Of a stretch of 64,000 bases of DNA, positions 1 to 64,000 are shown in pieces. A program made the position numbers and the translations under genes. Numbering within the stretch: the first letter of the stretch is position 1; the number at the start of each line of letters is the position of its first letter. A model generated the notes under the pieces. It did no database searches, was not told where the DNA came from, and saw only the letters and a program-made list of their open reading frames with translations. Origin of the DNA: a virus. The stretch is taken from IMG/VR virus record IMGVR_UViG_3300028840_006907, positions 128,001-192,000 of that record. The stretch is one strand, 5' to 3'.

Positions 1-66
1 ACCTTTTTCAGCTTCTTTGGCTACTGATTCAGGAGGTTTAAAATTGATATGTTCATATTTTTTCAT
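1..66 (-). CDS. hypothetical protein, N-terminal fragment (gene runs off window start)
   Basis: Reverse complement of 1-66 reads MKKYEHINFKPPESVAKEAEKG from ATG at 64-66, open to the window edge. Confidence 0.25.
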   Translation of the reverse strand, partial: MKKYEHINFKPPESVAKEAEKG

Positions 67-116
67 AATAAATAACTCCTTATTATGTTTTTATATATTT
101 ATAGATAATTATTTTT

Positions 117-202
117 GGAGGATATCCGAATTGGTTTAGGGGCTCGGTTGGAAACCGAGTGGGCTCAATGCCTTGCAGGTTCGATCCCTGTGTCCTCCGC
201 CA
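117..202 (+). tRNA. tRNA-Ser (anticodon GGA)
   Basis: Acceptor GGAGGAT/GTCCTCC, anticodon stem CTCGG/CCGAG with loop TTGGAAA, long variable arm, T-loop TTCGATC, encoded CCA. Confidence 0.8.
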
Positions 203-282
203 CTTTTTCAAAAAAACTTCCGAACAATTCTTGTTCTCATGTCGTATCATATATAGGGGCTGTTTTTTATGAAAGGTAAGAT

Positions 283-624
283 ATGGGTCGATACCAAATA
301 GCACTGGAGAAAAAACCTAAAAAGATCGAGTTAAATAAATCCGATACTAAGAAAATTGATATTTCTAATAAATCTGAATTAAAACAATCATATTTCACCG
401 ATCTTAAAGTGATGATGGAGTTTATGGCTGAAAAGGGTGGTAATTGGATACCAGAAAAAGATCTTTATTTTGAAGAGATCCCTTTAGTAGCCTATAAATC
501 TGATAACGAAATGGTTGTCATTACTGCAAAGGATATGCATCTTACGGAAAAGAATATAACGGAAATGGACAGAAAATCTTTTAGATCTGAGAAACCTCTT
601 CGATTTAAAAAGTTTTTTGAGTAG
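283..624 (+). CDS. small protein, MGRY-IAL N-terminal motif family (paralog 1 of 6)
   Basis: ORF track; N-terminus MGRYQIALEKK; shares internal EFM...W-x-P motif with paralogs; ends TAG. Confidence 0.5.
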   Translation: MGRYQIALEKKPKKIELNKSDTKKIDISNKSELKQSYFTDLKVMMEFMAEKGGNWIPEKDLYFEEIPLVAYKSDNEMVVITAKDMHLTEKNITEMDRKSFRSEKPLRFKKFFE

Positions 625-636
625 GATAGGAATCAT

Positions 637-945
637 ATGAGCCGGTATCGTATCATAGTTGATGAAAAAAAAGAAGAAGAACAGATCCATTTAAGACAGG
701 AACGAAATAAAGAAGAGAATAATCGCATATTTGACGATGTAAAAAAGATGAGTGACTTTATGTCCCTATTAAATTCAGTATGGGTTCCTACTCATTTTGG
801 GTTCATTATGAAATACAGGGAATTTGAAGGAGTGATAACAGTTATTATAAGTACTGCAGAGTATAATAAAACAAAAGATCTTTTACCCAAAGAATTGTTA
901 ATACAATTCGAAGCTCATGGAGTGGTAGTTTTTAAAAAATCATGA
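637..945 (+). CDS. small protein, MSRY N-terminal motif family (paralog 2)
   Basis: ORF track; N-terminus MSRYRIIVDEKK; AGGA upstream of ATG; C-terminal YNKTK motif. Confidence 0.5.
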   Translation: MSRYRIIVDEKKEEEQIHLRQERNKEENNRIFDDVKKMSDFMSLLNSVWVPTHFGFIMKYREFEGVITVIISTAEYNKTKDLLPKELLIQFEAHGVVVFKKS

Positions 946-1262
946 GTAGATACAAAATAGCATTAAATAAGGGAAAGTCTCCCGAAGATAAAGAATTAAA
1001 TGAGTATTTTGCAAATAAACCAGAACATAGTATTTCGTTTATAAGTGCTGTAGATGTTTATAATTTTTTATCTGAAGAAAGTGATAAATGGTTCCCAGAT
1101 TCTGGGACACCTTTGATAATAAGTTATGTAAATAAAGATAAAAATAGATCGTTTATGATAACTCAATATAACTGGAATAAGACAAAGCATTTTATACCAG
1201 TATCTATTTTGAGATCCATTGAAGAAAGAGCACCGTTTTTCGTATCAAAAAAGAGAGTATGA
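942..1262 (+). CDS. small protein, MSRY N-terminal motif family (paralog 3)
   Basis: ORF track; N-terminus MSRYKIALNKGK; YNWNKTK motif; ATGA overlap with upstream gene. Confidence 0.5.
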   Translation: MSRYKIALNKGKSPEDKELNEYFANKPEHSISFISAVDVYNFLSEESDKWFPDSGTPLIISYVNKDKNRSFMITQYNWNKTKHFIPVSILRSIEERAPFFVSKKRV

Positions 1263-1263
1263 A

Positions 1264-1788
1264 ATGGGACAAGAAATTTGGTTGTACCCAGATCCGGTTC
1301 AGATACCTAAGGTAAAAGAGTACGTTAAACTTTTAGGTAAGAGGGTGGATGATTATAATTACATCGATGGACCGGATTTTGATGGTTGGGAAATGAATTG
1401 TTGGATTGAATGGACAACAGTGGATCCCGAATGGGAGAGTGATACAGAAGAATACAGTTTTGAAGGTATGGATGAATTCTTAGAAATAGGTTATCAATCT
1501 CATCACTATAAGGGTGATTTCGCAGAATGTATTGCCTGGGAAATTAAAAAACGATTTACAATACTTAAAGTTGGTTGGGATTCAATTGGATGGTCCACTC
1601 AGTTCTGGGATAATGAGCCTTTTGATTTTCAGATAAAGATGAGACAAAAAACATTGAAAAAAGATTTGAGTGATGAAATGCGAAGGGATTTCGAAGAAGA
1701 AATAGTTATGATAAAAAAGATAAAAGAAGGCTGTATGGGTTTTGCCAAAGAGCTGTTCTTAAAAGCTGATCAATTACTAAAAAATTAA
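1264..1788 (+). CDS. hypothetical protein
   Basis: ORF track frame; start moved to ATG at 1264 (MGQEIWLYPD) to avoid overlap with upstream gene. Confidence 0.4.
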   Translation: MGQEIWLYPDPVQIPKVKEYVKLLGKRVDDYNYIDGPDFDGWEMNCWIEWTTVDPEWESDTEEYSFEGMDEFLEIGYQSHHYKGDFAECIAWEIKKRFTILKVGWDSIGWSTQFWDNEPFDFQIKMRQKTLKKDLSDEMRRDFEEEIVMIKKIKEGCMGFAKELFLKADQLLKN

Positions 1789-1790
1789 AT

Positions 1791-1946
1791 ATGGGTAGAT
1801 ACGAGATAGCACTAGATAAGCAACCGAAGAGAGTTTTAAATTTGAATCATTTTAAACAACAAGCCCAAACTGTTATATCAAGCTGGCCTAAATGGAAAAG
1901 ACAGGGAGCGGGTAAAGAGGAAACAGCTCCAATTAAAAGAAAATGA
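1791..1946 (+). CDS. small protein, MGRY-IAL N-terminal motif family (short paralog 4, 51 aa)
   Basis: Translated by eye: MGRYEIALDKQPKRVLNLNHFKQQAQTVISSWPKWKRQGAGKEETAPIKRK; below the track length cut-off. Confidence 0.4.
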   Translation: MGRYEIALDKQPKRVLNLNHFKQQAQTVISSWPKWKRQGAGKEETAPIKRK

Positions 1947-1964
1947 GTTATTAAGGGATACAGT

Positions 1965-2318
1965 ATGAGTCGTTTTGATATTGCCTTGGGTAAAGAACTC
2001 CCAAAGGTAAAAAAGACCAAAAATTCTAAGAAAAGTAAGAAGGCTAAAAAGAAGGTTATTTCTCCGTATGATTTAAAGAGTAATGTAACTGTATTTACGA
2101 ATGCTCGTAAGATGTATGAGTTTATGGGTTTGGCAATAGGTTCTTGGCATCCTGTTATTTCTGACCCACCGGTGATTGGTTATCATAACCCGGCTTGGGA
2201 AGGGATCTCGGTTACAATTAGTGTTGAAGATTACAACAAAACAAAAAGTCCAATTAAGGGTATTAAGATGCCTGTTATGAGTCCTGTTGAAATTGTAGGA
2301 AATTTGTTTAGAAAATAA
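1965..2318 (+). CDS. small protein, MSRF-IAL N-terminal motif family (paralog 5)
   Basis: ORF track; N-terminus MSRFDIALGKE; EFM...SWHPV and YNKTK motifs. Confidence 0.5.
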   Translation: MSRFDIALGKELPKVKKTKNSKKSKKAKKKVISPYDLKSNVTVFTNARKMYEFMGLAIGSWHPVISDPPVIGYHNPAWEGISVTISVEDYNKTKSPIKGIKMPVMSPVEIVGNLFRK

Positions 2319-2420
2319 ATGGCAGTGTAGCATAGTAGATTAATGCATTCGGCTCATATCCGGGAGATCGGAGGTTTAATTCCTCTCACTGCCACCAATT
2401 TACATAAAGAAAGAAGTAGT

Positions 2421-2621
2421 ATGACATATGAATTAGAATTTGATCCTGAATATGAAGAACAAATTCGTGAGGCAGAATTACTTGCTAGTGATATATGCCC
2501 TACGTGCCTTGGTTCAGGTAAGGTCTATGGTAAATGGAATACAAAAAAACGGTGTACTGACTGTGATGGTACAGGAAAACACCCGGATAATCATAAAGAA
2601 GAAAAGGAGCTTCCTTATTAA
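2421..2621 (+). CDS. small zinc-finger protein (DnaJ-type CXXCXGXG repeats)
   Basis: CPTCLGSGK...CTDCDGTGK in translation; start placed at internal ATG 2421 behind AAGAAG. Confidence 0.4.
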   Translation: MTYELEFDPEYEEQIREAELLASDICPTCLGSGKVYGKWNTKKRCTDCDGTGKHPDNHKEEKELPY

Positions 2622-2900
2622 TGGCAACAAACAACCAGACTACAACGCGCTGGGATCCTAATGGTGAAATCGTGAAAAACTATGGTTGTTTGAGCGATTG
2701 TGACGGTGCGATAATCCGATGACGGTGGACTCCGTAGCTGAAGCTCCATATCAGCTTCTATGGGTAACAATGGAGATAACCCATAGCGCAGGGCTGTCAT
2801 AGCTTTAGAGTGTCATATAAGGAAGTATCCTTATATAAATTTATTAACCCTTTACAAAGGAGGTAGATATGCTATAACACAATAAACAAGGAGTTATAGT

Positions 2901-3137
2901 ATGTCTAGAAGTTACAGAAAGCCGTATGTAAAAGACGGCTATGGATCAAAGGGCAAAAGATTCATGAAGAATTATGCCAATCGGGTGGTAAGGCATTCTA
3001 AGGATGTTCCGAATGGCAGAGCCTATAAGAAATTATTTTGTTCTTATGATATTTGTGATTATTATTTCTACGTGGAAGTAAAGAGAAAGGATGATCCTTA
3101 TTTTGAACCAGAGTTCTGGAAATACGCCAGAAAATGA
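2901..3137 (+). CDS. hypothetical protein
   Basis: ORF track; GGAG upstream of ATG. Confidence 0.4.
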   Translation: MSRSYRKPYVKDGYGSKGKRFMKNYANRVVRHSKDVPNGRAYKKLFCSYDICDYYFYVEVKRKDDPYFEPEFWKYARK

Positions 3138-3162
3138 AATAAAAGTACAAGCTACAAGGATA

Positions 3163-3309
3163 ATGCAGGAATTACTTAAACGCATCTTAGACAATTCTGC
3201 AGAGGTAGGACGACCAGACCCAGACATAAGATATGGCTCTTCTCTTCATGTTTTAAGTAAATCCATTGGGCAAGTCATGGCGGAGGAATTGGAGAAATTG
3301 AAGAAATGA
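3163..3309 (+). CDS. hypothetical small protein
   Basis: ORF track frame 3091..3309 trimmed to ATG 3163 behind AAGGA. Confidence 0.3.
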   Translation: MQELLKRILDNSAEVGRPDPDIRYGSSLHVLSKSIGQVMAEELEKLKK

Positions 3310-3503
3310 AAGTTTCATTCCATTTTTTATGGTATGACTTCTGGGTCGGGTTCTTTTGGGATCAAAAGAAACGAATTTTGTACTTTTGCCCATTACCATG
3401 TGCCGTTATTAAAATGAAATTCAGGAAAAGGAAAATTGATAAAGGTTTTCGACATCCAAAATTAAGCTTCTTTTATAAAGTTTTTAAAGGGAAAAAAGAA
3501 TAA
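3306..3503 (+). CDS. hypothetical small protein
   Basis: ORF track only. Confidence 0.25.
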   Translation: MKVSFHFLWYDFWVGFFWDQKKRILYFCPLPCAVIKMKFRKRKIDKGFRHPKLSFFYKVFKGKKE

Positions 3504-3557
3504 CTATTTGTGCTGTAATAAAGATGGGATTTTAATTGTAGAAAAAGTTATAGGATT

Positions 3558-4142
3558 ATGATGAGTGAAGCTCGTAAAAGTTATGCTAAACGTTCATTTA
3601 TTATAGGTAAATTTAAATATATCTTTAAAATATATGTTACTGAAGAACTAATATTTTCATCAGAGGATCTATTCCCTTTAAGGGATAAGACTATGATAAC
3701 ATTTTTTAGAACGAATTCTTATATTGAAACAGCAAAACAAATGAATATCTCAATTCCTGAATTAAAGAAAAAGATCTTAAATACTATAGAATTACTTGGA
3801 GAAGTTAGATCATTCTATTTAACGAAAAAACTTGTTAGGCATAATAAAAAAAGTAAAGATTGTAATTTAGGAACTTATAGAACAAAAAGAATAAGAGTAA
3901 GTGAATATAAAAAACCATTAGTTGAAGAATTCAGATGTAATATTAAGAGGTATCAAAATATAATGGGTAAATTTTTGAGCCCTTTAAAAAAGGATGTTAT
4001 GGAATTAATATTGAAAAACGGCTCTTATTTAAAAACAGCTAAAAGATTGAATATAACACCCAAAAAAGTCAGAAATGAGCTTGTGGGAATAGTTAAATTA
4101 CTTAAAAAGGTGAAAAAGACTGATTGGATTATTCCATCATAG
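3558..4142 (+). CDS. putative DNA-binding protein with two HTH-like segments
   Basis: Two similar segments (TAKQMNISIPELKKKIL and TAKRLNITPKKVRNELV) resembling helix-turn-helix / sigma region-4-like motifs; ends TAG. Confidence 0.4.
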   Translation: MMSEARKSYAKRSFIIGKFKYIFKIYVTEELIFSSEDLFPLRDKTMITFFRTNSYIETAKQMNISIPELKKKILNTIELLGEVRSFYLTKKLVRHNKKSKDCNLGTYRTKRIRVSEYKKPLVEEFRCNIKRYQNIMGKFLSPLKKDVMELILKNGSYLKTAKRLNITPKKVRNELVGIVKLLKKVKKTDWIIPS

Positions 4143-4154
4143 AAAAGAGATATT

Positions 4155-4322
4155 ATGACCATATGTCCTTATTGTAATGAACAAAGAAGTTTAGAGCATG
4201 ATAATTCATGTGTTCTCTGGAAACGAAGAATATACATAGGTTTTACGAATGCCCTGATGTGCCTTTTCGGGATACTTTTAATATTTGGTCTAATGTTTCT
4301 TGTAATAAAGTATGGTTGAAAG
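4155..4322 (+). CDS. small membrane protein with CxxC motif (55 aa)
   Basis: Translated by eye: MTICPYCNEQRSLEHDNSCVLWKRRIYIGFTNALMCLFGILLIFGLMFLVIKYG; in frame with the upstream ORF across a TAG. Confidence 0.3.
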
Positions 4323-4328
4323 ATTTAT

Positions 4329-4410
4329 GGCCGAGTGGCAGAATTGGCAGACGCGCTAGATTTAGGATCTAGTTTCGAAAGAATTGGAGGTTCGATCCCT
4401 CTCTCGGCTA
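4329..4410 (+). tRNA. tRNA-Leu (anticodon TAG)
   Basis: Acceptor GGCCGAG/CTCGGCT, anticodon stem CTAGA/TCTAG with loop TTTAGGA, long variable arm, T-loop TTCGATC, A73; no encoded CCA. Confidence 0.8.
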
Positions 4411-4438
4411 TTTAAAGAATTCTTTAAAGGTAAATAAG

Positions 4439-4741
4439 ATGAGAACTTATGGACAAATAGTAGATGATGTAAAAAAGGTTTCAGGGCCTCAATTAGTGGC
4501 TTTGTTCTGCGTCATAGCAGGTGAGTGTATAAAAAAGAAATGTTTCAATCCTGGTGGGATGAAAACAACTATTGCCAGAATAGAAAACAGAATTGCTGAA
4601 GAAATGGGTAAAGAAGAACCTAAACCTAAGATAGCGGAATTAACGTGTGGAAGTTGTGGAGCCACTTACACTTTAGATACGAATTATATACATCGTACAT
4701 GTGGCTTACGGGGCTGTAAAGGTAAGTTACATAAATTATAA
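4439..4741 (+). CDS. hypothetical Cys-containing protein
   Basis: ORF track; CGSCG...C..C residues. Confidence 0.4.
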   Translation: MRTYGQIVDDVKKVSGPQLVALFCVIAGECIKKKCFNPGGMKTTIARIENRIAEEMGKEEPKPKIAELTCGSCGATYTLDTNYIHRTCGLRGCKGKLHKL

Positions 4742-4749
4742 ATAAAAAT

Positions 4750-4833
4750 GATCGGGTGGAGGAATTGGGATACTCAGCAAATTTAAGCTTTGCTGTCCTT
4801 TGTGACATGCGGGTTCGATTCCCGCCCCGATTA
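4750..4833 (+). tRNA. tRNA-Leu (anticodon TAA)
   Basis: Acceptor GATCGGG/CCCGATT, anticodon stem GCAAA/TTTGC with loop TTTAAGC, long variable arm, T-arm GCGGG-TTCGATT-CCCGC, A73. Confidence 0.75.
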
Positions 4834-4846
4834 TTATATAATAATT

Positions 4847-5323
4847 ATGGTTTACAAAAATTGTAGAACATACGGCCCTTATGAAGGTAAAGATGGTAGA
4901 CTAAGAGTATGTGTAGTTTACCCTGATTTGAGTAAAAGAACAGTATCATATCCTAAATATCTTATGGAGAAACATTTGAATAGATATTTAGAAAAGAATG
5001 AAACAATAGATCATAAAGATGAAAATCCTTTAAATAATAAATTAAGTAATTTGAATATTCTTATTAAAGGTGATCATTGCCGTAAACATGCTAAGAGATT
5101 GTTACCTAGAAGTTTTAGCTGCCCTCAATGTAAGAAACCGTTTGTTTTATCAGGACGAAGATTACATGATGCTATACAAAACAGAAAAAGAGGTAAAGTG
5201 GGTCCTTTTTGTAATAAAAGATGTGGGGGAATATACGGAACAGATGTTCAAAATAAAAGAATAGAAGTTTTAGATGTGATTCAAATACCTGTTGAATATG
5301 AGCCTAAAATAAAAGAGATATAG
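4847..5323 (+). CDS. HNH endonuclease
   Basis: DHKDENPLNNKLSNL...GDHCRKH motif; track ORF starts inside tRNA-Leu, so start moved to ATG 4847. Confidence 0.55.
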   Translation: MVYKNCRTYGPYEGKDGRLRVCVVYPDLSKRTVSYPKYLMEKHLNRYLEKNETIDHKDENPLNNKLSNLNILIKGDHCRKHAKRLLPRSFSCPQCKKPFVLSGRRLHDAIQNRKRGKVGPFCNKRCGGIYGTDVQNKRIEVLDVIQIPVEYEPKIKEI

Positions 5324-5325
5324 AC

Positions 5326-5637
5326 ATGAATTTATATTGTCCAAAATGCAAGGAGCGTCGTGTTGCCCAAGTAGGTGCAGGGGCTTCTATAATGGTAAAT
5401 GGTAAACCTGCTGATTATAGCATTTTAAAAGGAATTATGAGATGCGGTGAGTGTGGTAGCTCATTGGTAGCAGAAGAAGATTTAATAGAATACAATCCTC
5501 ATAAATGTTTACCTGTTGGGTTTTCTTTTTGTGAAGGGTTTTGTCCACAGAAGACAGAAGATGGTAAATGCGGGTTTGATAAGTATGAGTTGTTAAGTTG
5601 TCCTTATGATTTAGGTAATCGTAATTGTAATTGTTAA
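5326..5637 (+). CDS. Cys-rich zinc-ribbon protein
   Basis: CPKCK...CGECG...multiple Cys in translation. Confidence 0.4.
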   Translation: MNLYCPKCKERRVAQVGAGASIMVNGKPADYSILKGIMRCGECGSSLVAEEDLIEYNPHKCLPVGFSFCEGFCPQKTEDGKCGFDKYELLSCPYDLGNRNCNC

Positions 5638-5644
5638 TAAATAA

Positions 5645-5727
5645 GGCCGGATGTTGGAATTGGTATACAAGGACGGCTCAAACCCGTTCGCCTTTACGGT
5701 ATGGGAGTTCGATTCTCCCTCCGGCTA
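5645..5727 (+). tRNA. tRNA-Leu (anticodon CAA)
   Basis: Acceptor GGCCGGA/TCCGGCT, anticodon stem GACGG/CCGTT with loop CTCAAAC, long variable arm, T-arm GGGAG-TTCGATT-CTCCC. Confidence 0.8.
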
Positions 5728-5741
5728 AATAAAGGATTCTT

Positions 5742-6035
5742 ATGAATAAAAGGTGCTTTTATACGTCAATAGTGCAAAGCCGGTATCATATCAGAGGCAC
5801 TAAGCCACAGGAACCTTATATTCATTATATAGATCCTTATCTTCGGAAGGTATTGAGATATCCTCGGTGGTTAAGATCTGATCTTAAATTTGAAGTACAA
5901 GAGCCCGTTTTATCGAAAAAAGAATATTTAAAAATAAAAATGAAAATTATAGCTAAAATTGCAAAAAAAGCTACAGAGCAAATTCAAGCTGAAGAAGATA
6001 GACGCATTATCAAATTTTTAAAGAAAGTTGCATAA
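5742..6035 (+). CDS. hypothetical protein
   Basis: ORF track. Confidence 0.35.
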   Translation: MNKRCFYTSIVQSRYHIRGTKPQEPYIHYIDPYLRKVLRYPRWLRSDLKFEVQEPVLSKKEYLKIKMKIIAKIAKKATEQIQAEEDRRIIKFLKKVA

Positions 6036-6376
6036 TGGAAAATAAAGAAATTACTCTTAGGGAAATTGGTGAATTAGCCAATAAACTAGAAGATGAAATC
6101 GGAATAAATCTGGATGCTGTGATGAATAAGTTGACTCAGGAGGTTGGAGAGTTCAATGATGCCATCCAAAAGCACAGAGGTATTCACAGCCGGTCATGGG
6201 TACCTTTGGTTAAAGTGATAGATGAGCTAGGTGATGTCCTTGTGAATTTAATATCGATAGCTTATAGGCTTGAAATTAATCCAGATGCCTTTCCTGGTAT
6301 AGCTGAGAAGACTCTTAATAAGTTCAAAGAGCGTAAGAATGATTACATAGAAAATAAGGGGATTGATAATGTATAG
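6035..6376 (+). CDS. MazG-like nucleotide pyrophosphohydrolase
   Basis: LTQEVGEFNDAI and ELGDVLVNLISIAYRL resemble the MazG/HisE all-alpha NTP-PPase EExxE/D motifs. Confidence 0.5.
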   Translation: MENKEITLREIGELANKLEDEIGINLDAVMNKLTQEVGEFNDAIQKHRGIHSRSWVPLVKVIDELGDVLVNLISIAYRLEINPDAFPGIAEKTLNKFKERKNDYIENKGIDNV

Positions 6377-6557
6377 TTCGATTCAAACTGATTTAGTGAC
6401 CAGACGTGTCCTTATAAATGATTATGAGGTAAAGGATTATGAGGGAATTGTAAGAGCCGTCTTTCATGATGGTAAATATTTAAAAGCCATAGTGGAAAAA
6501 GAAGGTGGTGAATTAGAACAGTGTAATGTTGTAGAGATGAAAATTATTAGAAAATAA
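6363..6557 (+). CDS. hypothetical small protein
   Basis: ORF track; overlaps upstream stop. Confidence 0.3.
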   Translation: MIMYSSIQTDLVTRRVLINDYEVKDYEGIVRAVFHDGKYLKAIVEKEGGELEQCNVVEMKIIRK

Positions 6558-6563
6558 ATATAC

Positions 6564-6642
6564 GCCCTGTTAGCTCAGTTGGATCTAGAGCAAGGCCCTT
6601 CTAAGGCTTAGGTCGGGGGTTCGAGTCCCTCACAGGGTGCCA
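6564..6642 (+). tRNA. tRNA-Arg (anticodon TCT)
   Basis: Acceptor GCCCTGT/ACAGGGT, D-stem GCTC/GAGC, anticodon stem AGGCC/GGCTT with loop CTTCTAA, T-loop TTCGAGT, encoded GCCA. Confidence 0.8.
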
Positions 6643-6867
6643 TTTTAATAATGCTCTAATAGCGCATTTTTAATAAATGCGAATGGAGGATTATTATGGA
6701 CGAGAACAAGAAGCATTTAATTGAAATGGCTACACTTAAGTACGGAGAAATTTATCCCACTAGTGAATGTAATTCCCTCTTAGAATGATTTACTGTAGTG
6801 GGAGGTAAGTTGTACCTCTGGTTTAATTTAAAGGATGGGAATACAAGAGTCCTGTCACGGGAGATAA

Positions 6868-7443
6868 ATGATGGGGATAAGGATTGATATTGAACATGTC
6901 CGGAAGATCCAGGAAGAACGGAAAAGAATTAATTCTATACCATTAGAACAAATTGAATGGTACGAAGATGGGATAAAATTGGAAATTCATCCCGATTTAA
7001 TAAGAGAATTTTTATTTACAGGATTAGATAATACTGACTTCATAATAAGTGAAATGTACAAAGATAAAGGTCCTTACAGAGTTTTTAAAGATTCTGAATG
7101 TGGTAGATTATTTGATGAGAAGCAAATTGTCGGGCAGAAAATGTGCTATTTAGGTGATGTTGGTTGTGGCTCAACCGGTATAGGACCTAGACCTATATTT
7201 GTTGATGCTGAAGAGTTTGTGAAAAGAGTAAGTACTTTACGATCAGAAGGTATGACAAAAGAACAGTGTAAAGAGTTTGTCTTTAAGAAACTGGAAAAGA
7301 AAGGGTGTGGTTATAATTTTAGTGGATCCTGGATTGAATGGGATAGTCTTATAGAAGCAGTTTTCGGTAATTTAGAAACTGATAACACGAATCCAGTTGT
7401 CCGGAACGTAATTGAAATAATGAAACGTGATAAGTCCCTGTAG
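6868..7443 (+). CDS. hypothetical protein
   Basis: ORF track; stop TAG overlaps the start of tRNA-Arg(CCT). Confidence 0.4.
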   Translation: MMGIRIDIEHVRKIQEERKRINSIPLEQIEWYEDGIKLEIHPDLIREFLFTGLDNTDFIISEMYKDKGPYRVFKDSECGRLFDEKQIVGQKMCYLGDVGCGSTGIGPRPIFVDAEEFVKRVSTLRSEGMTKEQCKEFVFKKLEKKGCGYNFSGSWIEWDSLIEAVFGNLETDNTNPVVRNVIEIMKRDKSL

Positions 7444-7509
7444 TTCAACAGGATAGAACATAGGTTTCCTAAACCTAGTATTGGGGTTCGAGTCCCTACA
7501 GGGATACCA
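7434..7509 (+). tRNA. tRNA-Arg (anticodon CCT)
   Basis: Acceptor GTCCCTG/CAGGGAT, D-stem GTTC/GAAC, anticodon stem TAGGT/ACCTA with loop TTCCTAA, T-loop TTCGAGT, encoded CCA. Confidence 0.8.
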
Positions 7510-7640
7510 TAAATTCATAATAGAAAGGAACATCAGAGTGCAGAAAAACATGTTGAAGGTGTTTAGCATTTTGCCCCATTATTACATACAATATGACACT
7601 CGAAATGTATAATTAAAAATGAGAGGAGGATGATGTAGCT

Positions 7641-8192
7641 ATGAACAACTATAAGACATTAGTATTAGCAGGTGGAGTACCTATTGACGTGGAAAGCTGG
7701 CAAAAATCATTAACAAAATGTATATCGGGAAAGGCCATAGCAATCAAGAATAGGAAAGAAATTGCCTTTGAGACTAATGGAGTAGTTACATACATACCTT
7801 CGATCATTGTAATCTTAAATACCTATTTTATGGGTAGATTAAGGTTTGTAAATACGGTTCCTCTTAATAGGCGTAATTTGTGGCTTAGGGATAAAGGTCA
7901 TTGTATGTATTGTAATAGTAAAATAACGACAGAAGAAGTGACTTTTGATCATGTCATTCCTCAAAGTAAAGGCGGTAAAACAACTTGGACGAACGTTGTC
8001 TGCTCGTGTTCTATTTGTAATAATAAAAAAGACAATAGAACTCCAAAACAGGCTAGGATGACTTTGGTAAAAGCACCAACGGTTCCTAAACTTAGTAAAA
8101 AGGTTGTCCAAAGAATGATAAAAAAGTTGGGAACTATTTCTATTAATGAGGATTCTTGGAAAGGTTATTGGGACGTGACTTTATTGTCGTAA
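7641..8192 (+). CDS. HNH endonuclease
   Basis: CMYCNSK...FDHVIPQSKGG...NVVCSCSICNNKK HNH motif; GAGGAGG upstream. Confidence 0.6.
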   Translation: MNNYKTLVLAGGVPIDVESWQKSLTKCISGKAIAIKNRKEIAFETNGVVTYIPSIIVILNTYFMGRLRFVNTVPLNRRNLWLRDKGHCMYCNSKITTEEVTFDHVIPQSKGGKTTWTNVVCSCSICNNKKDNRTPKQARMTLVKAPTVPKLSKKVVQRMIKKLGTISINEDSWKGYWDVTLLS

Positions 8193-8193
8193 G

Positions 8194-8224
8194 AAAAAGG
8201 GAGTATTTTTACTCCCTTTTTTTA
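8194..8224 (+). terminator. rho-independent terminator-like hairpin
   Basis: AAAAAGGGAGTA-TTTT-TACTCCCTTTTT perfect stem followed by a T-run, directly after the HNH stop. Confidence 0.55.
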
Positions 8225-8253
8225 TATTTAAAATTATAAAAGGAGAAAAAATT

Positions 8254-8514
8254 TTGAAAGCTGTATGCACATGGGGTGATGGACCCGATGTAATCTTATG
8301 TTTAGATGGAACACCTTTGGTTTTACTCGAAAATCCTGATTTAAATAATGGCCAATCAGTTCATGGTGTTGTAACTAAAGGTGATGTAGATTTAACTGCT
8401 GATCAGGCTTATAAATTGGGTTTTCAATTAATAAATGCCGCTCAACAGGCCAAAAAATTGTATGAAGGGATTAGGGGACAGGATGAGAAAAGAAATTCAG
8501 GAAATGATAGATAA
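8254..8514 (+). CDS. hypothetical protein (possible TTG start)
   Basis: ORF track; AAAGGAG upstream of TTG. Confidence 0.3.
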   Translation: MKAVCTWGDGPDVILCLDGTPLVLLENPDLNNGQSVHGVVTKGDVDLTADQAYKLGFQLINAAQQAKKLYEGIRGQDEKRNSGNDR

Positions 8515-8662
8515 AATTGATCGTGGTGAACACATGCCTTATAAAGTTATTAAAGGGCGGGTGCCTATAACAAACGGTGAAGAAGACTGGGACCAAGCAG
8601 AATTTACATCAACCGAGGAGAGGGTATTATGTCCAGAGACAGCGAATGCGAAGAATCATTAA
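8483..8662 (+). CDS. hypothetical small protein
   Basis: Track frame 8435..8662 trimmed to ATG 8483 behind AGGGGA. Confidence 0.3.
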   Translation: MRKEIQEMIDKIDRGEHMPYKVIKGRVPITNGEEDWDQAEFTSTEERVLCPETANAKNH

Positions 8663-8841
8663 GGTACCATACCTGCCAGGGACCTCTGCATAAAGTTATA
8701 GATAATGGTGAATCCAGAGTTATTTGTATGGGTGCTATAAAAACTTTAATATTAAAAGGCCATGAAATAGATATAGAGGAAAATGTTCCCAGGAAGTTTA
8801 AGAAGGAGTTGTCCAGTATTGTTATAATCGATAATTCATAA
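8629..8841 (+). CDS. hypothetical small protein
   Basis: ORF track; GGAGAGGG upstream of ATG. Confidence 0.35.
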   Translation: MSRDSECEESLRYHTCQGPLHKVIDNGESRVICMGAIKTLILKGHEIDIEENVPRKFKKELSSIVIIDNS

Positions 8842-8868
8842 TAATTCATTAATATCGATTTAAATAGT

Positions 8869-9246
8869 ATGGCAAAGAAAAAAATATTCGAAATCGATAA
8901 AGACAGTATTGTTAAAGCAACTAAAGAGGGTTATCTATATTGTTGTACTATACCACCTCATGGAGAAATCCGTGGGGATAGAAATAAGCGTTATATTTAT
9001 TACCATAGAGCTTTAATGGAACAAAAATTAGGTCGTTTTCTTAAATCTTGGGAAGAGGTTGACCATAAAAATGGGGATAAAACTGATAACCGCCTATCAA
9101 ATCTTGTTTTAAAGGTACATGGAGAGCATCAACGTGATCATGCCAATAATGGTAATAGCTTCTGGAAAAAGAGTCCTCTGAATAAACCTGGTGCGAAACG
9201 AAAGGCTCATAGAGTAATAGCTAAGTTTTTGGGAGAAATGTGTTAA
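8869..9246 (+). CDS. HNH homing-endonuclease-like protein
   Basis: VDHKNGDKTDNRLSNL...HGEHQRDH motif. Confidence 0.55.
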   Translation: MAKKKIFEIDKDSIVKATKEGYLYCCTIPPHGEIRGDRNKRYIYYHRALMEQKLGRFLKSWEEVDHKNGDKTDNRLSNLVLKVHGEHQRDHANNGNSFWKKSPLNKPGAKRKAHRVIAKFLGEMC

Positions 9247-9478
9247 AGAATACTTTTTCGGCTTCTTGTGGAGTATACTTTTTAAATAAGAGTGATATCT
9301 TTTTTCCTTCAATATCTAAAATTCTTTCTACATAAGGTTGCCCTATTTCAGGTATAAATTTATTTGCAAATTTATTATTTTTCTGTATTTTCAATGAATG
9401 GTGATATCTTAATTTTGAAGGAATATCTTTTATTCTTTTTTTAGGTTTTTTCTCTAAAATTATCTCATATCTACCCAT
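9221..9478 (-). CDS. small protein, MGRY N-terminal motif family (paralog 6)
   Basis: N-terminus MGRYEIILEKKPKK, near-identical to paralog 1 N-terminus but on the opposite strand about 9 kb away. Confidence 0.45.
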   Translation of the reverse strand: MGRYEIILEKKPKKRIKDIPSKLRYHHSLKIQKNNKFANKFIPEIGQPYVERILDIEGKKISLLFKKYTPQEAEKVFFNTFLPKT

Positions 9479-9481
9479 GAT

Positions 9482-9985
9482 TTAAAAAGTTTTCCATGAA
9501 GTCCCTTCTGAATTACCTGCTCCGGGTCCAGCAGTAAAACCGCAGGTCTTACAAGTAGGGTACTGCCAGCATGTGGTACCATTTCCTTCATAAGTCCGAC
9601 AACAACGACAGTTTGTATATGTATATTTTATATCAATTCCCCCACATTTGGGGCATGGGTCTTGTCCGTTTCTTAGAATACCTTTTTCATCAAATAACTT
9701 TTTCAGTCGTCTTTTTTCTTTGTATAGGTTCTCAATCTTTTTATCTATTTTTTCAATCATTTTAGTAAAGATAGGATTAGCCTTGTTCCAAGCAATTCGG
9801 ATTGATTCATATTCTGCTCCTAAAGCACAAATACTTACCTTTACTGTATTATTACATTTTTTATTTGAGCACCGGGCCTCACCGGGATTAAAGGTTGTAT
9901 AACCGCAATGCCCAGCCAAGATTCCTTTGGTACCACATTTTAAACAGGGGTTAACCTTTTTATTAATAGGAGTTTTTAGTTCCAT
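9482..9985 (-). CDS. Cys-rich protein (multiple CxxC)
   Basis: ORF track; CLKCG, CPKCGG, CKTCG and other CxxC pairs. Confidence 0.4.
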   Translation of the reverse strand: MELKTPINKKVNPCLKCGTKGILAGHCGYTTFNPGEARCSNKKCNNTVKVSICALGAEYESIRIAWNKANPIFTKMIEKIDKKIENLYKEKRRLKKLFDEKGILRNGQDPCPKCGGIDIKYTYTNCRCCRTYEGNGTTCWQYPTCKTCGFTAGPGAGNSEGTSWKTF

Positions 9986-10164
9986 TTAAGTCTCTTTCTG
10001 TTTAAAGCAATCACGCCAATTATCACCGAAATGTTCTTGTGCAAATTTAATTGTAATAACTCTGACTGAATTACAATTATCACAAGGTCTATCCATACTA
10101 TCCTGCTCATGACCACATTCTGAACATACATAATTCATTTTATTGCCTCCCTCAGGTTTATATA

Positions 10165-10566
10165 TTATCTACAAGCTCCTGCACAACTCTTACCACAGTG
10201 CTTCCAAAATTCATCCCATTTCTTTTTACTGGCATTTTTCTTAGGTAACCGGGCAATGGGGCCTATCCATCTTACATCATCTGACCCACATTTACACATA
10301 CGTACTACACCAGAACGTTTAAGTACAAAATAATCAGGCCATACATAAATTTTATGGCATTCGTAACATATTACTTTATAGGAAGCTCGGGTAGTTTCTG
10401 TCCTTTCACAATAAACTTCCCCTTTCCTAGGTTTATTTTTTCGTAAAGGTTTAAGGGGTGTTTGTTTATATACCTTTGCTCTTATAGTTTTAAGAAATTT
10501 CTGGAATATCCTTTGTCTTTCCTCACCATTAATAGCATCTCTTAATTCTTGGCCTAACGTTTTCAT
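10165..10566 (-). CDS. Cys-rich hypothetical protein
   Basis: ORF track; CYECH...CKCGSDD...CGKSCAGAC. Confidence 0.4.
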   Translation of the reverse strand: MKTLGQELRDAINGEERQRIFQKFLKTIRAKVYKQTPLKPLRKNKPRKGEVYCERTETTRASYKVICYECHKIYVWPDYFVLKRSGVVRMCKCGSDDVRWIGPIARLPKKNASKKKWDEFWKHCGKSCAGACR

Positions 10567-10612
10567 GTAAATATTCCTCTTAAAATTGTGCCTTGAAAAC
10601 TTGCACCGTTTT

Positions 10613-10915
10613 TTAAATATTTTGATTTATGATTTTGCCTTTATATTCCTTAAGCATCTCATCCATATTGGTGATCCGAATTTTTTTATTGAACTGCTTT
10701 GCCATTCCCCTGGGACTTTTTAAAATTAGTCCAGTATCATCTAATTCGAAATATTCCCATTCCCGACGTTGATATCCAAGAGATTTAACAATACGCATAC
10801 CGTAACCTCCCCCTTCATTTTTATGTACTGCATTAGATTGACAGCCCATAACATTGTAACTGGCTAAATATTTTAGGAGGGGAAATTCCTCATATTTGAT
10901 TTCTTTGACTTTCAT
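10613..10915 (-). CDS. hypothetical protein
   Basis: ORF track. Confidence 0.35.
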   Translation of the reverse strand: MKVKEIKYEEFPLLKYLASYNVMGCQSNAVHKNEGGGYGMRIVKSLGYQRREWEYFELDDTGLILKSPRGMAKQFNKKIRITNMDEMLKEYKGKIINQNI

Positions 10916-11277
10916 TTTTTACTGTAACCTTTTTTACGTTTATATTCTACTCTTGTTAACCATCCACTAAAAGAAATTAATGCTCTTCTTTTTAATCTGG
11001 GCTTTGAATAAAAGCGTGATTTATAGTGCTTCCTTTGAAATGATAACTTTCTTCTGAGTTTGATTAATTCAGGATCAATCGGTTTTAAATGATACTCTTC
11101 TTGTTTTTCAGGTTCAGGCTCTCCCGTAAAAGTACCCATGGCAACTGGAGTCCTACCTACAAAAACAATAGTACAAGTCCATGTGCAATTAGCACAACAA
11201 GTAGAAGTTAATCCCCATCCTTGAGGGCATTGATTATAATAAGTTCCTCCAGTGCCTGTGCAAGAGATATCTATCAT
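10912..11277 (-). CDS. hypothetical Cys-rich protein
   Basis: ORF track; ATGA-type overlaps with neighbours. Confidence 0.35.
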   Translation of the reverse strand: MIDISCTGTGGTYYNQCPQGWGLTSTCCANCTWTCTIVFVGRTPVAMGTFTGEPEPEKQEEYHLKPIDPELIKLRRKLSFQRKHYKSRFYSKPRLKRRALISFSGWLTRVEYKRKKGYSKK

Positions 11278-12089
11278 TTGTCAGGTATCTCCTGGAATTT
11301 GTTACTGTATTTCCATTTAAATCCACCACCTGTTCTATTTGTAAAAAATTTTTTTCCAGACGGATCATTTCTATTCCTATCTTTTCGGTTCCTGGCTACT
11401 GCTGTTATTTTAGACTTATCTACACCTGTTACAAAAGAAGCTTCTTTAATACTGCTGTATGTGCATATTAAGTTTACTCCCTTTTTATCCCATTGTTCTA
11501 CAGGTCTTTCAAATTTTTTGCACCATTGTTCTTTGGTTATTATTTCAAGGTTGTCTAATGCATATGGTTTATTTGTATCAATTCGGGTTATATATGGTGT
11601 TAAACCTTTATTTTGTTTATCTTGTACCCATATCCGAAACATTTTGAAAAATTTATATTGATCGGAGATCCATCCTAAAAACTCATCGAATGAATAAGAA
11701 AGATCTTCTCCTTTTTTTCTTGAAAGTGCCTTATGACGATTGTAAACTTTATTTAGAAAATCATTAACATAATTGAGCCTTTTTTTCTTCCAAATTTTAT
11801 GACAGTCTTTGCATATGTTGAAATTTTTACGAGCTTTATTTTTATCAGTTAATTCAACTCTACATTTACAACATACTTTTTGGTTATCATGTTCATAATT
11901 TTCTGCATATTTCCAGATGTAACCTCCACAACTTTTAGATTTACCAACAACACAATTATTTATAGTTTGTCGATGTAATTTATTCTTTCTTGCAGCCATG
12001 GATATTGAAGGGTAAGTCTTTATGGCTCTACCGGTTTCCATTGAATATTTTGTAACTGCTCTCCATCGAGTCTTTGGTATATTAATCAT
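11274..12089 (-). CDS. putative DNA-binding protein with two repeated homing-endonuclease-associated-like modules
   Basis: N- and C-terminal segments repeat the pattern GxxYxSIxEA/MAxxxGxxxxxIxxxxxxK...GGYxWKY; CxxC pairs in the middle. Confidence 0.35.
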   Translation of the reverse strand: MINIPKTRWRAVTKYSMETGRAIKTYPSISMAARKNKLHRQTINNCVVGKSKSCGGYIWKYAENYEHDNQKVCCKCRVELTDKNKARKNFNICKDCHKIWKKKRLNYVNDFLNKVYNRHKALSRKKGEDLSYSFDEFLGWISDQYKFFKMFRIWVQDKQNKGLTPYITRIDTNKPYALDNLEIITKEQWCKKFERPVEQWDKKGVNLICTYSSIKEASFVTGVDKSKITAVARNRKDRNRNDPSGKKFFTNRTGGGFKWKYSNKFQEIPDK

Positions 12090-13297
12090 GGTTTTTTACA
12101 GAAATGATAAAGTTTACGTTTTTCTGGAAAAGATTTACCTATCCGGGATTCTCCTAATAACTTATAATAATTAAATCCGACATCTCTGAAAATAGTTACA
12201 ACATCTCCGTCCGAGTCATGAGGCTCAAGAAATACATGTCGAAAAAGTGATAAATATTTAAGTAGTCTCTTTTTCTTTTTAATCCATCGTAAAAAACTGA
12301 AACAAAAAACTACGTCATAATCATATCCAAGGATGTTTTCATATTCTGAATTATCAAGATCTATTTGAATAATTCTCATCTTATCAGTAGGAATTCGAAA
12401 AGCATTTTTTACTATCTGTGTAGCTTGTAGATGAACCGAATTAAAATCAATTGCAGTAGCTGAATCTATCCCACAATATTTGAAGAGATAGGCAGGGACA
12501 AGTCCCATACAGGTACCTAGATCAAGTACTTTGAGCCCTTCCCAGCAAATTTCATTTTTAAATTTAGTCCATCTTAAATTCCAATTTCTTTCCCCTTCAT
12601 AATACTTCCCATTTATGGTAACGTTATAATAGGGTTTAAAATTCATACCACCCGTGGAATAAGACCAGGCTTTTTCTATAAGAGGAATATCGATTCCAGA
12701 ACGTTCGATAGTAATTGTTTCATTATATAAATTCTTTAGAAATTCATAATAGTCAACTGGGATGCATTGTAAGTGGTATAAAGGGATCTTTATAAAATCT
12801 CTGATATTTGCTATTGATTCAAGATCGATTATACCGTATTCATATCCATTATCAGTTACATTTGATTGGACTAAGTCATAAAAGAAGAACCCAGTTTTTC
12901 GGGCATTTTCGGTTAAAGTTTTAAAGAATCGTTTATACTTGTCGTTCTGTTTATTTACATTTTCAAAAGTACTAAATTCATGCTTATTTTTATACCGTTG
13001 AATATCCCCGTATAGTTTACCATCTATTTCCTTCATGGGACAAGAGACATATCCCATGCTGTACCCTATACAAGAGCCGTTATCAGAAAGAATAACTTCT
13101 TTGATGTCAGCAAGACCATTATAAAATCCTGCATTTACAGCTTGTAGAAATAGACTTCCTATATGTCGTTCCCAAAGGACATAGTCTTCTTTCCAAAGTT
13201 TGTAATATGTTTTATTTAAAGGGTCGTAAAATAATCTGTTTTCTTTTACAATTTCTAGTGCACAGAAGTCAATAGTATCTATATATGTAAATTTCAT
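12086..13297 (-). CDS. protein with C-terminal class I SAM-dependent methyltransferase-like domain
   Basis: VLDLGTCMGLVPAYL (motif I-like), IIQIDLD, DVVFCFSFL in translation. Confidence 0.4.
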   Translation of the reverse strand: MKFTYIDTIDFCALEIVKENRLFYDPLNKTYYKLWKEDYVLWERHIGSLFLQAVNAGFYNGLADIKEVILSDNGSCIGYSMGYVSCPMKEIDGKLYGDIQRYKNKHEFSTFENVNKQNDKYKRFFKTLTENARKTGFFFYDLVQSNVTDNGYEYGIIDLESIANIRDFIKIPLYHLQCIPVDYYEFLKNLYNETITIERSGIDIPLIEKAWSYSTGGMNFKPYYNVTINGKYYEGERNWNLRWTKFKNEICWEGLKVLDLGTCMGLVPAYLFKYCGIDSATAIDFNSVHLQATQIVKNAFRIPTDKMRIIQIDLDNSEYENILGYDYDVVFCFSFLRWIKKKKRLLKYLSLFRHVFLEPHDSDGDVVTIFRDVGFNYYKLLGESRIGKSFPEKRKLYHFCKKP

Positions 13298-13306
13298 TAA
13301 TTCTCC

Positions 13307-13804
13307 TTAATCTGATATAAGAATAAATTCACTTTCATGAACATTAAATTTGTCAGGATCCCATGTTGATACGATAATTTGGATTAATTCATTGGCTTTG
13401 TTTTTTGTCGCATCAATTCCTTGAAGACCGCATTTTACATTATTTTTAATATTACTAGCACCTGAAATTGTGACCATATCATCATTTTTGGAAATTGTAT
13501 TTAAGATACGGCCCATTGTATCCATGGAAAGAAGTTGTACATCTTTAAAGATAAAACGAAATAGAGAATATTTTTTTTCTTCGTAATGTCTTTTCTGTAT
13601 ATCAGGCCAACAAATATTATGGAATTTTTTAATTTCTTTTTTAATACTGTTTATGTCTTCAATCACTTCTTTCCATTCATTAGAGATGGTATAATTAGGG
13701 ATAGAAATTTCATGAGCCGTTTCAATTCCGGCTTCAATTAGTAAAGTCGTTCTTAATATTCTTGTTTTCTGATAATATTCGAGATAATTTTTTATTTGAC
13801 CCAT
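13307..13804 (-). CDS. hypothetical protein
   Basis: ORF track; GAGGA upstream of ATG. Confidence 0.4.
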   Translation of the reverse strand: MGQIKNYLEYYQKTRILRTTLLIEAGIETAHEISIPNYTISNEWKEVIEDINSIKKEIKKFHNICWPDIQKRHYEEKKYSLFRFIFKDVQLLSMDTMGRILNTISKNDDMVTISGASNIKNNVKCGLQGIDATKNKANELIQIIVSTWDPDKFNVHESEFILISD

Positions 13805-14084
13805 TTTTTATTTCCTCTTCTTTTTTCTTAATATCAAATGAAATCATCCCTATTATATAAATTATAAAAGTTGCAGTAAAAATTATAATAGGAGGTAAGA
13901 TTTTAAACCCTAACCATAGGATAATACTGACAACATAAATAATAATAATAATAATCCATGTAATAATGAATCTGTTAGGTGGCTCATAAAAACATTTCAA
14001 TTCTTCATAAGTACTATTTTTCATATGGTAATTTTTTCTCCCACTGCTTTCCACAAATTTTACATTCCATAGTGACTTTACCAT
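13734..14084 (-). CDS. hypothetical membrane protein (start uncertain)
   Basis: ORF track; hydrophobic segments IITWIIIIIIYVVSIILWLGF; overlaps both neighbours by about 70 nt. Confidence 0.25.
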   Translation of the reverse strand: MVKSLWNVKFVESSGRKNYHMKNSTYEELKCFYEPPNRFIITWIIIIIIYVVSIILWLGFKILPPIIIFTATFIIYIIGMISFDIKKKEEEIKNGSNKKLSRILSENKNIKNDFTN

Positions 14085-14382
14085 CTCTTTTGCTATTCGG
14101 GATTTCTCTACTTTCAGTATGTATCCAACGTATATCTTCAGAATCCCTGTCTTGTGTATAAGGGTAATCAGGTGTACATTTTTCTATAGTCTTTTTTAAC
14201 TTTTTCAGTCTTTCTCTAATTTTTTCTTGCCTCTTTCCGAATTCTGGGTCACATTTTTCCATGTGCTCACTCCAGTGGCCCCGTTTTATTCTTTTATGGC
14301 ATATTTGACAAGTAAAACAACATGCAATAGTGTGTTTGATGCTTTTATTGTCATGGCATTTACAGTGGCATTCTTCAGTCAA
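14014..14382 (-). CDS. zinc-finger protein
   Basis: CHCKCH...CCFTCQICHK...CKICGK. Confidence 0.4.
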   Translation of the reverse strand: MTEECHCKCHDNKSIKHTIACCFTCQICHKRIKRGHWSEHMEKCDPEFGKRQEKIRERLKKLKKTIEKCTPDYPYTQDRDSEDIRWIHTESREIPNSKRDGKVTMECKICGKQWEKKLPYEK

Positions 14383-14401
14383 TTTTATATCTCCCCTTTA
14401 A

Positions 14402-15571
14402 TTATCCAAAATTAGACTTTCGGGTCAGAGGTATCTTTTTTGCAGTATCCGCAAATAGTTTTAACCCTTTCCATGAATCAATGTGGTAGGAAGTAATATA
14501 AGGTGCCTTAGGAGGTGGGCAACCACAATGCCCGTTAACTCTAACTGATCTTTTACCCTCTTTATTGGCATACATCTCCTTAGCATCTTTTAAAGGCATA
14601 TTCCCATCGACCATCCAGTAAGTCCATGCTCTTTCAAAGGTGAAACCCGGGAGTTCTCCAGAGATAGAGAAAGGAACTTCTCCGTCACCTTTTTTAGATA
14701 CAATATCAATACCGGCTAGATCAAGTTCAAGTCTGATGTAATGATCACAAGCTACCTCTCCAGCAAGATTCCCCATTGTATAACTTTCTCCATTATTGGC
14801 TAGATGCGTTTCGCATTTCTTTTTGATTTTTTTCTGATAACATTCTTCGTGGAAATATTTCCATTTTTCATAAAGAACTTCATCATTTTCTTCAATGACA
14901 TAATTTTCATCTATATTTTTTCTGCCATTTTTGTTTTTCTCATAACCATATTCTTTATCAATAGTCAGGTCAATGAGCCCCCTATTGAAAATAGTATGAT
15001 GAAATATATAGACAGTATTTTTGTCTGTGTTTCGAAGCTCTTTTTCAATTTCTGTTAAAGTTTTCCCGACGTATTTGGAGTTTATCTCAAATTGGTTAGA
15101 GTACCGTAATCTTTTGGTTTTATGGCAATACTCTACTTCCCATCCTTTATTACAGTGGGAACATTTTACATAAGCGGGAGGTAAATCATTGCCCATTGAG
15201 AATGAGATACTTATAGGATACGGCCTTTTGTTTTTTGCCCAATCAAAATCTTCTGCATCCATCTCTTCTCGGGTTAATATATTAGGGATATTTTCTTTAC
15301 TCCATCTTTCAATAAAATCCCAAAATTCTGTCTTTGTAAAAACTTTTCCTACAGGAAAATTGAAAATTTTCTCTACCGGAATAAAACCTGTCGCAGTACC
15401 TAAATTACCACACGTATCGAGATAATATCGACCTAAGACATAATATTCGTATAGTCTTTCATCACGTTTGTAACCTGCTTCGTGTCTTTCATTGATCATT
15501 TCCCAAAATGTGTTGTAAGATTTAAGTGACTTTTCGATTCCTTTAATTGTGTTATAGTCTTGTTTTTTCAT
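14402..15571 (-). CDS. hypothetical protein (389 aa)
   Basis: Long uninterrupted ORF in the track. Confidence 0.5.
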   Translation of the reverse strand: MKKQDYNTIKGIEKSLKSYNTFWEMINERHEAGYKRDERLYEYYVLGRYYLDTCGNLGTATGFIPVEKIFNFPVGKVFTKTEFWDFIERWSKENIPNILTREEMDAEDFDWAKNKRPYPISISFSMGNDLPPAYVKCSHCNKGWEVEYCHKTKRLRYSNQFEINSKYVGKTLTEIEKELRNTDKNTVYIFHHTIFNRGLIDLTIDKEYGYEKNKNGRKNIDENYVIEENDEVLYEKWKYFHEECYQKKIKKKCETHLANNGESYTMGNLAGEVACDHYIRLELDLAGIDIVSKKGDGEVPFSISGELPGFTFERAWTYWMVDGNMPLKDAKEMYANKEGKRSVRVNGHCGCPPPKAPYITSYHIDSWKGLKLFADTAKKIPLTRKSNFG

Positions 15572-16599
15572 TTTACCACATGTTTAGAAGTGATTGTTTC
15601 TGCGAATTCTGGCCCCCTATCATAGTCATCAATCCATATGTTATCACAGTGCCGATTTCCTTTTTTCTCACTGCCGTACCATTGTGTCCTCCAATGTGCC
15701 TCAACTCTTATCTTATGATCCAGTTTCCATTTTCCGACACCTCCAGCTTGTTTGATACGAGTTATATCGTTATTCTTATCCTTTATATTTGAACCAACAA
15801 TAATAAATCTTTTGTTGGTAGCTTTTTCTTTCCTTTGTTCCAGTTTTCTTTTCTTGGTTTTATTTTTAATATTTTTTAATCTTGCATCAAAATCTAGTGG
15901 ATCATGGTTTTTTAAATCAGGTTTTTTGCTTGTGATATATAAAAGAGTGTTAAATACAAATTTTGCGAATTCTTCTAAATGATCAACATTTTTATATAAA
16001 TCATATTTATCTACTTCTTCCTTTTTTCTTTTTGTCTCATTTTCAATATAAATCTTTAATTGATCCTGAATTTTTCCAGGTTGCATTTCTATGTGGAAAT
16101 AAAAGGTGGTATCATTAAATGGTATGTCTGGTGTAGGTTTTAATAATGAACATGCCATTACTCTAATATGCTTTTCAGTATTGAAATCTCGAAGATAAAC
16201 GTAAAAACCATTTACAGGATGTTTACTTCCATCTATATCATTTATAGAAAAAAGACCTGGATCTATCTGTATAAAAATTTCTCTAAACGGGGATCTTAAG
16301 AAATAAGCATCAGTATTACAATTTGTTTGGGCTAGTCTTGCTGAAAGTTCTGGTGTTATATAGTATATCTGATCAGCATTATTTTTCATTTGATACATAT
16401 GAAAATATGTATTGTAAAAATGACTTATTCTTGCTGGTGAATCAAATTCAGTAAAAATAGAAGAAGTAGCATTACAAAATTGTTTGAATGTAGGATCAAA
16501 ACCAATATCGAGCATATTTTGTACTAGTATAGTTGGGGCTACTGTCTCTAGATGTTTAATAGCCAGTTCATAATGAGTTTTTGTGAAATACTTCTCCAT
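15568..16599 (-). CDS. hypothetical protein (343 aa)
   Basis: Long uninterrupted ORF; ATGA overlap with downstream gene. Confidence 0.5.
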   Translation of the reverse strand: MEKYFTKTHYELAIKHLETVAPTILVQNMLDIGFDPTFKQFCNATSSIFTEFDSPARISHFYNTYFHMYQMKNNADQIYYITPELSARLAQTNCNTDAYFLRSPFREIFIQIDPGLFSINDIDGSKHPVNGFYVYLRDFNTEKHIRVMACSLLKPTPDIPFNDTTFYFHIEMQPGKIQDQLKIYIENETKRKKEEVDKYDLYKNVDHLEEFAKFVFNTLLYITSKKPDLKNHDPLDFDARLKNIKNKTKKRKLEQRKEKATNKRFIIVGSNIKDKNNDITRIKQAGGVGKWKLDHKIRVEAHWRTQWYGSEKKGNRHCDNIWIDDYDRGPEFAETITSKHVVK

Positions 16600-16763
16600 A
16601 ATAATTATACAAAGTTTATAAGGTGTTTCAATAAGAAAAAAATGATTTAATTTCTATTTAATCGTTTAATCAGCGATTATCTATTAATATAATTACCGTA
16701 TATAGAAAGTAATGTACTATAAAAATAAAGTGAAATACCATAAAAGCAAACAGAAATGATAAA

Positions 16764-17390
16764 ATGATTGAGACACTTTTTTATTTTTGCTATTATTCTT
16801 ATTTACTAGGTGACTTAAAAAGTACTGAGATGTACTATTCTCTATTGAGAAAAGAATTCAAAGAACATGGCCGAAAAGATTCATTAGAATCTCACCAATA
16901 CCGAGAATTGAAAAAAGTTAAAGATGCTCTTGATTCTGGAACCATATCCAAGAAGGAATGGGTAGCTGATAAAGTTATTGTACCCAAGATTAATTCAGAG
17001 ATAAAAATAAAACAAGATGAATTGGTCCGGAAGATCCATATGGAGGGGCTAGAACAGCTTAAAGTTATCTTGGATGATTGTGTGCAGATATATAATATTG
17101 AGCATCCTTGTGGCTCCTACGGGGCTGTAGATATGGTTTATAAAGGATTGAATACGATCTATCCGGTGGAAGTGAAACGAAGTCGGGGAGAACATGATTT
17201 AATTGGACAAATAGGAAAGTATGATTTATATCATCGTTTAAGGCTCCATTACAAACATTATAAACATGTTCAACCGGTAACGATATGTCATTCTTATCAG
17301 AAATTTGCTTTAAATGAGTTAAGACAAATGAGGGTTTTGACCTTAATTTATACCATAATTAATAAGAAAATTACTCTAAATGTAATATAA
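16764..17390 (+). CDS. hypothetical protein
   Basis: ORF track; first + strand gene after the divergent intergenic region 16600-16763. Confidence 0.4.
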   Translation: MIETLFYFCYYSYLLGDLKSTEMYYSLLRKEFKEHGRKDSLESHQYRELKKVKDALDSGTISKKEWVADKVIVPKINSEIKIKQDELVRKIHMEGLEQLKVILDDCVQIYNIEHPCGSYGAVDMVYKGLNTIYPVEVKRSRGEHDLIGQIGKYDLYHRLRLHYKHYKHVQPVTICHSYQKFALNELRQMRVLTLIYTIINKKITLNVI

Positions 17391-17487
17391 ATTACTTTTC
17401 TATTGACTTTAAGATCATTTAGGGGTATATTTAAATTAAATTACCTTTTGTTAGAAAACGATAATTTCTAAAGAGTGTGTCAAAGAA

Positions 17488-17565
17488 ATGCTGAGAATGA
17501 CTTTTAATAGTAACCCAAATCCACAACCAAAGAATTTGCTATTCGTTGGGGTTGTTATGATATAG
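17488..17565 (+). CDS. small peptide ORF (25 aa), copy A of a repeated peptide-plus-hairpin unit
   Basis: Translated by eye: MLRMTFNSNPNPQPKNLLFVGVVMI; similar to the peptide at 18036..18110. Confidence 0.25.
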   Translation: MLRMTFNSNPNPQPKNLLFVGVVMI

Positions 17566-17589
17566 TCATAATCTCTACCTTGGATCAGG

Positions 17590-17629
17590 AAAAGCCCCGG
17601 CAAATGAGAGTTCTCCGGGGCTTTTCTTA
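17590..17629 (+). terminator. terminator-like hairpin with conserved loop AATGAGAGTTC (copy A)
   Basis: Stem AAAAGCCCCGG / CCGGGGCTTTT, 14 nt loop CAAATGAGAGTTCT, then T-rich tail. Confidence 0.45.
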
Positions 17630-17646
17630 TTTAATAATGTACTAAT

Positions 17647-17979
17647 ATGAAATTCGGTTCTATCACAGGTTTTTATAAGGGAAGGATAGAACTTATGAAT
17701 AAAGTATCTTGGGATGAGTATAATAGTATGGTAAATTCAGCAATTGATAGTGGGTATCCTTATGCTAGTGGTATTTTAATAGCTGAATTAGAATCCATAG
17801 CTAAGAATCTAACTCATCAAAATAAAAAGATAGAGGAAACATTAGTAAAAGAAGATAAGGATAAATTGGAAATTAGATTGGAATCAGTAAAGTCATGGAA
17901 TAAAGATACTATTGAGGGTATCGAAAGAGCTATTAAAAAAGCTGATGAAGCAGTAAAAAAATTAAGTGTTGACATTTAA
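17647..17979 (+). CDS. hypothetical protein
   Basis: ORF track. Confidence 0.4.
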   Translation: MKFGSITGFYKGRIELMNKVSWDEYNSMVNSAIDSGYPYASGILIAELESIAKNLTHQNKKIEETLVKEDKDKLEIRLESVKSWNKDTIEGIERAIKKADEAVKKLSVDI

Positions 17980-18035
17980 TACAATTTGTGGTATCTTTAA
18001 ATTTACATAGTTTTTATTATAAGGAAAGTTTTAAA

Positions 18036-18110
18036 ATGTTGTTTACAAAAATACTCAATAATAACCCGCAACCTAATCAACCAACGAATATTTATTTGTC
18101 GGGGGCCTGA
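18036..18110 (+). CDS. small peptide ORF (24 aa), copy B of the repeated unit
   Basis: Translated by eye: MLFTKILNNNPQPNQPTNIYLSGA; AAGGAAAG upstream. Confidence 0.25.
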   Translation: MLFTKILNNNPQPNQPTNIYLSGA

Positions 18111-18140
18111 GTATTGTCCAAAAGTTAAACTGAAATCACA

Positions 18141-18175
18141 ACCCCCGGCGAATGAGAGTTCACCGGGGGTTTTTA
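18141..18175 (+). terminator. terminator-like hairpin with conserved loop AATGAGAGTTC (copy B)
   Basis: Stem ACCCCCGG / CCGGGGGT, loop CGAATGAGAGTTCA, then TTTTT. Confidence 0.45.
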
Positions 18176-18179
18176 TTTT

Positions 18180-18255
18180 TGGGATGTCGCCTAACGGTAT
18201 GGCACCTGACTCTGGCTCAGGAATAATCAGGGTTCAAGTCCTTGCATCCCAGCCA
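18180..18255 (+). tRNA. tRNA-Gln (anticodon CTG)
   Basis: Acceptor TGGGATG/CATCCCA with U1-A72 (typical of bacterial tRNA-Gln), anticodon stem CCTGA/TCAGG with loop CTCTGGC, T-loop TTCAAGT, encoded GCCA. Confidence 0.75.
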
Positions 18256-18279
18256 ATTAACTTTAGGAAACAACAATAA

Positions 18280-18353
18280 CGGGGTGTGGCCTAGTCTGGT
18301 AAGGCGTCTGCTTCGGGAGTAGAAAATCGGAGGTTCAAATCCTCTCATCCCGA
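18280..18353 (+). tRNA. tRNA-Pro (anticodon CGG)
   Basis: Acceptor CGGGGTG/CATCCCG with C1-G72, D-stem GCCT/AGGC, anticodon stem TCTGC/GTAGA with loop TTCGGGA, T-loop TTCAAAT. Confidence 0.75.
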
Positions 18354-18371
18354 TTAATAAAGGTAAAAATT

Positions 18372-18926
18372 ATGAGACCCATGATATATCCTAAAAAGAA
18401 TAGGAAAATAAAAAGACCACGAAGATCGAGACCATTAAAAAGATGTGTTCATATTGATGGAAAAGAATGGAGGTGGGAAACAACAGGTCACTGGGATAGT
18501 GATGCAGGTAGTTATGGTTGTTTAACTGATCAGAGCGTTAAAATACTTTCTCCTGATAATAAATTTTTTTCTATACGTGCTCATGAAGTAATGAAATGTG
18601 AACCGATAAGATGGGAATGTTGTGTTGGTGAAAAATTAATAACAGTTTTACCGGGGAAAGTAAAACAGTATATAATAGATAATTTAATTGATCATGATAT
18701 TTCAAGATCGTTAAGGAGACGCATTCATATAGATGGTAGAGAATGGGGTTGGCAGTTTAGTAAAGGAAATCCTGCATATCAGCTCTGTGGAGTATCTGTC
18801 CGTTCTCCTGATAATCGGTATTTATGGATTTATGCAAAAGAGTTAGGATACGAGATTAAACCATCAGTAATTAAAAAGTATATAATTGATAATTTATTAT
18901 ATCGGGGTATAGCGCAGCCTGGTTAG
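18372..18926 (+). CDS. hypothetical protein with internal tandem duplication
   Basis: Two repeated halves (HIDGKEWRWETTGHW...SPDNKFFSIRAHEV / HIDGREWGWQFSKGN...SPDNRYLWIYAKEL; KQYIIDNLIDH / KKYIIDNLLYR); 3' end overlaps tRNA-Pro(GGG). Confidence 0.4.
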   Translation: MRPMIYPKKNRKIKRPRRSRPLKRCVHIDGKEWRWETTGHWDSDAGSYGCLTDQSVKILSPDNKFFSIRAHEVMKCEPIRWECCVGEKLITVLPGKVKQYIIDNLIDHDISRSLRRRIHIDGREWGWQFSKGNPAYQLCGVSVRSPDNRYLWIYAKELGYEIKPSVIKKYIIDNLLYRGIAQPG

Positions 18927-18980
18927 CGCGTCTGAATGGGGTTCAGAAGGTCGCCAGTTCAACTCTGGCTACCCCGACCA
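18903..18980 (+). tRNA. tRNA-Pro (anticodon GGG)
   Basis: Acceptor CGGGGTA/TACCCCG, D-stem GCGC/GCGC, anticodon stem TCTGA/TCAGA with loop ATGGGGT, T-arm GCCAG-TTCAACT-CTGGC, encoded ACCA. Confidence 0.8.
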
Positions 18981-19008
18981 AAGTTCTTTGAAAATTATGG
19001 GGGTGTGG

Positions 19009-19274
19009 CAGAAGGGATATGCAGTCCTCAAAAAGTAGACAGGTCTGGGTAAAACCGGGTCATTACAGGAAGTTTGTATTCGCTACTGAAACGAAACAAA
19101 GGGAAGGTAGTGTAACGCTTACGGACTGGTGCTTGCAAGGGTTTACGGAAGACACTGACACGTTGCCTGGGATCTGGAGACAGCCCAGGAGGGTTTGTAA
19201 ATAACGGCAGGAAGTCCTTTTTCCCAATAGTGAGCTTTGGATGACTTATGCCGGTTCGAATCCGGTCACCTCCA
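19009..19274 (+). ncRNA. tRNA-Ala-like element with about 190 nt insertion (interrupted tRNA or other tRNA-like RNA; identity unresolved)
   Basis: 3' end is a canonical T-arm GCCGG-TTCGAAT-CCGGT followed by CACCTCC-A; the only complementary 5' strand is GGGGGTG at 19009, giving a 7 bp acceptor helix with a G3-U70 wobble (the tRNA-Ala/tmRNA identity pair); no group I motifs and no tag-like ORF inside. Confidence 0.3.
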
Positions 19275-19360
19275 TCAAAATAAATTAAATAGATAGATAG
19301 GCAAACTGGCAAGCCATTTGGTTGTAATAGAAAATGTGTAGCAAGATCATAAAGACATAC

Positions 19361-19632
19361 TGGAGTGTAGCTCAGTGGCAGAGCGGGTGGCTGTCTTGGT
19401 TGGCAGCTCTTATAGGAAACTGTAAGATGAAAACTCGGTGAATTCAGGGAAACCTAAGTCTTAAACAGATATGGCAATCCTGAGCGAAGCCTTGAGAAAG
19501 GAACGTGCAGAGACTTATAGCGCCGAGCACCTAAGGTGAAAACTATGGTGATGAGATAGTCCAGGCCCTTGGGAAATCAGGGGAATTACTGTAACCACTT
19601 GGTCGGGGGTTCAAATCCCTCCACTCCAGCCA
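19361..19632 (+). tRNA. tRNA-Asn (anticodon GTT), interrupted by a group I intron in the anticodon loop
   Basis: Exons join to TGGAGTG-TA-GCTC-AGTGGCA-GAGC-G-GGTGG-CTGTTAA-CCACT-TGGTC-GGGGG-TTCAAAT-CCCTC-CACTCCA-G-CCA; U1-A72 and loop CUGUUAA match E. coli tRNA-Asn. Confidence 0.7.
19395..19591 (+). ncRNA. group I self-splicing intron (in tRNA-Asn anticodon loop, between positions 35 and 36)
   Basis: Contains group I core motifs TCAGGGAAACC, GGCAATCCTGAGC, GTGCAGAGACT (R-like) and GAGATAGTCC (S-like); 5' exon ends in U paired to G in putative guide GCAGC (P1 GCTGT/GCAGC); intron ends in G. Confidence 0.65.
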
Positions 19633-19683
19633 ATTTTAAAGGGTCCTAGAGGAATTTACTTTAAAGAAAAGGAGAAAAATTAA

Positions 19684-19884
19684 ATGAGTAAAGATGAGAA
19701 ACCTGATTATTCGAAAGATTTCGATACATGTCCTTGGTGTAATAAAATACCAAAAGTATCGAAACATTTCAGATATGATGAATGGCAACTGATCCATCGT
19801 TGTGATAAATTACTTACTGTAATTAGTATGGATTGGACTGAATTAGATAGTCTTAAAAATCGATGGAATCGACCTAAGAAATGA
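19684..19884 (+). CDS. hypothetical small protein
   Basis: ORF track; AAGGAGAAAAA upstream; CPWCNK in translation. Confidence 0.4.
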   Translation: MSKDEKPDYSKDFDTCPWCNKIPKVSKHFRYDEWQLIHRCDKLLTVISMDWTELDSLKNRWNRPKK

Positions 19885-20156
19885 CAGAATGTACTATATG
19901 TGAAAGAGAAACTCCTGAGAAATATGTGGAGAAACATCACTTGACTCCTTGTAGCCGAGGAGGAAAGGATAAGGAGAAAACACTTACTTGTATTGATTGC
20001 GGAGATCAGGTACATCGATTATTTACGAATAAAGAATTGGAGAGAGACTATTATACACTCGAAAAATTATTAGCTCATCCTAAAATCCAGAAATGGAAGA
20101 AATGGGTTAAGAATAAGAGATTCGGGATATGTATGAAACGAAAAAAGAAGAGATAA
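19881..20156 (+). CDS. zinc-binding small protein
   Basis: ORF track; CTICERE...CIDCGDQVH; ATGA overlap with upstream gene. Confidence 0.4.
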   Translation: MTECTICERETPEKYVEKHHLTPCSRGGKDKEKTLTCIDCGDQVHRLFTNKELERDYYTLEKLLAHPKIQKWKKWVKNKRFGICMKRKKKR

Positions 20157-20163
20157 TATATAA

Positions 20164-20239
20164 CGGGCGGTCGCCTAATCTGGTATGGCACCACATTTGG
20201 GATGTGGAATAACTGGAAGTTCAAATCTTCTCCGCCCGA
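20164..20239 (+). tRNA. tRNA-Pro (anticodon TGG)
   Basis: Acceptor CGGGCGG/CCGCCCG with C1-G72, anticodon stem CCACA/TGTGG with loop TTTGGGA, T-arm GGAAG-TTCAAAT-CTTCT, A73; variable region slightly long. Confidence 0.65.
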
Positions 20240-20263
20240 TATATTTTTAAATCAATAAGTTAC

Positions 20264-20339
20264 TGGGATGTAGTTCAGTTGAAAGAACACCGGAATTTGG
20301 ATCCGGGGGTCGCAGGTTTGAGCCCTGCCATCCCAGCCA
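20264..20339 (+). tRNA. tRNA-Gln (anticodon TTG)
   Basis: Acceptor TGGGATG/CATCCCA with U1-A72, D-stem GTTC/GAAC, anticodon stem CCGGA/TCCGG with loop ATTTGGA, T-arm GCAGG-TTTGAGC-CCTGC, encoded GCCA. Confidence 0.8.
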
Positions 20340-20537
20340 TTTAATTTTTTTATCAATATATTTACCACAAAGACGTATATTATTTATACAACTTAAAAAT
20401 AGGAATAATATATGACATAGATAAAAATACCACCCTAGATCCTCAAAATATTCAAACCTCCTTAAAACACGGTTATTATACCAAATGGTGTTATACCAAA
20501 CAGTACAATATTCATTCATTTAAACAGGAGAATAACC

Positions 20538-20837
20538 GTGATCAAAAATAGAAAATTTTTAAAATTTGAATTAAAATTAGAAGCTCAAAAATTACGAAAA
20601 ATCAAGACTGATATTAAAACCAAGCAGAGAGCTGGCCAGTATGCCGGTCATGAACAGTCCGAATTATTGACTCTTAAATGGAATTACCGCCATCGATTTA
20701 TTGCTTATTGTATGATGCGGGGTAGAGAATATAAGCAAATCGAAAGAACATGTAGAGTTGAACCAAATCATGACTGGGTAAAGGAGATCATCAATGAATA
20801 CTCCCCGCAAAAAGAAACTATACGTGCTTCTGCGTAA
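20538..20837 (+). CDS. hypothetical protein
   Basis: ORF track; AGGAGAA upstream; GTG start. Confidence 0.35.
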   Translation: MIKNRKFLKFELKLEAQKLRKIKTDIKTKQRAGQYAGHEQSELLTLKWNYRHRFIAYCMMRGREYKQIERTCRVEPNHDWVKEIINEYSPQKETIRASA

Positions 20838-21108
20838 AGATTTGGATGAAACTTATCGATGTGTTCAAGGAGGCCATGCTATTGCTGAGTATTCTCTAAA
20901 GGATTACCAGTCATTTAAAGAATGGGCAAATGGAACTCTGATTTATCTTGGAGTACCTGATTTAAAAGCTTTGGAATTATGGTTGCTCAAATTGGAACGG
21001 AAAAATATTTTTCATATCAGGTTTCATGAACCCGATCTTGGGAATGAGTTAACATCGGTAGCTTGTATAAATACAGGGAAAATTTTTAAAAGTCTTCCTC
21101 TTGCTTAA
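20794..21108 (+). CDS. PTH2-family peptidyl-tRNA hydrolase-like protein
   Basis: LYVLLRKDL...QGGHAIAEY...IYLGVPDLKAL...TGKI lines up with the PTH2 pattern (VLVVRxDL...QxxHA...kvvlKv....L......G......DAG.T.i..G..T.lgiGP). Confidence 0.5.
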   Translation: MNTPRKKKLYVLLRKDLDETYRCVQGGHAIAEYSLKDYQSFKEWANGTLIYLGVPDLKALELWLLKLERKNIFHIRFHEPDLGNELTSVACINTGKIFKSLPLA

Positions 21109-21115
21109 AGTTACA

Positions 21116-21189
21116 GCGCCTGAGGCTCTGAGGTGAGCAACTTGGACTCTAAATCCAAGTTTTTCAGGGTTCGACTCCCTACAGGCGCA
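21116..21189 (+). tRNA. putative amber suppressor tRNA (anticodon CTA)
   Basis: Acceptor GCGCCTG/CAGGCGC, A73, D-stem GCTC/GAGC, anticodon arm ACTTGGA-CTCTAAA-TCCAAGT (loop has U33, CUA, A37), T-loop TTCGACT; non-canonical 7 bp anticodon stem or 3 nt D/anticodon linker and short D-loop. Confidence 0.5.
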
Positions 21190-21287
21190 TTATAACTATA
21201 ATCTTTCCAACATTTTAAATTTTTAGTTATCACAATCATCTCTCAATCTTGTATAATATATAAGGGAAAAATTTAAGGAGATATAAA

Positions 21288-22022
21288 GTGATAATAATTT
21301 CTAAATTCCATGATTATTACGATAGTGGAATGACATATGGTATTGATAAAGAATTGAGGTTTATAAGAAAAACTGAAAAAATAGATAAACAATTGGAGAT
21401 ACCTGAAAAGATTACTGAATTAATGAAAGATTTGCCTAAGGTTTATGATTATTATAGAAGTCAACAATTTACAGCTCAACCTTTTATAATAATTTTCTGT
21501 GGTCAGGTTCATCTGGGGTATCATTTTTTTAATTTGAAAGATCCTAAGGATAAGAACTATTATGTGCGTCATACAGATCCAGATATCTATACATATGATT
21601 TGCCTTCAGTAGAAAAAGTGATTCAGAAATACGAACCGGAGATGTTCAAAACGTTTCGTAATAAAGATACACTCTTTCACCGTATCCTACCTTCATTCAA
21701 ATATGACGTTCTGGAAAGAGCATTCAAAAAATTCGAAGACAAGAAAATGGATGTCGGGATTCATCTGGATGAAGAATCCCCGATCCTATATCTTGGATAT
21801 GATGACAGAGATTTTATTTACATAAAGAATCCTGTTCTTCGGAAACTTCAATTTTTTAAAAAGGTTAATTCATTTACAGCTTTCCAGAATATCTCAATGT
21901 TTATAGGAGGAATTTGTAGCAAGACTTTCCCTCCCACCGTGGAACTCAGTGAAAAAGACAGAATCGGAAAACAAGGATTTGACAAGTGGTCTTTCAGAAA
22001 GAAGGGGGAAAATTCAAAATGA
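21288..22022 (+). CDS. hypothetical protein (244 aa)
   Basis: ORF track; AAGGAGA upstream of GTG. Confidence 0.45.
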   Translation: MIIISKFHDYYDSGMTYGIDKELRFIRKTEKIDKQLEIPEKITELMKDLPKVYDYYRSQQFTAQPFIIIFCGQVHLGYHFFNLKDPKDKNYYVRHTDPDIYTYDLPSVEKVIQKYEPEMFKTFRNKDTLFHRILPSFKYDVLERAFKKFEDKKMDVGIHLDEESPILYLGYDDRDFIYIKNPVLRKLQFFKKVNSFTAFQNISMFIGGICSKTFPPTVELSEKDRIGKQGFDKWSFRKKGENSK

Positions 22023-22192
22023 ATTTATTAGTAGCAGTAACAGGAGGATTCAATTTGTTTCATTGAAAATGCTATGGAACATTGTAGTGTAGAAGATCGT
22101 AAGAATGTTTATTATAATAATGCAGATAAAATATTGGATGGGGTTTATTTAGATAGATAAAGAAGAGTTTTAAATACATATATTTGAAATTG

Positions 22193-22240
22193 AAATACCC
22201 ATATTCGAAATTCATGAATCTTGAATATGGGTATTTTAAT
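22193..22240 (+). terminator. terminator-like long hairpin
   Basis: AAATACCCATATTC ... GAATATGGGTATTT perfect 14 bp stem around a palindromic loop, followed by TTTAATTATTT. Confidence 0.45.
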
Positions 22241-22290
22241 TATTTATTGATATTTCCATTAATTATAAACCTTAACTAGGAAGATGTATT

Positions 22291-22563
22291 ATGGCCGATA
22301 AAAAAACCGAAAAGAAGAAGTTTAATTGTGAGGTATTATTAGCACTTGATGAGAAGATAGGCCGAGGCAATATAGTCAGGTTACAAGTAGTGCGTTGGAA
22401 TAATTATTCCCCGGTTCTGGAAAAACGGGAGTATTACCAGAAGGATGATGAAGAAAGAACTGGGAAAGCCAAAGGTTTTAATCATGAAGATTTTGAAATG
22501 ATCCTAGAAAATGCAGATAAAATTCAGAAACTCCTTGAAAAGGAGTTTAAAGATAAAAAATAA
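22291..22563 (+). CDS. hypothetical protein
   Basis: ORF track; AGGAAG upstream. Confidence 0.4.
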   Translation: MADKKTEKKKFNCEVLLALDEKIGRGNIVRLQVVRWNNYSPVLEKREYYQKDDEERTGKAKGFNHEDFEMILENADKIQKLLEKEFKDKK

Positions 22564-22580
22564 AATAAAGGTTAGTTTAT

Positions 22581-22763
22581 ATGAGTATCGAGATTGTCGT
22601 AGCTGAATTAACACAAGGACTCAAAACTTTTCAATCAATCCATGGAGTTGATGACGAAGCAATGGTTGATGTTCTTACAGAGTGTGCCGAAATGTATAAA
22701 CGTAAAAAATTAGCAAAGGAAATGATGAAAAATAAAGATATAGTGACTGAACCTATTACTTAG
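22581..22763 (+). CDS. hypothetical small protein
   Basis: ORF track; convergent with the following minus-strand block. Confidence 0.35.
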   Translation: MSIEIVVAELTQGLKTFQSIHGVDDEAMVDVLTECAEMYKRKKLAKEMMKNKDIVTEPIT

Positions 22764-23454
22764 ATTTCTTTTCTTTATATTTGCTAAAGAGACCCATAAA
22801 AAGCGTCCAGAGTAATTTCAAGGCGTTATTCCTGACGTATTTTATTATTAATTCAATACCTTTCTTTTCGATATATAATTCAAATTCCTTTTCAAAAGTT
22901 TCTGTTCTATCCTTTATTGATTTTTTCCATACTTCAACCATTTCATTCAGATTGGTTTTACGTTCTTCAATCTCTTCTCGAATAGAATCTATTACCTCTT
23001 CTTTTTTATTACCTATTTCACTCAACAGGTCACTTAAATTTTTATCAATATCATTTTTGACATTCTTTAAAGCATCCTCTAGGAAACCTTGACCTTCATC
23101 CAATATCTTTCTGAGATTGTTATAGACTTCTCCCAATTCCCCTGTCTTGGTATCAGTTTTTCCCAAGAATTCCTTAACATTCTGGAGCTTTTCATCCATA
23201 TTACCAAGGTTGAGCTTTTCCATTGATTTTCTAATTTTTTCTGCTTTATCTTCTTGAATAGCCATATATTCTGCTAAATAATCTACTATTTTGTTTATTT
23301 TAAGTTTTGATTCAGAAAAATCAGGTTTTAGTTTTTCAACTTCCTCTTGTAATTCTTCTAAAAACATTTCACGGATTTTCTGAAGGGCTCCTTCCATTGC
23401 CCCACCGTTTGATGAGACACTGTTAAGTAGGTTCTTAAATTTCTTTTTATTCAT
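22756..23454 (-). CDS. coiled-coil protein
   Basis: E/K-rich heptad-like sequence throughout (LEELQEEVEKLK..., EIEERKTNLNEMVE). Confidence 0.45.
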   Translation of the reverse strand: MNKKKFKNLLNSVSSNGGAMEGALQKIREMFLEELQEEVEKLKPDFSESKLKINKIVDYLAEYMAIQEDKAEKIRKSMEKLNLGNMDEKLQNVKEFLGKTDTKTGELGEVYNNLRKILDEGQGFLEDALKNVKNDIDKNLSDLLSEIGNKKEEVIDSIREEIEERKTNLNEMVEVWKKSIKDRTETFEKEFELYIEKKGIELIIKYVRNNALKLLWTLFMGLFSKYKEKKSK

Positions 23455-23726
23455 GATTTCCTTTCTATTATTGTTATTTTTCTTACTTTGAGTTTCGGTC
23501 CTGGTACAACTTTGGCTGGTATTGGTATTTGTTCATGATACCATTCTATAAATCTTTCATCGTTTATATCAAAAATAAGCCCATCAGAGATAACAATATC
23601 AGGTTTATTTGATTTACTATCTGAAGTACCAATATGGACAGGATGGGTATATTCTTTTTCTGATGTTTGAACTTTTTCAGTTACCCAATAATATCCGTTT
23701 TTTTCAGGAGCTTTCTTTGTCCACAT
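23451..23726 (-). CDS. hypothetical protein
   Basis: ORF track; ATGA overlap. Confidence 0.4.
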   Translation of the reverse strand: MWTKKAPEKNGYYWVTEKVQTSEKEYTHPVHIGTSDSKSNKPDIVISDGLIFDINDERFIEWYHEQIPIPAKVVPGPKLKVRKITIIERKS

Positions 23727-24029
23727 TTATAATATTTCTTTCACTTTGTTTTTTAATGTATCACATTTAGGATCAAATTCTGGCTCTTTTCCATCGTTCC
23801 ATGGTGACTTAATCCAGAAAAAGCATGAGTCAACACGACCCACTCTGATGTCTCCATTCATGTAATCCCTTTGTCCTTTAAAATAAGCCCTCTCAATGGC
23901 TTTAAAGTCGGTAGTGGCCTCTATACTAATGTATTGTATTTTATTGCTCTCAGGGGCAAATAACCGCCATGAGATAAGGAATAGTAAGTAAGCTCCTATT
24001 AAAATTATAAAACTATTAATTTTAAACAT
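23727..24029 (-). CDS. hypothetical membrane-anchored protein
   Basis: N-terminal hydrophobic segment FIILIGAYLLFLISW; stop TAA directly abuts downstream ATG. Confidence 0.4.
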   Translation of the reverse strand: MFKINSFIILIGAYLLFLISWRLFAPESNKIQYISIEATTDFKAIERAYFKGQRDYMNGDIRVGRVDSCFFWIKSPWNDGKEPEFDPKCDTLKNKVKEIL

Positions 24030-24897
24030 ATAAATTGTTCTCTTGTATAATACCAGCTATTAATGTGAGAAAAGGAGACTCCCTAAGATACTTTTCCCGA
24101 TCCTCCTTTAATTCTTTTCTGATATCTGTAGAGGATATCTTTGGTATTTTATTACCAGCATCAAAAAACTTATGTGGTTCTTTCATATACCAATTCACAT
24201 TTGGATCGCGCTTTTCTCCTTGTCTAGATACTACAATGAATGGTATCAATTTTTCAAGGTGTTCATAGTTAACCCATTTATCAAATGTATTGGCATTATC
24301 AAGTCCAATGACATAATTGAATCGGTATTCGTTTTTGGCAAAATCCTCTTCCATAAATTTATTAAGGAAATAATATGTCTCTCCAGCTAGTTCGTGAACA
24401 ATTTCATAATCGCATACTTTCATTCTCTTATCTACCTGTACATATTCTCGACACATGGCTAGCCGTAGTGATGCAGGAGCCATTTCTTTTCCATATAAAT
24501 GTCTGTAGCAGGGGATGTACCAAACTTCATCGAATAACCCTGCTTCATCGAGTAAGAATTTTCCTATAGCAAGATGGCCAGGATGGATGGGATCAAAAGC
24601 ACCCCCGATGAGCGCAACTGATACTTTCCTGCCAAGTTTACGGTATAAAGATCGGCTATTAATTTTGGTGATGTTCATTTCAACCAATTCATTAAAATCA
24701 TAACCGGCTTCATTAATCCATTGTATCAGTGTACCAAGTAGATCGCTCGTTTCATCTTTTAATCCCGTCATGGTCCTGGCTCTTGTCAATTCAAATGCTT
24801 CTTTAAGGATATCATTCAATCTGATATCAGTAGGAGTATTTCCAAAAGCTTCTGAATACGTTTTATTGATATTATTTAATAAATCTGATAAATTCAT
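24022..24897 (-). CDS. nadD: nicotinate/nicotinamide mononucleotide adenylyltransferase (NadD/NMNAT-like) with N-terminal extension
   Basis: GGAFDPIHPGHL (HxGH nucleotidyltransferase motif) and ISSTDIR near the C-terminus; about 100 aa N-terminal helical extension of unknown function. Confidence 0.6.
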   Translation of the reverse strand: MNLSDLLNNINKTYSEAFGNTPTDIRLNDILKEAFELTRARTMTGLKDETSDLLGTLIQWINEAGYDFNELVEMNITKINSRSLYRKLGRKVSVALIGGAFDPIHPGHLAIGKFLLDEAGLFDEVWYIPCYRHLYGKEMAPASLRLAMCREYVQVDKRMKVCDYEIVHELAGETYYFLNKFMEEDFAKNEYRFNYVIGLDNANTFDKWVNYEHLEKLIPFIVVSRQGEKRDPNVNWYMKEPHKFFDAGNKIPKISSTDIRKELKEDREKYLRESPFLTLIAGIIQENNLYV

Positions 24898-25078
24898 TTT
24901 TCAATTTCTTTTTAGGTAAATTTTTTATTATACAATCAATACAAATATCTTTACTTTTCCACTGCCCATTTTCTATAGTTCTTAATACCACCCTATAACT
25001 TTTATCTCTAATAAAGAGCCTGCTATCGTCAATATCCATTTGTTTTTTGCATATATCACATATTGTAATTTTAGCCAT
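24872..25078 (-). CDS. small zinc-ribbon protein
   Basis: CDICKK...CIDCIIK. Confidence 0.35.
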   Translation of the reverse strand: MAKITICDICKKQMDIDDSRLFIRDKSYRVVLRTIENGQWKSKDICIDCIIKNLPKKKLKNEFIRFIK

Positions 25079-25095
25079 TTTGTTTTAAATTACAT

Positions 25096-25887
25096 TTATA
25101 TATCTAAATGGCAAATACGAGGCATTTCCATTTTATGAGCATTCTTTTCATGTCGTTCTAGATATAATTCAAGAACTTTCATTTTTCTTTTTTCTATTGT
25201 TAACATAGATTTCATCGCTTCAAGTCCTTTGATAGTTTTTAAACCACCTAATTTTTTACAAAAATCCATAGCCCATTCCAATTCAGAATATGTAGCTCCA
25301 ATCTGATCTTCATCAGTTCTGCCATCTTCCCATAATCCATCAGTAGGTTTTGCTGTTAAAATATCTGAGTTCACTCCAAGATAGGCTCCCATACCATATA
25401 CCTCAGATTTGACTAGCTCTCCTATTGGACTTATATCAACACCACCATCACCGAATTTTGTAAAGAAACCAATTCCGAAATCTTCAACCATATTCCCAGT
25501 ACCAACAACATAATAATTATGGGTATTTGCGATAGCATAAAGAGCTACCATTCGAAGACGGGATCTGGTATTAACCATGGCAAATTCATTGTAATAATTA
25601 CTATGATTAAAATTATTAAAGACAACTGAAAGATCTTCCGTATGACTGGTAACATTGGTATAGTCTTTTTTTAATTTTTCAACATGTGCTTCTGCTCTGG
25701 GAAGAATATCTTGATTTATTGGCATATGGGCACATATAACAGGTTTATAAGTTCTGGCACATAAATTTGATACAACTGCTGAGTCAATTCCACCTGAAAC
25801 TCCAACTACACAGCCATCTACATGGGATTCCTTCATGTCTCTAATAATCCAATTTACAATATGATCTGAGACTTTTTTATAGTCCAA
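25096..25887 (-). CDS. nadE: NH3-dependent NAD+ synthetase
   Basis: PP-loop GVSGGIDS near N-terminus; length 263 aa typical of NadE. Confidence 0.65.
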   Translation of the reverse strand: MDYKKVSDHIVNWIIRDMKESHVDGCVVGVSGGIDSAVVSNLCARTYKPVICAHMPINQDILPRAEAHVEKLKKDYTNVTSHTEDLSVVFNNFNHSNYYNEFAMVNTRSRLRMVALYAIANTHNYYVVGTGNMVEDFGIGFFTKFGDGGVDISPIGELVKSEVYGMGAYLGVNSDILTAKPTDGLWEDGRTDEDQIGATYSELEWAMDFCKKLGGLKTIKGLEAMKSMLTIEKRKMKVLELYLERHEKNAHKMEMPRICHLDI

Positions 25888-25899
25888 ATTTATCCTCCT

Positions 25900-27624
25900 T
25901 TAATTCATGGCAATTGAGTATATTTTTTTATTGTCAACAAATAACACTTTCATATGTTCATGGTATAATCGCATAGATACATTAATCGGTGTATTCGTAA
26001 TATCCTTACTTCCTTTATTATTTTTAAATAGAGACATTTTATCATTATCGACAGAGATGCACATTCCAGTAGGTAATGTAATAAAATTAACTGGATGGTA
26101 ATCAATCATATCTTCCTGTTTAATATCATAGCTAGTATGGGTTTTATCAAAACAAATTGTATATTTAAAATAACTTCCCTGTTTTTCTGTGACCACTATA
26201 CAGATTCCTTTATCATACCGGGCATCAATGATTCTTTGGCCGTCCAATTCTTTTACATAAGTATTAATACATTTCCCTCTTTCGAAAGGAATAGCTAATC
26301 GTATCTTTGTGAAATCATCCTGTACAATAACACCTCGGAAAGACTTATATGATTTGCTTATTCTACATACAGTTTTAGTCGTATGAATAACTCTCTGGAA
26401 TTTTTCAAAATGATTCTCTATCAATCTTCCATTATTAATGGTGTAAATATACCCATTATACCCCATTATGTCTTCAGCTTTGATGTCGGATATTGATTTA
26501 TTATTTAAATCAAAGAACTCAGCTTTTAAATTCTTGAAATAAACTATTAAGGGATCCGCTCCATAAGCTTCACACATGCCTACTATGGTTGATTTTAAAG
26601 GTTTATGGAACTTAACCACTTTATCTTTATTCTGGTCATATATGGCTTTAGAAGTTATCACAAAGCGTTTATCATTAAAGAAGAAGATATTCCGAATCGG
26701 TTCATTTACTTCGAATACTTTTTCTACTATGAAATCACCTCTACTAGTTATAGTTCTGGCAACTGCTGCTACAACCACGACCTCGTCCGGTAATGGCGGG
26801 ATGGATCTCTCATTATTTTTAAATTCTGATACATACCATTCAAAATGTTTTTTAGGGATCACAGAATAATCTTGGCACATGGCCGGTAATGGCTTTGCTC
26901 CTTTATCAAAATTTGAGACTCCATCATCCATCCTTTTAATCCATTGTTTCGGTTTATAATCGATATGTCTACTTTTGTAAGGGTGAATACCCAGATACAT
27001 TTGATAAGTTACGACACCCCAGGAGAACCAGTCAGAGTACTCAGTAAATTGAGCATTCTTAACCTGTCGATCTCGAACACTATCCATAAGAGCATCTGCT
27101 GGGAAGCTTTTTGTTTTCCAGGCATCCACATCAATGTGATAAACGGTCTTTAAATCACCGCTAAGAAGGAAATTCATCTCATTATAATCAACTACTAGGA
27201 AGCCATTTTTATGGATGTATTGTAGGGCTTTCTGCATTTTAAGAACTAGGTCAGCTATATCTGTTGGACTTAAATGTTTATTGTCTCTGAAAGTCTTAGT
27301 AAATACTTGGCAGAGAAATTCAACTCCATCAACATATCTCATTGTAAACCCAATGGGTGTGTGGTTCCTCACTTCATATAAAGGTTCTATGGGTGACAGG
27401 ATATCATCTCGTTTTAATTCGGTCAATTCGTGTATTTTTGCTTCTGGTATCATATTTTTAGTATCATGATAAATTTTATATGCAATCCCATTTAGATAAA
27501 AAACTGTTCCAAAACCACCAGAAGCTTTATAATTATCATCAGTCAAAGTAACAATTTCTTTTGTTGTCTGAACTTTGAATGACTTCTTTATTATCGGGTT
27601 CATTTTTGTTTTCGGTAAAATCAT
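25900..27624 (-). CDS. Ser/Thr protein kinase-like protein with large C-terminal domain
   Basis: Gly-rich loop GGFGTVF, lysine in IAYKIY, catalytic-loop-like HKNGFLVVDYNEMNFLL, DVDAW, SDWFSWGVVTY; about 330 aa C-terminal region unassigned. Confidence 0.55.
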   Translation of the reverse strand: MILPKTKMNPIIKKSFKVQTTKEIVTLTDDNYKASGGFGTVFYLNGIAYKIYHDTKNMIPEAKIHELTELKRDDILSPIEPLYEVRNHTPIGFTMRYVDGVEFLCQVFTKTFRDNKHLSPTDIADLVLKMQKALQYIHKNGFLVVDYNEMNFLLSGDLKTVYHIDVDAWKTKSFPADALMDSVRDRQVKNAQFTEYSDWFSWGVVTYQMYLGIHPYKSRHIDYKPKQWIKRMDDGVSNFDKGAKPLPAMCQDYSVIPKKHFEWYVSEFKNNERSIPPLPDEVVVVAAVARTITSRGDFIVEKVFEVNEPIRNIFFFNDKRFVITSKAIYDQNKDKVVKFHKPLKSTIVGMCEAYGADPLIVYFKNLKAEFFDLNNKSISDIKAEDIMGYNGYIYTINNGRLIENHFEKFQRVIHTTKTVCRISKSYKSFRGVIVQDDFTKIRLAIPFERGKCINTYVKELDGQRIIDARYDKGICIVVTEKQGSYFKYTICFDKTHTSYDIKQEDMIDYHPVNFITLPTGMCISVDNDKMSLFKNNKGSKDITNTPINVSMRLYHEHMKVLFVDNKKIYSIAMN

Positions 27625-28487
27625 TAATATTCCTCATTTAAATAAATAGTAGCAGTACCAACGTCATCATAATGATGCCAATTATGTTTTTTAACTTTCT
27701 TACCAAAAAAGATCATGCGCTTTTTTACAAATTCACCGGTAGTGTTTTTAAATCCAATAAATTCGGGTATTGTAATATCTAATCCTATATCTTTTTTATA
27801 ACTATCTCTGTAGGTTGATATACCATCTGTACATATTGTAACAGATAAGAGTTTATCCTTCATAATATTGGAAATTTCTTCGGAATAGATTGTATCAAAA
27901 GGTAATGAAGATTCAAGAGGATTTTCTAGCCCCTTTTCTCCTGACAAAGTAATAATTTCCCGAAAGCATTGAGGATTATCTTCACCTTTAATAGCACAAT
28001 TTTTTAAATAGACTGTTCTATCACTTATTAGATAAAATGGGGCATTTAAGGAATAATCTATTTTCATTATTAGCTGATAATTACCGCCATCTTCTTTTCT
28101 ATAATTAGCTGTAATGACACCATCACCCCATGCAAATACCAATACTCTTGAAGACAATCTTATAGTTATTAATAATGTGGCTTCCAAAGCCTTAGGAGTA
28201 ATGGGGTATATCTTTCTTATTTCATCAGCTCTTTTGTGAATGCCGTTTCCGAGATAAAATGAGAGTTCTTTCAGATTTAATCGTTCGAATAATCCAGTTT
28301 GGATACAAAATTCAATATTATATTTAGCAACATGACATAATATTTGAGCACCTACTTCAGAATGATCCGCAGAAGAACATCCATCTGCAACGATGCCATA
28401 CTCAATTCCTTTAAAAGAGCCACTTAATGCATAGTCTTGACAGACTAAATGAGTGCTTCCTTTTTCATAATATGAGTCACAGCTCAC
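27624..28487 (-). CDS. PP2C-family protein phosphatase-like protein
   Basis: YGIVADGCSS, VFAWGDGVI, TICTDGIST, DDVGTATIYL resemble PP2C metal-binding motifs; GTG start behind AAAGGAGG. Confidence 0.5.
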   Translation of the reverse strand: MSCDSYYEKGSTHLVCQDYALSGSFKGIEYGIVADGCSSADHSEVGAQILCHVAKYNIEFCIQTGLFERLNLKELSFYLGNGIHKRADEIRKIYPITPKALEATLLITIRLSSRVLVFAWGDGVITANYRKEDGGNYQLIMKIDYSLNAPFYLISDRTVYLKNCAIKGEDNPQCFREIITLSGEKGLENPLESSLPFDTIYSEEISNIMKDKLLSVTICTDGISTYRDSYKKDIGLDITIPEFIGFKNTTGEFVKKRMIFFGKKVKKHNWHHYDDVGTATIYLNEEY

Positions 28488-28546
28488 AATTACCTCCTTT
28501 TAGTAAGCACAGAAGGCTCCATTACAGAGCCTTCCTGCAAAAATTC

Positions 28547-29314
28547 CTAGTTAAATTTGAAATCTTTAATTGGTTGTGAAGGTTGTCCGGTGCCGAGGGC
28601 ATCTGACTGTGAGCTAACACTCTGACTCATAAACTGGGCTAGTTTAGCTAATTTTGATTCAGAAACATCACCCATTGATATATATTCATCAAGTCCAGCT
28701 TCTTCTTTGAAATCCGTAAGTAATTTCTTTAAATCTTTTCTACCATCATTAACACCAATAAGAATGGTACGAACTGATTCCATCGCTTCATCTTCATCAT
28801 TCATACTGTCTAATGTTTCTTTTATCATTTGTGGAGTAACACCGAATTCGGGGCAATTATCTTCACCATCAGTAATTATGAAAACCATTCCATTAGCATT
28901 TACGATCCTTTCAGAATTATAGAGCTTATTTATATAATCTCTCATGACGTCCAAACCACAAAGAGTCGCTTGAAAAAGATTTGTAGCATTCGCTGGAAAG
29001 ATCACATCGTCGTAATTATCTAGTTCAATATCACTCAGAAGCATCCATCCATGAATTTCCTGGATACCTCCATTATTAAAAGCGATAACACGTAATAAAA
29101 GATTCAAAGCTCGTGGGGAGCCTTTACATGACCCTACACATGCTTTTATCATTTTTTCCAGACCTGTTTTAAACCCTTTCACTGAATAGGTTTTATCAAC
29201 GATTATAGTGACTGCTGTATATTCTGTAGCTCCAAGTCTATCAACTTTAACTTTTGTATAATCGAATTTATGGAGAGATACATCGGAATCACTTACATTC
29301 ATAAACTTAGGCAT
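28547..29314 (-). CDS. von Willebrand factor A (vWA) domain protein, TerY-like
   Basis: VFIITDGEDN and vWA-like alternation of hydrophobic strands; first gene of the vWA / PP2C / kinase triad. Confidence 0.5.
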   Translation of the reverse strand: MPKFMNVSDSDVSLHKFDYTKVKVDRLGATEYTAVTIIVDKTYSVKGFKTGLEKMIKACVGSCKGSPRALNLLLRVIAFNNGGIQEIHGWMLLSDIELDNYDDVIFPANATNLFQATLCGLDVMRDYINKLYNSERIVNANGMVFIITDGEDNCPEFGVTPQMIKETLDSMNDEDEAMESVRTILIGVNDGRKDLKKLLTDFKEEAGLDEYISMGDVSESKLAKLAQFMSQSVSSQSDALGTGQPSQPIKDFKFN

Positions 29315-29326
29315 AAGTTATCCTTT

Positions 29327-30154
29327 CTAGAAAAAGTCCACTGTTGTAGCAACCTGCATACCATAATCATCTGCAGTATACTTGTTAATAAAGTCTTCAC
29401 CATTTTGCTCACATCCAGGTACACTTGAAGTAGCATCTTTGAGTAAAACGAATTTTTTAACTTGGTCGGCACCTAAATATTCAAAGATATCTCTGAATGT
29501 AAAGGAATAGCAGTGTGAAAGAGCTTCACCAGCTCCAAGAATTATATCATATTCCTTGATTACATTGATAAAATCTTCGTTTAATCTGGTTCCTTCATCC
29601 TCTGGGTCAATCACGTCAGCCACTAATGCTGAATAGTGCTCAGTGAAAGGATTACTCCCTTTGGTGGTACGGGGAGCAATACCGTAATAAGTGGCTTCCC
29701 ATTCAGAGACCGCATTGAGAAATTCAGGCTCTAACATTTGTCCATCACTTCCGATAATACAATGTTCAGGCCATATCATTAATTGATATCTGTTATTAGC
29801 CTTTAATTGTTTCAAGTAGTCAACATAACGCTCTTGAAAGCCTGGATTGAAAGCACGGTATTCTCCATCTAAGACCATTTCTAAAGTTAAGTACGTAGGT
29901 ACAGTATTCCCTTTGTGAAGGAAAATAGGTGTGGGGTGGTTTCCCTCTCTGTCAATCCAAGATCGGCTGTGAGCCACGTGGAGCTTATAATGTGAGTCCA
30001 TCGTGATTTGGATTTCATCAATATCACCCCCGAATTTTCGAATCATTTTTGAAAGTCTTGCCATGTCTTCAACGGCACCAGGAACAGTGAGAGTTCCCCT
30101 TGTAAAGTCTTTTTGAGGGTCAATTACCACAAGGCACACTTTAGGTTTTTCCAT
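29327..30154 (-). CDS. pncA: isochorismatase-fold hydrolase, nicotinamidase (PncA)-like
   Basis: VIDPQKDF (catalytic Asp region), WPEHC (nicotinamidase-type motif), candidate catalytic Cys in ALSHCY. Confidence 0.5.
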   Translation of the reverse strand: MEKPKVCLVVIDPQKDFTRGTLTVPGAVEDMARLSKMIRKFGGDIDEIQITMDSHYKLHVAHSRSWIDREGNHPTPIFLHKGNTVPTYLTLEMVLDGEYRAFNPGFQERYVDYLKQLKANNRYQLMIWPEHCIIGSDGQMLEPEFLNAVSEWEATYYGIAPRTTKGSNPFTEHYSALVADVIDPEDEGTRLNEDFINVIKEYDIILGAGEALSHCYSFTFRDIFEYLGADQVKKFVLLKDATSSVPGCEQNGEDFINKYTADDYGMQVATTVDFF

Positions 30155-30201
30155 ATCTTATCCTCCTTTAAGATTTAGTATATGTTATCTGTTATTTATA
30201 A

Positions 30202-30444
30202 TTAAAGCAACCCTTTTATATCAGCCCTTTCAATATCAGTTCTGTTAAAAAAGTTCTTATTTCCTTTTTTTCTAGGTTCTGGTAATACCCCGCATTTTAT
30301 ACGACGGTATATAGTTTGTTTGGATATATTATATTCAGTACAAATATCTCTCAAACTAATTTCATCTCTATGATGTTTGTAAAGTATTTTAGCTACTTCT
30401 TCTGCTATAGCTTTTGCTAATTTTTTAATATCTGCATCATCCAT
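30202..30444 (-). CDS. small HTH DNA-binding protein
   Basis: ISLRDICTEYNISKQTIYRRIKCG helix-turn-helix-like segment. Confidence 0.4.
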   Translation of the reverse strand: MDDADIKKLAKAIAEEVAKILYKHHRDEISLRDICTEYNISKQTIYRRIKCGVLPEPRKKGNKNFFNRTDIERADIKGLL

Positions 30445-30451
30445 AATATAT

Positions 30452-31624
30452 TTATATCATTAAATCTTTTTTACAATGTACAATCATATCTTTATTACCA
30501 GTGTTCTTTCCTTCGTCATCTGATAACTTGACTGTGTCAATCCATCTGCCATTTATCATACAGGCTATCATTTTAATAACAATATTCAATGGTATGACAT
30601 CTACGTCATTTGTAAACCAGGTTCCAATTCCATATGCATCTCTGATCAAATTGATGCAAGCTTTATGGATAGATTTCACTTTATCTATACTGTTAATAGC
30701 ATCAGAGAATACCAATGTTTTAAGCATCGGATCAATTCTTAATTTTTGGTATTTACTTACTGATTTAGTAATGAAATCAAAAGGTGAACCACTATCTTGC
30801 CGGAGACCATCAAAAAGTTTCGCAAAAAATGTATTGAATGTTTTTAGGAATACATCAGTAGTAAATGTATCTGGAAGAGCAATTCCAAGATCTCCTTGAA
30901 ATATATCAGACCATATTTTCAGAGCCATCTCATTAGCCATACGAAATCCATACATAGCTGCATGGAATTGATACCATTCATGAGCTTTTGTTCCTATGGG
31001 AGTTAAATTGTATTTCTTTGCTAGATAAACATTACTAGGTCCAGAGAAACAACTACCTAGATATTGCTTTGCATCACGAACTACTTCATCATGATTCTTT
31101 AGAGAGTATCTTCTACGAGTACCAAATTCAGCGATGGGTACTCCGATTTCTTTAAGAGCCATAAATTTCAGACGATTTCTTTCTTTACGTTCCTTACGAA
31201 TCATCTTTGTCTTACCAGTTTTCTCAAAATAAAGTTGACTGATAGTAGCCATCAAAGGTACTTCCCAAAGAATCTTTCGGTACCAGGGTCCTATATACTT
31301 ACAATGAAAATTAGATCCTTCTTGTGTTAATATTATCTCATCTGGGTTATACCGGTACCCACTAAGAAGATCGATATAGGCAGGATTTAAATAATAACAT
31401 TTTTCTTTAAGAAAGTCTATATCATCTTTGCTTAATGTAAAACCACGAAATGTGTCTATAATTCTCCTTAATTCATCGGCAAAGCCATCTGGAAACTCTC
31501 TACCATCACGGTTTATAAATTGGTACATAGCGAGAGCATTGGGGTATTTCTGACATGCCCCACACTGCATAGTGAATTTATACACATCATTATCGAGTAT
31601 ACCAGCTACGTACTCATTCTCCAT
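30452..31624 (-). CDS. pncB: nicotinate phosphoribosyltransferase (PncB-like)
   Basis: DNDVYKFTM, EFGTRRRYS, GPSNV...GTKAHEW match the NAPRTase signature pattern. Confidence 0.65.
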   Translation of the reverse strand: MENEYVAGILDNDVYKFTMQCGACQKYPNALAMYQFINRDGREFPDGFADELRRIIDTFRGFTLSKDDIDFLKEKCYYLNPAYIDLLSGYRYNPDEIILTQEGSNFHCKYIGPWYRKILWEVPLMATISQLYFEKTGKTKMIRKERKERNRLKFMALKEIGVPIAEFGTRRRYSLKNHDEVVRDAKQYLGSCFSGPSNVYLAKKYNLTPIGTKAHEWYQFHAAMYGFRMANEMALKIWSDIFQGDLGIALPDTFTTDVFLKTFNTFFAKLFDGLRQDSGSPFDFITKSVSKYQKLRIDPMLKTLVFSDAINSIDKVKSIHKACINLIRDAYGIGTWFTNDVDVIPLNIVIKMIACMINGRWIDTVKLSDDEGKNTGNKDMIVHCKKDLMI

Positions 31625-31712
31625 ATATACCCTCCTTTTATTTTATCTATTTCCGTTCTTTTATTTCTAAAATCCTTTTTTTATATTCTTATAATGGAAA
31701 GGAACTATCATA

Positions 31713-31943
31713 TTGGAAACTGAAAAACATATAAAAACGATTATAGCTGAGATTTTATGCCTTAAAGAAGATGAAATAATACCGCAAGCATCTATCGTAG
31801 ATGATCTTGGTGCAGATTCACTAGATGAAATAGAAATTTTAATGGCTTTAGAGGATGAACTTGATATAGATATTCCTGAAAATGAAGCTCAGAGAATGAA
31901 AACAGTTAAGGATATCTTAAAATATATTGAAGAAATCACCTAA
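31713..31943 (+). CDS. acyl carrier protein
   Basis: DLGADSLDEIE phosphopantetheine-attachment motif; 76 aa acidic protein; lone + strand gene within a minus-strand block. Confidence 0.6.
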   Translation: METEKHIKTIIAEILCLKEDEIIPQASIVDDLGADSLDEIEILMALEDELDIDIPENEAQRMKTVKDILKYIEEIT

Positions 31944-32017
31944 CTAAATACATAACTCCTAAATAGAATAAAAGACCAAAAATAGCAAATAAACTTAAGA
32001 GTATAAAATATGCTTTA

Positions 32018-32548
32018 TCATCTTTGGTCCATTTCATCATTAAGCCCTAACTTTTCAGAATATTCCTCAAAAAGAAATCTATGTTTATCACTTTTTGATA
32101 AATTGTAGTCTTCCCAAATATCCTCTACTATAGATGTACCATAAAAACATATCCCTGCACAATTATTACTATTGTATTCGTTATAAATTTTCATACAATC
32201 CTCACTCCACTCTATCAAATGACATCCTGCAGGAGGGGGAGGGAATGTTTCTACGAATTTTTTATAGTATCTGGATATTATTGGTAGTTTATTATATTCT
32301 ACAATAATGTAGTCAAAAGTTGAAGCATGAATTAATCTTATCCATCCTGGAATTTTTTCATCTTTTACTGCATCCCATAATCGTTTATGATTTTTTTCAA
32401 TTAACCATGTATCAAGATCACCTTTCTTTAAATATTTATTCCATATTGAATTCCATATGTAAGCGAGACCTCCCCAGGCATCCCTATATTCTTGATAGGT
32501 CTCTACAAAGCCGTTTAATTCCGCTACTTTTAATTCTGTGTAACTCAT
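32018..32548 (-). CDS. hypothetical protein
   Basis: ORF track. Confidence 0.4.
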   Translation of the reverse strand: MSYTELKVAELNGFVETYQEYRDAWGGLAYIWNSIWNKYLKKGDLDTWLIEKNHKRLWDAVKDEKIPGWIRLIHASTFDYIIVEYNKLPIISRYYKKFVETFPPPPAGCHLIEWSEDCMKIYNEYNSNNCAGICFYGTSIVEDIWEDYNLSKSDKHRFLFEEYSEKLGLNDEMDQR

Positions 32549-32580
32549 ACTTTTATGCTACCTGGTTCATTTTGTAAATG

Positions 32581-32793
32581 TCATATTTTAGGATTTTTCC
32601 ATTCTTCCAGTTCTCTAATTTTTATTATTTGGTCAAGAGATAAATCTGTATATTCAGAAATACCAAATTTTTTCATATATTTTTTAACGACTTTGCCTCT
32701 GGCTTCTAAAATTTTCTCAGTTTCTTCAGCCGCTTCTTTAGAACTAGTTGTATAATGTGTCTCACCGAATGGCGTTTTAATAGGATAATTCAT
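32581..32793 (-). CDS. hypothetical small protein
   Basis: ORF track. Confidence 0.35.
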   Translation of the reverse strand: MNYPIKTPFGETHYTTSSKEAAEETEKILEARGKVVKKYMKKFGISEYTDLSLDQIIKIRELEEWKNPKI

Positions 32794-32799
32794 TATTTT

Positions 32800-33726
32800 T
32801 TACCTTTTATGTGTGAGTAATTTTACTTTTAGATTTTTAATATTTTCGTTTTTATTATCACTACTGATGATCTGTGATAATATATCGACAATACCTGGAT
32901 TCTCCAGTTCCTGAACCATCATTTTACTTATCATACCATCAATAGAGATACAGCTATTGATTGTCATTTTTTTCATATTCTTGATATTATTCGCGTTGAC
33001 CACTTCAACGATGGTATTTATTTCACGTTTTATCTCTTCTTCAATGGATTCAATAAGGGTACCTATGACAAAGGTGCGCTCATCAGATCTAGGATCATGG
33101 GGATCATCTGCTATTACAAAAACAGCCTTACATTCTTTGACATTTGCTTTATGCAGAATATCCAGATCAGTAGGCATTCCCCTAATGAAAGAAATTTCAG
33201 TTTTAATATCTTCCGGAAGCTCTTCTAATTTTTCAGTTATTAGTACCATTTTACATTTAGAATATTTGGAAGTATTTTTTATTTCGTGAATGAAATATTT
33301 AATTTTCTTTTCATTGGGATATCCACAAAGGATAACATGATTTTTAAAGGCTATATCCATTAAGCCTCTCCTTTTCCTATTAATAAGATCGATTAATATA
33401 CTGGTTATAACACCGATTAAAGAGCCTATAATACCTATCCCAAGTATCATACAGGCATATGAAATGACAAACCGTCCTATAAAGGTTTTTGCATAAAAAT
33501 CCCCGTATCCTACGGTAGTCATTGTTACAATAGCCCACCAGATTGAATCCAGTAAAGAAATGTCTTGAGAGTCCCTTTCAACAAAATAGAAAGTAACTCC
33601 GAAGAATAGATTTAATACGGCAGCCAAACCTATTACGTATATTAAATCTCTTTTAAAGAGACTCCCAAAACGTAAAAATAATCTGAATATATTCATAAAT
33701 TTTATAATAGACCGTGGGAGAAACAA
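32800..33726 (-). CDS. potassium channel with RCK/TrkA-like cytoplasmic domain
   Basis: Selectivity filter TVGYGD flanked by two hydrophobic helices; VILCGYPNEKK Rossmann-like start of an RCK domain. Confidence 0.6.
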   Translation of the reverse strand: MFLPRSIIKFMNIFRLFLRFGSLFKRDLIYVIGLAAVLNLFFGVTFYFVERDSQDISLLDSIWWAIVTMTTVGYGDFYAKTFIGRFVISYACMILGIGIIGSLIGVITSILIDLINRKRRGLMDIAFKNHVILCGYPNEKKIKYFIHEIKNTSKYSKCKMVLITEKLEELPEDIKTEISFIRGMPTDLDILHKANVKECKAVFVIADDPHDPRSDERTFVIGTLIESIEEEIKREINTIVEVVNANNIKNMKKMTINSCISIDGMISKMMVQELENPGIVDILSQIISSDNKNENIKNLKVKLLTHKR

Positions 33727-33800
33727 CTTTAACTTTATATTTTTAATATTTAGCTTCGTTTATACGAAGAAGGGTAGATCCCCCACGGCTATGTTATTGA

Positions 33801-34469
33801 TTATAAATCATCATACCCTGGTAGATCTTGGCCTAATGCTTTTTCTGTTTCAGCATCAAGACTACCAGTAGGATCGGCACTTTGTTCAACAAGAGCATCA
33901 GAAGCATCTAACTCAGCTTGCATTTTTGCTTCTCTTTCCTTGAATTTAGCAACTGCTGACATGGAACTATCAGTATTTATTGTAGCAATGGCATCATTGG
34001 ATTTTTTAACTTCTTCCATTGTCTTCATGCGATCTATCGCACGTTTCATCGTGTCCAAATTTCCAGATAATGTAGTTACATTGCTCTCTTGCTTTTTATA
34101 AATGTTTTGATACTGTTCAAGACTCTTTTCCAGTGTCTGTAATTCGTTATCAAGTTCTAATTTAATAGCATATTGTTGTTTAGCCAGATCTTCATGTCCC
34201 GCCGTTTTTAATTTTTTTACTTTATCTATGCGACTAACAATTTCTTCTTTTTTAGTACTCACTTTTCTCTGTAAGCCCATTATTGAAGCTTTAGTATTTG
34301 CTAATCCAACTCTTGCTTTTTGAAAGTCCTCTTGTGCCTCTTCAATGTCTTGTTTAGCAAAAGCAATTCGATTTCCATCTTCAATTTTTTCTTCCACTTC
34401 GTTCATCTTTGCTTTACCAAATTTGAATATTGTTCCAAATAAACCCATTATCTTATCCTCCAATTTCAC
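33801..34469 (-). CDS. pspA: PspA/IM30-family protein
   Basis: N-terminus MGLFGTIFKFGKAKMNEVEEKIED matches the PspA/Vipp1 start pattern; remainder coiled-coil. Confidence 0.5.
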   Translation of the reverse strand: MKLEDKIMGLFGTIFKFGKAKMNEVEEKIEDGNRIAFAKQDIEEAQEDFQKARVGLANTKASIMGLQRKVSTKKEEIVSRIDKVKKLKTAGHEDLAKQQYAIKLELDNELQTLEKSLEQYQNIYKKQESNVTTLSGNLDTMKRAIDRMKTMEEVKKSNDAIATINTDSSMSAVAKFKEREAKMQAELDASDALVEQSADPTGSLDAETEKALGQDLPGYDDL

Positions 34470-34857
34470 TAATTTTTTTGATATTTTGACTAACTGTTAA
34501 GACCATCGATACAATTGACGCCTGCAATTCGTTAGAATCAAGGTTTGCGATTTCCAAGACATCTTTAAAAATGATTTTACCTTTACTTGTGTCCCATCCG
34601 AACCCACCGTGAACTGCTTCATCAGCATTTAGCTTTAATAGCAACTCACCAAATTCTTGTGATACTCGTTCGGCTGGACAAATATCCATGAGGAAAATTA
34701 TTGTTGTTTCCTCAACGTCAATAATTACTTCGAGCCCGGTATCGGGTTCGGTTACCAAGAAGATATCATCGGTTTTTTGTTCCGTATCGAAATCTCCTAA
34801 TTCTGTCAACATTTCGAAAACTTTAATTCCGTTTTCAATTTCTTTTTGACTTGCCAT
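34453..34857 (-). CDS. YbjN-like hypothetical protein
   Basis: Weak resemblance only; acidic 134 aa protein. Confidence 0.3.
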   Translation of the reverse strand: MASQKEIENGIKVFEMLTELGDFDTEQKTDDIFLVTEPDTGLEVIIDVEETTIIFLMDICPAERVSQEFGELLLKLNADEAVHGGFGWDTSKGKIIFKDVLEIANLDSNELQASIVSMVLTVSQNIKKISEIGG

Positions 34858-34888
34858 GATTTTTTATTCCTTTTTTATTTGTTATTTG

Positions 34889-35455
34889 TTATCTCATTGA
34901 AAGAATACTTACTTCGTGTTCTTTCACTTGACATCCATACCATATTTCTAGATATTCGTCATCATCACTACCTGACCATTCCAGAAATGCTATTGGATTA
35001 TTAATTTCACTATTCGTACCATATTCACAGATATGTAATGGCTCTCCTTCTTCTCCATTAACTTCAATTTCAACACCGAAAATAGGGGAAGATTTTTGAA
35101 TCCATGTTATATCTTCACCATCAAGTGTAATCTCGAAGTCATGTTCAAAATCTTCTCCATCTTCATCAATAATAGCTCCATAATAATCTGAAGCATCACC
35201 TTCCTGATCCAGATAGAATAATAAGATGTCAGTTACATTATCTACTTTCCGGATCATCAGCATATATTTACGTTTATCCGGAGCTATGACGATATAAGCA
35301 GTATAAGTGAAAAGATCACTTGGTTCGTGATAAATACGTACCTCTTCGATTTTGAAATCCACTCCATCACTAGCTTTAAAAGTAGCAATGGTTTGTAAAT
35401 CGGAGAGGGTCATAATATCACCTTCTCTGTGACCTAGTAATTCTTTTATTTCCAT
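34889..35455 (-). CDS. hypothetical acidic protein
   Basis: ORF track. Confidence 0.4.
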   Translation of the reverse strand: MEIKELLGHREGDIMTLSDLQTIATFKASDGVDFKIEEVRIYHEPSDLFTYTAYIVIAPDKRKYMLMIRKVDNVTDILLFYLDQEGDASDYYGAIIDEDGEDFEHDFEITLDGEDITWIQKSSPIFGVEIEVNGEEGEPLHICEYGTNSEINNPIAFLEWSGSDDDEYLEIWYGCQVKEHEVSILSMR

Positions 35456-35456
35456 C

Positions 35457-36296
35457 TTAACTACCGCCCTTCATTTTAGTTATAATTACGCCAACTATTA
35501 CAGCGACAACTATAAATCCAATAAAAAGAAGAATGTACAGAACTATTTTTGCATCATTTTCATTTGTAGGTTTTCGATCTACATGTACGACTTGTGGTGT
35601 TTGTACATGTTGTACACGAGGAGTAGTTAAAGCAGTTAAAACGAGGGCATCAACAAGAAAATCATCATCGTCATAGACAACAAAAACCCCTGAGCTATTA
35701 CGATAACCGTATCTGCCATTATAAAAGTCAGTTTCATACCGTTGCCCGTTAATTTCACGGTATCTAGGAACATGATCTGGCATTACGTCAGGTTCTTTAT
35801 CATATGTTTGATTACTTAAAGATTTTCGATAAGCTGTTTCAGCTTCTTTTTTAGATTTAAAAGTTTTTCCTTTTAAAGCCTTGTGTTTTGACAGCTTTTT
35901 ATCAACAGCACTTTTCTGGGAAGCATTAAGTTTAGGAACAGTTGTAGTCTGATTTTTACTAGTTCCATCCTTTCCCTTTATAGTACTTGAACCGGTAGGT
36001 CGTGTTAAAGATGACTTGGTATTAGTACCTGTATTATTTTTTAATTCTGCAGCTTTTTTCTCAGCTTCTAATCGCTTTTTCTTTTCTGCTGCGGTTTCAA
36101 CTTTCTTCTTATCATCTTTTTTCTTTACTTTTGATGTCCCGGTAGGACGGGTAACTTGTTTCTTTTCTTGTTTCTTTTTGCTATCGCCACTCTTGCTACT
36201 ACCGGATTTTGATTTAGATTTTGCAGCATAAACATCATCAATTCCGGCACCAGAAACCAAAAGTGAAAGAAATAGAATTATAAAAATTCTTTTCAT
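35457..36296 (-). CDS. Lys-rich protein with N-terminal signal-like and C-terminal transmembrane segments
   Basis: N-terminal MKRIFIILFLSLLVSGAG, K/S/T-rich low-complexity middle, C-terminal IVLYILLFIGFIVVAVIVGVII. Confidence 0.45.
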   Translation of the reverse strand: MKRIFIILFLSLLVSGAGIDDVYAAKSKSKSGSSKSGDSKKKQEKKQVTRPTGTSKVKKKDDKKKVETAAEKKKRLEAEKKAAELKNNTGTNTKSSLTRPTGSSTIKGKDGTSKNQTTTVPKLNASQKSAVDKKLSKHKALKGKTFKSKKEAETAYRKSLSNQTYDKEPDVMPDHVPRYREINGQRYETDFYNGRYGYRNSSGVFVVYDDDDFLVDALVLTALTTPRVQHVQTPQVVHVDRKPTNENDAKIVLYILLFIGFIVVAVIVGVIITKMKGGS

Positions 36297-36304
36297 AATA
36301 ACCT

Positions 36305-36338
36305 TCCATTTAAAAGTGATGGGGGCTAATGAGCCCCC
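36305..36338 (-). terminator. terminator-like hairpin (minus strand)
   Basis: GGGGGCT-AATG-AGCCCCC stem-loop followed on the minus strand by a U-rich stretch, in the 47 nt gap after the flotillin gene. Confidence 0.35.
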
Positions 36339-36343
36339 TTTGC

Positions 36344-38209
36344 TTATGACGCTTCGACTTCTTCTATGAATTCTTGCTCTGCAGGTTCTGGAACTGGTTC
36401 TGTTACCTGTTCTTCGACCTGGGGAGATTCTTTAGGTTTTGTGGAAGTCATCATATTAGACACATTCTTCACTACATTTGGAAGATTATCACCTAATCCT
36501 GCTTCTTTTAATAATTGATCTACAACAGGAGCCTGAGCGCGATATCCAAGAAGTTGATCCAATAAAGATTGAGTAGAAAAACCTCCTGCAGACATTTTTG
36601 ACCCACCGTTACCATTACTATGGCCATTGCTACCGGTCAAACCTGATACGTTGATAACTTTGAAAGCTTCAATTTTTTCAAGGGGTTTTACACTGGATTC
36701 AATTACTGCTGATATGTGTTCAATTATTTGGAGTTTTACACGCATATCAACAATGTCTTTAGAGAGCCTGTTTTCAGCTTCATTGAGTTTTTCCTGACCT
36801 TCAGCTTCGACTTCGTATTTTCTTTCATCGGCATCAGCTTGAATTTTGATAGCCTCAGCTTTGGCTTTGGCTTCAATTTTGATAGCCTCAGCACGATCTT
36901 GAGCTGCTTCTTTTTCAGCCTGTGCAAGAACTTTAATTTTGGCTGCATCTGATCCGGCTACTTCTTCAGCTCTAATAATTGTAATTTCTCTGGCACGATT
37001 AGCAATTTCTTTTTCACGAGCGGTGGTTACTTTTTCCTCTGCAGAAATAGCGAGTGCTCTAGCTTCATTTGCTTCCTGATCAGCCAAAGAGGTTTCTTTA
37101 GATTTATTAGCAACTTCAATATCTCTTTCCTGTTCAGCAAGTTTTATTGCTTTCTGTTTTTCGATGGTAGCTGACTCTACTGCTTGTTCTTTAACAATAG
37201 TAGCTGATTCAATTGCTTGTTCTTTTTCAATATTGGCTTCTTGTAAAGCTTTTTCTTTTATAATATTTGCTTCGGCAATGGCTTGTTCTTTTCTAATATT
37301 CTGTTCTTCAAGAGCTTTGGTAGTTTCGATTGTTTTCTTTTTAACTTCTTTTTCAGATTCTATCCTTGCTTCTTGGGCTATCTTATTTTGTTCAGCATTA
37401 AATTTTTCTTTTGTGGCATTTTCTTCTGCTGTCCTAGTAGCAATTTCACGTTCTTGTTCAAGTCTAGAATACTCTTTTTCTTTATTAATTTTTAAAGTCT
37501 GTTGTTCAGCTTGAAGATTTTTTGTTTCAATTTTTACTAGATTATCTCTTTCAATCTCATTACGTTCTTTTCTACGCTCTTCGATGATTCTAGTTAATGC
37601 TGTCAATCCCTCAGCATCAAAAGCATTATTCTCATTGAAGTGCTCTCTACTGGTTTGATCAAAACCTGTAAGTGACACAGTTTCAAGCTCTAAGCCATTT
37701 TTCTTAAGGTCTTCCAGAACATTGTTTTGGACTTTTTGCACAAAATCAGCACGTTGCTCATGCAGTTCTCTCATTTGCATTTGAGCAGCAACAGCTCTTA
37801 AGGCGTCAACGAATTTACCTTCAATAAGTTCACGTAGTTTCTCTGGGTCAAGAGTGCGGTCACCAAGAGTTTGAGCGGCATTTGCTATGGAATCAGCTTC
37901 TGGTTGTACCCGCATATAAAACTCTACAAGAACGTCAACTCTCATACGATCTTTTGTAATTAATGCGTCCTTTTCATTTCTTCTTACCGGTAATTTTAAA
38001 GTACTAAGTTTTACCCAGGTTATTTGATGAAGTACAGGTAATACTACTGCTCCACCTTCTTTTATAACTTTTTTCTTGCCCATACCAGTACGGACAAAAG
38101 CCATATCAGATGAAGCTTTTACGTACATCCTAGCAATAATTAATCCTATAACAATTAGTGCCACTAGGATTATACCTGCCATAATTAAAATAGGCATAAG
38201 GTTTTCCAT
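36344..38209 (-). CDS. flotillin-like SPFH/band-7 protein
   Basis: N-terminal TM helix, SPFH-like region, then long E/A/K coiled-coil with repeats (EANIIKEKALQEANIEKEQAIESATIVKEQAVESATIEKQKAI). Confidence 0.55.
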   Translation of the reverse strand: MENLMPILIMAGIILVALIVIGLIIARMYVKASSDMAFVRTGMGKKKVIKEGGAVVLPVLHQITWVKLSTLKLPVRRNEKDALITKDRMRVDVLVEFYMRVQPEADSIANAAQTLGDRTLDPEKLRELIEGKFVDALRAVAAQMQMRELHEQRADFVQKVQNNVLEDLKKNGLELETVSLTGFDQTSREHFNENNAFDAEGLTALTRIIEERRKERNEIERDNLVKIETKNLQAEQQTLKINKEKEYSRLEQEREIATRTAEENATKEKFNAEQNKIAQEARIESEKEVKKKTIETTKALEEQNIRKEQAIAEANIIKEKALQEANIEKEQAIESATIVKEQAVESATIEKQKAIKLAEQERDIEVANKSKETSLADQEANEARALAISAEEKVTTAREKEIANRAREITIIRAEEVAGSDAAKIKVLAQAEKEAAQDRAEAIKIEAKAKAEAIKIQADADERKYEVEAEGQEKLNEAENRLSKDIVDMRVKLQIIEHISAVIESSVKPLEKIEAFKVINVSGLTGSNGHSNGNGGSKMSAGGFSTQSLLDQLLGYRAQAPVVDQLLKEAGLGDNLPNVVKNVSNMMTSTKPKESPQVEEQVTEPVPEPAEQEFIEEVEAS

Positions 38210-38244
38210 TTGTTAAATCCCTTTCAGTTGATTTTTTAATTTAA

Positions 38245-38949
38245 TTAAAGTTCATTTTCGATACATCTAAATGTACCGTCTTTCTCCTTTCGAATTATTA
38301 AGACCTCATCACCAGCTTTAAATTCAGCGTCATCTTCTTCGGGTTCCAGGTAAACAAGATGTTGCTGTCCGTGTTTATCTTTAAGCCGTGCTTCAGCTCT
38401 AAGACCTCTTTTTGTACTACCAACAGTAATAGTTGCAAGGGTTCCAATAAATTCATCAGATGAGACCGCAGTGCTCTCATCTTTGAATGCAATATGACTG
38501 CATAATTTTGATATATAACGTGATATCAAAATCGAAAGAACAAAAGAGGCTGGCACAATTATAAACCATGGAAAGTAATGACTAGTATATTTTTTTATAT
38601 AAAATTGACCTATTAGACCTATACCGGAGAATGAAGATAAAAATATGATGAAGTAAACGAGCATCGGTACTTTTCCTTTCACCCAAATAAATAGCTTGGA
38701 TAAAGCAGGAACACTTGCTCCTTCTCCTACATCAGCTTCTACATCTACATCTGCGTCAGCATCTATGTCAATTTCAATTTCAGGTACGTCTATATCTGGT
38801 ACATCTACGTCAGCATCAAAATCTGGAATTAATCCATCTAGGAAACCAGAGATCACTCCGGATGAGAGTACTTCTAATAAAAAAATTAATACTAACAATA
38901 CTAATGCTACTGAAAAGGCCGTATTTTCAGTAGAAAGAAAGAGTTCCAT
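38245..38949 (-). CDS. NfeD-like membrane protein
   Basis: TM segments, acidic DxDxD linker, C-terminal OB-like tail; trimmed to ATG behind AAGGAAG; lies next to the flotillin gene. Confidence 0.45.
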   Translation of the reverse strand: MELFLSTENTAFSVALVLLVLIFLLEVLSSGVISGFLDGLIPDFDADVDVPDIDVPEIEIDIDADADVDVEADVGEGASVPALSKLFIWVKGKVPMLVYFIIFLSSFSGIGLIGQFYIKKYTSHYFPWFIIVPASFVLSILISRYISKLCSHIAFKDESTAVSSDEFIGTLATITVGSTKRGLRAEARLKDKHGQQHLVYLEPEEDDAEFKAGDEVLIIRKEKDGTFRCIENEL

Positions 38950-39076
38950 TTTACTTCCTTCTTTGTAATTTGTAAATCTTATGGTTTTGGTTAATAGTGT
39001 ATTGAGACTTTTATGGTTAAAGGATTGGTTATTGCTATATTGTCCTCCTTTCAATTATTTAATTGAATATATTTAT

Positions 39077-39970
39077 TTAAGCAGCTCTACTCATATTATA
39101 TATGTTACCCATTTTTCTAAATTCTTCTTCGTCAATTTGAATCATGTTAAGGAATGCAATGACGTTATCAGTAGGTGGTATATTAGAATCTTTGATCCGT
39201 ACACAAACTTCCTCAATAATTTTTCCAGCTTTCCATACTCTGGTATGCGACCGGTTTCTATATACCTGATAGATTTTACCACTCTGCCCCTTTACCAGGA
39301 CAAAACCGTATTTGATGTATTTTCTAAATTCAGCTTCAGTGATCTCTTCGCGTAGGGTTTCGATTGCAATCTGTTCATTCTCAGGAATATTGCTTATAGG
39401 ATTGGCTCTTGATCTGATATTTATAGCTAAGTTTCTTCTGAAGTTATCTTTGATTTGCTGTCTCTTGATCTCTTTTTGTATTTCACTATAATTATCATCA
39501 CCTTTAAAGGTGAGAGTAGGCCAACTTATATAACCATCAATATTTGGATATTCTATAATGTACTTTGATGGATCGTAAGTATATTGAGCTGAATCTACAA
39601 CTCTTATTTCAGCCCCACTTGTTGCTGATCTTGTGGTAGGACTGTAATAAATTTCTGTTTTGGTAGCTGTACCTGTCCCTTGATAGACAGCATTGGTAGA
39701 CCCTGTGTCAAATATACAATTTCCAGATATTTTAATGGTAGATCCCGTGCTTCCACTATAGATATAATTAGCTGCTGATCCCGATGTAATATTGATCCTA
39801 GTAGTGTTAGCAGTACTACTTGTTGATACCAAGGCATCATATTCCGAGTATCTATCAGAGGTAATTGTACTGTTAGGGAAATAATCATTATTATTGTTTG
39901 CTCCACTTGGAGGATAATATAGGTATTTATCAGAAAATTCGAAAGTAGCTGGTGTAGCCATTATCAGCAA
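39077..39970 (-). CDS. hypothetical protein with S/T-rich N-terminal half
   Basis: ORF track. Confidence 0.4.
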   Translation of the reverse strand: MLIMATPATFEFSDKYLYYPPSGANNNNDYFPNSTITSDRYSEYDALVSTSSTANTTRINITSGSAANYIYSGSTGSTIKISGNCIFDTGSTNAVYQGTGTATKTEIYYSPTTRSATSGAEIRVVDSAQYTYDPSKYIIEYPNIDGYISWPTLTFKGDDNYSEIQKEIKRQQIKDNFRRNLAINIRSRANPISNIPENEQIAIETLREEITEAEFRKYIKYGFVLVKGQSGKIYQVYRNRSHTRVWKAGKIIEEVCVRIKDSNIPPTDNVIAFLNMIQIDEEEFRKMGNIYNMSRAA

Positions 39971-40260
39971 TCCTTTAAATGATTAATAAGTTTTTGTTTG
40001 ATACTACTACTGTTGTCAAGAAGGAATATGTTAAATTTACCTTGTTTTTTAATTAAACATAGACTGGTCTTAGTATTGCCTTGAATTTCTACCATGCCCT
40101 CTTTCTTTTTGAGTGCGTTAAAAGATTCCTCAACTTCCTTTTTTAAATCTTCCAAATCTAATTCAAATTTTATACTTCTGGAATCATCATGGAAATGGAT
40201 ATCTCCATTATTTACATGTATTCTTAGACCTGAAATTGTATCTTCGTTTGTACCACCCAT
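39964..40260 (-). CDS. hypothetical protein
   Basis: ORF track. Confidence 0.35.
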   Translation of the reverse strand: MGGTNEDTISGLRIHVNNGDIHFHDDSRSIKFELDLEDLKKEVEESFNALKKKEGMVEIQGNTKTSLCLIKKQGKFNIFLLDNSSSIKQKLINHLKDC

Positions 40261-40338
40261 AGTATTTTAATCCCTGTTTTATGGTCACCGGAGAAAGGTT
40301 GAAGCCCTCTCCGATGGTTCAAATTTATATAACTGCAA

Positions 40339-41160
40339 TTAAGCAGCCATGTTTTTTTGTTCTTCTAATTGATTTATTTTCATAAATATTTGTAAGGCTT
40401 TAGCGACTTCATCTATCCCCCAGAGTTCATAGTCCAGAAATTTAATCATGTCTGTTGGATCAGATCCGAGGATAGCAAAGGAATAAAGAATACCTGGCAT
40501 AATTGTCCCTATATCCCGAATGTAAAATTCCATGTTATTCTGACCATAGAATTCTCTTTTAATATCTGCTTCCATAACCCCTGTATCCATATATTTTGTA
40601 GCGCACCAAGCTACATGGTTGCCGTGTAATATATGTCTCATTTCCTCTGAATTAGCATTCTTTAAAGCAGCCGTTAACATATTTAAGACAGCTTTTTCAG
40701 TGTAGAGCACATCTTTTGAACCAAGAAAAGAGGAAATACTTTTAGCTAAAGACATAGTTGCTGTCTCGTTACTTATTCGGGCCTTTTCCGGTAAATCCTC
40801 AAATTTAACATAATTAGGATTCCACACTTTTTCTATTGGTTCAGCATCCGATTGAATACCTAAAGCTAACATCGCTTCTTTGGACAGATCTCTGACAAAA
40901 ACAGCATTTTTTTCTTTTCCTGTAAATGTGTAATCTCCCATTGGACCTCCTCCATACTCTATTCTGTACGTATCGCCAATTGGAAAAAAACCTCGGAAAG
41001 GATGATCTGGATTTTTTAAAAGTTTGGTTTGTCCTTCATACCATAATTGGTGAGGTAGGCGAGATGGTATGGCCATATTTTTGAGAAGATAGAGATAAAA
41101 GGCACTCCCACTTCCCGGAATACTACTCGCATTTTTTGTAGGATAATATCCCATAATCAC
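40339..41160 (-). CDS. hypothetical protein (273 aa)
   Basis: ORF track; no family recognised. Confidence 0.4.
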   Translation of the reverse strand: MIMGYYPTKNASSIPGSGSAFYLYLLKNMAIPSRLPHQLWYEGQTKLLKNPDHPFRGFFPIGDTYRIEYGGGPMGDYTFTGKEKNAVFVRDLSKEAMLALGIQSDAEPIEKVWNPNYVKFEDLPEKARISNETATMSLAKSISSFLGSKDVLYTEKAVLNMLTAALKNANSEEMRHILHGNHVAWCATKYMDTGVMEADIKREFYGQNNMEFYIRDIGTIMPGILYSFAILGSDPTDMIKFLDYELWGIDEVAKALQIFMKINQLEEQKNMAA

Positions 41161-41257
41161 ATACTCCTTTATGATTTAAATGTATGTTTATGTTATTTAT
41201 GACTAACTTTTTCCAAGCATCTCCTCTTCACACTTAGAAAAAAGTTGTTTTCTATTC

Positions 41258-41626
41258 TTAAAATACAGATTCCACTAGTTTAAAAAAGAATTGTGAACTC
41301 TGTTTTATATATTCAGACCCTTCCCGTAAAACGAAAGGCATTTTCTTCTCAAAATCTTCTAAAATATCTTTAGCTTTCTTTTTATCTTTCCCCATTACAG
41401 TGATCATAATATTATATGAATCACCATCAGGAGTTCTGACTATGCAATCTCTTTGGGATATTAAAACCATTAATGAATCTGAAGGTGTAGCTCCTTTTAC
41501 ACGTAAAGCGTATTTTTTTACTCCTGGAAATCCTAAAGAAAGTTCAAAGAAGTCATTGGAATAACGTTCTATGTGTTCTCTAATATCATCATTAACAGTA
41601 CCGACTTTTACAGCATTATCTTCCAT
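41258..41626 (-). CDS. hypothetical protein
   Basis: ORF track. Confidence 0.4.
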   Translation of the reverse strand: MEDNAVKVGTVNDDIREHIERYSNDFFELSLGFPGVKKYALRVKGATPSDSLMVLISQRDCIVRTPDGDSYNIMITVMGKDKKKAKDILEDFEKKMPFVLREGSEYIKQSSQFFFKLVESVF

Positions 41627-42002
41627 TCTGGCGTTCCTTTACAACTATTAATTTTGCTTCTTCCCAATTTTCCTGAAAGAATTCTCCAATACCTTTAAAA
41701 ATGAAATACAGAGATACTATAAGAGTCCCTATAGAAAGTATTTGCATTCCTAGAAAAGTACTTTGAAATAAGAAATGGTATCTAGGTAAAGAATCTACAG
41801 CCAATGCTATGAAATTATTTGAATAAACTAAATTGCTTGAATGAAGAAATCCGAGAATGATTGAACCTATAATAGTTGCCCCTATTAATACACTTAACAG
41901 AAATAAGGAAACGTATTTATACATTTTTACCGTTGCTTCACCAAAAAATAATTCTGTTATTTCTTGGAATTTCAATCTGAGAAATATTTGGAAGGTTCTC
42001 AT
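41616..42002 (-). CDS. hypothetical membrane protein
   Basis: Several hydrophobic helices (LFLLSVLIGATIIGSIILGFL etc.). Confidence 0.4.
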   Translation of the reverse strand: MRTFQIFLRLKFQEITELFFGEATVKMYKYVSLFLLSVLIGATIIGSIILGFLHSSNLVYSNNFIALAVDSLPRYHFLFQSTFLGMQILSIGTLIVSLYFIFKGIGEFFQENWEEAKLIVVKERQNGR

Positions 42003-42005
42003 ATT

Positions 42006-42422
42006 TTATCCTTTCGCGGTTTTGGGTACCATTAGAATTTCTTCGGCATCAACATCAAATTCAACAATTTTACGGTTTCTTTTACCATCCCTATCTACGC
42101 TATAAGCTTTCCATCCATCTTTTAACAATTGATTGAATCGTTCTTTAGCTTGTTTGGCTTCAATACCATCGTCTTTATCCCATACTATTCTTTCATCACC
42201 TTTTTGATTGAGGATTTTCATTTCATGCTTTTTAGTTACCTTTTTGGCTAGTACAACTATTTCTTCTAATGCTGGGTTAAATCTTTCGATAATAGCCGTT
42301 TTGCTTTCATTGGTAAATTGATAACCTTGTCTTTTATATCTCATAAACATAGTTTTGGCTTGATCGATTTGTTTTAAATGAGTTTTATCCCACATGATGC
42401 GAGTGTCTAAGACGAGTTCCAT
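42006..42422 (-). CDS. hypothetical protein
   Basis: ORF track. Confidence 0.4.
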   Translation of the reverse strand: MELVLDTRIMWDKTHLKQIDQAKTMFMRYKRQGYQFTNESKTAIIERFNPALEEIVVLAKKVTKKHEMKILNQKGDERIVWDKDDGIEAKQAKERFNQLLKDGWKAYSVDRDGKRNRKIVEFDVDAEEILMVPKTAKG

Positions 42423-42817
42423 TATTTACCTCCCTTTTTCTTGGTCTTCTTTGCGATGCCTATTATACTTTTTAGTTTAGCCATCATACTGAATTCTGGC
42501 CTCTCTAGTGAAATGACTATATCACCATCTTTACAGGTAAATATGAGTGTATCATTATCCCCTGAACCAGGAATTTTTTTAACATCATCTTCTTTAAGAG
42601 AATTCAGATCAAGTTCATTGATGGCATCTTCGAAAAGGTCACAATCTTTTTTAAAGAGGAGTTTACCATCAGTGATATGGACAACACCACGTTTGAAAAC
42701 TTTGTAAGTAAGGCCACTTATTTTTCCCTCTTCTACGACATTTTGCTCTCTAGATTTTTTAGAGACTTTTCTCTTCGATTTAAATTCGAGGACATTCTTT
42801 TTTTTATTCATAATCAA
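42422..42817 (-). CDS. hypothetical protein
   Basis: ORF track. Confidence 0.4.
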   Translation of the reverse strand: MIMNKKKNVLEFKSKRKVSKKSREQNVVEEGKISGLTYKVFKRGVVHITDGKLLFKKDCDLFEDAINELDLNSLKEDDVKKIPGSGDNDTLIFTCKDGDIVISLERPEFSMMAKLKSIIGIAKKTKKKGGK

Positions 42818-42885
42818 CCCTCATCAATAATAATTACTTTATGTATTAGCTTCATTACAATTACAATATCTATGTTTATTTATAA

Positions 42886-43299
42886 TCATGCTCTGAGAGA
42901 GAATTTTTCTTTCCATAACCGTCTCATAAATCCGTTAGCTGTCTGTAAATTATCTTCAGTTGTTTCTTCCTGATAATCCCGACATGATGCTAACATGGGC
43001 CGAAGATCATCTACAATAGGACTATTTTGGTTATCGAAAAATCTATCACCAGTAATTTCTCCATTCTCAATTTTCCTATAATGTATATGTCCACAGTTAG
43101 GGCAATGTACACGATGATTCCCATTCAAAGACATATTCATTTTGATATCAAAATATTTCCCACAGCTACTACAATAAAATTCTACCTTTTGACGCATCCC
43201 TTTTACCTTGTCTTGGCCCTTTTTGGTACAGTTTGTTATATATTTTACGAGATTAAGAACCCGTTTCATTAAGTAAATTTTTTTAAATTTTTTAGGCAA
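42886..43299 (-). CDS. zinc-ribbon protein
   Basis: CSSCGKYF...HCPNCGH. Confidence 0.4.
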   Translation of the reverse strand: MPKKFKKIYLMKRVLNLVKYITNCTKKGQDKVKGMRQKVEFYCSSCGKYFDIKMNMSLNGNHRVHCPNCGHIHYRKIENGEITGDRFFDNQNSPIVDDLRPMLASCRDYQEETTEDNLQTANGFMRRLWKEKFSLRA

Positions 43300-43329
43300 T
43301 CACTGTATCTTGTTATTTTAAAACCCCTT

Positions 43330-43602
43330 TCAGAAAATATTTTTTTTCGTTTTTTTATTAGGATCAGGTTTATTCTTATCTCCATATTCATGATCCATGA
43401 CAATATTTTTAATTTCATTCCAATACATATAAAGAGTCCCTTTTCCATCAGGAAATGGTATTCCGATTCTCAATGTCTCTTTTTCATATTCTGAGATTTC
43501 TATATTATATGTTCTATCCGATTGCTCTGATATATGCACTTCTGCAGATCCTGTGCCAATGTTAATTCGAGCTTCTTCATATGACTTTATTTTATTATTC
43601 AT
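43330..43602 (-). CDS. hypothetical protein
   Basis: ORF track. Confidence 0.4.
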   Translation of the reverse strand: MNNKIKSYEEARINIGTGSAEVHISEQSDRTYNIEISEYEKETLRIGIPFPDGKGTLYMYWNEIKNIVMDHEYGDKNKPDPNKKTKKNIF

Positions 43603-43711
43603 TGTAATTTTCTTCTAATATTGGTTTTATATTATGCTCTGTAATATTTATACATGTGTGCAGATGCAATTATCTCAATTTTTTTTATTTTTTTTATCAG
43701 GCTAAATTTTA

Positions 43712-44353
43712 ATGAAAAATTTGGGCAAAACAATTGATCGATTAATCTCAATTGACCAGGGTCTTGAAAAATCTTTAAAACCCATAAAAAACAAATGGAA
43801 ACGATGGCCTAAAAGAACTATGAACTATTGGGCTGAACTTCTGGAAGTTTTAAATTCGGATGATTTGATGGAGCATCCTGATCGTGATAAAATGAGTCAA
43901 GTTCTTAATGATGCCAAAAAAAGGAAACGTCCTAATTATTCTTTTGAAGTAATATCAATGCATGATAGGATTGTAGGTCCTTTAACAGGTCTTTTAGCTG
44001 ATAAAATAAGACGTTTGGATCTCAGATCAATAAAAATAGGAAGAGACCGTGCTGAGGCTAATATGACGCATAATTTAAAGATGCAGATTGATGTGGCACG
44101 AAGAGAGCAACTTTTAGAAATTGAAACCAAAAAAATATGGGTTGCTTTAAGAGATGAATTTAAATTATGGACAAAGCCTGGTTATTACAATATCAAAGTT
44201 TCAACTGAAAATAATATCCTTTATATGGTGGAACAACTCCCACAACCTCAGTTGGTCGGACCAGGTGTAATAAAGATGAATCCGGATATGTTAAAAAAAT
44301 TTTTTGATTTTATGGGGATGGATCCTCCCCCCGAACTTTTTGGAGGTAAATAG
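43712..44353 (+). CDS. hypothetical protein
   Basis: ORF track. Confidence 0.4.
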   Translation: MKNLGKTIDRLISIDQGLEKSLKPIKNKWKRWPKRTMNYWAELLEVLNSDDLMEHPDRDKMSQVLNDAKKRKRPNYSFEVISMHDRIVGPLTGLLADKIRRLDLRSIKIGRDRAEANMTHNLKMQIDVARREQLLEIETKKIWVALRDEFKLWTKPGYYNIKVSTENNILYMVEQLPQPQLVGPGVIKMNPDMLKKFFDFMGMDPPPELFGGK

Positions 44354-44889
44354 TGATCAGAGCATTAAGAGTAGTTGAAGCATATTTAAAAGAAGCCTAT
44401 GATTTCAGCTCAGTCCAGGCTGAATTTCCTGAGAAGATAGCCCAGGAGCTTCGGGATTGGGGGTATAAACATATTCCTGAAGAAGCTCTTTCTGGTGACG
44501 GGTTTGAAGATGATAAACATGTGACTATTAAGTACGGAATCCATATTAATGATTTTACTGAAATAAGAGATCTGTTTAAAGATGAAAAACCGATAGAGAT
44601 GGTCCTTGGTAAAATGACCCTTTTTACTTCAAGTCCTGATTTTGATGTATTGAAAATTGATATTAAATCACCGGCTCTGCATCGATTAAACAAAGCTGTA
44701 TCAAAAAATTTTGAAGTCACAGATACACATCCAGAATACCTACCCCATTGCACAATAGCATATGTGAAGAAAGGTGCTGCAGATCCCTTTAATGGCGATA
44801 CTACATTTGAGGGTCGTAAGGTAATATCAGATTTAATTCTTTTTTCAGGAAAAGATAATCGTCATACGGAATTTAAATTGGTTAAATAA
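44353..44889 (+). CDS. 2H phosphoesterase (LigT/ThpR-like, possibly Acb1-like)
   Basis: Two H-x-T-x motifs at the expected spacing (HVTIKYG and HCTIAYV); 178 aa. Confidence 0.55.
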   Translation: MIRALRVVEAYLKEAYDFSSVQAEFPEKIAQELRDWGYKHIPEEALSGDGFEDDKHVTIKYGIHINDFTEIRDLFKDEKPIEMVLGKMTLFTSSPDFDVLKIDIKSPALHRLNKAVSKNFEVTDTHPEYLPHCTIAYVKKGAADPFNGDTTFEGRKVISDLILFSGKDNRHTEFKLVK

Positions 44890-45681
44890 ATGAAATACGA
44901 TGTGATCATAATAATAGGTGGTGGTATTAATAAAGACGGTGACCTTCCTGAAGAGGCATCATTACGGGTCAAGGAAGGGGTAAAGAAGTATAATGATGGT
45001 ATTGCCCCGAAAATATTGATGTCAGGGCGTTGGGGTAAAGATATAGATTTTACTCCGAAGAAGAAAGAAGCAATAGCTATGAAAGAGATGGCTGTTGATT
45101 TAGGTGTACCATCCAAGGATATTTTAATTGAAACTAGGGCTATGGATACTTTAAGTAATGCTAAAGAATCTAAAAAAATTATTGATAATAGTGATTGGAA
45201 AAATATTCTTGTTGTAACCTTGGATTTTCATAAGGATCGGACTGAAAAAATATTTAGAGATATTTTCGGTGATTCTTATAATATAGATGTCTATGGAGGT
45301 AAGAGTAATTTAGAAGAGTCATTATATAAGAGACATCTGAAAATGGAAGATTTAAAAATGAAAAGATATGAGAGACAGAAAAAGTTTTCTTCTATAATAG
45401 ATACACTTGATCAAATTGCTGATGATATAGAATTACAGGATAAAAGAATTGCTCTGGCAATAGATATTGTCAGTGATCAAATAGAGAAGAGGGCTTTTTT
45501 CAATCAATCCACTTGGTTACCTGGGCGTTGTACAAGAACATATCCAAATAGGAATCAGAAATCTCATAGTAGATATGAGAAAAGAGCTACTTATATATGT
45601 ATTGCTTGTAATTTACGAAGATATTCGGCGAGTGAGTATTGCCCTCGATGCGGTCATTCTATGCAAAAGATCTTCTGCTAG
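44890..45681 (+). CDS. DUF218 (YdcF/SanA-like) domain protein with C-terminal zinc ribbon
   Basis: IIIGGGINKDG...ILMSGRWG...LVVTLDFHKDR resembles the DUF218 pattern; C-terminal CIACN...CPRCGH. Confidence 0.4.
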   Translation: MKYDVIIIIGGGINKDGDLPEEASLRVKEGVKKYNDGIAPKILMSGRWGKDIDFTPKKKEAIAMKEMAVDLGVPSKDILIETRAMDTLSNAKESKKIIDNSDWKNILVVTLDFHKDRTEKIFRDIFGDSYNIDVYGGKSNLEESLYKRHLKMEDLKMKRYERQKKFSSIIDTLDQIADDIELQDKRIALAIDIVSDQIEKRAFFNQSTWLPGRCTRTYPNRNQKSHSRYEKRATYICIACNLRRYSASEYCPRCGHSMQKIFC

Positions 45682-45937
45682 GTGTTCTTTTCCTAGCTTC
45701 ATTAATTTTTAGATTTCTACCACCTAATTCTCTGTTATTTAAGTTAGAGATAGCATCATCTGCTTCGCTATCCTTACTCATTTCGACAAAACCAAAACCT
45801 CGTGAACGGCCTGTATCACGATCTTTAATGATTTGAGCTGATACAACTGTACCAAAAGTACTGAAAAGTTCTTTTAATTCATCTTCTGTGGTTTTCCATT
45901 GAAGATTACCAACATAAATTTTCTTGTTTGGCAACAT
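45659..45937 (-). CDS. RRM-type RNA-binding protein
   Basis: RNP-2 IYVGNL and RNP-1 RGFGFVEM motifs. Confidence 0.65.
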   Translation of the reverse strand: MLPNKKIYVGNLQWKTTEDELKELFSTFGTVVSAQIIKDRDTGRSRGFGFVEMSKDSEADDAISNLNNRELGGRNLKINEARKRTPSRRSFA

Positions 45938-45982
45938 ATCCTCCGATTAATTTTAAATAAATTTAGTAGGCAGTAATATAAT

Positions 45983-46906
45983 TTAAATGCCTGTTTGTAG
46001 TCTATAACTGATTAAAACTCTTTTTTGTATTGTATTTCCATAAATTCTGTGATCGAAAGCATCTTTCCCTTTTGTCTTTACCCATAAAAAGCCGTCTTTA
46101 TATTTAACTAGTGCGAATTGGCCTTTTAATTTTTTTCCATTAAAATTGAGAATATACTTGGTATCTCCTTCGGAATAAATAAGATCGAAAGTACCTTTAT
46201 CCCAAATTTTAACTTTACCTGCACCATAACCATCTTTTATTTCACCTTCGAATTGGCCATAAGCTATGGGATGATCTTCAGTTTCAATCAGATATACTTT
46301 GTTCTTTCTGGTAGGAATTTCGCGCAGTTTATTAACGAAAGACCTGTATACTGTTCCTGGATCCTTTGATCCTTTACCTGTAGGTTCATTGGTTTGAGGT
46401 CTCTTTTTATCATAGTTTTTAAGGGATCTTTCTAGTGATTTTACGGGGAATTCAAGTCTAACATCCCAATGTTTTCCAGCTTTGTCAGCTTCATGATTAT
46501 GGATAACGAATTTACCTTTATAACCTTGTTTCATTTTTTCCAGGTCATATCCGGCTGTAATAGTTCTGACTATATGAGATTCACCATTTATGCTTCGATT
46601 TATGATTGATGCAATTTTTTTGGATAACTTTTTATATTCTTCTGCGAAGGCATCAAATTTTTGAATAGCTTTTTTGATCTCATATTCTTTTACACCAGAA
46701 AGTGCTATTACAATTTGAGAGTCTTTTCGGTTAATGGTAAAACCGTGTTTACTTGCTATTTTAAAAACTCTTTTAGAAGGTTCATTATTAAAAATAAAAG
46801 CCCAATGATTTTTATACCATCCTAAACTAGCGGGTTTTTCTGGTATTAGGGCTTCAGCAGCATTTATGAGAGGTCCCTCTAAATGTATATGAGCTATTTT
46901 ATCCAT
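45983..46906 (-). CDS. protein with LigD-type 3'-phosphoesterase domain
   Basis: KFVIHNHEADKAGKHWDVRLE and ETEDHPIAYGQFEGEI...YGAGKVKIWDKG match the LigD phosphoesterase signature. Confidence 0.55.
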   Translation of the reverse strand: MDKIAHIHLEGPLINAAEALIPEKPASLGWYKNHWAFIFNNEPSKRVFKIASKHGFTINRKDSQIVIALSGVKEYEIKKAIQKFDAFAEEYKKLSKKIASIINRSINGESHIVRTITAGYDLEKMKQGYKGKFVIHNHEADKAGKHWDVRLEFPVKSLERSLKNYDKKRPQTNEPTGKGSKDPGTVYRSFVNKLREIPTRKNKVYLIETEDHPIAYGQFEGEIKDGYGAGKVKIWDKGTFDLIYSEGDTKYILNFNGKKLKGQFALVKYKDGFLWVKTKGKDAFDHRIYGNTIQKRVLISYRLQTGI

Positions 46907-47768
46907 AAGTTTCTGTTAATACCGGTTTCTTACCTTTAAGTTTTAACCATTCATATTTCTTTTTGTTGTTTTTTAAATGGTTTAAATATTCTTCTGTAAC
47001 AGTGATTTCTTTAAATTCCCCATCTATAAATTCATTTATTACTTCTCCTACTTTAGGAAGGGGCTCTTCTGAAAGTGGGGTTGAAGGGATTGTTTCTCCT
47101 TTTTGATGTTGTTGCTCTCGTTTTCTTAACCTTTTTATTTTACTTACTTCTGCTGGTGAAAGGGGTTCACCATAAAGGCTTTCTTTTTTAAGATAAGCTG
47201 ATAATACTCTGTGGGCAGCTTCTTTATTTTTTGTATCCTCCATATTAATTGACGCTCCTTCTCTATATTTATTTATAACTTTCATAGCTTTCTTTTTTCG
47301 TTGTCTCCACATATTGAGACATTGAGCCACTGCTTCATCATGGTCTTTTTTCTCAACTTTTAATAATTGGTGCATACAAGCAGACATCCATTCTTTTTCA
47401 TTTTTAAATTTATTTGGATTAGGCATATCAATAACCTTTTTTAAAGATGTTTTTATTTTGATATCTGTAAAAGCTCTTTTAAGAATATCTTCAGTTTCTT
47501 CAATTCCTTCGAGATAGGATTTAAATTCCTCCGGTCTTAGATAGACGAGAAGACGTAGAAATTCCCCGGCATGAACAACTTCTTCTTCTGCGATATCTCT
47601 CAATACATTCTCAACTTTACTATCTTTTATAGAATCAGCCAATTGGGTATATAATTGAACCGCTTCATATTCTGCTGCAATTAAAAATCTAATCGCTCTT
47701 ATAATCTCTTCTTTATCTAAATTTCGGTCATTTCTCAATCCCGAAAAAGGTGTCCCAAAGTCAGGCAT
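46899..47768 (-). CDS. hypothetical protein with ferritin-like N-terminal segment
   Basis: AAEYEAVQLYTQLA...AEEEVVHAGEFLRL resembles a ferritin/rubrerythrin-like pair; weak. Confidence 0.3.
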   Translation of the reverse strand: MPDFGTPFSGLRNDRNLDKEEIIRAIRFLIAAEYEAVQLYTQLADSIKDSKVENVLRDIAEEEVVHAGEFLRLLVYLRPEEFKSYLEGIEETEDILKRAFTDIKIKTSLKKVIDMPNPNKFKNEKEWMSACMHQLLKVEKKDHDEAVAQCLNMWRQRKKKAMKVINKYREGASINMEDTKNKEAAHRVLSAYLKKESLYGEPLSPAEVSKIKRLRKREQQHQKGETIPSTPLSEEPLPKVGEVINEFIDGEFKEITVTEEYLNHLKNNKKKYEWLKLKGKKPVLTETYG

Positions 47769-47782
47769 AATATTATTTCTCC

Positions 47783-48076
47783 TTAAATTATTGGTATTGA
47801 AACCACATTTTGGTGAGGGTGAAAGAAAACTTTATGACCATGAATATCTATTTCTATAATTTTATCTTTTAAAGTAAAACGATAATAATTACGGCCTTTT
47901 TCAACTCCACTCACATTTGTTTTATTTATTACCTGATCAACTTTGTGCTTTTTAATAAATTCTTTTGTGTTTTTTGATAATTTTTTAAATTGATCATTTA
48001 AATTGTCATCATTAAAATCGATGGTAGCTTCATCACTAACAGCTCTTTTATATTCATTCCATGAAATCTTTTCCAT
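47783..48076 (-). CDS. hypothetical protein
   Basis: ORF track. Confidence 0.35.
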   Translation of the reverse strand: MEKISWNEYKRAVSDEATIDFNDDNLNDQFKKLSKNTKEFIKKHKVDQVINKTNVSGVEKGRNYYRFTLKDKIIEIDIHGHKVFFHPHQNVVSIPII

Positions 48077-48363
48077 TATTCTTCCTCTTTAAAAGCATCT
48101 GGAAAATACACCGATGTTTTATTCGGCGCTGTACCCAAAGAAATGGCTTCTTTGAGTATTATTCTCATATCGTAAGCAGAAATTACATCGTCTTTTTTAA
48201 GGATAACTTCTAAAGAATCTCCATCATATCTAATCATCTTTTCAATGTGGCCTCTTTCTTTTCCCAGATCTTTTTGAAGTTTAACTGGAAGATCCGATGT
48301 CTTTTTAATTTCGATTTCTTCTGAAACTGCCATTTTATAATCATTCCATTTAACTTTTTTCAT
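48076..48363 (-). CDS. hypothetical protein
   Basis: Track ORF begins at TTG; trimmed to first ATG (MKKVKWNDYK). Confidence 0.35.
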   Translation of the reverse strand: MKKVKWNDYKMAVSEEIEIKKTSDLPVKLQKDLGKERGHIEKMIRYDGDSLEVILKKDDVISAYDMRIILKEAISLGTAPNKTSVYFPDAFKEEE

Positions 48364-48375
48364 ATTTGATTCCAA

Positions 48376-48951
48376 TTAAGGTCCTGGTGGTATTGCTGGT
48401 TCTACATCTACATCTCTTTTAGCTTCTTCTTCCTGTCTTTTCTCTTCTGTTAATAGCTCATTTTCAGCCCATACAAAAACTTGAATGCCATCACTAGTCC
48501 AGGATAAATCTTTAAATAATTTTAAGTTTCGATCCATTCTATCAATAATATCAGGATCAATTATATCATTACGACGGATCATTACTTTATATAAAAACAT
48601 ATCACCGTCTTGTTCGTTTTCGAGAATTTGGACTTCATTTTTTTCGATTATATTATTTATACCTAATTTTTTTAAAGTAGGTAAAACCTGGTTGTAAAGA
48701 TACGAAACTTCATAAGGATTTTCTTGAGCTTTAATCAGATAAGCTGTTTCTCTTATTATGTTGGCAAGAAATGTATTTTTTTCAATTTTTTTTAATCTCT
48801 TTTCAATATTTTCCTTTTGTTTAAGAAGCCTTTTTCTCTCAGGAGTATCTACTTCCTTTTCCTTTTTTGTAGGATCATCAGGAATATTTGAAGGATTTGG
48901 GTTATTTGTTTTCCCTGGACTGGTAGTGAAATTTCTCTGTGTTATAGCCAT
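48376..48951 (-). CDS. hypothetical protein
   Basis: ORF track. Confidence 0.4.
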   Translation of the reverse strand: MAITQRNFTTSPGKTNNPNPSNIPDDPTKKEKEVDTPERKRLLKQKENIEKRLKKIEKNTFLANIIRETAYLIKAQENPYEVSYLYNQVLPTLKKLGINNIIEKNEVQILENEQDGDMFLYKVMIRRNDIIDPDIIDRMDRNLKLFKDLSWTSDGIQVFVWAENELLTEEKRQEEEAKRDVDVEPAIPPGP

Positions 48952-49013
48952 AAAGTGTATAATCCTTATCTAAAGTAAGAATTATACACTTCGTATTAAA
49001 AGATAATTAGCAA

Positions 49014-50534
49014 TTATGAATAGTTTTTTCTCCCTACAATGGTGAAGGAATTCTTTTCTTGATTATAATTTGAGTACATGATAATTAAATTATTCCCCAT
49101 ATCTTTTTTAACTTCATCAAAGAATTGTGGTACTCCACCCATCATCATATGAACGATAAAATATCCTCCAGGTCGTATAAGGCCCTTACAATTTTCATAA
49201 ACAGGTTTATTCTGTGGACTAAATCCATGTGGTCCTAGATAAAGTACAAATGGAAAACTCTCTCTTTTAAATTCGGTTCCAAGATCGTCTATATCTGGTT
49301 TAGCGAATTTATTGGTATCAACTGTAATAACATTATGATGTTTATAATAACCGGAAAAGAAACAAAGTCCTTTATCAGCAGAGAGCATATATTTGTCTAC
49401 TTCGGATAAGTCGGGAGTTATTAACATTTCTTTCATGTAATTAAAATGTTGCCCAGTGAATTTGATTTTTAAATGATCAATTGCCTGTAAAACGTCCTCA
49501 GGTCTCACCTGAGTGAAGCAAGGACTAGGGTGGCCTTTGACACAAGTTCTGAAATCATGCTTGTAGCAGGGGCTACAAACCACACTAGGATCCAATCCTA
49601 TAGCATTTTTAAAGTATCTCATTCTTACTTCACTTGGAAATGGCCCATAAAGTCCCACTAATGGTTTATCTAGTGCCCCAGCTACTTGTACCATGAATGT
49701 GTCAGGAGAGATCACCATATCGAATCTTGTGGCTAATATCATAACTTGTCTAACACTGTAGTTGGTGGCTAAATAGACATTATTATTGCCTCCTTTGAAA
49801 TAACTTCCTATTACGTTATGTTGTGGCATTCCTATTAGCACAATTTTAACTTTGTTCTCTCTTGCAAGTATATCAATGATAACTTTCATTTTTTCTTTAG
49901 GAAAATTACGTAATGGAGCAGAAGTTTCCATTTGGATTCCGATAACATATTCTTCGGATTTAATCCCTATAATTGCAAGTTCTTTTTCAAGCCAATCCAT
50001 TTCTTCTTTTACATAAAAGAGTTGTGGTTTTTTGTCCTCAGGAGGAAGATGGATGCTATCAATACTGAAATAACTAAAAAACATATCTACAGCGTGAGTT
50101 TTCTTTGATTGCTCACTAGAAGATTCTATGATACCTTGGAACATGAGATGGTAATCGACTTCTTCCAATAACTGAGCATCAAAAGGCATATCATAGAGTC
50201 CGTCTATTTCCGGAACGTTTTCAAGTGATTGCTTACATCCTGAAGCTACCCGTATGAAAGAAGTAGGATATTTTTTCTTAAGGTATCGGAGAACTGGACT
50301 AAGAAATAAGATATCACCAATACCACCAGTTCTCCAGCACATTAATTTTTTATTGGTTAAATCCTCACCTTTATATGGTCTGTATATGGTTTCAATAGGA
50401 TAAGACATTCCTATATTTTGAGGAAATAAATTACGGTATTGCCCTTCGATGTCTTCAGCCATAACATAACTATGATTGGCTTCAAGAGTTTTATCAGCAT
50501 GGGTAAATGTTTCAGATATTTCAACTTTTCTCAT
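49014..50534 (-). CDS. glycosyltransferase family 9 (heptosyltransferase-like) domain protein
   Basis: WRTGGIGDILFLSPVLRYLKKKYP and VISPDTFMVQVAGALDKPLVGLYGP resemble GT9 N- and C-terminal motifs; extra terminal regions. Confidence 0.45.
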   Translation of the reverse strand: MRKVEISETFTHADKTLEANHSYVMAEDIEGQYRNLFPQNIGMSYPIETIYRPYKGEDLTNKKLMCWRTGGIGDILFLSPVLRYLKKKYPTSFIRVASGCKQSLENVPEIDGLYDMPFDAQLLEEVDYHLMFQGIIESSSEQSKKTHAVDMFFSYFSIDSIHLPPEDKKPQLFYVKEEMDWLEKELAIIGIKSEEYVIGIQMETSAPLRNFPKEKMKVIIDILARENKVKIVLIGMPQHNVIGSYFKGGNNNVYLATNYSVRQVMILATRFDMVISPDTFMVQVAGALDKPLVGLYGPFPSEVRMRYFKNAIGLDPSVVCSPCYKHDFRTCVKGHPSPCFTQVRPEDVLQAIDHLKIKFTGQHFNYMKEMLITPDLSEVDKYMLSADKGLCFFSGYYKHHNVITVDTNKFAKPDIDDLGTEFKRESFPFVLYLGPHGFSPQNKPVYENCKGLIRPGGYFIVHMMMGGVPQFFDEVKKDMGNNLIIMYSNYNQEKNSFTIVGRKNYS

Positions 50535-50797
50535 TTTTTAACTCCTCCATCATAGAAATTGATTTTCAAGGATCCTTCCATGATCCCGTCTGGGCCTATG
50601 GCTCCTACATCATTTTTAAGAAAAAGAGGCCATCGTTTATCAAATTCTCCGGTAGCAAATATTCCTTTTTCTTCCATCATTTTAATTAGTAAGTTGATAC
50701 GTAAATCAATATTGTAGATATTCATCCGGTATTGATCTAAGATTTGATTTTGTTGAGCTGTTCTTAAACTTAGAAGCTCAGTACTCTCACCTGGCAT
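50531..50797 (-). CDS. hypothetical protein
   Basis: ORF track. Confidence 0.35.
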   Translation of the reverse strand: MPGESTELLSLRTAQQNQILDQYRMNIYNIDLRINLLIKMMEEKGIFATGEFDKRWPLFLKNDVGAIGPDGIMEGSLKINFYDGGVKK

Positions 50798-51723
50798 GGT
50801 GCCTCCTTTTCAAGTTGATATAATTTGTGATATAACAATTTTTCTTTTTCAGAAATTATTGAAGGTATTTTTATTTTAATAATTGCTTTAAAGTCCCCGA
50901 CTTCTTTTTTGTATGTTATTCCTTTGTTTTTGAATTCTATTTTCTGCCCGTATTGTGTCCCAGGAGGGATTTTTATGTTCACAGTTTTTTTGAAAACTTT
51001 AAGATTAAACGAATCTCCAAGTATTGCTTGAATAGGGCTAATGGTTATTTTTCCAATAATATCAAGGCCATTTACATAGTATCTGGGATCTTCTTTAATA
51101 ATTAGACTTACAATTAAATCGCCAGGAGATCCCCCAGGAATACAATTGCCAAGTTTAGGTATTCTTATGATTTCTAAAAGTGGGTTAAGGGTTATTGTAT
51201 GCTGAATTATCTCAGGCTGGAGAGCAGTTCCATTACATATCTTACATTGATCTCCTTCAGGAATTCTTCCCATACCTTTGCAATATGTACATTTCTTTTT
51301 AGATCCTAGTATCAGTGATAATCCCTGTAAGCCAGTGCCATTACAGTATACACATTTTTTTAATAGCCTCTCTGCTGAACCTGTGCCCGAGCAATCTTTG
51401 CATGGCCCTTTTCTTTTAATTACAATTAATTTATTTATACTTTGAATTAGGTCCATTCTGGTCACGTTTATAGAGACTTTTAAATTGCTTCCTTGTTTGA
51501 AACTTCTTTTCTTTACGAATTGGTTGTCATATTTTTTTCTTTTATTCTCATCTTTTAAAACTTCATAGGCATCTGTGGCTTCTCTGAATTTTTCTTCAGC
51601 AATTTTATCATCAGGGTTTTTGTCAGGATGATACTTTATAGCCAACTTTCGATAAGCGACTTTAATCTCTATATCTGTAGCATCTTCTGGTATATTTAAG
51701 ATCTTATAATAGTTCTTATTCAT
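50770..51723 (-). CDS. dnaJ: DnaJ-like chaperone (J domain plus CXXCXGXG zinc-finger repeats)
   Basis: J domain YYKILNIPEDAT...YHPDKN with HPD; four C-x-x-C-x-G-x-G repeats. Confidence 0.7.
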   Translation of the reverse strand: MNKNYYKILNIPEDATDIEIKVAYRKLAIKYHPDKNPDDKIAEEKFREATDAYEVLKDENKRKKYDNQFVKKRSFKQGSNLKVSINVTRMDLIQSINKLIVIKRKGPCKDCSGTGSAERLLKKCVYCNGTGLQGLSLILGSKKKCTYCKGMGRIPEGDQCKICNGTALQPEIIQHTITLNPLLEIIRIPKLGNCIPGGSPGDLIVSLIIKEDPRYYVNGLDIIGKITISPIQAILGDSFNLKVFKKTVNIKIPPGTQYGQKIEFKNKGITYKKEVGDFKAIIKIKIPSIISEKEKLLYHKLYQLEKEAPCQVRVLSF

Positions 51724-51819
51724 TTCAAAAAATAGAAAAAAGTTTCAAAAGATTATTAATGGGTTTAATAATTATACGATATCTGGAAGTGATCGCGATA
51801 AGTAAAAAATTTTTTATTT

Positions 51820-52230
51820 TTAGGTGTAGGTATAAAAGAAGCGAAAATTAGGTTCATCAATTCCGGATCTGGTAGTGACTTGTGAGTCTATCCATAGATA
51901 ATAGGACGAAGTGGTATCCCAATTAACTGAGACTCCGTTTGGAGAGGATGCCGTAGCATCAGGGACTTCTGTAAAGTGAGTAGATAATTTGTTACTCCCT
52001 GATTCTATCGAGGATTCGAAAGCTGAGGAGATATAATACCCAAATTCAGTATCTTTCCATGTCCCTTTGTTTTCAAGATAAACTTTGAAATCTGTTATAT
52101 TTTCATTGGAGAAGGCTCTTAAAACAATAGGTTTAACTGAGTGTTGATTTTGGATAATATCACCAAAATTTAAAGCACTGACTTGTTCAATGAGATCACC
52201 AGTAATATAATCATATGTTTCGAAATACAT
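51820..52230 (-). CDS. hypothetical protein
   Basis: ORF track. Confidence 0.4.
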   Translation of the reverse strand: MYFETYDYITGDLIEQVSALNFGDIIQNQHSVKPIVLRAFSNENITDFKVYLENKGTWKDTEFGYYISSAFESSIESGSNKLSTHFTEVPDATASSPNGVSVNWDTTSSYYLWIDSQVTTRSGIDEPNFRFFYTYT

Positions 52231-52363
52231 ACTAGTGAACGGAATATTAAAAGATAATCAAAAAAGGTAAAGGCTGAAGAGAGGCCAATCTCTTCAGCCT
52301 TTGGCTCATATAGTTTAAAGGAAAACAAATAGAAAATATTTAAAAAGAAAGGAATCGTGCCCT

Positions 52364-52561
52364 TTAATTTTTGACTGTTTTATAACGAAGGTTTCCTTCG
52401 GGATCACAAAACGAAGTGTAAACTTTTCCACCACCGATGCCGAGGAGAACTGTGATAAAGATATTAGACCAGATATTTAAATGACTGAAACAAAAGAGTA
52501 ATATCATAAGGACAGTTAATATTGAAAATATGATTGTTGCTACAGTTTTATTGGTTTTCAT
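52364..52561 (-). CDS. small membrane protein
   Basis: Two hydrophobic helices in 65 aa. Confidence 0.35.
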   Translation of the reverse strand: MKTNKTVATIIFSILTVLMILLFCFSHLNIWSNIFITVLLGIGGGKVYTSFCDPEGNLRYKTVKN

Positions 52562-52564
52562 TGG

Positions 52565-52966
52565 TTACCTCTTTCTCAAAGATGAAAAAATGGATTTTAA
52601 ACGAGCATCAGAAAGTAACTCTTCTTGTAAACGTTTCTGACAAGCTGTACATTTTTCTATATGTCCTGCAATAATTTCTTTTTGAATATTATTAAGATTG
52701 TCTATCCAATTATAATTGCTATCATTAATATCTTCTGTAAAAACATAGGCATTAATATGACCTTTTGGATCAAAAATTTCATGACGTAATAGGAACTCAT
52801 TACCACATTTATCACACTTACTAAGTTCATCCCAATGTTTCGGTTCGCTCCATCTCTTTTCTAAATAGGTTATATTATTAACGTCTGTAAGATTAGTACC
52901 ACATTTTTTGCAGTTAGTTTTTTTATCATCTAATTTAATAATCTGAATGCCTGTTGGTTTTTTCAT
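52565..52966 (-). CDS. zinc-ribbon protein
   Basis: CKKCGTN...CDKCGNE...CTACQKR. Confidence 0.4.
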   Translation of the reverse strand: MKKPTGIQIIKLDDKKTNCKKCGTNLTDVNNITYLEKRWSEPKHWDELSKCDKCGNEFLLRHEIFDPKGHINAYVFTEDINDSNYNWIDNLNNIQKEIIAGHIEKCTACQKRLQEELLSDARLKSIFSSLRKR

Positions 52967-52969
52967 TTT

Positions 52970-53518
52970 TTATTTTGCCTTTTCTCTGTATATCTTTGCT
53001 CTCTCTTTATTTTTTTCTCTACATTTTTTGCAAAGGGTGGTACTCCCATCTGCTATAGGATATTTACCACATCGACCACATAGACCTAATTGGTAACGGC
53101 GACGGTATGATTGAGAAATACATTTTTTGCAAGAAGTTTGTCCAGGAAGTCTTGGATTGGTTTCACAATACCCGCATAAACCTTTTTTAAGGAATTTATT
53201 TCTTCTCCTTCTTTTATATTCTTTAGCAAACATTTTACAAGTTGAACAAGCTTTGATGAATTTTCCTTTATTTTTTTCCATATCTTCTTTAGAAAGCTTA
53301 TTTCCACAAATAAAACATTGGCTTTTGTATGCTTTTCTTGTAATTCTGGTAATATTATATATTTGTGTAACTGTGACACCAAATATTTTAGCCACTATTT
53401 CAGCAGGGATTTTATCTTTGTTTCTGAAGGTGTAAACCTGTCTTTTTTCTTCAGTAGTCCACTCATAATTTTTCTTTTCTTTTACACCATCTAAATACCA
53501 AGAAGGTCTCTCAGCCAT
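52970..53518 (-). CDS. putative DNA-binding protein (HTH plus multiple zinc fingers)
   Basis: IPAEIVAKIFGVTVTQIYNI HTH-like segment followed by five CxxC pairs. Confidence 0.4.
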   Translation of the reverse strand: MAERPSWYLDGVKEKKNYEWTTEEKRQVYTFRNKDKIPAEIVAKIFGVTVTQIYNITRITRKAYKSQCFICGNKLSKEDMEKNKGKFIKACSTCKMFAKEYKRRRRNKFLKKGLCGYCETNPRLPGQTSCKKCISQSYRRRYQLGLCGRCGKYPIADGSTTLCKKCREKNKERAKIYREKAK

Positions 53519-53906
53519 TACATACCTCTTCTGTTAAACGTGTTTTTGAAGAGTACCAAATTTGTTCATCTATGCTGTATAATACACATGTGATGGTACC
53601 GTTCATTGGAGGTTTCTTCTCAGTAGAAGGGAAGGGAATTTTTATTTCATTTCTATCAATTTTCCCTACTACAACATATTTTTCTGGGCTTATATCAATT
53701 ATTCTTTCTATTTTAATCTGAAATGTTTTCTCTTTTATATTGTTTGCTTCATGATGTATCCTTTTACAATCAACTAAAAATTCTTCAGCTATTGAGATAA
53801 ATATCTTTTGTTTTTCTATGGGTAGGTTGAAAAACTCTTTCATTAAAAGGGTCTTGAACCATCTTTTATATTTATCAAATCGTTTTTCAATTTTGTTTAT
53901 GTTCAT
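53511..53906 (-). CDS. hypothetical protein
   Basis: ORF track. Confidence 0.4.
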   Translation of the reverse strand: MNINKIEKRFDKYKRWFKTLLMKEFFNLPIEKQKIFISIAEEFLVDCKRIHHEANNIKEKTFQIKIERIIDISPEKYVVVGKIDRNEIKIPFPSTEKKPPMNGTITCVLYSIDEQIWYSSKTRLTEEVCNG

Positions 53907-54012
53907 GCTGACTCCTTATAAATATTATACCAGTCTACAAAGGGAAAACTACCAACTTTTATTTAGGTTTTTTATAACCTAAATAGATATAAGGAGTTAT
54001 GACTAAAGAAAA

Positions 54013-54312
54013 TTAGTGTGGAATTCCCACAAGTTTCTTAGTTTTCTTTATTTTTGGGACAACTAATTTAAATTTATGTGGTTTTTTTGGTTTTCCAGGT
54101 TTAGTATGTTTTATTTTTTTAAACCAAGTTGGTTTATATCTCATGAACATTTTTCTATGTTTAAGAACACTTCCATGGGTTCGCATGTATCTACGTCTCT
54201 GTACTCGGATCTTACTTCGATTCTTTCTATAATATAAACGGGCTTTAAGTCTTTGAGAAGGACTTCTGCGAGTAGGAGGTTTAATTCTGAGTTTTACTGC
54301 GATTTTTTCCAT
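54013..54312 (-). CDS. highly basic small protein
   Basis: R/K-rich 99 aa sequence, likely nucleic-acid binding. Confidence 0.35.
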   Translation of the reverse strand: MEKIAVKLRIKPPTRRSPSQRLKARLYYRKNRSKIRVQRRRYMRTHGSVLKHRKMFMRYKPTWFKKIKHTKPGKPKKPHKFKLVVPKIKKTKKLVGIPH

Positions 54313-54316
54313 AATA

Positions 54317-54757
54317 TTAATGCTCGATTCCTTTTTCCATCTCTTCGAGTAAATCGTAATAGTTAGGTATCTCTGCTAAATGATCAAGAGCTATTTTAAG
54401 AGCTATTTTTTTATGAATCGTTTCTTGAAAAGAACTGTCTTTTTTGATGTGCTCTTTTTCTACTTTTATCCCTTTTTTTAGTTGTTTCTTATCTACATCT
54501 TTTTCTGTTATTTTTTTTTCTGTAGCTAAACCATTCGACATAAAAGATACAAATGCTGAGGCTAATTTATAGATCTCTTTTTCGAAGTCATGTATATCAT
54601 AATTATTTTTTTCTGCAAAAGAATGCACTTGAGAGTCACTAGGATTAGGATTCTCTTTTAAAAATGAGAAGACATCTTCTTCTATATTTTTGGCTATTTT
54701 TCTGGTGCACAATAAGGCTGCTACTCTTAATATAGATGAGATATTTATTTGTGACAT
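54317..54757 (-). CDS. hypothetical protein
   Basis: ORF track. Confidence 0.4.
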   Translation of the reverse strand: MSQINISSILRVAALLCTRKIAKNIEEDVFSFLKENPNPSDSQVHSFAEKNNYDIHDFEKEIYKLASAFVSFMSNGLATEKKITEKDVDKKQLKKGIKVEKEHIKKDSSFQETIHKKIALKIALDHLAEIPNYYDLLEEMEKGIEH

Positions 54758-55010
54758 ATTTATACTCCTTATTAGTTTTTAGAAGTAAGTAGAAATAAAT
54801 AGATTATTACAAATTCTTTTTAAGAGTTTTTTGATATGATTATATATAATTTGATTGAAAGAACTATCTTTTCTTTCCCACAATCACACTTACATTTCAA
54901 ATATATATGACGGTTTTTATCTCTTTTCTCAATTTTTAATACAGTTAATCTGCCAAATTTTTTATTGATTAAATTATCAGGTTTACCTATCATAATCGTT
55001 GGAAGGGTTT

Positions 55011-55538
55011 TTATAGATCGTGCATCTTTTTAAATTTATAAAGTCGGTATTCTGCAGATTTTTTTAATTTTTTTTCAATTTGTTCATATTCATTCAATAA
55101 TTCCTGAACTTTATTTGTAGTGAGATGGCCTCGGGCTATTTTCTTTTCAATCTCTTTCATTCTCTTCAAAGGTCGAGTTACTTTTCTGTACATATTATTT
55201 TGACCTTGCAGAGCAGATTGATTTTTTAACTTATGACAATTTTTACAATAGTATTTTTGTACTCTTGTAGCTAATTCGATGGGAGGGAGAAATAGTTTGC
55301 TACATCTTTTCTTACATTTAGGGCATTTAAAAAACCATCTATATCCTCCCAGATAATTCTCCATAGCTTCATATTCAAAAACCTGATCATTTACTGTGAA
55401 TTTATTTAATTCTTTTAAAGTTAAGTCATAGAATTCTTCCTGTGTGGATTCAGGATAGTCTCTATTAATAATCTTTTTTATAGTTTTTTGTAGAGTATTT
55501 ATGTCTACTGAACTACAATTTTCCACTGTGATTTGCAT
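55011..55538 (-). CDS. hypothetical protein with zinc ribbon
   Basis: CPKCKKRC...CKNCHK. Confidence 0.4.
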   Translation of the reverse strand: MQITVENCSSVDINTLQKTIKKIINRDYPESTQEEFYDLTLKELNKFTVNDQVFEYEAMENYLGGYRWFFKCPKCKKRCSKLFLPPIELATRVQKYYCKNCHKLKNQSALQGQNNMYRKVTRPLKRMKEIEKKIARGHLTTNKVQELLNEYEQIEKKLKKSAEYRLYKFKKMHDL

Positions 55539-55693
55539 TTATAACTGTCCTTCTAGAGTAAAAAAGTGTTTAATATAGATAAAATATCAAAAGATTATTA
55601 AAGATGACTTATAGTATATATAAAATAAATTGTTGAATATGGTTTTTAATTGGGTATAAATCATATTCTTAATGCTTTTTATATAATTTTACT

Positions 55694-55996
55694 TTATCCA
55701 GAAGTTTTTTTGTTATCGAATATATGTTGAGCTTCCTTTGAAAATTTGAAAAAAGGAGCTTGATATGATGGTATATCTACTGTTTCTCCTGTACGAGGGT
55801 TTCTTCCTATACGTTTGTTTCTTCTTTTCACACTAAAAGCTCCAAAGCCTCTGATTTCAATTCTGTTTTCCCTTGATAGATTTTCTAATACCTGATCAAG
55901 AAACAGTTCGACGACGGATTTTACGTCATTTACCGGTCTACCAAGTTTTTGTGCTATTTGGTTGCATATATCTAATTTTGTGGTATTTTTACTCAT
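55694..55996 (-). CDS. HU/IHF-family DNA-binding protein
   Basis: RGFGAFSVKRRNKRIGRNPRTGETVDIP matches the HU arm motif (GFGxF...R.GRNPxTGE). Confidence 0.65.
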   Translation of the reverse strand: MSKNTTKLDICNQIAQKLGRPVNDVKSVVELFLDQVLENLSRENRIEIRGFGAFSVKRRNKRIGRNPRTGETVDIPSYQAPFFKFSKEAQHIFDNKKTSG

Positions 55997-56019
55997 GCTA
56001 AACTCTCCTTAAAGACCTT

Positions 56020-56526
56020 TTATTTTTTTGGTTTAAATAAATTTATGTGGTAAAAGAATTTCCATAACCAACCGATGAATGGGATATCTGTTACAGGTTT
56101 TTCTAAAACCCATTCTAGAGCACAGATATCAGGATATTCTTTTTCTTTATATTTTTTGTCATTTAATCTCTCTTCGAATAATTGTTGAAGATCTTTTTTT
56201 GTATACCTATATACGAAAGCATTACAATTTTGACAATGGTGTATCTCTTGGCATATATCCAATAGATGGGGTTCAATCTTAGCATTTTCAGGATTTGGTG
56301 GTGGCCATATAAATCTTCCTTTTGGTAGATTTGATTCTGGCTGGTGAAGAAAACAAAGATTTATTACGGTAGATATTTTACCCTTTTTTAGATAATAAGG
56401 GTAATTATATCTACAATTCTCAGGTACTCTTTTAAGAAATTTCTTATAAAGTTTTACTAGATGGTAATATTTTACCTCTCTTAATTTTTTCCAAATTTTT
56501 CCAGTACTTTTCATTTTGGTTCCCAA
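56020..56526 (-). CDS. hypothetical protein
   Basis: ORF track. Confidence 0.4.
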   Translation of the reverse strand: MGTKMKSTGKIWKKLREVKYYHLVKLYKKFLKRVPENCRYNYPYYLKKGKISTVINLCFLHQPESNLPKGRFIWPPPNPENAKIEPHLLDICQEIHHCQNCNAFVYRYTKKDLQQLFEERLNDKKYKEKEYPDICALEWVLEKPVTDIPFIGWLWKFFYHINLFKPKK

Positions 56527-57179
56527 TTAAGTCCAAAAACCTTTACTTTAGGTTTTTTGTAAAAGAAATTTTCATCTATGAAATAGATTTTGTCCGCATA
56601 CGACTCTAAAGAAGAGTTGTAGCATTTTTTAAAGCTCCATATTTCTATCTGTTTATTTTTACTCTTTAAATACCGGCATAGATCAGTGAAATTCCCGTCT
56701 CCAGACATTAATATCCATTTAGAGTAATGGTTTATTTTATCCAAACAATCAATCACTATTTCTACATCATTATATGATTCTTTGTATATGGGTATATTAT
56801 ATGTCTGTTCATTCTGGACTGGTTTATTATATCCTGTTGTGGGTCGATTCTGCCTTTTAATTCTTACATTTTGTTTTTTTGCCTTCATAGACTTATTGTA
56901 AACGGGTTCATTCTGGACTAACCGGTTATGCCCTATTAAGGTCCGGTTTTGTTTTTTTGCCCTTATAGTGTATCCTATGGAAGTCAGTTTGGATTCAAAT
57001 CTGCTACTATCAAAATCATTTCCTCTGAACATATAAATACTTGCACCAATAAGAAATTCGGTTTCTCGACTATTAAAATATTCCCACACTTTTTCAAAAT
57101 CGATCTTTTCTTCTTTGTTTTTCATTTCATAAAAGAGATTTTGAAGATCTATTTGTAGGAATGTCGTAAAATTTTTCAT
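56511..57179 (-). CDS. hypothetical protein, possible NYN/LabA-like domain
   Basis: ILMSGDGNFTDL resembles the NYN pattern; internal basic repeats KAKKQN...; weak. Confidence 0.3.
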   Translation of the reverse strand: MKNFTTFLQIDLQNLFYEMKNKEEKIDFEKVWEYFNSRETEFLIGASIYMFRGNDFDSSRFESKLTSIGYTIRAKKQNRTLIGHNRLVQNEPVYNKSMKAKKQNVRIKRQNRPTTGYNKPVQNEQTYNIPIYKESYNDVEIVIDCLDKINHYSKWILMSGDGNFTDLCRYLKSKNKQIEIWSFKKCYNSSLESYADKIYFIDENFFYKKPKVKVFGLNWEPK

Positions 57180-57781
57180 TTAATTTTCTCCATGATAAGA
57201 CCGTTTTTTGATTCCTTCACTTTATATACTCGGTCTGCATCGTGTTTAAATTCTTTTTGATGGGTTACAAGAAGTATATCTATACCTATCTTTTTTGAGA
57301 GTTCACTTATTAATTTTGCTGTGTTAGAAATGTAAAGTTCTCCGACTGGTGCAAAGGTCTCATCTAAAAGCATCAATCGTGCGAGATCTTTTTTTAGTAC
57401 ACTGAGAATACGCATAAGAAAACTTTCTATAACAGCTACACTTCCTCCAAAAGATTTGAAATCACCTTCAATATCTCCATCTAAAGTTTTTAATTCAATA
57501 TTTATTTTTCCTGCTTTTTCTTTTTTGTCAGGTAAAAAAGTTAAATTCTGATCATCAAAGACACTTTTAAGACCGTAAGTGATAAGAGCTGCCATTCGGG
57601 TTATTTCATTTTTAACCATAATATCTAAAAGATGTTTTAATACCACACTAGCTTTTGAATCCCTTTCGATGTTTATCTTAAGGGATTCAATAGTATCTTT
57701 TAGTGACTGCTCTTGATTTAATAACGCCTTATAGAACCCATCAATCTGATCTGTTTGTCGTTGTAAAGCAGTAATATCCAT
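57176..57781 (-). CDS. SbcC/Rad50-like ATPase, C-terminal half (signature, Walker B, H-loop)
   Basis: SFGGSVAVIESF (signature-like), RLMLLDETFAPV (Walker B), ILLVTHQ (H-loop) after a short coiled-coil. Confidence 0.4.
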   Translation of the reverse strand: MDITALQRQTDQIDGFYKALLNQEQSLKDTIESLKINIERDSKASVVLKHLLDIMVKNEITRMAALITYGLKSVFDDQNLTFLPDKKEKAGKINIELKTLDGDIEGDFKSFGGSVAVIESFLMRILSVLKKDLARLMLLDETFAPVGELYISNTAKLISELSKKIGIDILLVTHQKEFKHDADRVYKVKESKNGLIMEKIK

Positions 57782-57783
57782 TT

Positions 57784-58938
57784 TTATACTTTCCTAGCTA
57801 GTGTTAATAAAGCTATCGCAGTAAAAGGTATTGTGATTGGATCTTTGTCTTTCTCTTCTATGATAATACTAGCTTCACTATAGATAGTGCATTTTCTCGC
57901 TTTTAAATAGAAATTGACATTTTTTGCCTGAAAGAGACTTAAAATGTTTTTAAATTTAGCACATTCTATAAGGAAATCAAGTTTATTATTTCCTGAAATT
58001 CTTTTACATTCCATATTTTCATATGAAGGTCGATCAGTCAAGGTTTTCATTTTAAGTATTTGATCTTCTCCGTAAGAAGAATCGATGGCTATATCTTCCC
58101 ATGAAGAAAGAGCTAAACGATTCAACTTTTTTGAGAAATCTGAACAGTTCACATTAAAACCGTCTGTGTCTGGGACTTCAGTGGTAATTGGTAATTTCGG
58201 TTTTCCCACAATTGATTGTCTAAAACCGAAATAATTAAGGTCGTCTTCTGAAGAAAATGTAATGTATTTTTCAGAAGATTTAATAGTGACTTCAGAAGAT
58301 TTTGTTTTATCAACAAAATTGATAATTGATGGAAGCATTGCTCTTCTTAAAGCCAGTTCCGGGATACTATTGAAATCATCACTCTTGAAAGCCCCTATTT
58401 TAGTATTACCATCTGATCCGTATAATGTACCTTCTTCAATAAACAGATTGGAGAACTTTTTATCCTTATCATCCTTAGGAAGAAAACCCTGGATAAATTT
58501 TACTCCTTTAAGAAAAACAACTGAATTGATTTTGCCCCTTAATTCTTGATTGGTTAAATCAAAATTAAGAAATTTTTCAGGTTCGAAAGAAGCAAAAGAA
58601 ATGTAAGCTTTTTTGTTATCAGATGCATACACATTCAGAGTTTTCTTTTCAGGGTCGTAGGAAAAAGAGATCTCTTCTGAATCTGAATTGTTAATAAGTA
58701 AAAGTATTCTTTTTGGATCTGCTGTAAATTCTGTTATATCCCCTTCAACAGATTTTAAAGGAAAATGAGATTGAGCAATTTTATCTTCGTCTGTGGCATA
58801 CAAAGAAACGTTTTCATTACTTTCATTAATTCTGAATAAAGTATGGCTACGGATGGTATTAGCCACATCACCCGTTGCCAGGGAGACTACTGATAGAGCA
58901 GTTTTTAATTCTTTAGTTGGAGCTGAAAAATTTATCAT
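57784..58938 (-). CDS. possible DNA polymerase sliding clamp (DnaN-like)
   Basis: N-terminus MINFSAPTKELKTALSVVSLAT resembles the beta-clamp start; length 384 aa; weak. Confidence 0.3.
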   Translation of the reverse strand: MINFSAPTKELKTALSVVSLATGDVANTIRSHTLFRINESNENVSLYATDEDKIAQSHFPLKSVEGDITEFTADPKRILLLINNSDSEEISFSYDPEKKTLNVYASDNKKAYISFASFEPEKFLNFDLTNQELRGKINSVVFLKGVKFIQGFLPKDDKDKKFSNLFIEEGTLYGSDGNTKIGAFKSDDFNSIPELALRRAMLPSIINFVDKTKSSEVTIKSSEKYITFSSEDDLNYFGFRQSIVGKPKLPITTEVPDTDGFNVNCSDFSKKLNRLALSSWEDIAIDSSYGEDQILKMKTLTDRPSYENMECKRISGNNKLDFLIECAKFKNILSLFQAKNVNFYLKARKCTIYSEASIIIEEKDKDPITIPFTAIALLTLARKV

Positions 58939-58941
58939 TTT

Positions 58942-59202
58942 TTATACCTCTATTAAGTTAAGTTTTTGTTTAGTTTCTTCTACTTCTTTTTCCAGATCTG
59001 TCAATAATTTCTGTAATTCATTTTCTTTCTCTTCTCTGATACTGGATAATTTTTTCGGATCATAACCTTTCTTTTTTATCTCCTTGAGGAGCTTTTCAAG
59101 ATTAATTTTTTCATTATTAAATCTCTCCTCCAGGCGGATTTTCTGATTAGAGATAGTATTCACATCTTCTTTGATTTTTTGATATCTTTCTGTTTCATTC
59201 AT
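58942..59202 (-). CDS. small coiled-coil protein
   Basis: E/K-rich heptad-like 86 aa. Confidence 0.35.
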   Translation of the reverse strand: MNETERYQKIKEDVNTISNQKIRLEERFNNEKINLEKLLKEIKKKGYDPKKLSSIREEKENELQKLLTDLEKEVEETKQKLNLIEV

Positions 59203-59217
59203 AACATTTACCTCATT

Positions 59218-60060
59218 TTAATCGAGACCGAATTCGATAACTTCACCATCGCTCTCTAGGTTTTCTATTTTAGAAGGTTTTGCCCGAGAAGCCTTATCTT
59301 TAAGACCCTCAAGACATTCGTTTGCATAGTTACAATATTTACAGGATTTGGAACTAGGTGTAGGAAGATATTTCTCTGTATTAACAATCTCTTTAATATC
59401 CAAAGATAGATTTGCTCTGAATTCGTTTAATAATTCCTGATCAATTGCTACAGGAATAAGAGTGTTAAAACGGTAATAGAAAAATCCTAGTTCCATTGGT
59501 AATCTTTTAAATTGGAAATAGTAAAGTAAAGCATAAAATAGGAGTTGATTATTATCAATATTTTTACCTATTTTAGTAGTCCCTTTTCCATCAAAGATAG
59601 ATTCTTCTGTTGTTTTTATAGGATTTTTATGTATAAAATCTAACCTTCCTTTTAAAATTAGAGAATTTTTTAATGTTACTTCTATCTGTATTTCTGACCG
59701 TGTATTAAGAAAATAATTTCTATTCGTTGATTCCATGATATGGCATACATCAGAATAAGCTGATGCTAGGATCTCCTCTTTAGACTCTTTACAGAAAAAT
59801 GCAGTCCAGTCAACGAGGCTATTTCTTAAAATCATTTTGTATAAAGTAATTAGTTTTTCTCTTATTTCTGAAGAAGTCAAGATAGGGTTGGTTTTACACC
59901 AAATATTACAATATAATTCAAAGAATTTTTCTACCAGTCTTCCATACAAAGTGAAATACTCATTAATAGGTACAGTAGGAGGATCTTCCTTTACATATTG
60001 TTTATAGAATTTTTTAGGGCATTCTTTAAATGCCTTCCAGGATTTAAAGGTTATGTTCAT
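59218..60060 (-). CDS. PD-(D/E)xK nuclease, Cas4/RecB-like with Cys cluster
   Basis: GRLDFIH...IFDGKGTTK nuclease-like core; one N-terminal Cys (KECPKK) and C-terminal CKYCNYANEC. Confidence 0.4.
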   Translation of the reverse strand: MNITFKSWKAFKECPKKFYKQYVKEDPPTVPINEYFTLYGRLVEKFFELYCNIWCKTNPILTSSEIREKLITLYKMILRNSLVDWTAFFCKESKEEILASAYSDVCHIMESTNRNYFLNTRSEIQIEVTLKNSLILKGRLDFIHKNPIKTTEESIFDGKGTTKIGKNIDNNQLLFYALLYYFQFKRLPMELGFFYYRFNTLIPVAIDQELLNEFRANLSLDIKEIVNTEKYLPTPSSKSCKYCNYANECLEGLKDKASRAKPSKIENLESDGEVIEFGLD

Positions 60061-61031
60061 TTAGAAGCCTCCTGGATAAAATAAAGCACTCTTTTCCGGA
60101 CAGCTTCAACCATATCCATTTTGTCTATCATATCATCAATTGTTTGGGATTTATCAGATGAATCAACTACAGCTTCAGTAGCTAATTTTTCCACAAATAA
60201 TTTTATTTCTTCTTTTTCCTGTTGTTCCTGTTTTTTCTTTTCAAGATCAAAAACCTCACTTGCAGGTTGAATTCTTAATCTTATAGGACGTACTAAATAC
60301 GATGGCTCACCGTTTTCTACCTGGATTTTTATGAAACCTATCTGAGGGTGATGGTCTATATCATCTTCTGATATAGCCCCGCGACTCATTGAGCCTATAT
60401 TTATAAAATATTTCCCGTTCTGTTTATAGATACCCTGGTCTATGTGATAATGCCCTATAACGAAAATGTCAGATGGGAGTTCACCTATCTCATCATACCC
60501 ATAAATTTTATTCTTAAAAAGCATAGTACTTTTTAAACCAGCATAAATGTGGAGAGCACATATCTGTGTAATACAATCACCTTTATCAGGTAGATTTAAA
60601 TTTGATAAATCAATATCTTCTGTAAATGGAATTCCTACAAGAGATATTTTCACATTATCCTTTTCAATTATCTCATGACGAAGTTGAATAAGGGTACCAT
60701 CAGCAAATAACACTCCCAGCGGTTGTTCAGAGATACTTTCCAATCGATCTGCTGAAAGATCATGATTTCCTTCTATCATATAGATGGGACAGGAAAATTT
60801 TTGAAATATTTTTATGAGTTCCCTGTTTAAGTTGTGGCTGTTTTTTGCCGGATTCTTAAGATTAAAAAGATCCCCTGCTATAATAGCAGCATCAGCATTT
60901 AATTTTCTACATGCCATGCCCATTTGGTCTATTTTATCAAGCATGGTTTTTTTAAAATCATCTGTCCTTGATCTGGGACCGTTATCACTAATATGGATAT
61001 CATTCGCTGTTATAATTGTAAATTCAGTCAT
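60057..61031 (-). CDS. sbcD: SbcD/Mre11-family nuclease
   Basis: Calcineurin-like phosphoesterase motifs DIHISD, AGDLFN, EGNHD, GHYH. Confidence 0.65.
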   Translation of the reverse strand: MTEFTIITANDIHISDNGPRSRTDDFKKTMLDKIDQMGMACRKLNADAAIIAGDLFNLKNPAKNSHNLNRELIKIFQKFSCPIYMIEGNHDLSADRLESISEQPLGVLFADGTLIQLRHEIIEKDNVKISLVGIPFTEDIDLSNLNLPDKGDCITQICALHIYAGLKSTMLFKNKIYGYDEIGELPSDIFVIGHYHIDQGIYKQNGKYFINIGSMSRGAISEDDIDHHPQIGFIKIQVENGEPSYLVRPIRLRIQPASEVFDLEKKKQEQQEKEEIKLFVEKLATEAVVDSSDKSQTIDDMIDKMDMVEAVRKRVLYFIQEASK

Positions 61032-62329
61032 AATGGCCTCTCACATAAAGGGCATACTTTAATTTCGTTCTTTTCTTTTTGTGCTTTTTCAAGCTCAGAG
61101 GTAGTTTTCTTTAAATCATCCCTTGTGGTTTTCAGGGATTTAACTAGTGCAAGAAATTCAATTTCTATGCTTTGCATATTTGTTAAATCTTTTAGCTTTA
61201 ATGAAACCTTATTTATAGCTTTTTGGATTTGATCGAAATTTAGAGATTGTAAAACATTCTTTTGTTTTCGTATGTTTTCAGAAGTAGTGATTAAAGAATC
61301 ATCCCATTTTTTAAGGGATAATACTTCATTTAGAGATAATTCTGTATCTTCAATTTTAGGTATCTTTATTTTTGATATACTTTTTAATTTGTTAACTATT
61401 GACGTTAATACTTTATACTTTTCACTCTTTTCTTGAATCCATTCAAATTCATCTAATATTTCTTTACCTTTGGTTTCATTAGGAATACTTATTTCGGGAA
61501 TGCTTTTTAATTTTTCTATGACCTCTATTGATTTTTTATATTTGCTATCTGTTTCTTGAAGCCATGGTAATTCAGATATAACTTTTTTACATTTAGAACT
61601 ATCAGGTATCTCGATATCTTTTATGGATTTAAGACGTTGTAATATGTCAGTGAGGGATTTTAACTGTCCTTCTAAATATCTGATGGTATGGATTTCTTCT
61701 TGAAGTTCTTTTGCCTTTTTATCTTTTTCAGCAAGTAATTTTACTGTTTCTTTTATTGTTTTGAAATCCTTATATTTCTCAAGATCAATTTGAAGTGCTT
61801 TGAGATCAGCTTCCCTGGTTTTTAATAACGATTTATCAGCTTTAATTGCTTTTTGGCATAAACTATCTGCAGTACTGAGAGTATCGATTTGATATAGATT
61901 TGCTAAAACCTCTGTGACGACAGGACCAGGTTTATTGATAAGAAAAAGAGGATCGAATTGAGATGCTATTAATGGTGATATCTTTTGATCCCCTATTACC
62001 ATTTTTCGAAATCCTGCCTTTGTTATAGGTTCGGGAATAGTTCCTTTTAATTTTGTAAACGGTTCATCATAACCTTTGATTTTATAAGAAGCTGTACTTT
62101 TTGTTTTTTCCCATTCAAAATTAAGGTCTTTATAATCGACAATGACTCTAGCTTTTTTCTTACCTTTCTTTATGAAACCACTTCCGGTCTGGTTATTTAA
62201 AGCTGCATCAATTGCTCTTATAATAGCACTTTTCCCAATATTGTTCTTACCAATAACAACAGTGAATCCTTCAATATCGAAATCAACTTTATTTATACTC
62301 TGGAAATTTTCAATTGATATTTTAGTCAT
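61028..62329 (-). CDS. SbcC/Rad50-like ATPase, N-terminal half (Walker A, coiled-coil, terminal CxxC hook)
   Basis: Walker A GKNNIGKS, long coiled-coil, ends in KVCPLCERPL (zinc-hook-like CxxC) immediately before the stop. Confidence 0.5.
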   Translation of the reverse strand: MTKISIENFQSINKVDFDIEGFTVVIGKNNIGKSAIIRAIDAALNNQTGSGFIKKGKKKARVIVDYKDLNFEWEKTKSTASYKIKGYDEPFTKLKGTIPEPITKAGFRKMVIGDQKISPLIASQFDPLFLINKPGPVVTEVLANLYQIDTLSTADSLCQKAIKADKSLLKTREADLKALQIDLEKYKDFKTIKETVKLLAEKDKKAKELQEEIHTIRYLEGQLKSLTDILQRLKSIKDIEIPDSSKCKKVISELPWLQETDSKYKKSIEVIEKLKSIPEISIPNETKGKEILDEFEWIQEKSEKYKVLTSIVNKLKSISKIKIPKIEDTELSLNEVLSLKKWDDSLITTSENIRKQKNVLQSLNFDQIQKAINKVSLKLKDLTNMQSIEIEFLALVKSLKTTRDDLKKTTSELEKAQKEKNEIKVCPLCERPL

Positions 62330-63538
62330 TTATTTTCTCTTTTTCTTTTCTTTTTCTTTTTTAACAAAACTATCTGCTACATTTTCCATTAAAGAATCAA
62401 AATCATCACCTTCATTTTCTGTATTCTGATATATTTCTTGAATCTCATTATCCTGATTGATTGTGAGACAGTCCTGAACTTTTTTAAATGCATCCATATC
62501 AGTATTAAGTTTTTTCCATAACTGCTCTTTTCCCTGTACTTTGAAAATGAGTTCCTTATTTAATGTAAAGCTATAAAAGGAACCTCCTTTAACAATGACT
62601 TTTGAATTAATTGCCAATTCCATAATAGATTTGATATTATCGAAGCCAATTCCAAAACGAATGTAAACTGGAGCAGATTTGTAAGGTTTATCGATTTTAT
62701 TTTTTACAACAGAAGCTTTAATAGTTACATTGGTAGGTTCCTTATCTTTTTTACCTGTTAATTTACTTGTAACATCAATTTTTTCTACAATACTTCTTTT
62801 TAGTGATATTCGAACAGATGAATAAAATTTCAATGCCCTACCACCACTAGATTCTTCATCTGGACCTGTCTCATATTTGCTCTTTTTAATAACAGTTCTT
62901 AACTGATTGGTAAAAAGAAGATTTGTATTACTGGCTTTAAGAAATTTGGTAATATAATTCAAAAATACAGACATTAATTGTGCTTGCAATCCAATACGAG
63001 CTGATTCATCAATATCTCCTTGAAGAAATTCTTTTGGAATCATGGCAGAGACACTATCAACAGCAATGATATAAGGTTTCATCATAAGCATATCGAATAT
63101 TTGTCTGGCTCCTTGCTGAAAATAATTTGGTTGAACTAGTATAAATTTATCCGGACTGAGGTCTACCCCTATTTTCTGGGCATAGTCAGGATGGAATGTT
63201 TGTTCAAAATCAACTAGGATACCAACACTACCTAATTCTTGAGCACATTTAATAGCACTTAAAACAAAGGTTGTTTTACCAGAAGATTCATCACCAAATA
63301 TTTCAACGATATGACCTCGGGGAAGTCCTCCCGGTTTACCTGTCATAGTACCGTCCCCGATAAGTGAATCGATTATCCAAGAACCGGTAGGGACGAAATC
63401 AATAGCTTGTCTATTTTTTAAATTGACAATAGTATGTGCATCTTCTTTATTTACTTTTCTTAGATACTCTTGAGCGCTTAGTGGCTTCTTGGCCTTTTTC
63501 AAATATTCTTCCGCTGTGAAGGCTTTCTTTTCCGCCAT
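62330..63538 (-). CDS. recA: RecA-family recombinase
   Basis: GLPRGHIVEIFGDESSGKTT (Walker A), IAVDSVSAM, LQAQLMS, FTNQLR, SGGRALKFYSSVRISL match RecA conserved blocks; GGGAGG upstream of ATG. Confidence 0.7.
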   Translation of the reverse strand: MAEKKAFTAEEYLKKAKKPLSAQEYLRKVNKEDAHTIVNLKNRQAIDFVPTGSWIIDSLIGDGTMTGKPGGLPRGHIVEIFGDESSGKTTFVLSAIKCAQELGSVGILVDFEQTFHPDYAQKIGVDLSPDKFILVQPNYFQQGARQIFDMLMMKPYIIAVDSVSAMIPKEFLQGDIDESARIGLQAQLMSVFLNYITKFLKASNTNLLFTNQLRTVIKKSKYETGPDEESSGGRALKFYSSVRISLKRSIVEKIDVTSKLTGKKDKEPTNVTIKASVVKNKIDKPYKSAPVYIRFGIGFDNIKSIMELAINSKVIVKGGSFYSFTLNKELIFKVQGKEQLWKKLNTDMDAFKKVQDCLTINQDNEIQEIYQNTENEGDDFDSLMENVADSFVKKEKEKKKRK

Positions 63539-64000
63539 TTGTAATTTCCTCCCTTATATTTATAGAATTTCTTTTCTGTTTTCTGTAATCAAAAAATTGA
63601 TCATTTTCCCGATATATTATTCCTGTATATTCGGTCAGACCTTTTTTGGCACCTCTTTTATATTTATGTTTACCACAGAAAAGTTTTTGTTCATATTCTG
63701 TTAATTCATCATCTTTGTATTTGTGTAAGAAGTACCATTGATAAAATTTTAATCCTATTTTTCCTACGAAATAAGCATCAGCTACATGTTCGGAGAATCT
63801 TCTCCCCATTAAACCAAGTTCTTTTTTGGCTTGGTGTGTGATATGATGTTTTGTTATTTCTTCCATTTTTACTTTAGGTAAAGCGTATCTTTTTAAGGTA
63901 TTTGGTTGAACATAGATTACAAAGATCTGTTCATCAAGAAAAGCTTCATGAATATGCTGGTTTAAAGCGAAGAGTAATTCAGTGTTATAATCTTGTAAAT
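63447..64000 (-). CDS. hypothetical protein, C-terminal part (gene continues beyond window end)
   Basis: Frame of track ORF 63447..63866 stays open on the minus strand to position 64000; overlaps the recA start by about 90 nt. Confidence 0.35.
   Translation of the reverse strand, partial: LQDYNTELLFALNQHIHEAFLDEQIFVIYVQPNTLKRYALPKVKMEEITKHHITHQAKKELGLMGRRFSEHVADAYFVGKIGLKFYQWYFLHKYKDDELTEYEQKLFCGKHKYKRGAKKGLTEYTGIIYRENDQFFDYRKQKRNSINIREEITNGGKESLHSGRIFEKGQEATKRSRVSKKSK

Follow-up and report, generated by a model that had tools for sequence, protein, structure and literature searches.

We scanned the 64-kb window, the whole stretch of viral DNA analysed here, in six frames with the pattern M-[GS]-R-[YF]-x-I-[AI]-[LV]-x-[KE] and found exactly six ORFs that start with it, all with ATG, at positions 283, 637, 942, 1791 and 1965 on the + strand and 9478 on the - strand. 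They are the same six ORFs for which the original prediction had described a nearly identical N-terminal decapeptide (hereafter, the tag). The mean tag count in shuffled sequence was 0.0 (200 shuffles), and no match to the pattern occurred in the 10 kb that precede the window. The array of tagged genes lies within a tRNA island as determined with ARAGORN, and the features are as follows.

117..202, + strand: tRNA-Ser(GGA), left flank of the array (ARAGORN)
244..256, + strand: 13-mer GTATCATATATAG, 26 nt 5' of the first tagged gene
283..624, + strand: paralog A, 113 aa; tag MGRYQIALEK, K-rich linker, alpha/beta domain; stop codon TAG
637..945, + strand: paralog B, 102 aa; tag MSRYRIIVDE, E/K-rich linker, alpha/beta domain
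942..1262, + strand: paralog C, 106 aa; tag MSRYKIALNK
1264..1788, + strand: untagged ORF, 174 aa, which breaks up the array (gene call in L005)
1791..1946, + strand: tagged ORF 1791, 51 aa; tag MGRYEIALDK and a VISSWPKWKR segment
1965..2318, + strand: paralog D, 117 aa; tag MSRFDIALGK, very basic linker, alpha/beta domain
2321..2397, + strand: tRNA-Met(CAT), right flank of the array (ARAGORN)
9221..9478, - strand: tagged ORF 9478, 85 aa; tag MGRYEIILEKKPKK (MGRYEIILEK) and a basic body, pI 10.0

Paralog B starts 12 nt past the TAG stop of paralog A and in the same frame, and the start of paralog C overlaps the stop of paralog B (ATGA). TAG recoding in the window was considered and rejected, because a recoded TAG adds no ORFs of at least 300 aa. 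The untagged 174-aa ORF had no match in Pfam or PHROG. A suppressor tRNA is also present in the window.

The six tag copies use CGA, CGG, AGA and CGT for Arg and CTG, TTA, CTA and TTG for Leu, and their Ile and Ala codons likewise vary. Identity over tag codons 2 to 8 was 0.69 at codon positions 1+2 vs 0.39 at position 3, which bears out the earlier statement that the copies differ at synonymous sites. The differing Arg, Leu, Ile and Ala codons show, at the level of sequence, that selection is on the tag peptide and that the DNA is not its target. Comparison of the DNA 5' of the start codons of the tagged ORFs revealed no conservation, and this, together with the codon variation, rules out a DNA-level repeat or regulatory element spanning the start codons.

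Paralogs A to D have a common architecture, in which the tag is followed by a variable charged linker and then by an alpha/beta domain of ~70 aa. The original prediction counted six paralogs, but the bodies of ORFs 1791 and 9478, with the tag removed, did not match the family HMM; therefore, the set consists of four paralogs and two other tag carriers. The internal motifs proposed for all six are likewise confined to part of the set: EFM..W.P and (Y/W)NKTK-type motifs are limited to ORFs 283, 637, 942 and 1965, with MHLTEK in place of YNKTK in ORF 283 (paralog A), and are absent from ORFs 1791 and 9478. Mean pairwise identity within the family was 58% for the tag, 17% for the linker and 31% for the body, and the linker length ranged from 11 to 74 residues. 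AF2 predicted residues 1-31 of paralog A to be disordered and residues 34-108 to be folded, and the model of paralog B had a mean pLDDT of 84, with ~90 for the domain (residues 28-98). The pI is 10.0 for paralog D and 6.8 for paralog B. No significant sequence or fold match was found for the body domain of A to D in Pfam, PHROG and the PDB.

Each of the four paralogs has its own orthologs in other phages at 34-56% identity: P0005, P0007, P0026, P0006 and P0009 for A (40-56%); P0013, P0014, P0019 and P0022 for B; P0010, P0015 and P0020 for C; and P0011, P0016, P0017 and P0021 for D. Because of these orthologs, A to D cannot be regarded as rapidly diversifying. They had been thought to diverge outside the tag in the manner of the hyperplastic T4 internal-protein loci; they are instead old, orthologously conserved subfamilies with a fixed gene order. 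The related phage L009 contains all four paralogs in the same order as the window and the related phage L001 the first two, and the 174-aa ORF is missing from both arrays. The tagged small-ORF arrays of L001, L009 and L044 also lie within tRNA islands. Furthermore, an exact copy of the 13-mer GTATCATATATAG occurs in L009 (9297-9309), 23 nt 5' of the first tagged gene of its array, and the encoded proteins next to the two copies are only ~46% identical. We infer that GTATCATATATAG is a candidate promoter or leader element of the array.

ORF 1791 looks like a detached 5' piece of a D-type (1965-type) gene, and P0011 (152 aa) unites a segment similar to it (38% identity over 47 aa, E = 1e-9) with a D-type domain. 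The body of ORF 9478 is unrelated to the A-D family, BLAST linked it to none of the other tagged proteins, and it shows no similarity to the 91-aa protein of L001 with an FFNTF motif. The ORF 9478 protein was seen only on contigs of the same phage.

Among huge phages, the tag was located on 52 distinct ORFs, with the consensus M-[NSD]-R-Y-x-I-A-L-G-K-K-P-P (G also at position 2). R3 and I6 are invariant, Y4 is found in 48 of the 52, and position 10 is K in 42 and E in three; these residues are kept across phages with 31 to 48% GC. The tag is at the true N-terminus of its carriers, whose bodies comprise the window family, a capsid-protein family (11 ORFs) and ~25 further clusters, nearly all singletons, that are mutually unrelated in sequence comparison. 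The body domain also exists without the tag in two distant family members, P0024 and P0025, and AF2 left the tag undocked, at low confidence, on a domain with a pLDDT of ~90. Together with the unrelated body of ORF 9478, these observations uphold the earlier view of a modular tag rather than a part of a conserved fold, and the sequence comparisons establish its independence of the attached body. One ORF (L016:3736) carries two tag copies, some carriers are gene fragments (ORF 1791, L013:659 and L014:4930), and at least 13 tagged genes lie within 22 kb sampled from one 442-kb phage. The presence of the tag on capsid-protein copies and on ~25 unrelated proteins indicates that it is probably a portable sorting tag.

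We also searched for the tag outside these phages. A protein search with the 40-aa N-terminal alignment gave no match, a search for related loci with one capsid protein as the query confirmed none, the tag profile gave nothing significant in the PDB, and several further pattern scans returned chance matches only. In GTDB genomes, the pattern M[DN]RYxIxLGK gave 80 scattered single matches, at chance level and with no recurring bacterial protein, and thus no bacterial protein family begins with the tag. The MSRVCQVTGKRP-like N-terminus of ribosomal protein L28 was considered as a model for the tag and set aside as a coincidence, as there was no Pfam L28 match and no PDB match of the tag profile. 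A split terminase (L010:1856, with a Walker-A-like GSRGKGKT, and L010:2411) was rejected as well, the PHROG terminase match having an E-value of only 0.099 and Pfam and the PDB giving nothing.

The 11 tagged capsid-protein ORFs, all in other phages, belong to the phage-G-type major head protein family. They match phrog_2522 ("major head protein") with E-values of 6e-44 in L012, 3e-30 in L014, 7.7e-25 in L016, and 3e-51 and 4.4e-39 for tagged ORFs of L036, and the match is full-length, from profile positions ~17-45 to ~315 of 318. They are homologous to phage G gp27 (33-35% identity), and the tag and a P/K-rich variable linker of 22-67 aa precede the point where gp27 begins. Three tagged capsid-protein copies lie in tandem (L036) in the 442-kb phage Ga0315284_10000005, which also has, in a tRNA island, six tagged small ORFs of 39-164 aa (L044), a setting like that of the window array. 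A stray NRYAIALGKK is found at the end of the capsid-protein gene of L012. None of 119 ordinary phage-G-type capsid proteins carried the tag, and it was also absent from phage G, Tunturi_5 and LR745208; the tag is therefore dispensable for the assembly of such capsids. No head gene lies within the window, and we infer the head link of the window tags by analogy with the other phages (36-43% GC). The best phage matches of the SbcC-like ATPase of the window, LR745208.1 and Tunturi_5, are also the best ones for the tagged capsid protein. The link to the head suggested in the original prediction is supported indirectly, in that the tag heads copies of the phage-G-type major head protein in other huge phages. 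The tag does not match the T4 capsid-targeting sequence. No conserved cleavage motif follows the tag, and its linkers are basic in some carriers and not in all (pI 6.8 in paralog B).

The explanation that we favor, tentatively and at slightly under an even chance, is that the tag is a sorting peptide which, tethered at the N-terminus, brings proteins to the head during its assembly, in the manner of the T4 capsid-targeting sequence. The first 10-13 residues would be a portable address peptide of one huge-phage lineage with a phage-G-type capsid protein, consisting of a short strand-like hydrophobic motif (Y4, I6 and L8) and a fixed Arg3, and a disordered K/E/P-rich linker of variable length would tether it to the downstream protein. 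The N-terminus of an HK97-fold capsid protein points into the procapsid interior, and the partner of a capsid-borne tag would therefore be an internal head-assembly component, possibly the scaffold or core, the protease or the portal. The remaining tagged proteins would be pulled to the same site as the tagged capsid proteins, which would make A to D and ORFs 1791 and 9478 candidate internal head proteins, packaged and possibly ejected. The maturation protease may cut off the tag. The working principle would be that of the T4 capsid-targeting sequence, arrived at with an unrelated sequence. A broader reading, possible but rather doubtful, is that huge phages of one clade sort proteins by a code of their own. 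In each genome, many proteins, several capsid-protein copies among them, would bear a flexibly tethered N-terminal address of 13 residues, and sequence alone would then reveal which proteins share a destination, most likely the interior of the head and, from there, the next host cell.

The tag could instead be a tethered site that recruits a host or phage chaperone of the Hsp70 or GroEL type to help the downstream protein fold. Capsid proteins are classic chaperone clients, and the hydrophobic core Y-x-I-A-L between the basic R3, K10 and K11 of the tag is in line with the general DnaK-binding pattern of a hydrophobic core with basic flanks. A precedent is the T4 gp23 N-terminus, which directs fusion proteins to GroEL (PMC3012670). 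Such a tag would also be optional, in agreement with its absence from the 119 ordinary capsid proteins. However, many carriers are proteins of 39-100 aa or fragments, for which a need for chaperones is not expected, no chaperone gene was seen adjoining the tagged genes, and the invariant R3 and I6 and near-invariant Y4 are more specific than the degenerate motifs bound by chaperones. We consider this explanation unlikely. Another sorting or control signal, such as one for an intracellular phage compartment, a membrane microdomain, timed proteolysis or modification by a phage enzyme, seems about equally improbable. The modular, N-terminal nature of the tag would suit it, as would the density of tagged genes in the 442-kb phage, which suggests a broad address system, and the flotillin/SPFH protein and protein kinase encoded in the window. 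Nevertheless, the carriers include capsid-protein copies bound for the head, no compartment-shell or dedicated-protease gene was seen adjoining the tagged genes, and the tag fits no known degron or secretion motif.

Two further explanations involve no address. In one of them, the tag would be an oligomerization element, an N-terminal strand that pairs with other tags or with the body; its alternating hydrophobic pattern suits an edge beta-strand, tagged genes occur in tandem sets, and L016:3736 has two tags within a single ORF. This is quite unlikely, considering that AF2 leaves the tag off the domain, that linkers range from 11 to 74 residues, and that unrelated bodies carry the tag while one body also exists without it. 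The least probable explanation, to which we give very little credence, is a functionless relic, namely a copied 5' gene end reused in duplication or insertion and kept for efficient translation initiation. The frequent tandem arrangement with fragments and the stray copy in L012 are in its favor, but the residues are kept despite diverged third codon positions and over the whole GC range of the phages, the upstream ribosome-binding regions are unconserved, and some copies use GC-rich Arg codons.

Almost no huge phage has been cultivated, and the function of most huge-phage genes has yet to be assigned. If the tag serves in head loading, the proteins that a whole huge-phage clade packages, and probably injects, could be recognized by a simple sequence rule; such proteins are prime candidates for roles in anti-defence and in the early take-over of the host. 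The tag would then also provide a second case, independent of T4, of capsid targeting in the T4 style, and might serve to load foreign proteins into very large capsids. Even with a destination other than the head, an address common to capsid-protein copies and ~25 unrelated families would be testable new phage cell biology.

We compared the tag with known systems. The T4 capsid-targeting sequence is MKTYQEFIAE, and the T4 vertex protein gp24 is a capsid-protein paralog with a short N-terminal propeptide. Like the tag, the targeting sequence of IPI, IPII and IPIII comprises ~10 residues at the extreme N-terminus of otherwise unrelated small, mostly basic proteins. However, there is no sequence similarity, with only M1 and Y4 coinciding, and the tag differs in the long disordered linker behind it and in the full capsid-protein copies among its carriers. 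The (L/I)-x-E site of gp21-type prohead protease is not found in the tag, and there is no conserved acidic residue downstream. The diverse T4 internal proteins have in common only the capsid-targeting sequence, which brings them into the scaffolding core (PMC3012670). Furthermore, the T4 internal proteins are hypervariable, as opposed to the conserved window paralogs A to D.

N-terminal additions to head proteins are also found in other phages. In Staphylococcus phage 80alpha, the capsid and scaffold proteins have an L27-like N-terminal extension that is cut by the host protease Prp. It resembles the tag as a short N-terminal motif on several head proteins with alternating hydrophobics, a small residue and lysines, whereas its motif, ..LNLQFF|ASKKG, is different, and the GTDB scan and PDB profile gave no indication that the tag is a copy of a host ribosomal-protein N-terminal extension of the Prp/L27 type. 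The HK97-type delta domain or propeptide resembles the tag in extending the N-terminus of an HK97-fold capsid protein and in its expected location inside the procapsid. However, it is a helical scaffolding domain of ~100 residues on the capsid protein only, in contrast to a 13-residue motif with a P/K-rich linker of 22-67 aa that is also on many non-capsid proteins, and the tag is thus not of this type. Encapsulin cargo-loading peptides have in common with the tag a short peptide and a flexible linker, and they bring diverse cargo into an HK97-fold shell. No encapsulin-type motif is present in the tag. Encapsulin peptides are usually C-terminal and missing from the shell protein, whereas the tag is N-terminal and is also carried by shell-protein homologs.

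The DNA is a huge-phage fragment with a GC content of 33%, and the same proteins also occur on contigs of up to 469,617 bp. A six-frame scan of the 64-kb window matched the shared N-terminal decapeptide (the tag) in six ORFs only, named here by their start positions. No match was present in the 10 kb upstream of the window, and shuffled sequences (n = 200) gave a mean of 0.0 matches.

Tagged ORFs in the window (strand, tag, start codon)
ORF 283, plus strand, MGRYQIALEK, ATG start
ORF 637, plus strand, MSRYRIIVDE, ATG start
ORF 942, plus strand, MSRYKIALNK, ATG start
ORF 1791, plus strand, MGRYEIALDK, ATG start
ORF 1965, plus strand, MSRFDIALGK, ATG start
ORF 9478, minus strand, MGRYEIILEK, ATG start

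The tag copies used CGA, CGG, AGA and CGT for arginine and CTG, TTA, CTA and TTG for leucine. Across tag codons 2 to 8, identity was 0.69 at codon positions 1 and 2 versus 0.39 at position 3, and the 40 nt preceding each of the six start codons showed no likeness. It is therefore the peptide that is under selection, rather than any DNA or RNA element, which bears out the original prediction of protein-level selection based on synonymous-site differences.

That prediction also counted six paralogs, of which four are genuine (ORFs 283, 637, 942 and 1965, or A to D; 102 to 117 aa). Each consists of the tag (residues 1 to 10), a charged K/E-rich linker and a domain of ~70 aa with the conserved motifs F..M.(D/E)(F/Y)M, W.P, I.I and (D/N)(Y/W)NKTK. 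Among 20 tagged family members, the mean pairwise identity was 58% in the tag, 17% in the linker (11 to 74 residues long) and 31% in the body. AlphaFold2 with a 13-sequence alignment (mean pLDDT of 84, ~90 in the domain) predicted a beta-alpha-beta-beta-beta-alpha-alpha body, with the tag at low confidence and undocked from the domain. A fold search with the body matched nothing known (top BFVD match E = 0.14), and neither Pfam nor PHROG searches matched the family. ORF 1791 (51 aa) carries the tag followed by a VISSWPKWKR segment, and it looks like the 5' part split off from a 1965-type gene, because the database protein P0011 (152 aa) joins such a segment with a 1965-type domain. The body of ORF 9478 (85 aa, pI 10.0) showed similarity neither to the window family nor to the other tagged proteins.

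A HMMER search of 1.84 billion representative proteins found only 20 family members at E <= 0.001. Nearly all began with M-[GSDN]-R-[YF]-x-I; P0012 and P0018, called from an internal Met, were left out when N-termini were judged from protein records. P0024 and P0025, which are the most distant members, have the body but lack the tag. Each foreign member had one clear best-matching window paralog (34 to 56% identity, with a bit score about double that of the runner-up). A to D are old subfamilies rather than fast-diversifying copies, and the proposed diversification is not upheld. In the related phage contig L009, all four paralogs lie in the same order as in the window, and in another, L001, the first two are present; tRNA islands enclose all these arrays. 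The exact 13-mer GTATCATATATAG precedes the first gene by 26 nt in the window and by 23 nt in L009. In L009 (9333-9661) that gene is frameshifted in an A-run just past the tag (VNRYKIALCKNLKRSN stop); misassembly, a pseudogene and ribosomal slippage are all possible explanations. At 17051-20348, L001 has genes for Cas7, Csd1 (type I-C-like) and an AcrVA2-like protein as well.

The window has 13 tRNA genes at 117-21189. Among them lie HNH-type endonuclease genes (4790-5323, 7641-8192 and 8869-9246; both L001 and L009 have syntenic copies of those at 7641 and 8869) and many dispersed small CxxC zinc-finger-like ORFs. With its CUA anticodon, the tRNA at 21116-21189 would decode TAG as a sense codon. 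Recoding TAG in the window did not lengthen the long ORFs, so the window apparently uses the standard code. Paralog A stops at a TAG codon and paralog B starts 12 nt on in the same frame (622-639); should the CUA tRNA decode TAG, the product would be an A-B fusion in which a second tag lies internally. One ORF elsewhere (L016:3736) naturally has two tag copies. Accessory and replication genes occupy the minus strand at 11000-63538.

Minus-strand genes in the window
25900-27624, minus, protein kinase
30452-31624, minus, NAPRTase
36344-38209, minus, flotillin/SPFH
49014-50534, minus, heptosyltransferase-like
57784-58938, minus, sliding-clamp-like
60057-62329, minus, SbcD-like and SbcC-like
62330-63538, minus, RecA

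The tag also heads unrelated proteins. On the contig of the untagged P0025, three larger ORFs in a row (183, 242 and at least 233 aa), mutually unrelated and with no Pfam or PHROG match, each begin with it. DNA-pattern scans of IMG/VR and JGI metagenomes with back-translated tags brought the total to 52 distinct tagged ORFs, with the consensus M-[NSD]-R-Y-[SDE]-I-A-L-G-K-K-P-P. R3 and I6 were invariant, Y4 was present in 48 of the 52, and in most of them a stop codon lay within ~10 codons upstream of the tag. Bodies were clustered after tag removal.

Body clusters
Window family, with database proteins counted in, 35
Major head protein family, 11
Other clusters, almost every one a singleton, about 25

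Two loci of a source-phage relative (L043 2542-2844 and L075 2419-2721) encode a 100-aa body that has no relation to the window family and is headed by the tag MGRYQIALGKKP; this relative also encodes a protein with 46% identity to the 78-aa window protein at 2901-3137. The L114 contig (2668-3165), placed in the bin of a Fibrobacterota MAG, encodes MNRYDIALGKEVKDE.., then repeats that are MORN-like by eye; this is probably phage DNA in the wrong bin, and as a host hint it is weak at best.

The tagged head proteins matched phrog_2522, the phage-G-type major head protein, with E values of 6e-44 (L012), 3e-30 (L014), 7.7e-25 (L016) and 3e-51 and 4.4e-39 (L036). They are homologous to gp27 of Bacillus phage G, the Tunturi_5 capsid protein and that of LR745208.1, a 485-kb uncultured phage. 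When aligned, they carry the tag and a P/K-rich linker of 22 to 67 aa N-terminal to the gp27 start point. The tag is missing from these three references and from all 119 phage-G-type capsid proteins retrieved from IMG/VR by core motif, so it is a derived addition in one sub-lineage. The 441,848-bp phage contig Ga0315284_10000005 combines both settings: one locus (L036) has three tagged capsid-protein copies in tandem, alongside small tagged ORFs, and another (L044) has six small tagged ORFs (39 to 164 aa) within a 12-tRNA island, a setting shared with the window array. The L036 copies end in ..GGR, ..GGRA and ..GRR directly before the next tagged start, and the tagged head protein at L012 340-1434 has a second, C-terminal motif copy (..GRNRYAIALGKKFA). 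No head genes lie within the 64-kb window, and the head link of its tag is carried over from other phages. The best phage matches of the window SbcC-like ATPase were LR745208.1 and Tunturi_5, also those of the tagged capsid protein, and this assigns the source phage to their broad lineage.

The tag is a portable peptide on a variable, disordered linker, and it heads capsid-protein copies and many unrelated proteins. It very probably works as a modular address of one sort or another. The N-terminus of HK97-fold capsid proteins lies inside the procapsid, so on capsid proteins the tag would be expected to bind an assembly component of the interior. Any other protein with the tag would then be recruited to that site, and A to D and ORFs 1791 and 9478 would be candidate internal head proteins. 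Such recruitment to the head interior, by analogy with T4 capsid targeting, is our leading but tentative reading, held at a little under an even chance.

Recruitment of a chaperone is improbable; in its favor, the tag has a hydrophobic core with basic residues on either side, and the T4 gp23 N-terminus is reported to target fusion proteins to GroEL (PMC3012670). Another sorting or control signal is just as improbable, and a self-association strand is somewhat less likely again. The least likely explanation, that the tag is a relic left by the copying of gene starts, runs counter to the codon data.

The tag does not copy a host protein start: a GTDB genome scan gave only scattered, chance-level matches, and the tag profile had no significant match in the PDB. 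No cleavage site was evident after the tag. Nor is the tag a delta domain, since the addition seen in the capsid alignment consists of the tag and its linker of 22 to 67 aa. One phage G paper mentions no such tag, full-text literature searches found no description, and the tag appears to be an undescribed N-terminal targeting peptide on phage proteins. The original idea of an N-terminal tag is upheld and now reaches well beyond the window. The tag is not the T4 capsid-targeting sequence itself: position 10 is K in 42 of the 52 tags, not the E of the (L/I)-x-E site. In T4, diverse internal proteins share only the capsid-targeting sequence for entry to the scaffolding core (PMC3012670), the same principle as that proposed for the tag.

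Follow-up and report, generated by a model that had tools for sequence, protein, structure and literature searches.

Candidate leader-peptide attenuators ahead of a Gln/Pro/Asn tRNA gene cluster in huge phages

Two paralogous units on the + strand (~17403-17632 and ~17969-18179) of a 64-kb stretch of phage DNA, hereafter the window, are quite probably ribosome-mediated (leader-peptide) transcription attenuators of the trp/his/thr type, with Asn, Pro, and Gln as regulatory codons and the phage's own tRNA-Gln, tRNA-Pro, and tRNA-Asn genes as targets. The parts of the units, their alternative pairings, the conservation of these pairings, and the match between leader codons and downstream tRNAs can all be read from the sequence. 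The first-pass annotation had proposed a functional RNA element and not a plain terminator; this proposal holds, and among its options the pairings and the genomic context favor an attenuator. Its reasoning needed amendment, as it had missed that unit 2 adjoins a tRNA-Gln gene and heads a Gln/Pro/Asn tRNA cluster.

Layout of the units and codon content of their leaders

Both copies comprise a sigma-70-type promoter, an ORF of 24-25 codons, and a GC hairpin with a U-run (Table 1), and from promoter through U-run the alignment of unit 1 with unit 2 has a mean column identity of 78%. The two small ORFs reported earlier are both present as described, and so are the units, but each unit extends further upstream than had been claimed, to the sigma-70-like promoter. 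Unit 1 has a poor Shine-Dalgarno sequence and is followed by a protein gene, not a tRNA: a 94-aa ORF is the sole gene directly downstream of it. A word-index search with this ORF gave no homologues, and its 3' end contains the promoter of unit 2. Stop-codon recoding was considered for the TAG that ends the unit 1 leader and was ruled out, because all three stop codons are normally used. In unit 2, the base right after the terminator is the first base of tRNA-Gln.

Table 1. Features of the two units and the downstream tRNA genes, in window coordinates
Feature	Position	Strand	Basis
Unit 1 promoter, TTGACT-17 nt-TATATT	17403..17431	+	consensus scan, 10/12 matches
Unit 1 leader ORF, MLRMTFNSNPNPQPKNLLFVGVVMI, 25 codons, stop TAG	17488..17565	+	ORF list, translation
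Unit 1 N/P/Q-rich core, NSNPNPQPKN	17506-17535	+	
Unit 1 region 2 (AGAAUUU..UAUU.GUUGGGGUU), predicted antiterminator 5' strand	17531..17553	+	constrained folds; duplex -21.6 kcal/mol vs ~-10 for shuffles
Unit 1 terminator: 5' arm 17587-17600, GAGA-capped apical stem 17601-17614, 3' arm 17615-17628, U-rich tail	17587..17632	+	hairpin -24.6 kcal/mol
94-aa ORF between units 1 and 2 (110 aa with start at 17647)	17695..17979	+	
Unit 2 promoter, TTGACA-17 nt-TATCTT, TG preceding the -10 hexamer	17969..17997	+	consensus scan
Unit 2 leader ORF, MLFTKILNNNPQPNQPTNIYLSGA, 24 codons, stop TGA	18036..18110	+	ORF list, translation
Unit 2 core, NNNPQPNQPTN; Pro codons CCG, CCT, CCA; Gln codons CAA, CAA	18057-18089	+	
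Unit 2 region 1, AAUACUCA plus CCCG	18050..18068	+	folds
Unit 2 region 2, GAAUAUUUAUUUGUCGGGGG, predicted antiterminator 5' strand	18086..18105	+	folds, duplex energy
Unit 2 terminator: stem AACCCCCGG / CCGGGGGUU with C/A mismatch, GAAU-GAGA-GUUC apical hairpin, then UUUAUUUU	18140..18179	+	hairpin -21.9 kcal/mol
tRNA-Gln(CUG)	18180-18255	+	ARAGORN, Rfam
tRNA-Pro(CGG)	18280-18353	+	ARAGORN, Rfam
tRNA-Pro(GGG)	18903..18980	+	ARAGORN
tRNA-Asn(GUU) with 197-nt group I intron in the anticodon loop (intron 19395-19591)	19361..19632	+	Rfam Intron_gpI 92.8 bits
tRNA-Pro(UGG)	20164-20239	+	ARAGORN, Rfam
tRNA-Gln(UUG), end of the N/P/Q tRNA cluster	20264-20339	+	ARAGORN, Rfam

All 6-7 decoding tRNAs downstream of unit 2 are Gln, Pro, or Asn tRNAs, in the order Q, P, P, N (with intron), P, Q, and the same three amino acids fill the core of the leader ORF. 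The spliced exons of the tRNA-Asn are called tRNA-Asn(gtt) by ARAGORN. The first genes met by read-through from unit 2 are tRNA-Gln(CUG) and tRNA-Pro(CGG). The same phage has 21 other ARAGORN tRNAs (14 in L063, plus Ser, Met, three Leu, and two Arg at window positions 117-7509), which serve other amino acids, lie in other places, and are without such leaders. We found no cognate leaders before these other tRNA groups (Gly/Val/Thr, Phe/Ile, Lys/Ser, Leu, Arg, and others), so a cognate leader is not a general design of this phage.

N, P, and Q account for 8/10, 10/11, 10/11, and 12/13 residues of four leader cores (80-92%) versus a background of 0.118 (binomial P from 1e-6 to 8e-11). Among the 816 window ORFs of at least 20 aa, the unit 2 leader ranks first in N+P+Q density (10/11 residues) and the unit 1 leader second. 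When seven leaders are aligned by codon, the aligned core residues are all N, P, or Q and the indels are all whole codons. Variable core sites fall mostly at third codon positions (seven, with two each at first and second positions), and in columns 11-18 of the alignment all five variable sites are synonymous. The C-terminal part of the leaders has no such codon-position bias (4, 5, and 4 variable sites), and in unit 1 versus unit 2 its DNA is conserved while the reading frames differ. The leaders sample isoacceptors: in the L058 leader, and again in that of L067, every codon for Pro (four), Gln (two), and Asn (two) occurs, and the rare codon CCG makes up 6 of the 27 leader Pro codons (22%) versus 9% in the long ORFs of the window.

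The most constant core residue is Pro, spaced P-x-P-x-x-P. This spacing would also suit a leader that couples translation to termination but senses general translation capacity (slow Pro peptide bonds, EF-P activity, or ribosome availability after host shut-off) and switches the cluster on at any slowdown. Peptide-bond formation at proline is intrinsically slow, according to PMC8129111, and an identical RNA switch would serve such a sensor equally well. We regard this explanation as unlikely, since it does not account for Asn and Gln in the remaining core positions of 8/8 leaders, nor for a cluster of exactly Asn, Pro, and Gln tRNAs, and the leaders have no consecutive Pro-Pro codons, the strongest EF-P-dependent stall motif.

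Alternative pairings and the terminator hairpin

Folding in silico gives the arrangement of an attenuator, with a mutually exclusive 2:3 helix that takes up the 5' arm of the terminator and a 1:2 helix that includes the stop codon, where a terminating ribosome would mask region 2. In unit 1, region 2 pairs also with region 1 (17493-17516), and positions 17592-17614 are terminator sequence that doubles as the antiterminator 3' strand. In unit 2, the partners of region 1 lie at 18100-18103 and 18108-18115, the latter including the stop codon, and 19 of the 20 region 2 positions pair with 18142-18161 (-28.5 kcal/mol), a duplex that 0/2000 shuffles equaled. Across four units, the 2:3 duplexes have energies of -21.6, -28.5, -30.2, and -16.1 kcal/mol versus about -10 to -13 kcal/mol for shuffled sequences (P <= 0.002 in three of the four); the 2:3 duplex of L058 is no better than its shuffles (P = 0.14).

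A simulated ribosome footprint changes which of these helices prevails. When the footprint covers the first Pro codon, the antiterminator is the minimum-energy fold before region 4 is transcribed in 4/4 units tested; when it covers the stop codon, the antiterminator disappears from the folds. With the footprint on the last Pro codon, region 1 re-pairs behind the ribosome in the L012 and L058 folds, so clean antitermination would be expected only from stalls early in the N/P/Q run.

Across eight sequences, the antiterminator has 83% of cells paired (slid partners at most 55%) and the 1:2 helix (ACUCA:UGAGU plus CCC:GGG) has 89% (slid partners at most 48%), contrasts that are inflated because one of these eight served to derive the structures. 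Covariation in these two helices is weak, and the changes are mostly one-sided and compatible with pairing. The terminator has 96% of cells paired, with two covarying pairs (slid partners at most 66%). The stop codon lies inside the 1:2 helix, 3-8 nt past region 2. The antiterminator of L071 is a perfect 19 bp; in L058, L067, and L072 the middle of the extended antiterminator is lost, leaving a core of 9-11 bp and a 4-bp distal segment. In L067 and L073, replacement of a G by A disrupts one pair of the terminator and turns a G.U pair of the antiterminator into A-U.

The terminator hairpins range from -19 to -25 kcal/mol, each followed by a U-run, and they differ from plain intrinsic terminators in lying directly 5' of tRNA genes and in having a conserved competing helix. 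The first-pass annotation had described a conserved 11-nt loop on stems of differing sequence. The motif, AATGAGAGTTC, does occur in both hairpins (17603-17613 and 18151-18161) and its sequence is kept, but it does not form an open loop: the CCGG arms enclose 14 nt that fold as a GAAU/GUUC stem of 3-4 bp with a GAGA tetraloop (GNRA) on top. The stems, for their part, are nearly the same, the GC core differing by one base pair only (G-C to C-G), plus an A-U extension. The pattern CCCGG-N14-CCGGG occurs twice in the window versus 0 expected from shuffles. A search for more copies of the loop motif, as had been suggested, gave five further near-matches to AATGAGAGTTC in the window (28258, 30086, and others), all of them within coding DNA, unaccompanied by hairpins, and due to chance.

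The apical stem and tetraloop are kept by a compensating change in L058 (GAAU-GAGA-GUUC to GAGC-GAAA-GUUC), and in L072 an extra U-A pair is inserted, closing a GAAA loop. Such compensation would suit a hairpin recognized by a phage or host protein that decides, in place of the ribosome, between read-through and cleavage, whether an antitermination factor (as lambda N is at boxB) or a processing enzyme. The boxB element is itself a short hairpin with a GNRA-like loop. We nevertheless consider a protein site very improbable: two competing pairings explain the same nucleotides (GUUC has one GAAU partner in the loop and another in region 2), no candidate factor was found, and such a site would leave unexplained both the N/P/Q ORF and the placement of its stop codon within the 1:2 helix. 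The folds point to a loop conserved mainly because of two pairings, as the antiterminator 3' strand and as the GNRA-capped apical stem, and not to a free recognition loop. Before the terminator 3' arm is made, the loop and the 5' arm are predicted to pair with the 3' half of the ORF, which is the predicted antiterminator.

Homologous units in other phage genomes

Six further homologues, from five additional phage genomes of metagenomic origin, bring the number of distinct units to eight; relatives were reached via the ORF184 family, which lies within the tRNA cluster. All of them keep the N/P/Q-only core, the 1:2, 2:3, and 3:4 pairings, and a tRNA cluster restricted to Gln, Pro, and Asn. In 7/7 units for which upstream sequence is present, the promoter (TTGAC[AT]-17-TA[TG]NTT) lies 31-81 nt 5' of the leader ATG. 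The leader ATG is present in 8/8 units and opens an ORF of 22-25 codons; a purine-rich, SD-like patch lies 6-12 nt upstream (weak in unit 1). In 7/7 tRNA-adjacent units, the terminator U-run ends 0-4 nt before tRNA-Gln, which leaves no room for a separate tRNA promoter. The clusters themselves vary: Q,N,P,Q in L012; Q,P,N,P,Q in L071; Q,P,P,P,N,N,P,Q in L067; Q,P,P,N,N,P,Q in L072; Q,P,P,P in L073; and Q,P,N,N in L058, with one more tRNA at the contig end that was read by eye as Pro(GGG) and is not called by ARAGORN. Downstream tRNAs for Gln, Pro, and Asn only are thus found in six genomes.

A scan of metagenomes for CCGGNNAATGAGAGTTNNCCGG returned 33 loci, one of which is a true homologue (L012); the other 32 are chance matches in GC-rich coding DNA. 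In IMG/VR, scans with three DNA patterns and with two proteins from the flanks found nothing except L006, a chance match in coding sequence, and a covariance-model search of 186 kb of sequence found no copies beyond the eight distinct units. Among INPHARED phage genomes, the region 16700-21300 matched only through its group I intron and tRNAs. A bacterial and archaeal genome collection gave 18 matches, all of them chance, so there is no host-encoded copy in the collection scanned. A hairpin with the same loop in L023, which scored 43 bits with the covariance model, is a plain terminator after fabH on a 1-Mb bacterial contig.

Promoter-to-terminator units of ~200 nt look like sRNA genes, and the units could in principle be independent small genes, for a small RNA or a 24-aa NPQP peptide, with their own promoter and an ordinary terminator. 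The tRNAs would then be made by constitutive leak-through or from far-upstream transcripts, and the N/P/Q match would be coincidental or tied to another function of the peptide. A nearby promoter/small-ORF/terminator unit without a cognate tRNA match (L063, 5889-6160) fits this explanation, as does the counterpart of unit 1 in L071, which lacks an N/P/Q ORF and has a promoter followed by a different terminator; a 103-aa ORF occupies the position there that the 94-aa ORF has in the window. The tRNA region of phage T4 likewise makes stable small RNAs, species 1 and 2. By description, these resemble the predicted products of the units as non-tRNA transcripts of 100-200 nt within a phage tRNA cluster; they differ in being processed from the tRNA precursor and in having no known leader ORF or terminator switch. 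We judge the small-gene explanation to be highly unlikely, because the three tRNA specificities of the cluster are the three enriched residues (a chance of ~1 in 1140; the match holds in six genomes), the 3' half of the leader is conserved as RNA and not as peptide, its complementarity to the terminator 5' arm and loop goes well beyond shuffles, and the terminator always adjoins a tRNA.

Proposed mechanism and comparison with known systems

The general logic of the proposed attenuation is that of leader-peptide attenuation as laid out in PMC1183508; we infer that the leader ORF is translated, that ribosomes stall in it, and that read-through is regulated. A host-type promoter would start the transcript, and a ribosome would load on the leader ORF of 22-25 codons. 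When Asn-, Pro-, and Gln-tRNAs are plentiful, the ribosome would reach the stop codon and cover region 2 (GAAU..UAUUYGUYGGGG), the terminator (region 3:4, CCCCGG..CCGGGG plus U-run) would form, and transcription would end a few bases before tRNA-Gln. If the leader is not translated, region 1 (the codons immediately ahead of the N/P/Q run, together with its first codons) would pair with region 2, again allowing the terminator. Slow decoding of N, P, or Q codons would hold the ribosome on region 1 and leave region 2 free to pair with the terminator 5' arm and its "loop" over 10-19 bp; no terminator would form, and RNA polymerase would enter the tRNA cluster. The predicted outcome is negative feedback, with Gln, Pro, and Asn tRNAs made if, and only if, the infected cell reads those codons too slowly. 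Unit 1 is a lineage-specific second copy before the 94-aa ORF, which would place two attenuators in series.

Phage-encoded tRNAs are common and tend to be regarded as passengers expressed constitutively on early or middle transcripts, and to our knowledge the control of their expression is largely unknown. It is reasonably likely that huge phages of one clade carry a self-contained sensor of decoding capacity, in which the N/P/Q leader gauges codon reading speed and opens the terminator before the phage's own Gln/Pro/Asn tRNA genes. If so, the virus would monitor the decoding of particular codons and top up exactly the matching tRNAs, and such feedback could offset codon-usage mismatch, host tRNA decay, or tRNA-cleaving defense nucleases. 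Leader-peptide attenuation would then reach beyond amino-acid supply to the supply of tRNAs, and the molecule that is sensed would be the one made by the controlled genes; these would be the first tRNA genes under leader-peptide attenuation and the first evidence of a virus regulating its tRNA supply by direct feedback. It would also raise the question of which stress in the host singles out Asn, Pro, and Gln tRNAs. At ~180 nt the element is small and self-contained, and it could be reused as a sensor of codon-specific translation speed. We found no precedent for a leader-peptide attenuator that controls tRNA genes. The E. coli tRNA-Phe genes pheU and pheV have no attenuator-like leaders; in both sequences a promoter is followed by the tRNA almost at once.

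The closest parallels are the attenuators of amino-acid operons (E. coli trpL, hisL, pheL, and leuL, and the multivalent thrL for Thr+Ile and ilvL for Ile/Leu/Val), which have a promoter-proximal ORF of ~14-32 codons packed with regulatory codons, regions 1-4 with 1:2, 2:3, and 3:4 alternatives, and an intrinsic terminator before the first regulated gene. The phage units likewise have a promoter-proximal ORF, cognate regulatory codons, and a terminator before the first gene that would be controlled, and as in thrL and ilvL one leader would sense more than one amino acid. They differ in being phage-encoded and in their targets: attenuators usually govern enzymes of amino-acid biosynthesis or aminoacylation, whereas the first controlled genes here would be tRNA-Gln and tRNA-Pro, and the loop would close on the sensed molecule itself. 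The units share no sequence homology with these operon attenuators. No Rfam leader matches at gathering thresholds, with His_leader (RF00514) and Thr_leader (RF00506) reaching 16-27 bits versus gathering values of 49-55, and the best matches 20-27 bits versus 49; the sub-threshold matches to His_leader, NsiR1, and rimP occur on both strands and thus reflect only the symmetric terminator hairpin.

T-box riboswitches are also terminator/antiterminator leader RNAs that report tRNA status and control genes of the same amino-acid family. They bind uncharged tRNA directly without translation and have a conserved T-box sequence and a specifier loop, whereas the phage element, read as an attenuator, would rely on a translated ORF; the Rfam T-box covariance model had no match in 17380-18200 even at E up to 10. 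In pheM-pheST, a leader peptide controls phenylalanyl-tRNA synthetase. As in the proposed phage system, attenuation there acts on part of the machinery that decodes the amino acid being sensed and not on biosynthesis, but the target is a synthetase, a single amino acid is sensed, and the system is chromosomal. The Salmonella leaders mgtL and mgtP (mgtA/mgtCBR) are Pro-codon ORFs. Here, too, the spacing of Pro codons in a short ORF makes ribosome progress, and hence the downstream RNA fold, sensitive to Pro-tRNA supply; these leaders differ in controlling Mg2+ transport and virulence genes, in lacking Asn or Gln codons, and in not being tied to tRNA genes.

Two leader units ahead of an Asn/Pro/Gln tRNA cluster

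The window (33% GC) is part of the metagenomic contig JGI 3300017963 Ga0180437_10000019 (388,651 bp), whose tRNA set is very large and for which no close relative was found among deposited phages. The genetic code is standard (ORFs of at least 100 aa end with TAA in 54 cases, TGA in 20, and TAG in 13). The two small ORFs and two hairpins described in the first-pass annotation were both confirmed in the sequence, and the pattern CCCGG-N14-CCGGG occurs twice in the window versus zero times expected. The two units are paralogues over ~230 nt (78% column identity), and their similarity begins further 5' than originally described, at sigma-70-type promoters, so that a unit comprises promoter, 5' UTR, an ORF of 24-25 codons, GC hairpin, and U-run. 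Unit 1, an additional copy specific to this lineage, precedes a 94-aa ORF that in turn runs into unit 2. At the corresponding position in L071, a locus from another metagenomic phage, the promoter and 5' UTR are homologous to those of unit 1, but the terminator is a different one (GAGCUC stem) and an N/P/Q ORF is lacking; either unit 1 therefore arose recently by duplication or conversion, or L071 carries a deletion derivative. Upstream of the units lies a 343-aa ORF with a Pfam AcrVA2-like domain (the collection's precomputed annotation); this gene is also found in synteny in L073 and, probably, L071.

The ORF cores read NSNPNPQPKN (unit 1) and NNNPQPNQPTN (unit 2), and the two leaders rank first and second in N+P+Q density among the 816 window ORFs of at least 20 aa (binomial P = 1e-6 and 5e-9, background frequency 0.118). 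On the 3' side of tRNA-Gln(CUG), ARAGORN called tRNA-Pro(CGG), tRNA-Pro(GGG), tRNA-Pro(UGG), and tRNA-Gln(UUG). It missed tRNA-Asn(GUU) because a 197-nt group I intron (Rfam match, 92.8 bits) splits the anticodon loop; the spliced exons are called as tRNA-Asn. With this gene recovered, all decoding tRNAs of the cluster read Asn, Pro, or Gln, the same residues that compose the ORF cores. The 21 other tRNAs called by ARAGORN in this phage are located elsewhere (14 in L063, the phage's own sequence upstream of the window, and Ser, Met, three Leu, and two Arg tRNAs in the window) and read Gly, Val, Thr, Phe, Ile, Leu, Lys, Ser, Cys, His, Met, and Arg; no leader of this kind was found at any of them. 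The split tRNA-Asn is followed by a 66-aa ORF and an HNH-type ORF, maybe a homing endonuclease, and tRNA-Asn genes are uninterrupted in four relatives (L071, L067, L072, and L058).

Coordinates of the features discussed
Feature	Sequence	Position	Strand	Detail
Ser, Met, Leu, Arg tRNAs	window	117-7509
Short ORF with in-frame TGA	window	6696-6890
AcrVA2-like gene	window	15568-16599	-
Unit 1 promoter	window	17403-17431	+	TTGACT-17-TATATT, sigma-70-type
Unit 2 promoter	window	17969-17997	+	TTGACA-17-TATCTT, sigma-70-type
Unit 2 U-run	window	ends 18179
tRNA-Gln(CUG)	window	starts 18180
ORF184	window	18372-18926
~280-nt RNA	window	18999-19277
tRNA-Asn(GUU)	window	19361-19632		intron 19395-19591
66-aa ORF	window	19684-19884
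HNH-type ORF	window	19881-20156
CUA tRNA	window	21116-21189
Unit 1 counterpart	L071	1811-1950
L7/L12 homologue	L073	3727-4092
~280-nt RNA	L067	8530-8832
~280-nt RNA	L072	2010-2310
~280-nt RNA, start of copy	L062	440-500
44-aa ORF unit	L063	5889-6165		~3.6-3.8 kb upstream of window position 1

Homologous units in other phage genomes

No homologous units were found in IMG/VR, INPHARED, or a bacterial and archaeal genome collection. Searching for the loop motif, as had been proposed, gave only chance matches in coding DNA elsewhere in the window, and a hairpin scan of metagenomes returned one true homologue, L012. Five more were reached via the protein family of ORF184, a gene inside the tRNA cluster; L068-L070 score identically to one of these, L067. 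The U-run ends 0-4 nt ahead of tRNA-Gln in all six homologues, and the shared promoter is present in all those with upstream DNA. The family comprises eight distinct sequences, all from a single clade of phages, and a covariance model of these eight units found no additional copies in 186 kb of sequence.

Leaders and downstream tRNAs of homologous units in metagenomic phage loci
Locus	Leader	tRNAs
L012	MFLRMLNNPNQPNQPRNYHSLGA	Q, N, P, Q
L058	MLMTKLNPNNPQPNQPRNNYSLGA	Q, P, N, N, and a fifth at the contig end, by eye Pro(GGG), uncalled by ARAGORN
L071	MLFLKILNNNPQPNNQPWNFHSLGA	Q, P, N, P, Q
L067	MLFTKLNPNNPQPNQPRNNYSLGT	Q, P, P, P, N, N, P, Q
L073	MFLKMLNPNNPQPNQPRNFNSLGA	Q, P, P, P (contig ends)
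L072	MLIKMLNNPQPNNQPRITSLGA	Q, P, P, N, N, P, Q

When seven leaders were aligned by codon, their cores contained no residue other than N, P, or Q, and every indel spanned entire codons. Variable core sites fall at third (7), first (2), and second (2) codon positions, the first- and second-position changes being N/P interchanges, and all five variable sites of the P-Q-P-N-Q-P block are synonymous. This codon-position bias is absent from the C-terminal part. Two leaders contain all four Pro, both Gln, and both Asn codons, and CCG, a rare codon, accounts for 6 of 27 leader Pro codons, more than its 9% share in long ORFs.

The ORF184 family (homologues P0002-P0017) has an internal repeat, HIDGxEWxW..ILSPDN..VLPGKVKQYIIDNL, and no Pfam domain, and occurs only within phage tRNA clusters, usually between tRNA-Gln/Pro genes. 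The L073 cluster also encodes a ribosomal protein L7/L12 homologue (Pfam Ribosomal_L12) 3' of the putative attenuator, which would thus be co-regulated with the tRNAs.

Alternative pairings and predicted attenuation

The conserved 11 nt had been read as a loop, which the folds do not bear out. The 14 nt between the CCGG arms fold within the terminator into a 3-4 bp stem (GAAU/GUUC) capped by a GAGA tetraloop, and before the 3' arm is transcribed, the terminator 5' arm and the "loop" form an antiterminator with the ORF's 3' half. This pairs GAAUAUUUAUUUGUCGGGGG with CCCCCGGCGAAUGAGAGUUC in unit 2 (19 of 20 positions) and AGAAUUU..UAUU.GUUGGGGUU with AGCCCCGGCAAAUGAGAGUUCU in unit 1. The ORF segment involved is kept as DNA between the units and is read in different frames through a 1-nt indel, a signature of RNA-level constraint. 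In a third pairing, the 5' portion of the ORF, which contains the first Asn-Pro codons, binds region 2 (the 3' ORF half) and the stop-codon region, and in these predicted folds the three pairings have the 1:2 / 2:3 / 3:4 layout of classical attenuators. The 2:3 duplexes reach -21.6, -28.5, -30.2, and -16.1 kcal/mol, versus about -10 to -13 in shuffles (P <=0.002 in three units; P = 0.14 in L058).

The proposed covariance analysis upheld the terminator, with 96% of cells paired, two covarying pairs, and a score above all 500 shuffles. The antiterminator is paired in 83% of cells (at most 55% with slid partners) and the 1:2 helix in 89% (at most 48%); their changes are statistically weak and mostly one-sided, U/C opposite G, as expected where the partner strand serves two helices. 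In L071, GAAA in place of GAGA and a U in region 2 make a perfect 19-bp antiterminator; in L067 and L073, a G-to-A change loses one terminator pair, gains its neighbour, and improves an antiterminator pair. The apical stem and GNRA loop are kept (GAGC-GAAA-GUUC in L058, an extra U-A pair closing GAAA in L072).

Each unit is best explained, and quite probably, as a ribosome-mediated attenuator, one of the functions offered in the first-pass annotation for an element other than a plain terminator; the codon-tRNA match and the conserved alternative pairing support this choice. Slow decoding of Asn/Pro/Gln codons would stall a translating ribosome on region 1 (the 5' ORF part) and leave region 2 free; the antiterminator would then form and RNA polymerase would continue into the Gln/Pro/Asn tRNA genes. 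With fast decoding, or no translation, the terminator would form. The sequences themselves show the anatomy, its conservation, and the codon-tRNA match; leader translation, stalling, and conditional read-through we infer from them. As the element would sense the very tRNAs that its target genes encode, it would act as a direct negative feedback on tRNA supply. A crude model with the ribosome as a 30-nt footprint is consistent with this: on the first Pro codon, the minimum-energy fold is the antiterminator, and on the stop codon, the antiterminator is lost and the terminator is the one structure left to form.

One alternative, in which the units sense overall translation speed or proline/EF-P status, is unlikely; it does not account for the exclusive N/P/Q match in six genomes in combination with the conserved alternative pairing. 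Nor is this combination explained by two readings that are less probable still, and about equally so: that the units are sRNA or small-peptide genes in their own right, each with a plain terminator, or that the hairpin is a protein-binding or processing site.

As judged from sequence, the element has every testable structural feature of leader-peptide attenuators and differs in the genes it would control, here tRNA genes. No homology to Rfam leader families was found, and T-box identity was rejected for want of a T-box match in the Rfam search. Full-text literature searches for attenuation or leader peptides in connection with phage or bacterial tRNA genes or operons found no relevant work; E. 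coli pheU and pheV, considered as a possible precedent, were rejected because both, on checking, lack a leader.

Other RNAs and ORFs of the phage

A ~280-nt RNA, conserved at 85% identity in three genomes, invariably sits between tRNA-Pro(GGG) and tRNA-Asn. Its ends are tRNA-like (7-bp acceptor stem with G3.U70, D-arm-like 5' part, and T-arm); the Rfam tmRNA model scored just 11 bits and ARAGORN called no tmRNA. A divergent tmRNA-like RNA is one candidate identity, a tRNA carrying a large unrecognised insert another. Just past the N/P/Q cluster is a tRNA with anticodon CUA, of amber-suppressor type and labelled tRNA-Pyl by ARAGORN. Despite this tRNA, TAG serves as an ordinary stop (13 of 87 long window ORFs), and no genes there merge when it is read as sense. 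One short ORF ends at an in-frame TGA beyond which the frame stays open for ~35 more codons (..LLE*FTVVGGKLYLWFNLKDG..), which could reflect read-through, recoding, or merely two adjacent frames.

In L063, a strong promoter, a 44-aa ORF, and a very strong terminator (AAAAAAGCCCCCGCCCG..CGGGGGCUUUUUU) precede an ORF and tRNA-Phe/tRNA-Ile; the peptide has no obvious match to either tRNA. Window 1-21200 and L063 1-10000 together hold at least 27 ARAGORN tRNAs over ~30 kb, and further tRNA-like sequences were seen by eye (e.g., at L063 9180-9366, resembling Tyr and Ser); the tRNA set of the phage approaches a complete decoding set.

What the first reader, a model, noticed from the sequence alone, without database searches (positions are those of the whole stretch)
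19009..19274. tRNA-Ala-like acceptor and T-arm enclosing an unexplained ~190 nt insertion
A canonical T-arm plus 3' acceptor strand (GCCGG-TTCGAAT-CCGGT-CACCTCC-A) ends at 19274. The only complementary 5' strand is GGGGGTG at 19009, 28 nt after tRNA-Pro, which gives a 7 bp helix with G3-U70, the tRNA-Ala and tmRNA identity pair. The intervening sequence has no group I motifs and no recognisable D-arm or anticodon arm, although a CTTGCAA heptamer (the tRNA-Ala anticodon-loop sequence) occurs inside without flanking stem. It could be a tRNA with a novel intron, a tmRNA-like RNA or another tRNA-like structured RNA.
Basis: seen in the sequence. Interest (0 to 1): 0.55.

Follow-up and report, generated by a model that had tools for sequence, protein, structure and literature searches.

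The report
Phage tRNA-like RNA with giant arm
The region is a real 276-base RNA gene in a jumbo phage's tRNA cluster: a tRNA body that cannot decode and carries a conserved 200-base folded domain where the variable loop should be, a family with no match in Rfam 15 and none found in my literature searches.

Summary
The acceptor helix and T-arm are real, but the 5' strand GGGGGTG lies at 18999-19005, not 19009.

- **Homologues.** The interior is not a spacer. An 88-nt core recurs at about 80% column identity in eight other metagenomic contigs. It always sits inside a tRNA-like body and always within a dense phage tRNA array. The acceptor, D and T sequences differ between copies and co-vary.
- **Position of the insert.** Alignment with true phage tRNA-His genes places hairpin H1 (19024-19045) in the anticodon-arm position. 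Its loop is oversized and A-rich, with no U33 and no anticodon. The roughly 200-nt domain emerges through helix H2 (19059-63/19241-45) at the variable-loop position. That is the topology of class II long arms and of tmRNA helix 2.
- **What it is not.** G3:U70 occurs only in the window copy. Three relatives carry the tRNA-His set (G-1, C73). No tag reading frame is conserved. ARAGORN and Rfam tmRNA and group I models do not match. Simple excision of the insert does not yield a canonical tRNA.
- **Best reading.** This is a new family of non-decoding, tRNA-bodied structured RNAs, probably matured like tRNAs and possibly aminoacylated. Their function is unknown.

The parts
18999..19274 (+). Whole gene: 276-nt tRNA-bodied structured RNA. 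CCA is not encoded; the next bases are TCA.
   Evidence: 8 homologues of 216-284 nt with the same ends
18983..18993 (+). Upstream spacer motif GTTCTTTGAAA, directly after the CCA of tRNA-Pro(ggg). The same motif lies upstream of the L033 and L040 copies; L044 has GCTCTTTGACA. Role unknown.
   Evidence: TTCTTTGA followed by AA occurs in the tRNA region of the window only here
18999..19005 (+). Acceptor 5' strand GGGGGUG. It pairs with 19267-19273 and gives G3:U70.
   Evidence: 7/7 pairs in all 8 full-length family members, 6 different sequences
19008..19022 (+). D-arm: stem GCA(G)/(A)UGC, loop AAGGGAU with A14, GG and A21. It is preceded by U8 G9 and followed by A at position 26 (19023).
   Evidence: D-stem pairs co-vary (GCUC/GAGC, GCAU/GUGC, GCGU/ACGC)
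19024..19045 (+). H1: hairpin in the anticodon-arm position (GUCCU / AGGUC) with a 12-nt A-rich loop CAAAAAGUAGAC. It has no U33 and no 7-nt anticodon loop.
   Evidence: In L044 it superimposes on the 5 bp + 7 nt + 5 bp anticodon arm of true tRNA-His but has the loop ACAAACA. The stems co-vary. The loop motif is CAAACAG or AAAAACG.
19046..19057 (+). H1b: small 3-bp hairpin (UGG GUAAAA CCG), found in type A copies only
19059..19063 (+). H2 5' strand GUCAU, the base of the giant 'variable arm'
   Evidence: 5-7 bp in all 9 copies, with compensatory changes (GCAUGA/UCAUGC, ACGUCAA/UUGACGU, GCAGUAG/UUACUGC)
19064..19130 (+). Domain I (type A only): a long irregular stem carrying hairpin Hm (19081-86/19107-12). 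The 20-nt Hm loop UGAAACGAAACAAAGGGAAG (19087-19106) is nearly invariant.
   Evidence: Hm: CGCUAC/GUAGUG, GUCUG/CGGGC, GCUCG/CGGGC, UCCGG/CCGGG
19131..19235 (+). Domain II: a rod of stacked helices. Pe 19131-36/19230-35; GGG/CCC 19139-41/19223-25; GGA/UCC 19147-49/19215-17; CUG/CAG 19155-57/19208-10; CGUUG/UAACG 19161-65/19202-06; Pb 19166-71/19184-89 with an AU bulge; CUG/CAG 19174-76/19181-83.
   Evidence: (98.7% of cells paired, 6 pairs with changes on both sides, 0/500 shuffles reach the covariation score)
19177..19180 (+). GNRA tetraloop capping Pb: GAGA here, GUAA or GCGA in relatives
   Evidence: alignment
19190..19201 (+). Invariant 12-nt bulge AGGGUUUGUAAA, identical in all 9 copies
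19241..19245 (+). H2 3' strand AUGAC
19246..19249 (+). UUAU: the remaining variable-loop nucleotides. The last (U48) can form the Levitt pair with A15.
   Evidence: A15/U48 in most copies, G15/C48 in L049
19250..19266 (+). T-arm GCCGG UUCGAAU CCGGU
19267..19274 (+). Acceptor 3' strand CACCUCC plus discriminator A73

Best explanation
This is one member of a family of non-decoding, tRNA-bodied structured RNAs encoded in the tRNA arrays of jumbo phages. The family has no match in Rfam 15 and none found in my literature searches.

Shown:
- It has a complete tRNA core: a 7-bp acceptor stem, U8, a D-arm with A14/GG/A21, a T-arm, and a 15:48 pair.
- The anticodon-arm position holds a hairpin (H1) whose loop is oversized and A-rich and cannot act as an anticodon loop.
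- A roughly 200-nt branched domain leaves the core through helix H2 at the variable-loop position. In the window copy this domain consists of domain I, with a conserved 20-nt loop, and domain II. Domain II is a rod with an invariant 12-nt bulge, an AU bulge and a GNRA tetraloop.
- The domain is conserved and co-varies across nine contigs.

Inferred:
- The RNA is co-transcribed with its neighbouring tRNAs.
- It is cut out by RNase P and by 3' trimming, and receives CCA from the host enzyme.
- The tRNA body gives it precise ends, stability and an accessible acceptor end. The conserved insert is the working part, folded compactly through the tetraloop and the A-rich loops.
- The window copy carries G3:U70 with A73, and three relatives carry G-1 with C73. 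These are the two classic anticodon-independent identity sets (Ala and His). The RNA is therefore probably aminoacylated and acts as a tRNA mimic towards a tRNA-handling partner (synthetase, EF-Tu, ribosome or a defence nuclease).

Which partner it targets is not known.
For: - **Homologues.** blastn and pattern scans recovered eight homologous loci besides the window: L026, L033, L040, L044, L049, L050, L053 and L059. The core alignment has 80% mean column identity.
- **Genomic setting.** Every copy sits inside a tRNA body and inside a dense tRNA array. All 9 hits in bacterial and archaeal genome contigs were coding-sequence false positives.
- **Core helices.** 98.7% of cells are paired and 6 pairs have changes on both sides. 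Slid controls give 0-2 such pairs, and 0 of 500 shuffles reach the covariation score.
- **Type A consensus structure.** RNAalifold predicts 70 pairs, of which 28 have compensatory changes.
- **Helix table.** The acceptor, D, T, H1, H2, Pe and Hm helices are maintained with different sequences in different copies.
- **Position of the insert.** The alignment with true phage tRNA-His genes places H1 on the anticodon arm and the insert in the variable loop.
- **His-like bodies.** The ends of L033, L044 and L050 best match tRNA-His among 192 tRNAs in the held loci. All three have G-1 and C73.
- **Copy number.** Core model R1 finds exactly one copy per locus and nothing else in 673 kb.
- **No known family.** No Rfam family covers the insert in the window or in six homologue loci.
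- **Phage tRNA set.** The window's phage (388,651-bp contig) has its own canonical tRNA-His and at least 33 other tRNAs.
- **tmRNA topology.** The rest of tmRNA leaves its tRNA-like domain in the direction of a class II long variable arm (PMC3929946).
Against: - No expression, processing or charging data exist.
- Only nine sequences are available, representing about seven independent lineages.
- The minimum-free-energy fold of the window copy is not unusually stable (z = -0.58). The homology-based model scores -64 kcal/mol against an MFE of -84 kcal/mol. A competing local hairpin (19042-19061) overlaps H1, H1b and H2.
- The tRNA bodies differ between subgroups (Ala-like, His-like, others). That is also what a mobile insertion into different tRNA genes would produce.
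- The identity elements may be relics of parent tRNAs rather than selected features. L050 has lost both the D-loop GG and the T-loop UUC.
- The proposed loop-bulge contacts have no covariation support.
- The function is inferred, not shown.
Confidence: 0.58

Rival explanations
1. This is a tRNA gene interrupted by a new kind of intron that is not group I. The insert is removed, either by self-splicing or by a phage or host endonuclease plus ligase, to give a working tRNA. The conserved core is the splicing machinery or its recognition structure.
For: - The insert is conserved while the tRNA bodies differ (Ala-like, His-like, others). Mobile introns behave this way.
- The very next gene is a tRNA with a bona fide group I intron.
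- HNH homing-endonuclease ORFs are scattered through the array.
- Lak megaphages have 'enigmatic' tRNA introns (PMC6784885).
- ARAGORN in intron mode can force the window copy into tRNA-Gln(UUG) with a 207-nt intron.
Against: - ARAGORN's intron solutions differ in anticodon and intron position between homologues, and it fails on two of them.
- The window's AGUCC/UGACU stem is not conserved.
- With H2 taken as the anticodon stem, no combination of flanking bases gives a 7-nt loop with U33 in L033. The bases 5' of the H2 3' strand are paired in helix Pe.
- With the insert removed from the variable loop, what remains is a tRNA-His body with the loop ACAAACA, or 9-14-nt A-rich loops. Such an RNA cannot decode.
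- No intron-less allele was found.
- Group I models give no hit.
- The Lak intron sequences lack the family's motifs.
Confidence: 0.2
2. This is a divergent, compact phage tmRNA. It is charged with alanine through G3:U70, enters stalled ribosomes and adds a tag encoded in the insert.
For: - The first four acceptor pairs and A73 match tRNA-Ala and tmRNA.
- The T-arm and 3' strand match tmRNA models locally.
- The full-length Rfam tmRNA alignment gives 11.2 bits, E = 0.032.
- Related phage arrays do carry tmRNAs (L006, L024; L001/L002).
- The large domain leaves through a helix at the same position as tmRNA helix 2.
Against: - ARAGORN calls no tmRNA here, although it calls the phage tmRNAs in L001, L006 and L024.
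- The Rfam score is far below the 47-bit threshold.
- G3:U70 is absent from the other 7 full-length copies.
- A full D-stem and an anticodon-arm hairpin are present.
- My reading of the frames through the conserved loop found no shared frame or stop between the window and its relatives. The variable parts evolve by helix-preserving changes rather than codon-like changes.
- No SmpB appears among the 25 listed of 42 Pfam families hit by the window's 90 ORFs.
Confidence: 0.05
3. This is a decaying tRNA pseudogene that happened to acquire an inert insertion. It has no function of its own.
For: - The L050 copy has lost the D-loop GG and the T-loop UUC.
- The anticodon loops are degenerate.
- The fold energy is not exceptional.
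Against: - The family has nine members, from contigs of up to 442 kb and from different samples.
- They share an invariant 12-nt bulge, a conserved GNRA hairpin and many compensatory pairs in both the tRNA body and the insert.
- Pseudogenes do not preserve helices.
Confidence: 0.04

Closest known systems
tmRNA (SsrA), including compact phage-encoded forms
   Same: - It has a tRNA-like acceptor and T-arm module.
- A large non-tRNA domain leaves the core through a helix in the direction of a class II long variable arm.
- It lacks a usable anticodon.
- The window copy has G3:U70 and A73.
- It is encoded in phage tRNA arrays, as true phage tmRNAs are.
   Different: - It has a full D-stem and a hairpin in the anticodon-arm position.
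- It has no pseudoknot series and no conserved tag frame or stop.
- Alanine identity is not conserved; three copies carry histidine identity.
- It is not detected by ARAGORN or by the Rfam tmRNA models.
Class II tRNAs (Leu, Ser, bacterial Tyr, Sec) with long variable arms
   Same: It has a canonical tRNA core with an extra helix emerging between the anticodon stem and the T-stem. A few nucleotides, including position 48, follow that arm.
   Different: - The arm carries about 200 nt in two domains, instead of 10-25 nt.
- The 5' linker is long.
- The anticodon loop is non-canonical.
- The bodies resemble class I tRNAs (His-like).
tRNA genes with group I introns (for example the neighbouring gene at 19361-19632; cyanobacterial tRNA-Leu, Azoarcus tRNA-Ile)
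   Same: It is a tRNA gene enlarged by about 200 nt of conserved structured RNA. It shares the same genomic neighbourhood.
   Different: - The insert is not in the anticodon loop.
- It has no P3-P8/P4-P6 core and no Rfam RF00028 match.
- Excision would not give a decoding tRNA.
Bacterial and phage Y RNA-like RNAs (YrlA)
   Same: It is a non-coding RNA combining a tRNA-mimicking module with a second functional module. YrlA RNAs are also found in phages.
   Different: - In YrlA the tRNA-like part is internal and the termini lie in the protein-binding stem. Here the termini form the acceptor stem.
- No Rfam YrlA hit falls on the element. The weak YrlA hits fall on ordinary tRNAs.
- No Ro/Rsr gene was seen.
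Engineered tRNA scaffolds for RNA expression (Ponchon and Dardel type)
   Same: A tRNA body is used as a chassis that gives processing, stability and folding to an unrelated structured RNA.
   Different: This one is natural. The cargo sits at the variable loop rather than replacing the anticodon arm, and the anticodon-arm loop is itself conserved.
'Enigmatic' tRNA introns of Lak megaphages (PMC6784885)
   Same: They are unexplained insertions in the tRNA genes of very large phages.
   Different: - The Lak insertion shown in the fetched passage of Table S6 is about 90 nt and sits next to the anticodon (Tyr GTA at 33-35, possible intron 37-129).
- The supplementary text held for that paper, one file of which was truncated when stored, contains neither of this family's two core motifs.

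Membership tests
tmRNA | Detected by dedicated tmRNA models (ARAGORN; Rfam RF00023 and its variants at the gathering score) | tested here: not met
   ARAGORN makes no tmRNA call. RF00023 scores 11.2 bits against 47. Permuted and beta models match only the T-arm and 3' strand.
tmRNA | G3:U70 alanine identity conserved across the family | tested here: not met
   Present in the window copy only. The other 7 full-length copies have G:C or C:G at position 3:70.
tmRNA | An mRNA-like region with a resume codon, a conserved tag frame and an in-frame stop | tested here: not met
   I read the frames by eye from the sequences. The window and L033/L044/L050 share no frame or stop. The region evolves by helix-preserving changes.
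tmRNA | tRNA-like domain without an anticodon arm and with a reduced D-arm; pseudoknots PK1-PK4 | tested here: not met
   A full D-stem and the H1 hairpin are present. No pseudoknot series is supported.
tmRNA | Large domain leaves the tRNA-like domain through a helix at the long-variable-arm position | tested here: met
   H2 lies between H1 and the last 4 nt before the T-stem. For tmRNA geometry see PMC3929946.
Group I intron | Match to the conserved catalytic core (Rfam RF00028) | tested here: not met
   No hit at E<=10 in the window region, nor at E<=5 in six homologue loci. The same model scores 92.8 bits on the neighbouring gene.
Group I intron | Excision restores a functional host gene, here a canonical anticodon stem-loop | tested here: not met
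   No consistent exon junction gives a 7-nt loop with U33 across the homologues.
Group I intron | Self-splicing with guanosine | not testable with these tools
   This needs an in vitro transcript.
Canonical elongator tRNA | 7-bp acceptor stem, D-arm, T-arm with the TΨC loop, and tertiary-core nucleotides | tested here: met
   Eight of nine copies keep the D-loop GG. Seven keep the UUC T-loop (exceptions: L050 GGCAGGU, L040 UCCAAAU).
Canonical elongator tRNA | 5-bp anticodon stem with a 7-nt loop, U33, an anticodon and a purine at 37 | tested here: not met
   H1 loops are 7-14 nt, A-rich and lack U33 (CAAAAAGUAGAC, ACAAACA, AAAAACGGA and others).
Bacterial tRNA-His (applies to relatives L033/L044/L050, not the window copy) | Encoded G-1 opposite C73; body similar to tRNA-His; GUG anticodon | tested here: inconclusive
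   G-1, C73 and best body similarity to tRNA-His are met. The GUG anticodon loop is absent. The window copy has U-1 and A73.
YrlA / Y RNA-like | Rfam RF02553 match; termini in a Ro-binding stem with an internal tRNA-like module | tested here: not met
   No hit falls on the element. The termini form the acceptor stem.
Archaeal-type tRNA intron (bulge-helix-bulge) | Bulge-helix-bulge motif at both exon-intron junctions and a splicing endonuclease available | not tested
   I inspected this only by eye and did no systematic search. No EndA or RtcB appears among the 25 listed of 42 Pfam families in the window.

The most novel reading that the evidence does not exclude
Jumbo phages make a second, tmRNA-independent class of aminoacylatable tRNA mimic. 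It is an anticodon-less tRNA body charged through acceptor-only identity: Ala in this phage, His in relatives. Its 200-nt variable-arm domain would be a catalytic or ribosome-, synthetase- or defence-targeting module. That would make it a new functional RNA class acting on the host translation or tRNA-surveillance machinery.
Probability: 0.15. Interest if true: 0.9.

Novelty: new variant of a known kind. Interest (0 to 1): 0.7.

Why it matters
Large conserved structured RNAs of unknown function are rare, and they have repeatedly led to new biochemistry.

- **Unusual architecture.** A full tRNA core has lost decoding ability but gained a roughly 200-nt conserved domain at the variable-loop position. 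It has been kept in the tRNA arrays of several phage contigs of about 390-440 kb, along with shorter ones, from different samples.
- **Testable charging.** Alanine-type and histidine-type acceptor ends are the two identity sets that work without an anticodon. Their presence makes aminoacylation of a non-decoding RNA a concrete, testable idea.
- **Annotation gap.** tRNA finders and Rfam miss such genes. ARAGORN in default mode reports nothing at this locus, and in intron mode it gives contradictory tRNA calls.
- **If it is an intron.** It would be a new intron class in bacterial viruses.

Tried and rejected
- **tmRNA.** ARAGORN and Rfam at gathering and permissive thresholds gave only T-arm-level matches.
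- **Group I intron or any Rfam family.** Nothing covers the insert in the window or in six homologue loci.
- **ARAGORN intron mode.** It gave inconsistent anticodons (Gln, Gly, Arg, Leu, Glu, amber suppressor) and intron positions, and no call for two copies. I rejected these as forced fits.
- **H2 as the anticodon stem, with a 7-nt loop just 5' of its 3' strand.** This looked attractive (U at position 2 and a purine at position 6 in most copies). I abandoned it because those bases are paired in the co-varying helix Pe and because L033 gives no U33 in any register.
- **Anticodon-like 'CU-NNN-AA' motif in type B copies.** The N positions co-vary with a 3' motif (CUGU/ACAG against CUCU/AGAG), so this is probably a helix rather than an anticodon. 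With 4-5 sequences it remains unresolved.
- **Tag reading frames through the conserved 20-nt loop.** The window and its relatives share no frame or stop.
- **T-box-like pairing of an insert UGGN with the discriminator.** No covariation.
- **Loop-bulge pairing (H1 loop AAAC with GUUU of the invariant bulge).** Possible, but neither side varies.
- **Stop-codon recoding.** An amber-suppressor tRNA is present, but ORF lengths show no clear signal in this window.
- **Closer relatives.** Exact patterns in IMG/VR found none for the window's own ends. One scan was wasted on a wrong gap length. Neighbour-protein homologues lie only on very short contigs. The phage database has no near match to the window.
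- **Promoter and terminator scan.** Nothing above the shuffled background.
Full report
**1. The observation**

The complementary GGGGGTG is at 18999-19005, ten bases upstream of the stated 19009 and 18 nt after tRNA-Pro(ggg). The gene therefore spans 18999-19274, which is 276 nt. The seven pairs include G3:U70.

The T-arm consensus GGTTCRANTCC occurs eight times in the window against 0.16 expected. Six matches are in ARAGORN tRNAs, one is here, and one is in the intron-bearing tRNA next door.

U8-G9 is followed by a D-arm at 19008-19022 with A14, GG and A21. A hairpin follows at 19024-19045.

ARAGORN finds 13 tRNAs but nothing at this locus. Rfam at its gathering scores finds nothing here either.

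**2. The interior is a conserved structured RNA**

- A blastn search of loci fetched for other reasons hit a 71-nt stretch in L026, from a 424-kb viral contig. The two sequences showed a compensated hairpin: CCUGGG/CCCAGG against CCAAAG/CUUUGG.
- Scanning public collections with the shared block GGGTTTGTAAANNNCGGCAGG gave true homologues in L026 (identical to L032 and L042), L033 (identical to L060), L040, L044, L049 (442-kb contig), L050 (identical to L054), L053 (cut at its 5' end) and L059.
- All nine hits in bacterial and archaeal genomes were coding-sequence false positives.
- The window itself comes from a 388,651-bp JGI contig.
- The 88-nt core aligns with 80% mean column identity. It includes an invariant 12-nt stretch, AGGGUUUGUAAA.
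- The core helices are paired in 98.7% of cells, and six pairs change on both sides. Controls with slid partners give 0-2 such pairs. None of 500 shuffles reaches the observed covariation score.
- A covariance model of the core (R1) finds exactly one copy in each locus, at 94-107 bits. These are training sequences, so they match by construction. It finds nothing else in 673 kb, including the rest of the window.
- No Rfam family covers the insert in the window or in six homologue loci.

**3. Every copy is wrapped in a tRNA body**

All eight full-length copies (216-284 nt) have a 7/7 acceptor helix, a D-arm two bases after it, and a T-arm directly before the 3' strand.

| Copy | Acceptor 5' strand |
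|---|---|
| window | GGGGGUG |
| L033 | GUGGUCG |
| L044 | GUGGCCG |
| L050 | GUGACCG |
| L026, L059 | GCCCUUG |
| L040 | GCCCCUA |
| L049 | GCCCUCG |

The 3' strands compensate in each case, and the D- and T-stems co-vary as well. Tertiary-core nucleotides are kept: U8, A14, the D-loop GG and A21 in eight of nine copies, and the UUC T-loop in seven (L050 has GGCAGGU and L040 UCCAAAU). The 15:48 pair changes from A:U to G:C in L049.

All copies lie in dense tRNA arrays. The four 'type A' copies (window, L033, L044, L050) always sit among Gln, Pro and Asn tRNAs.

**4. Where the insert sits**

L033, L044 and L050 have G at -1 and C73. Their ends best match tRNA-His among 192 tRNAs in the held loci.

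I laid L044 over a true phage tRNA-His. After position 26, L044 has 5 bp, a 7-nt loop and 5 bp (GCCGC-ACAAACA-GUGGC), exactly where the anticodon arm belongs. The extra sequence begins after that. It ends four or five bases before the T-stem.

So hairpin H1 (window 19024-28/19041-45) is the anticodon-arm equivalent. The roughly 200-nt insert (window 19046-19245) occupies the variable-loop position. It is closed by helix H2 (window GUCAU/AUGAC, 19059-63/19241-45). H2 has 5-7 bp in all nine copies, with many compensatory changes.

The H1 stems co-vary. Their loops are 7-14 nt and A-rich, with the motif CAAACAG or AAAAACG. They have neither U33 nor a plausible anticodon.

**5. Anatomy of the insert in the window copy**

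- After H1 comes a small hairpin, H1b.
- H2 then opens a three-way junction.
- Domain I (19064-19130) is a long irregular stem bearing hairpin Hm (19081-86/19107-12). The 20-nt Hm loop UGAAACGAAACAAAGGGAAG is almost invariant among type A copies.
- Domain II (19131-19235) is a rod of stacked helices, in this order:
  - Pe (GCUUGC/GUGAGC; CUCU/GGAG, AUCUCC/GGAGAU and GAUC/GAUC in relatives)
  - GGG/CCC
  - GGA/UCC
  - CUG/CAG
  - CGUUG/UAACG (CGCUG/CAGCG in the relatives, which is a double compensatory change)
  - the invariant 12-nt bulge on the 3' side
  - hairpin Pb, with an AU bulge and a GNRA tetraloop (GAGA, GUAA or GCGA)
- 'Type B' copies (L026, L059, L040, L049, L053) share the core of domain II but lack domain I. 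They have a GGAA-UCGCGU-UUCC hairpin and a G-rich 5' motif before H2. Their fine structure, including a possible pseudoknot, is not resolved with so few sequences.

**6. What it is not**

*tmRNA.*
- ARAGORN does not call a tmRNA here. It does call phage tmRNAs in L001/L002, L006 and L024.
- Rfam tmRNA reaches 11.2 bits against a threshold of 47. The other tmRNA models match only the T-arm and 3' strand.
- G3:U70 is confined to the window copy.
- A full D-stem and an anticodon-arm hairpin are present.
- Frames read through the conserved loop share neither register nor stop between the window and its relatives. I read these from the sequences.

*Group I intron.*
- RF00028 gives no hit, while the same model scores 92.8 bits on the next gene.
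- The helix order does not fit a P3-P8/P4-P6 core.

*An intron of another kind.*
- ARAGORN's intron mode yields different anticodons and junctions for homologous copies, and none at all for two of them.
- The tidy tRNA-Gln(UUG) solution for the window depends on a stem, AGUCC/UGACU, that no homologue conserves.
- Treating H2 as the anticodon stem fails. The bases before its 3' strand are paired in Pe, and L033 offers no U33 in any register.
- Removing the insert from the variable loop leaves a body whose anticodon loop cannot decode.
- The 'enigmatic' tRNA introns of Lak megaphages (PMC6784885) are a different case. The one shown in the fetched passage is about 90 nt and lies next to the anticodon. 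The supplementary text held for that paper, one file of which was truncated when stored, contains neither of this family's two core motifs.

**7. Most likely mechanism**

Shown: a tRNA core under purifying selection for its helices and elbow, a non-decoding anticodon-arm hairpin, and a conserved, co-varying domain of about 200 nt at the variable-arm position.

Inferred:
- The RNA is transcribed with its neighbours. No terminator-like site separates it from tRNA-Pro(ggg) or from the next tRNA.
- RNase P and 3' trimming release it, and it receives CCA, which is not encoded. Several ordinary tRNAs of this phage also lack an encoded CCA.
- The tRNA body supplies defined ends, stability and a free acceptor end. 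The insert is the functional module.
- The geometry matches tmRNA, whose remaining RNA leaves the tRNA-like domain in the direction of a class II long variable arm (PMC3929946).
- The window copy has the alanine set (G1-G4 pairs as in tRNA-Ala, G3:U70, A73). Three relatives have the histidine set (G-1:C73). From established knowledge of tRNA identity, these are the two sets that function without an anticodon. An in vitro Ala-to-His identity switch of tmRNA is listed in the references of PMC3929946.
- I therefore consider aminoacylation plausible, and action as a tRNA mimic likely. The partner is unknown.

Against over-reading the identity elements:
- They may be inherited relics.
- L050 has lost both partners of the elbow contact.
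- The window's phage already has a canonical tRNA-His.

**8. Caveats**

- Nine sequences amount to about seven independent lineages.
- No expression data are available.
- The window copy's predicted stability is ordinary (z = -0.58).
- The homology model is 20 kcal/mol above the unconstrained minimum, partly because the long stem of domain I was left out.
- A competing hairpin in the window copy overlaps H1, H1b and H2.
- The collection scans are exhausted, so the family's true spread is unknown.

**9. Verdict**

The feature is real. The best description is a new family of tRNA-bodied, non-decoding structured RNAs from jumbo-phage tRNA arrays. The closest analogues are tmRNA in topology and class II tRNAs in the position of the arm. 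It is not a member of either family.

Noticed in passing
window 19361-19632: The next gene is a tRNA that ARAGORN misses. It has U1:A72, G73 and an encoded CCA, and is interrupted by a group I intron (Rfam RF00028, 92.8 bits, 19385-19583). Using the U·G pair in P1 and a terminal G, I place the intron at about 19395-19591. The spliced anticodon loop would be CUGUUAA, that is tRNA-Asn(GUU). This fits the Asn tRNAs found at the same place in related arrays.
   Followed up: partly
window 18983-18993; also upstream of the elements in L033, L040 and L044: The spacer motif GTTCTTTGAAA (GCTCTTTGACA in L044) lies between the preceding tRNA's CCA end and the element in four of the nine loci. It does not lie upstream of other tRNAs in the window. 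It could be a processing or regulatory site.
   Followed up: partly
window 21116-21189: A tRNA with anticodon CUA (amber suppressor; ARAGORN labels it 'Pyl') is present. Comparing ORF lengths under recoded stop codons gave no clear sign of TAG recoding in this 64-kb stretch.
   Followed up: partly
window 1-21200 and L070: This is a very large phage tRNA array: 13 ARAGORN tRNAs in the window and 13 more distinct ones upstream in L070 (which lists 20, seven of them shared with the window), plus the two atypical genes. Small ORFs are interspersed, several of them HNH endonucleases (HNH_3, HNH_5, HNH). No tRNA-Ala was seen in the stretch examined.
   Followed up: partly
window 24022-31624, minus strand: A cluster of NAD-related and signalling genes is present. 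It includes a cytidylyltransferase-like (NMNAT-type) gene, NAD synthase, a 574-aa protein kinase, a PP2C phosphatase and NAPRTase. This may be an NAD-replenishing counter-defence module.
   Followed up: no
L001 2417-2697 and L002 13232-13512: An unrelated compact (281-nt) phage tmRNA has the same GGGGGTG...CACCTCCA ends and a predicted 33-residue tag. It lies about 340 nt upstream of a tRNA with anticodon UCA (opal suppressor).
   Followed up: no
L050 3172-3450 (identical in L054, a different sample): This family member has lost the D-loop GG (AAUAGAAA) and the T-loop UUC (GGCAGGU) together. It keeps all helices, G-1, C73 and an encoded CCA.
   Followed up: partly
window 60057-62329, minus strand: The SMC/Rad50-like ATPase ORF (61028-62329) ends in a Rad50 zinc-hook match. 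It is directly followed by a 324-aa ORF that overlaps it by 4 nt. This may be a Rad50-like gene split in two.
   Followed up: no
window 19019-19204 (+) and 19028-19312 (-): Mechanical ORFs of 61 and 94 aa overlap the RNA gene. The gene calls on the identical Logan contig L030 list neither of them. They are probably not genes.
   Followed up: partly
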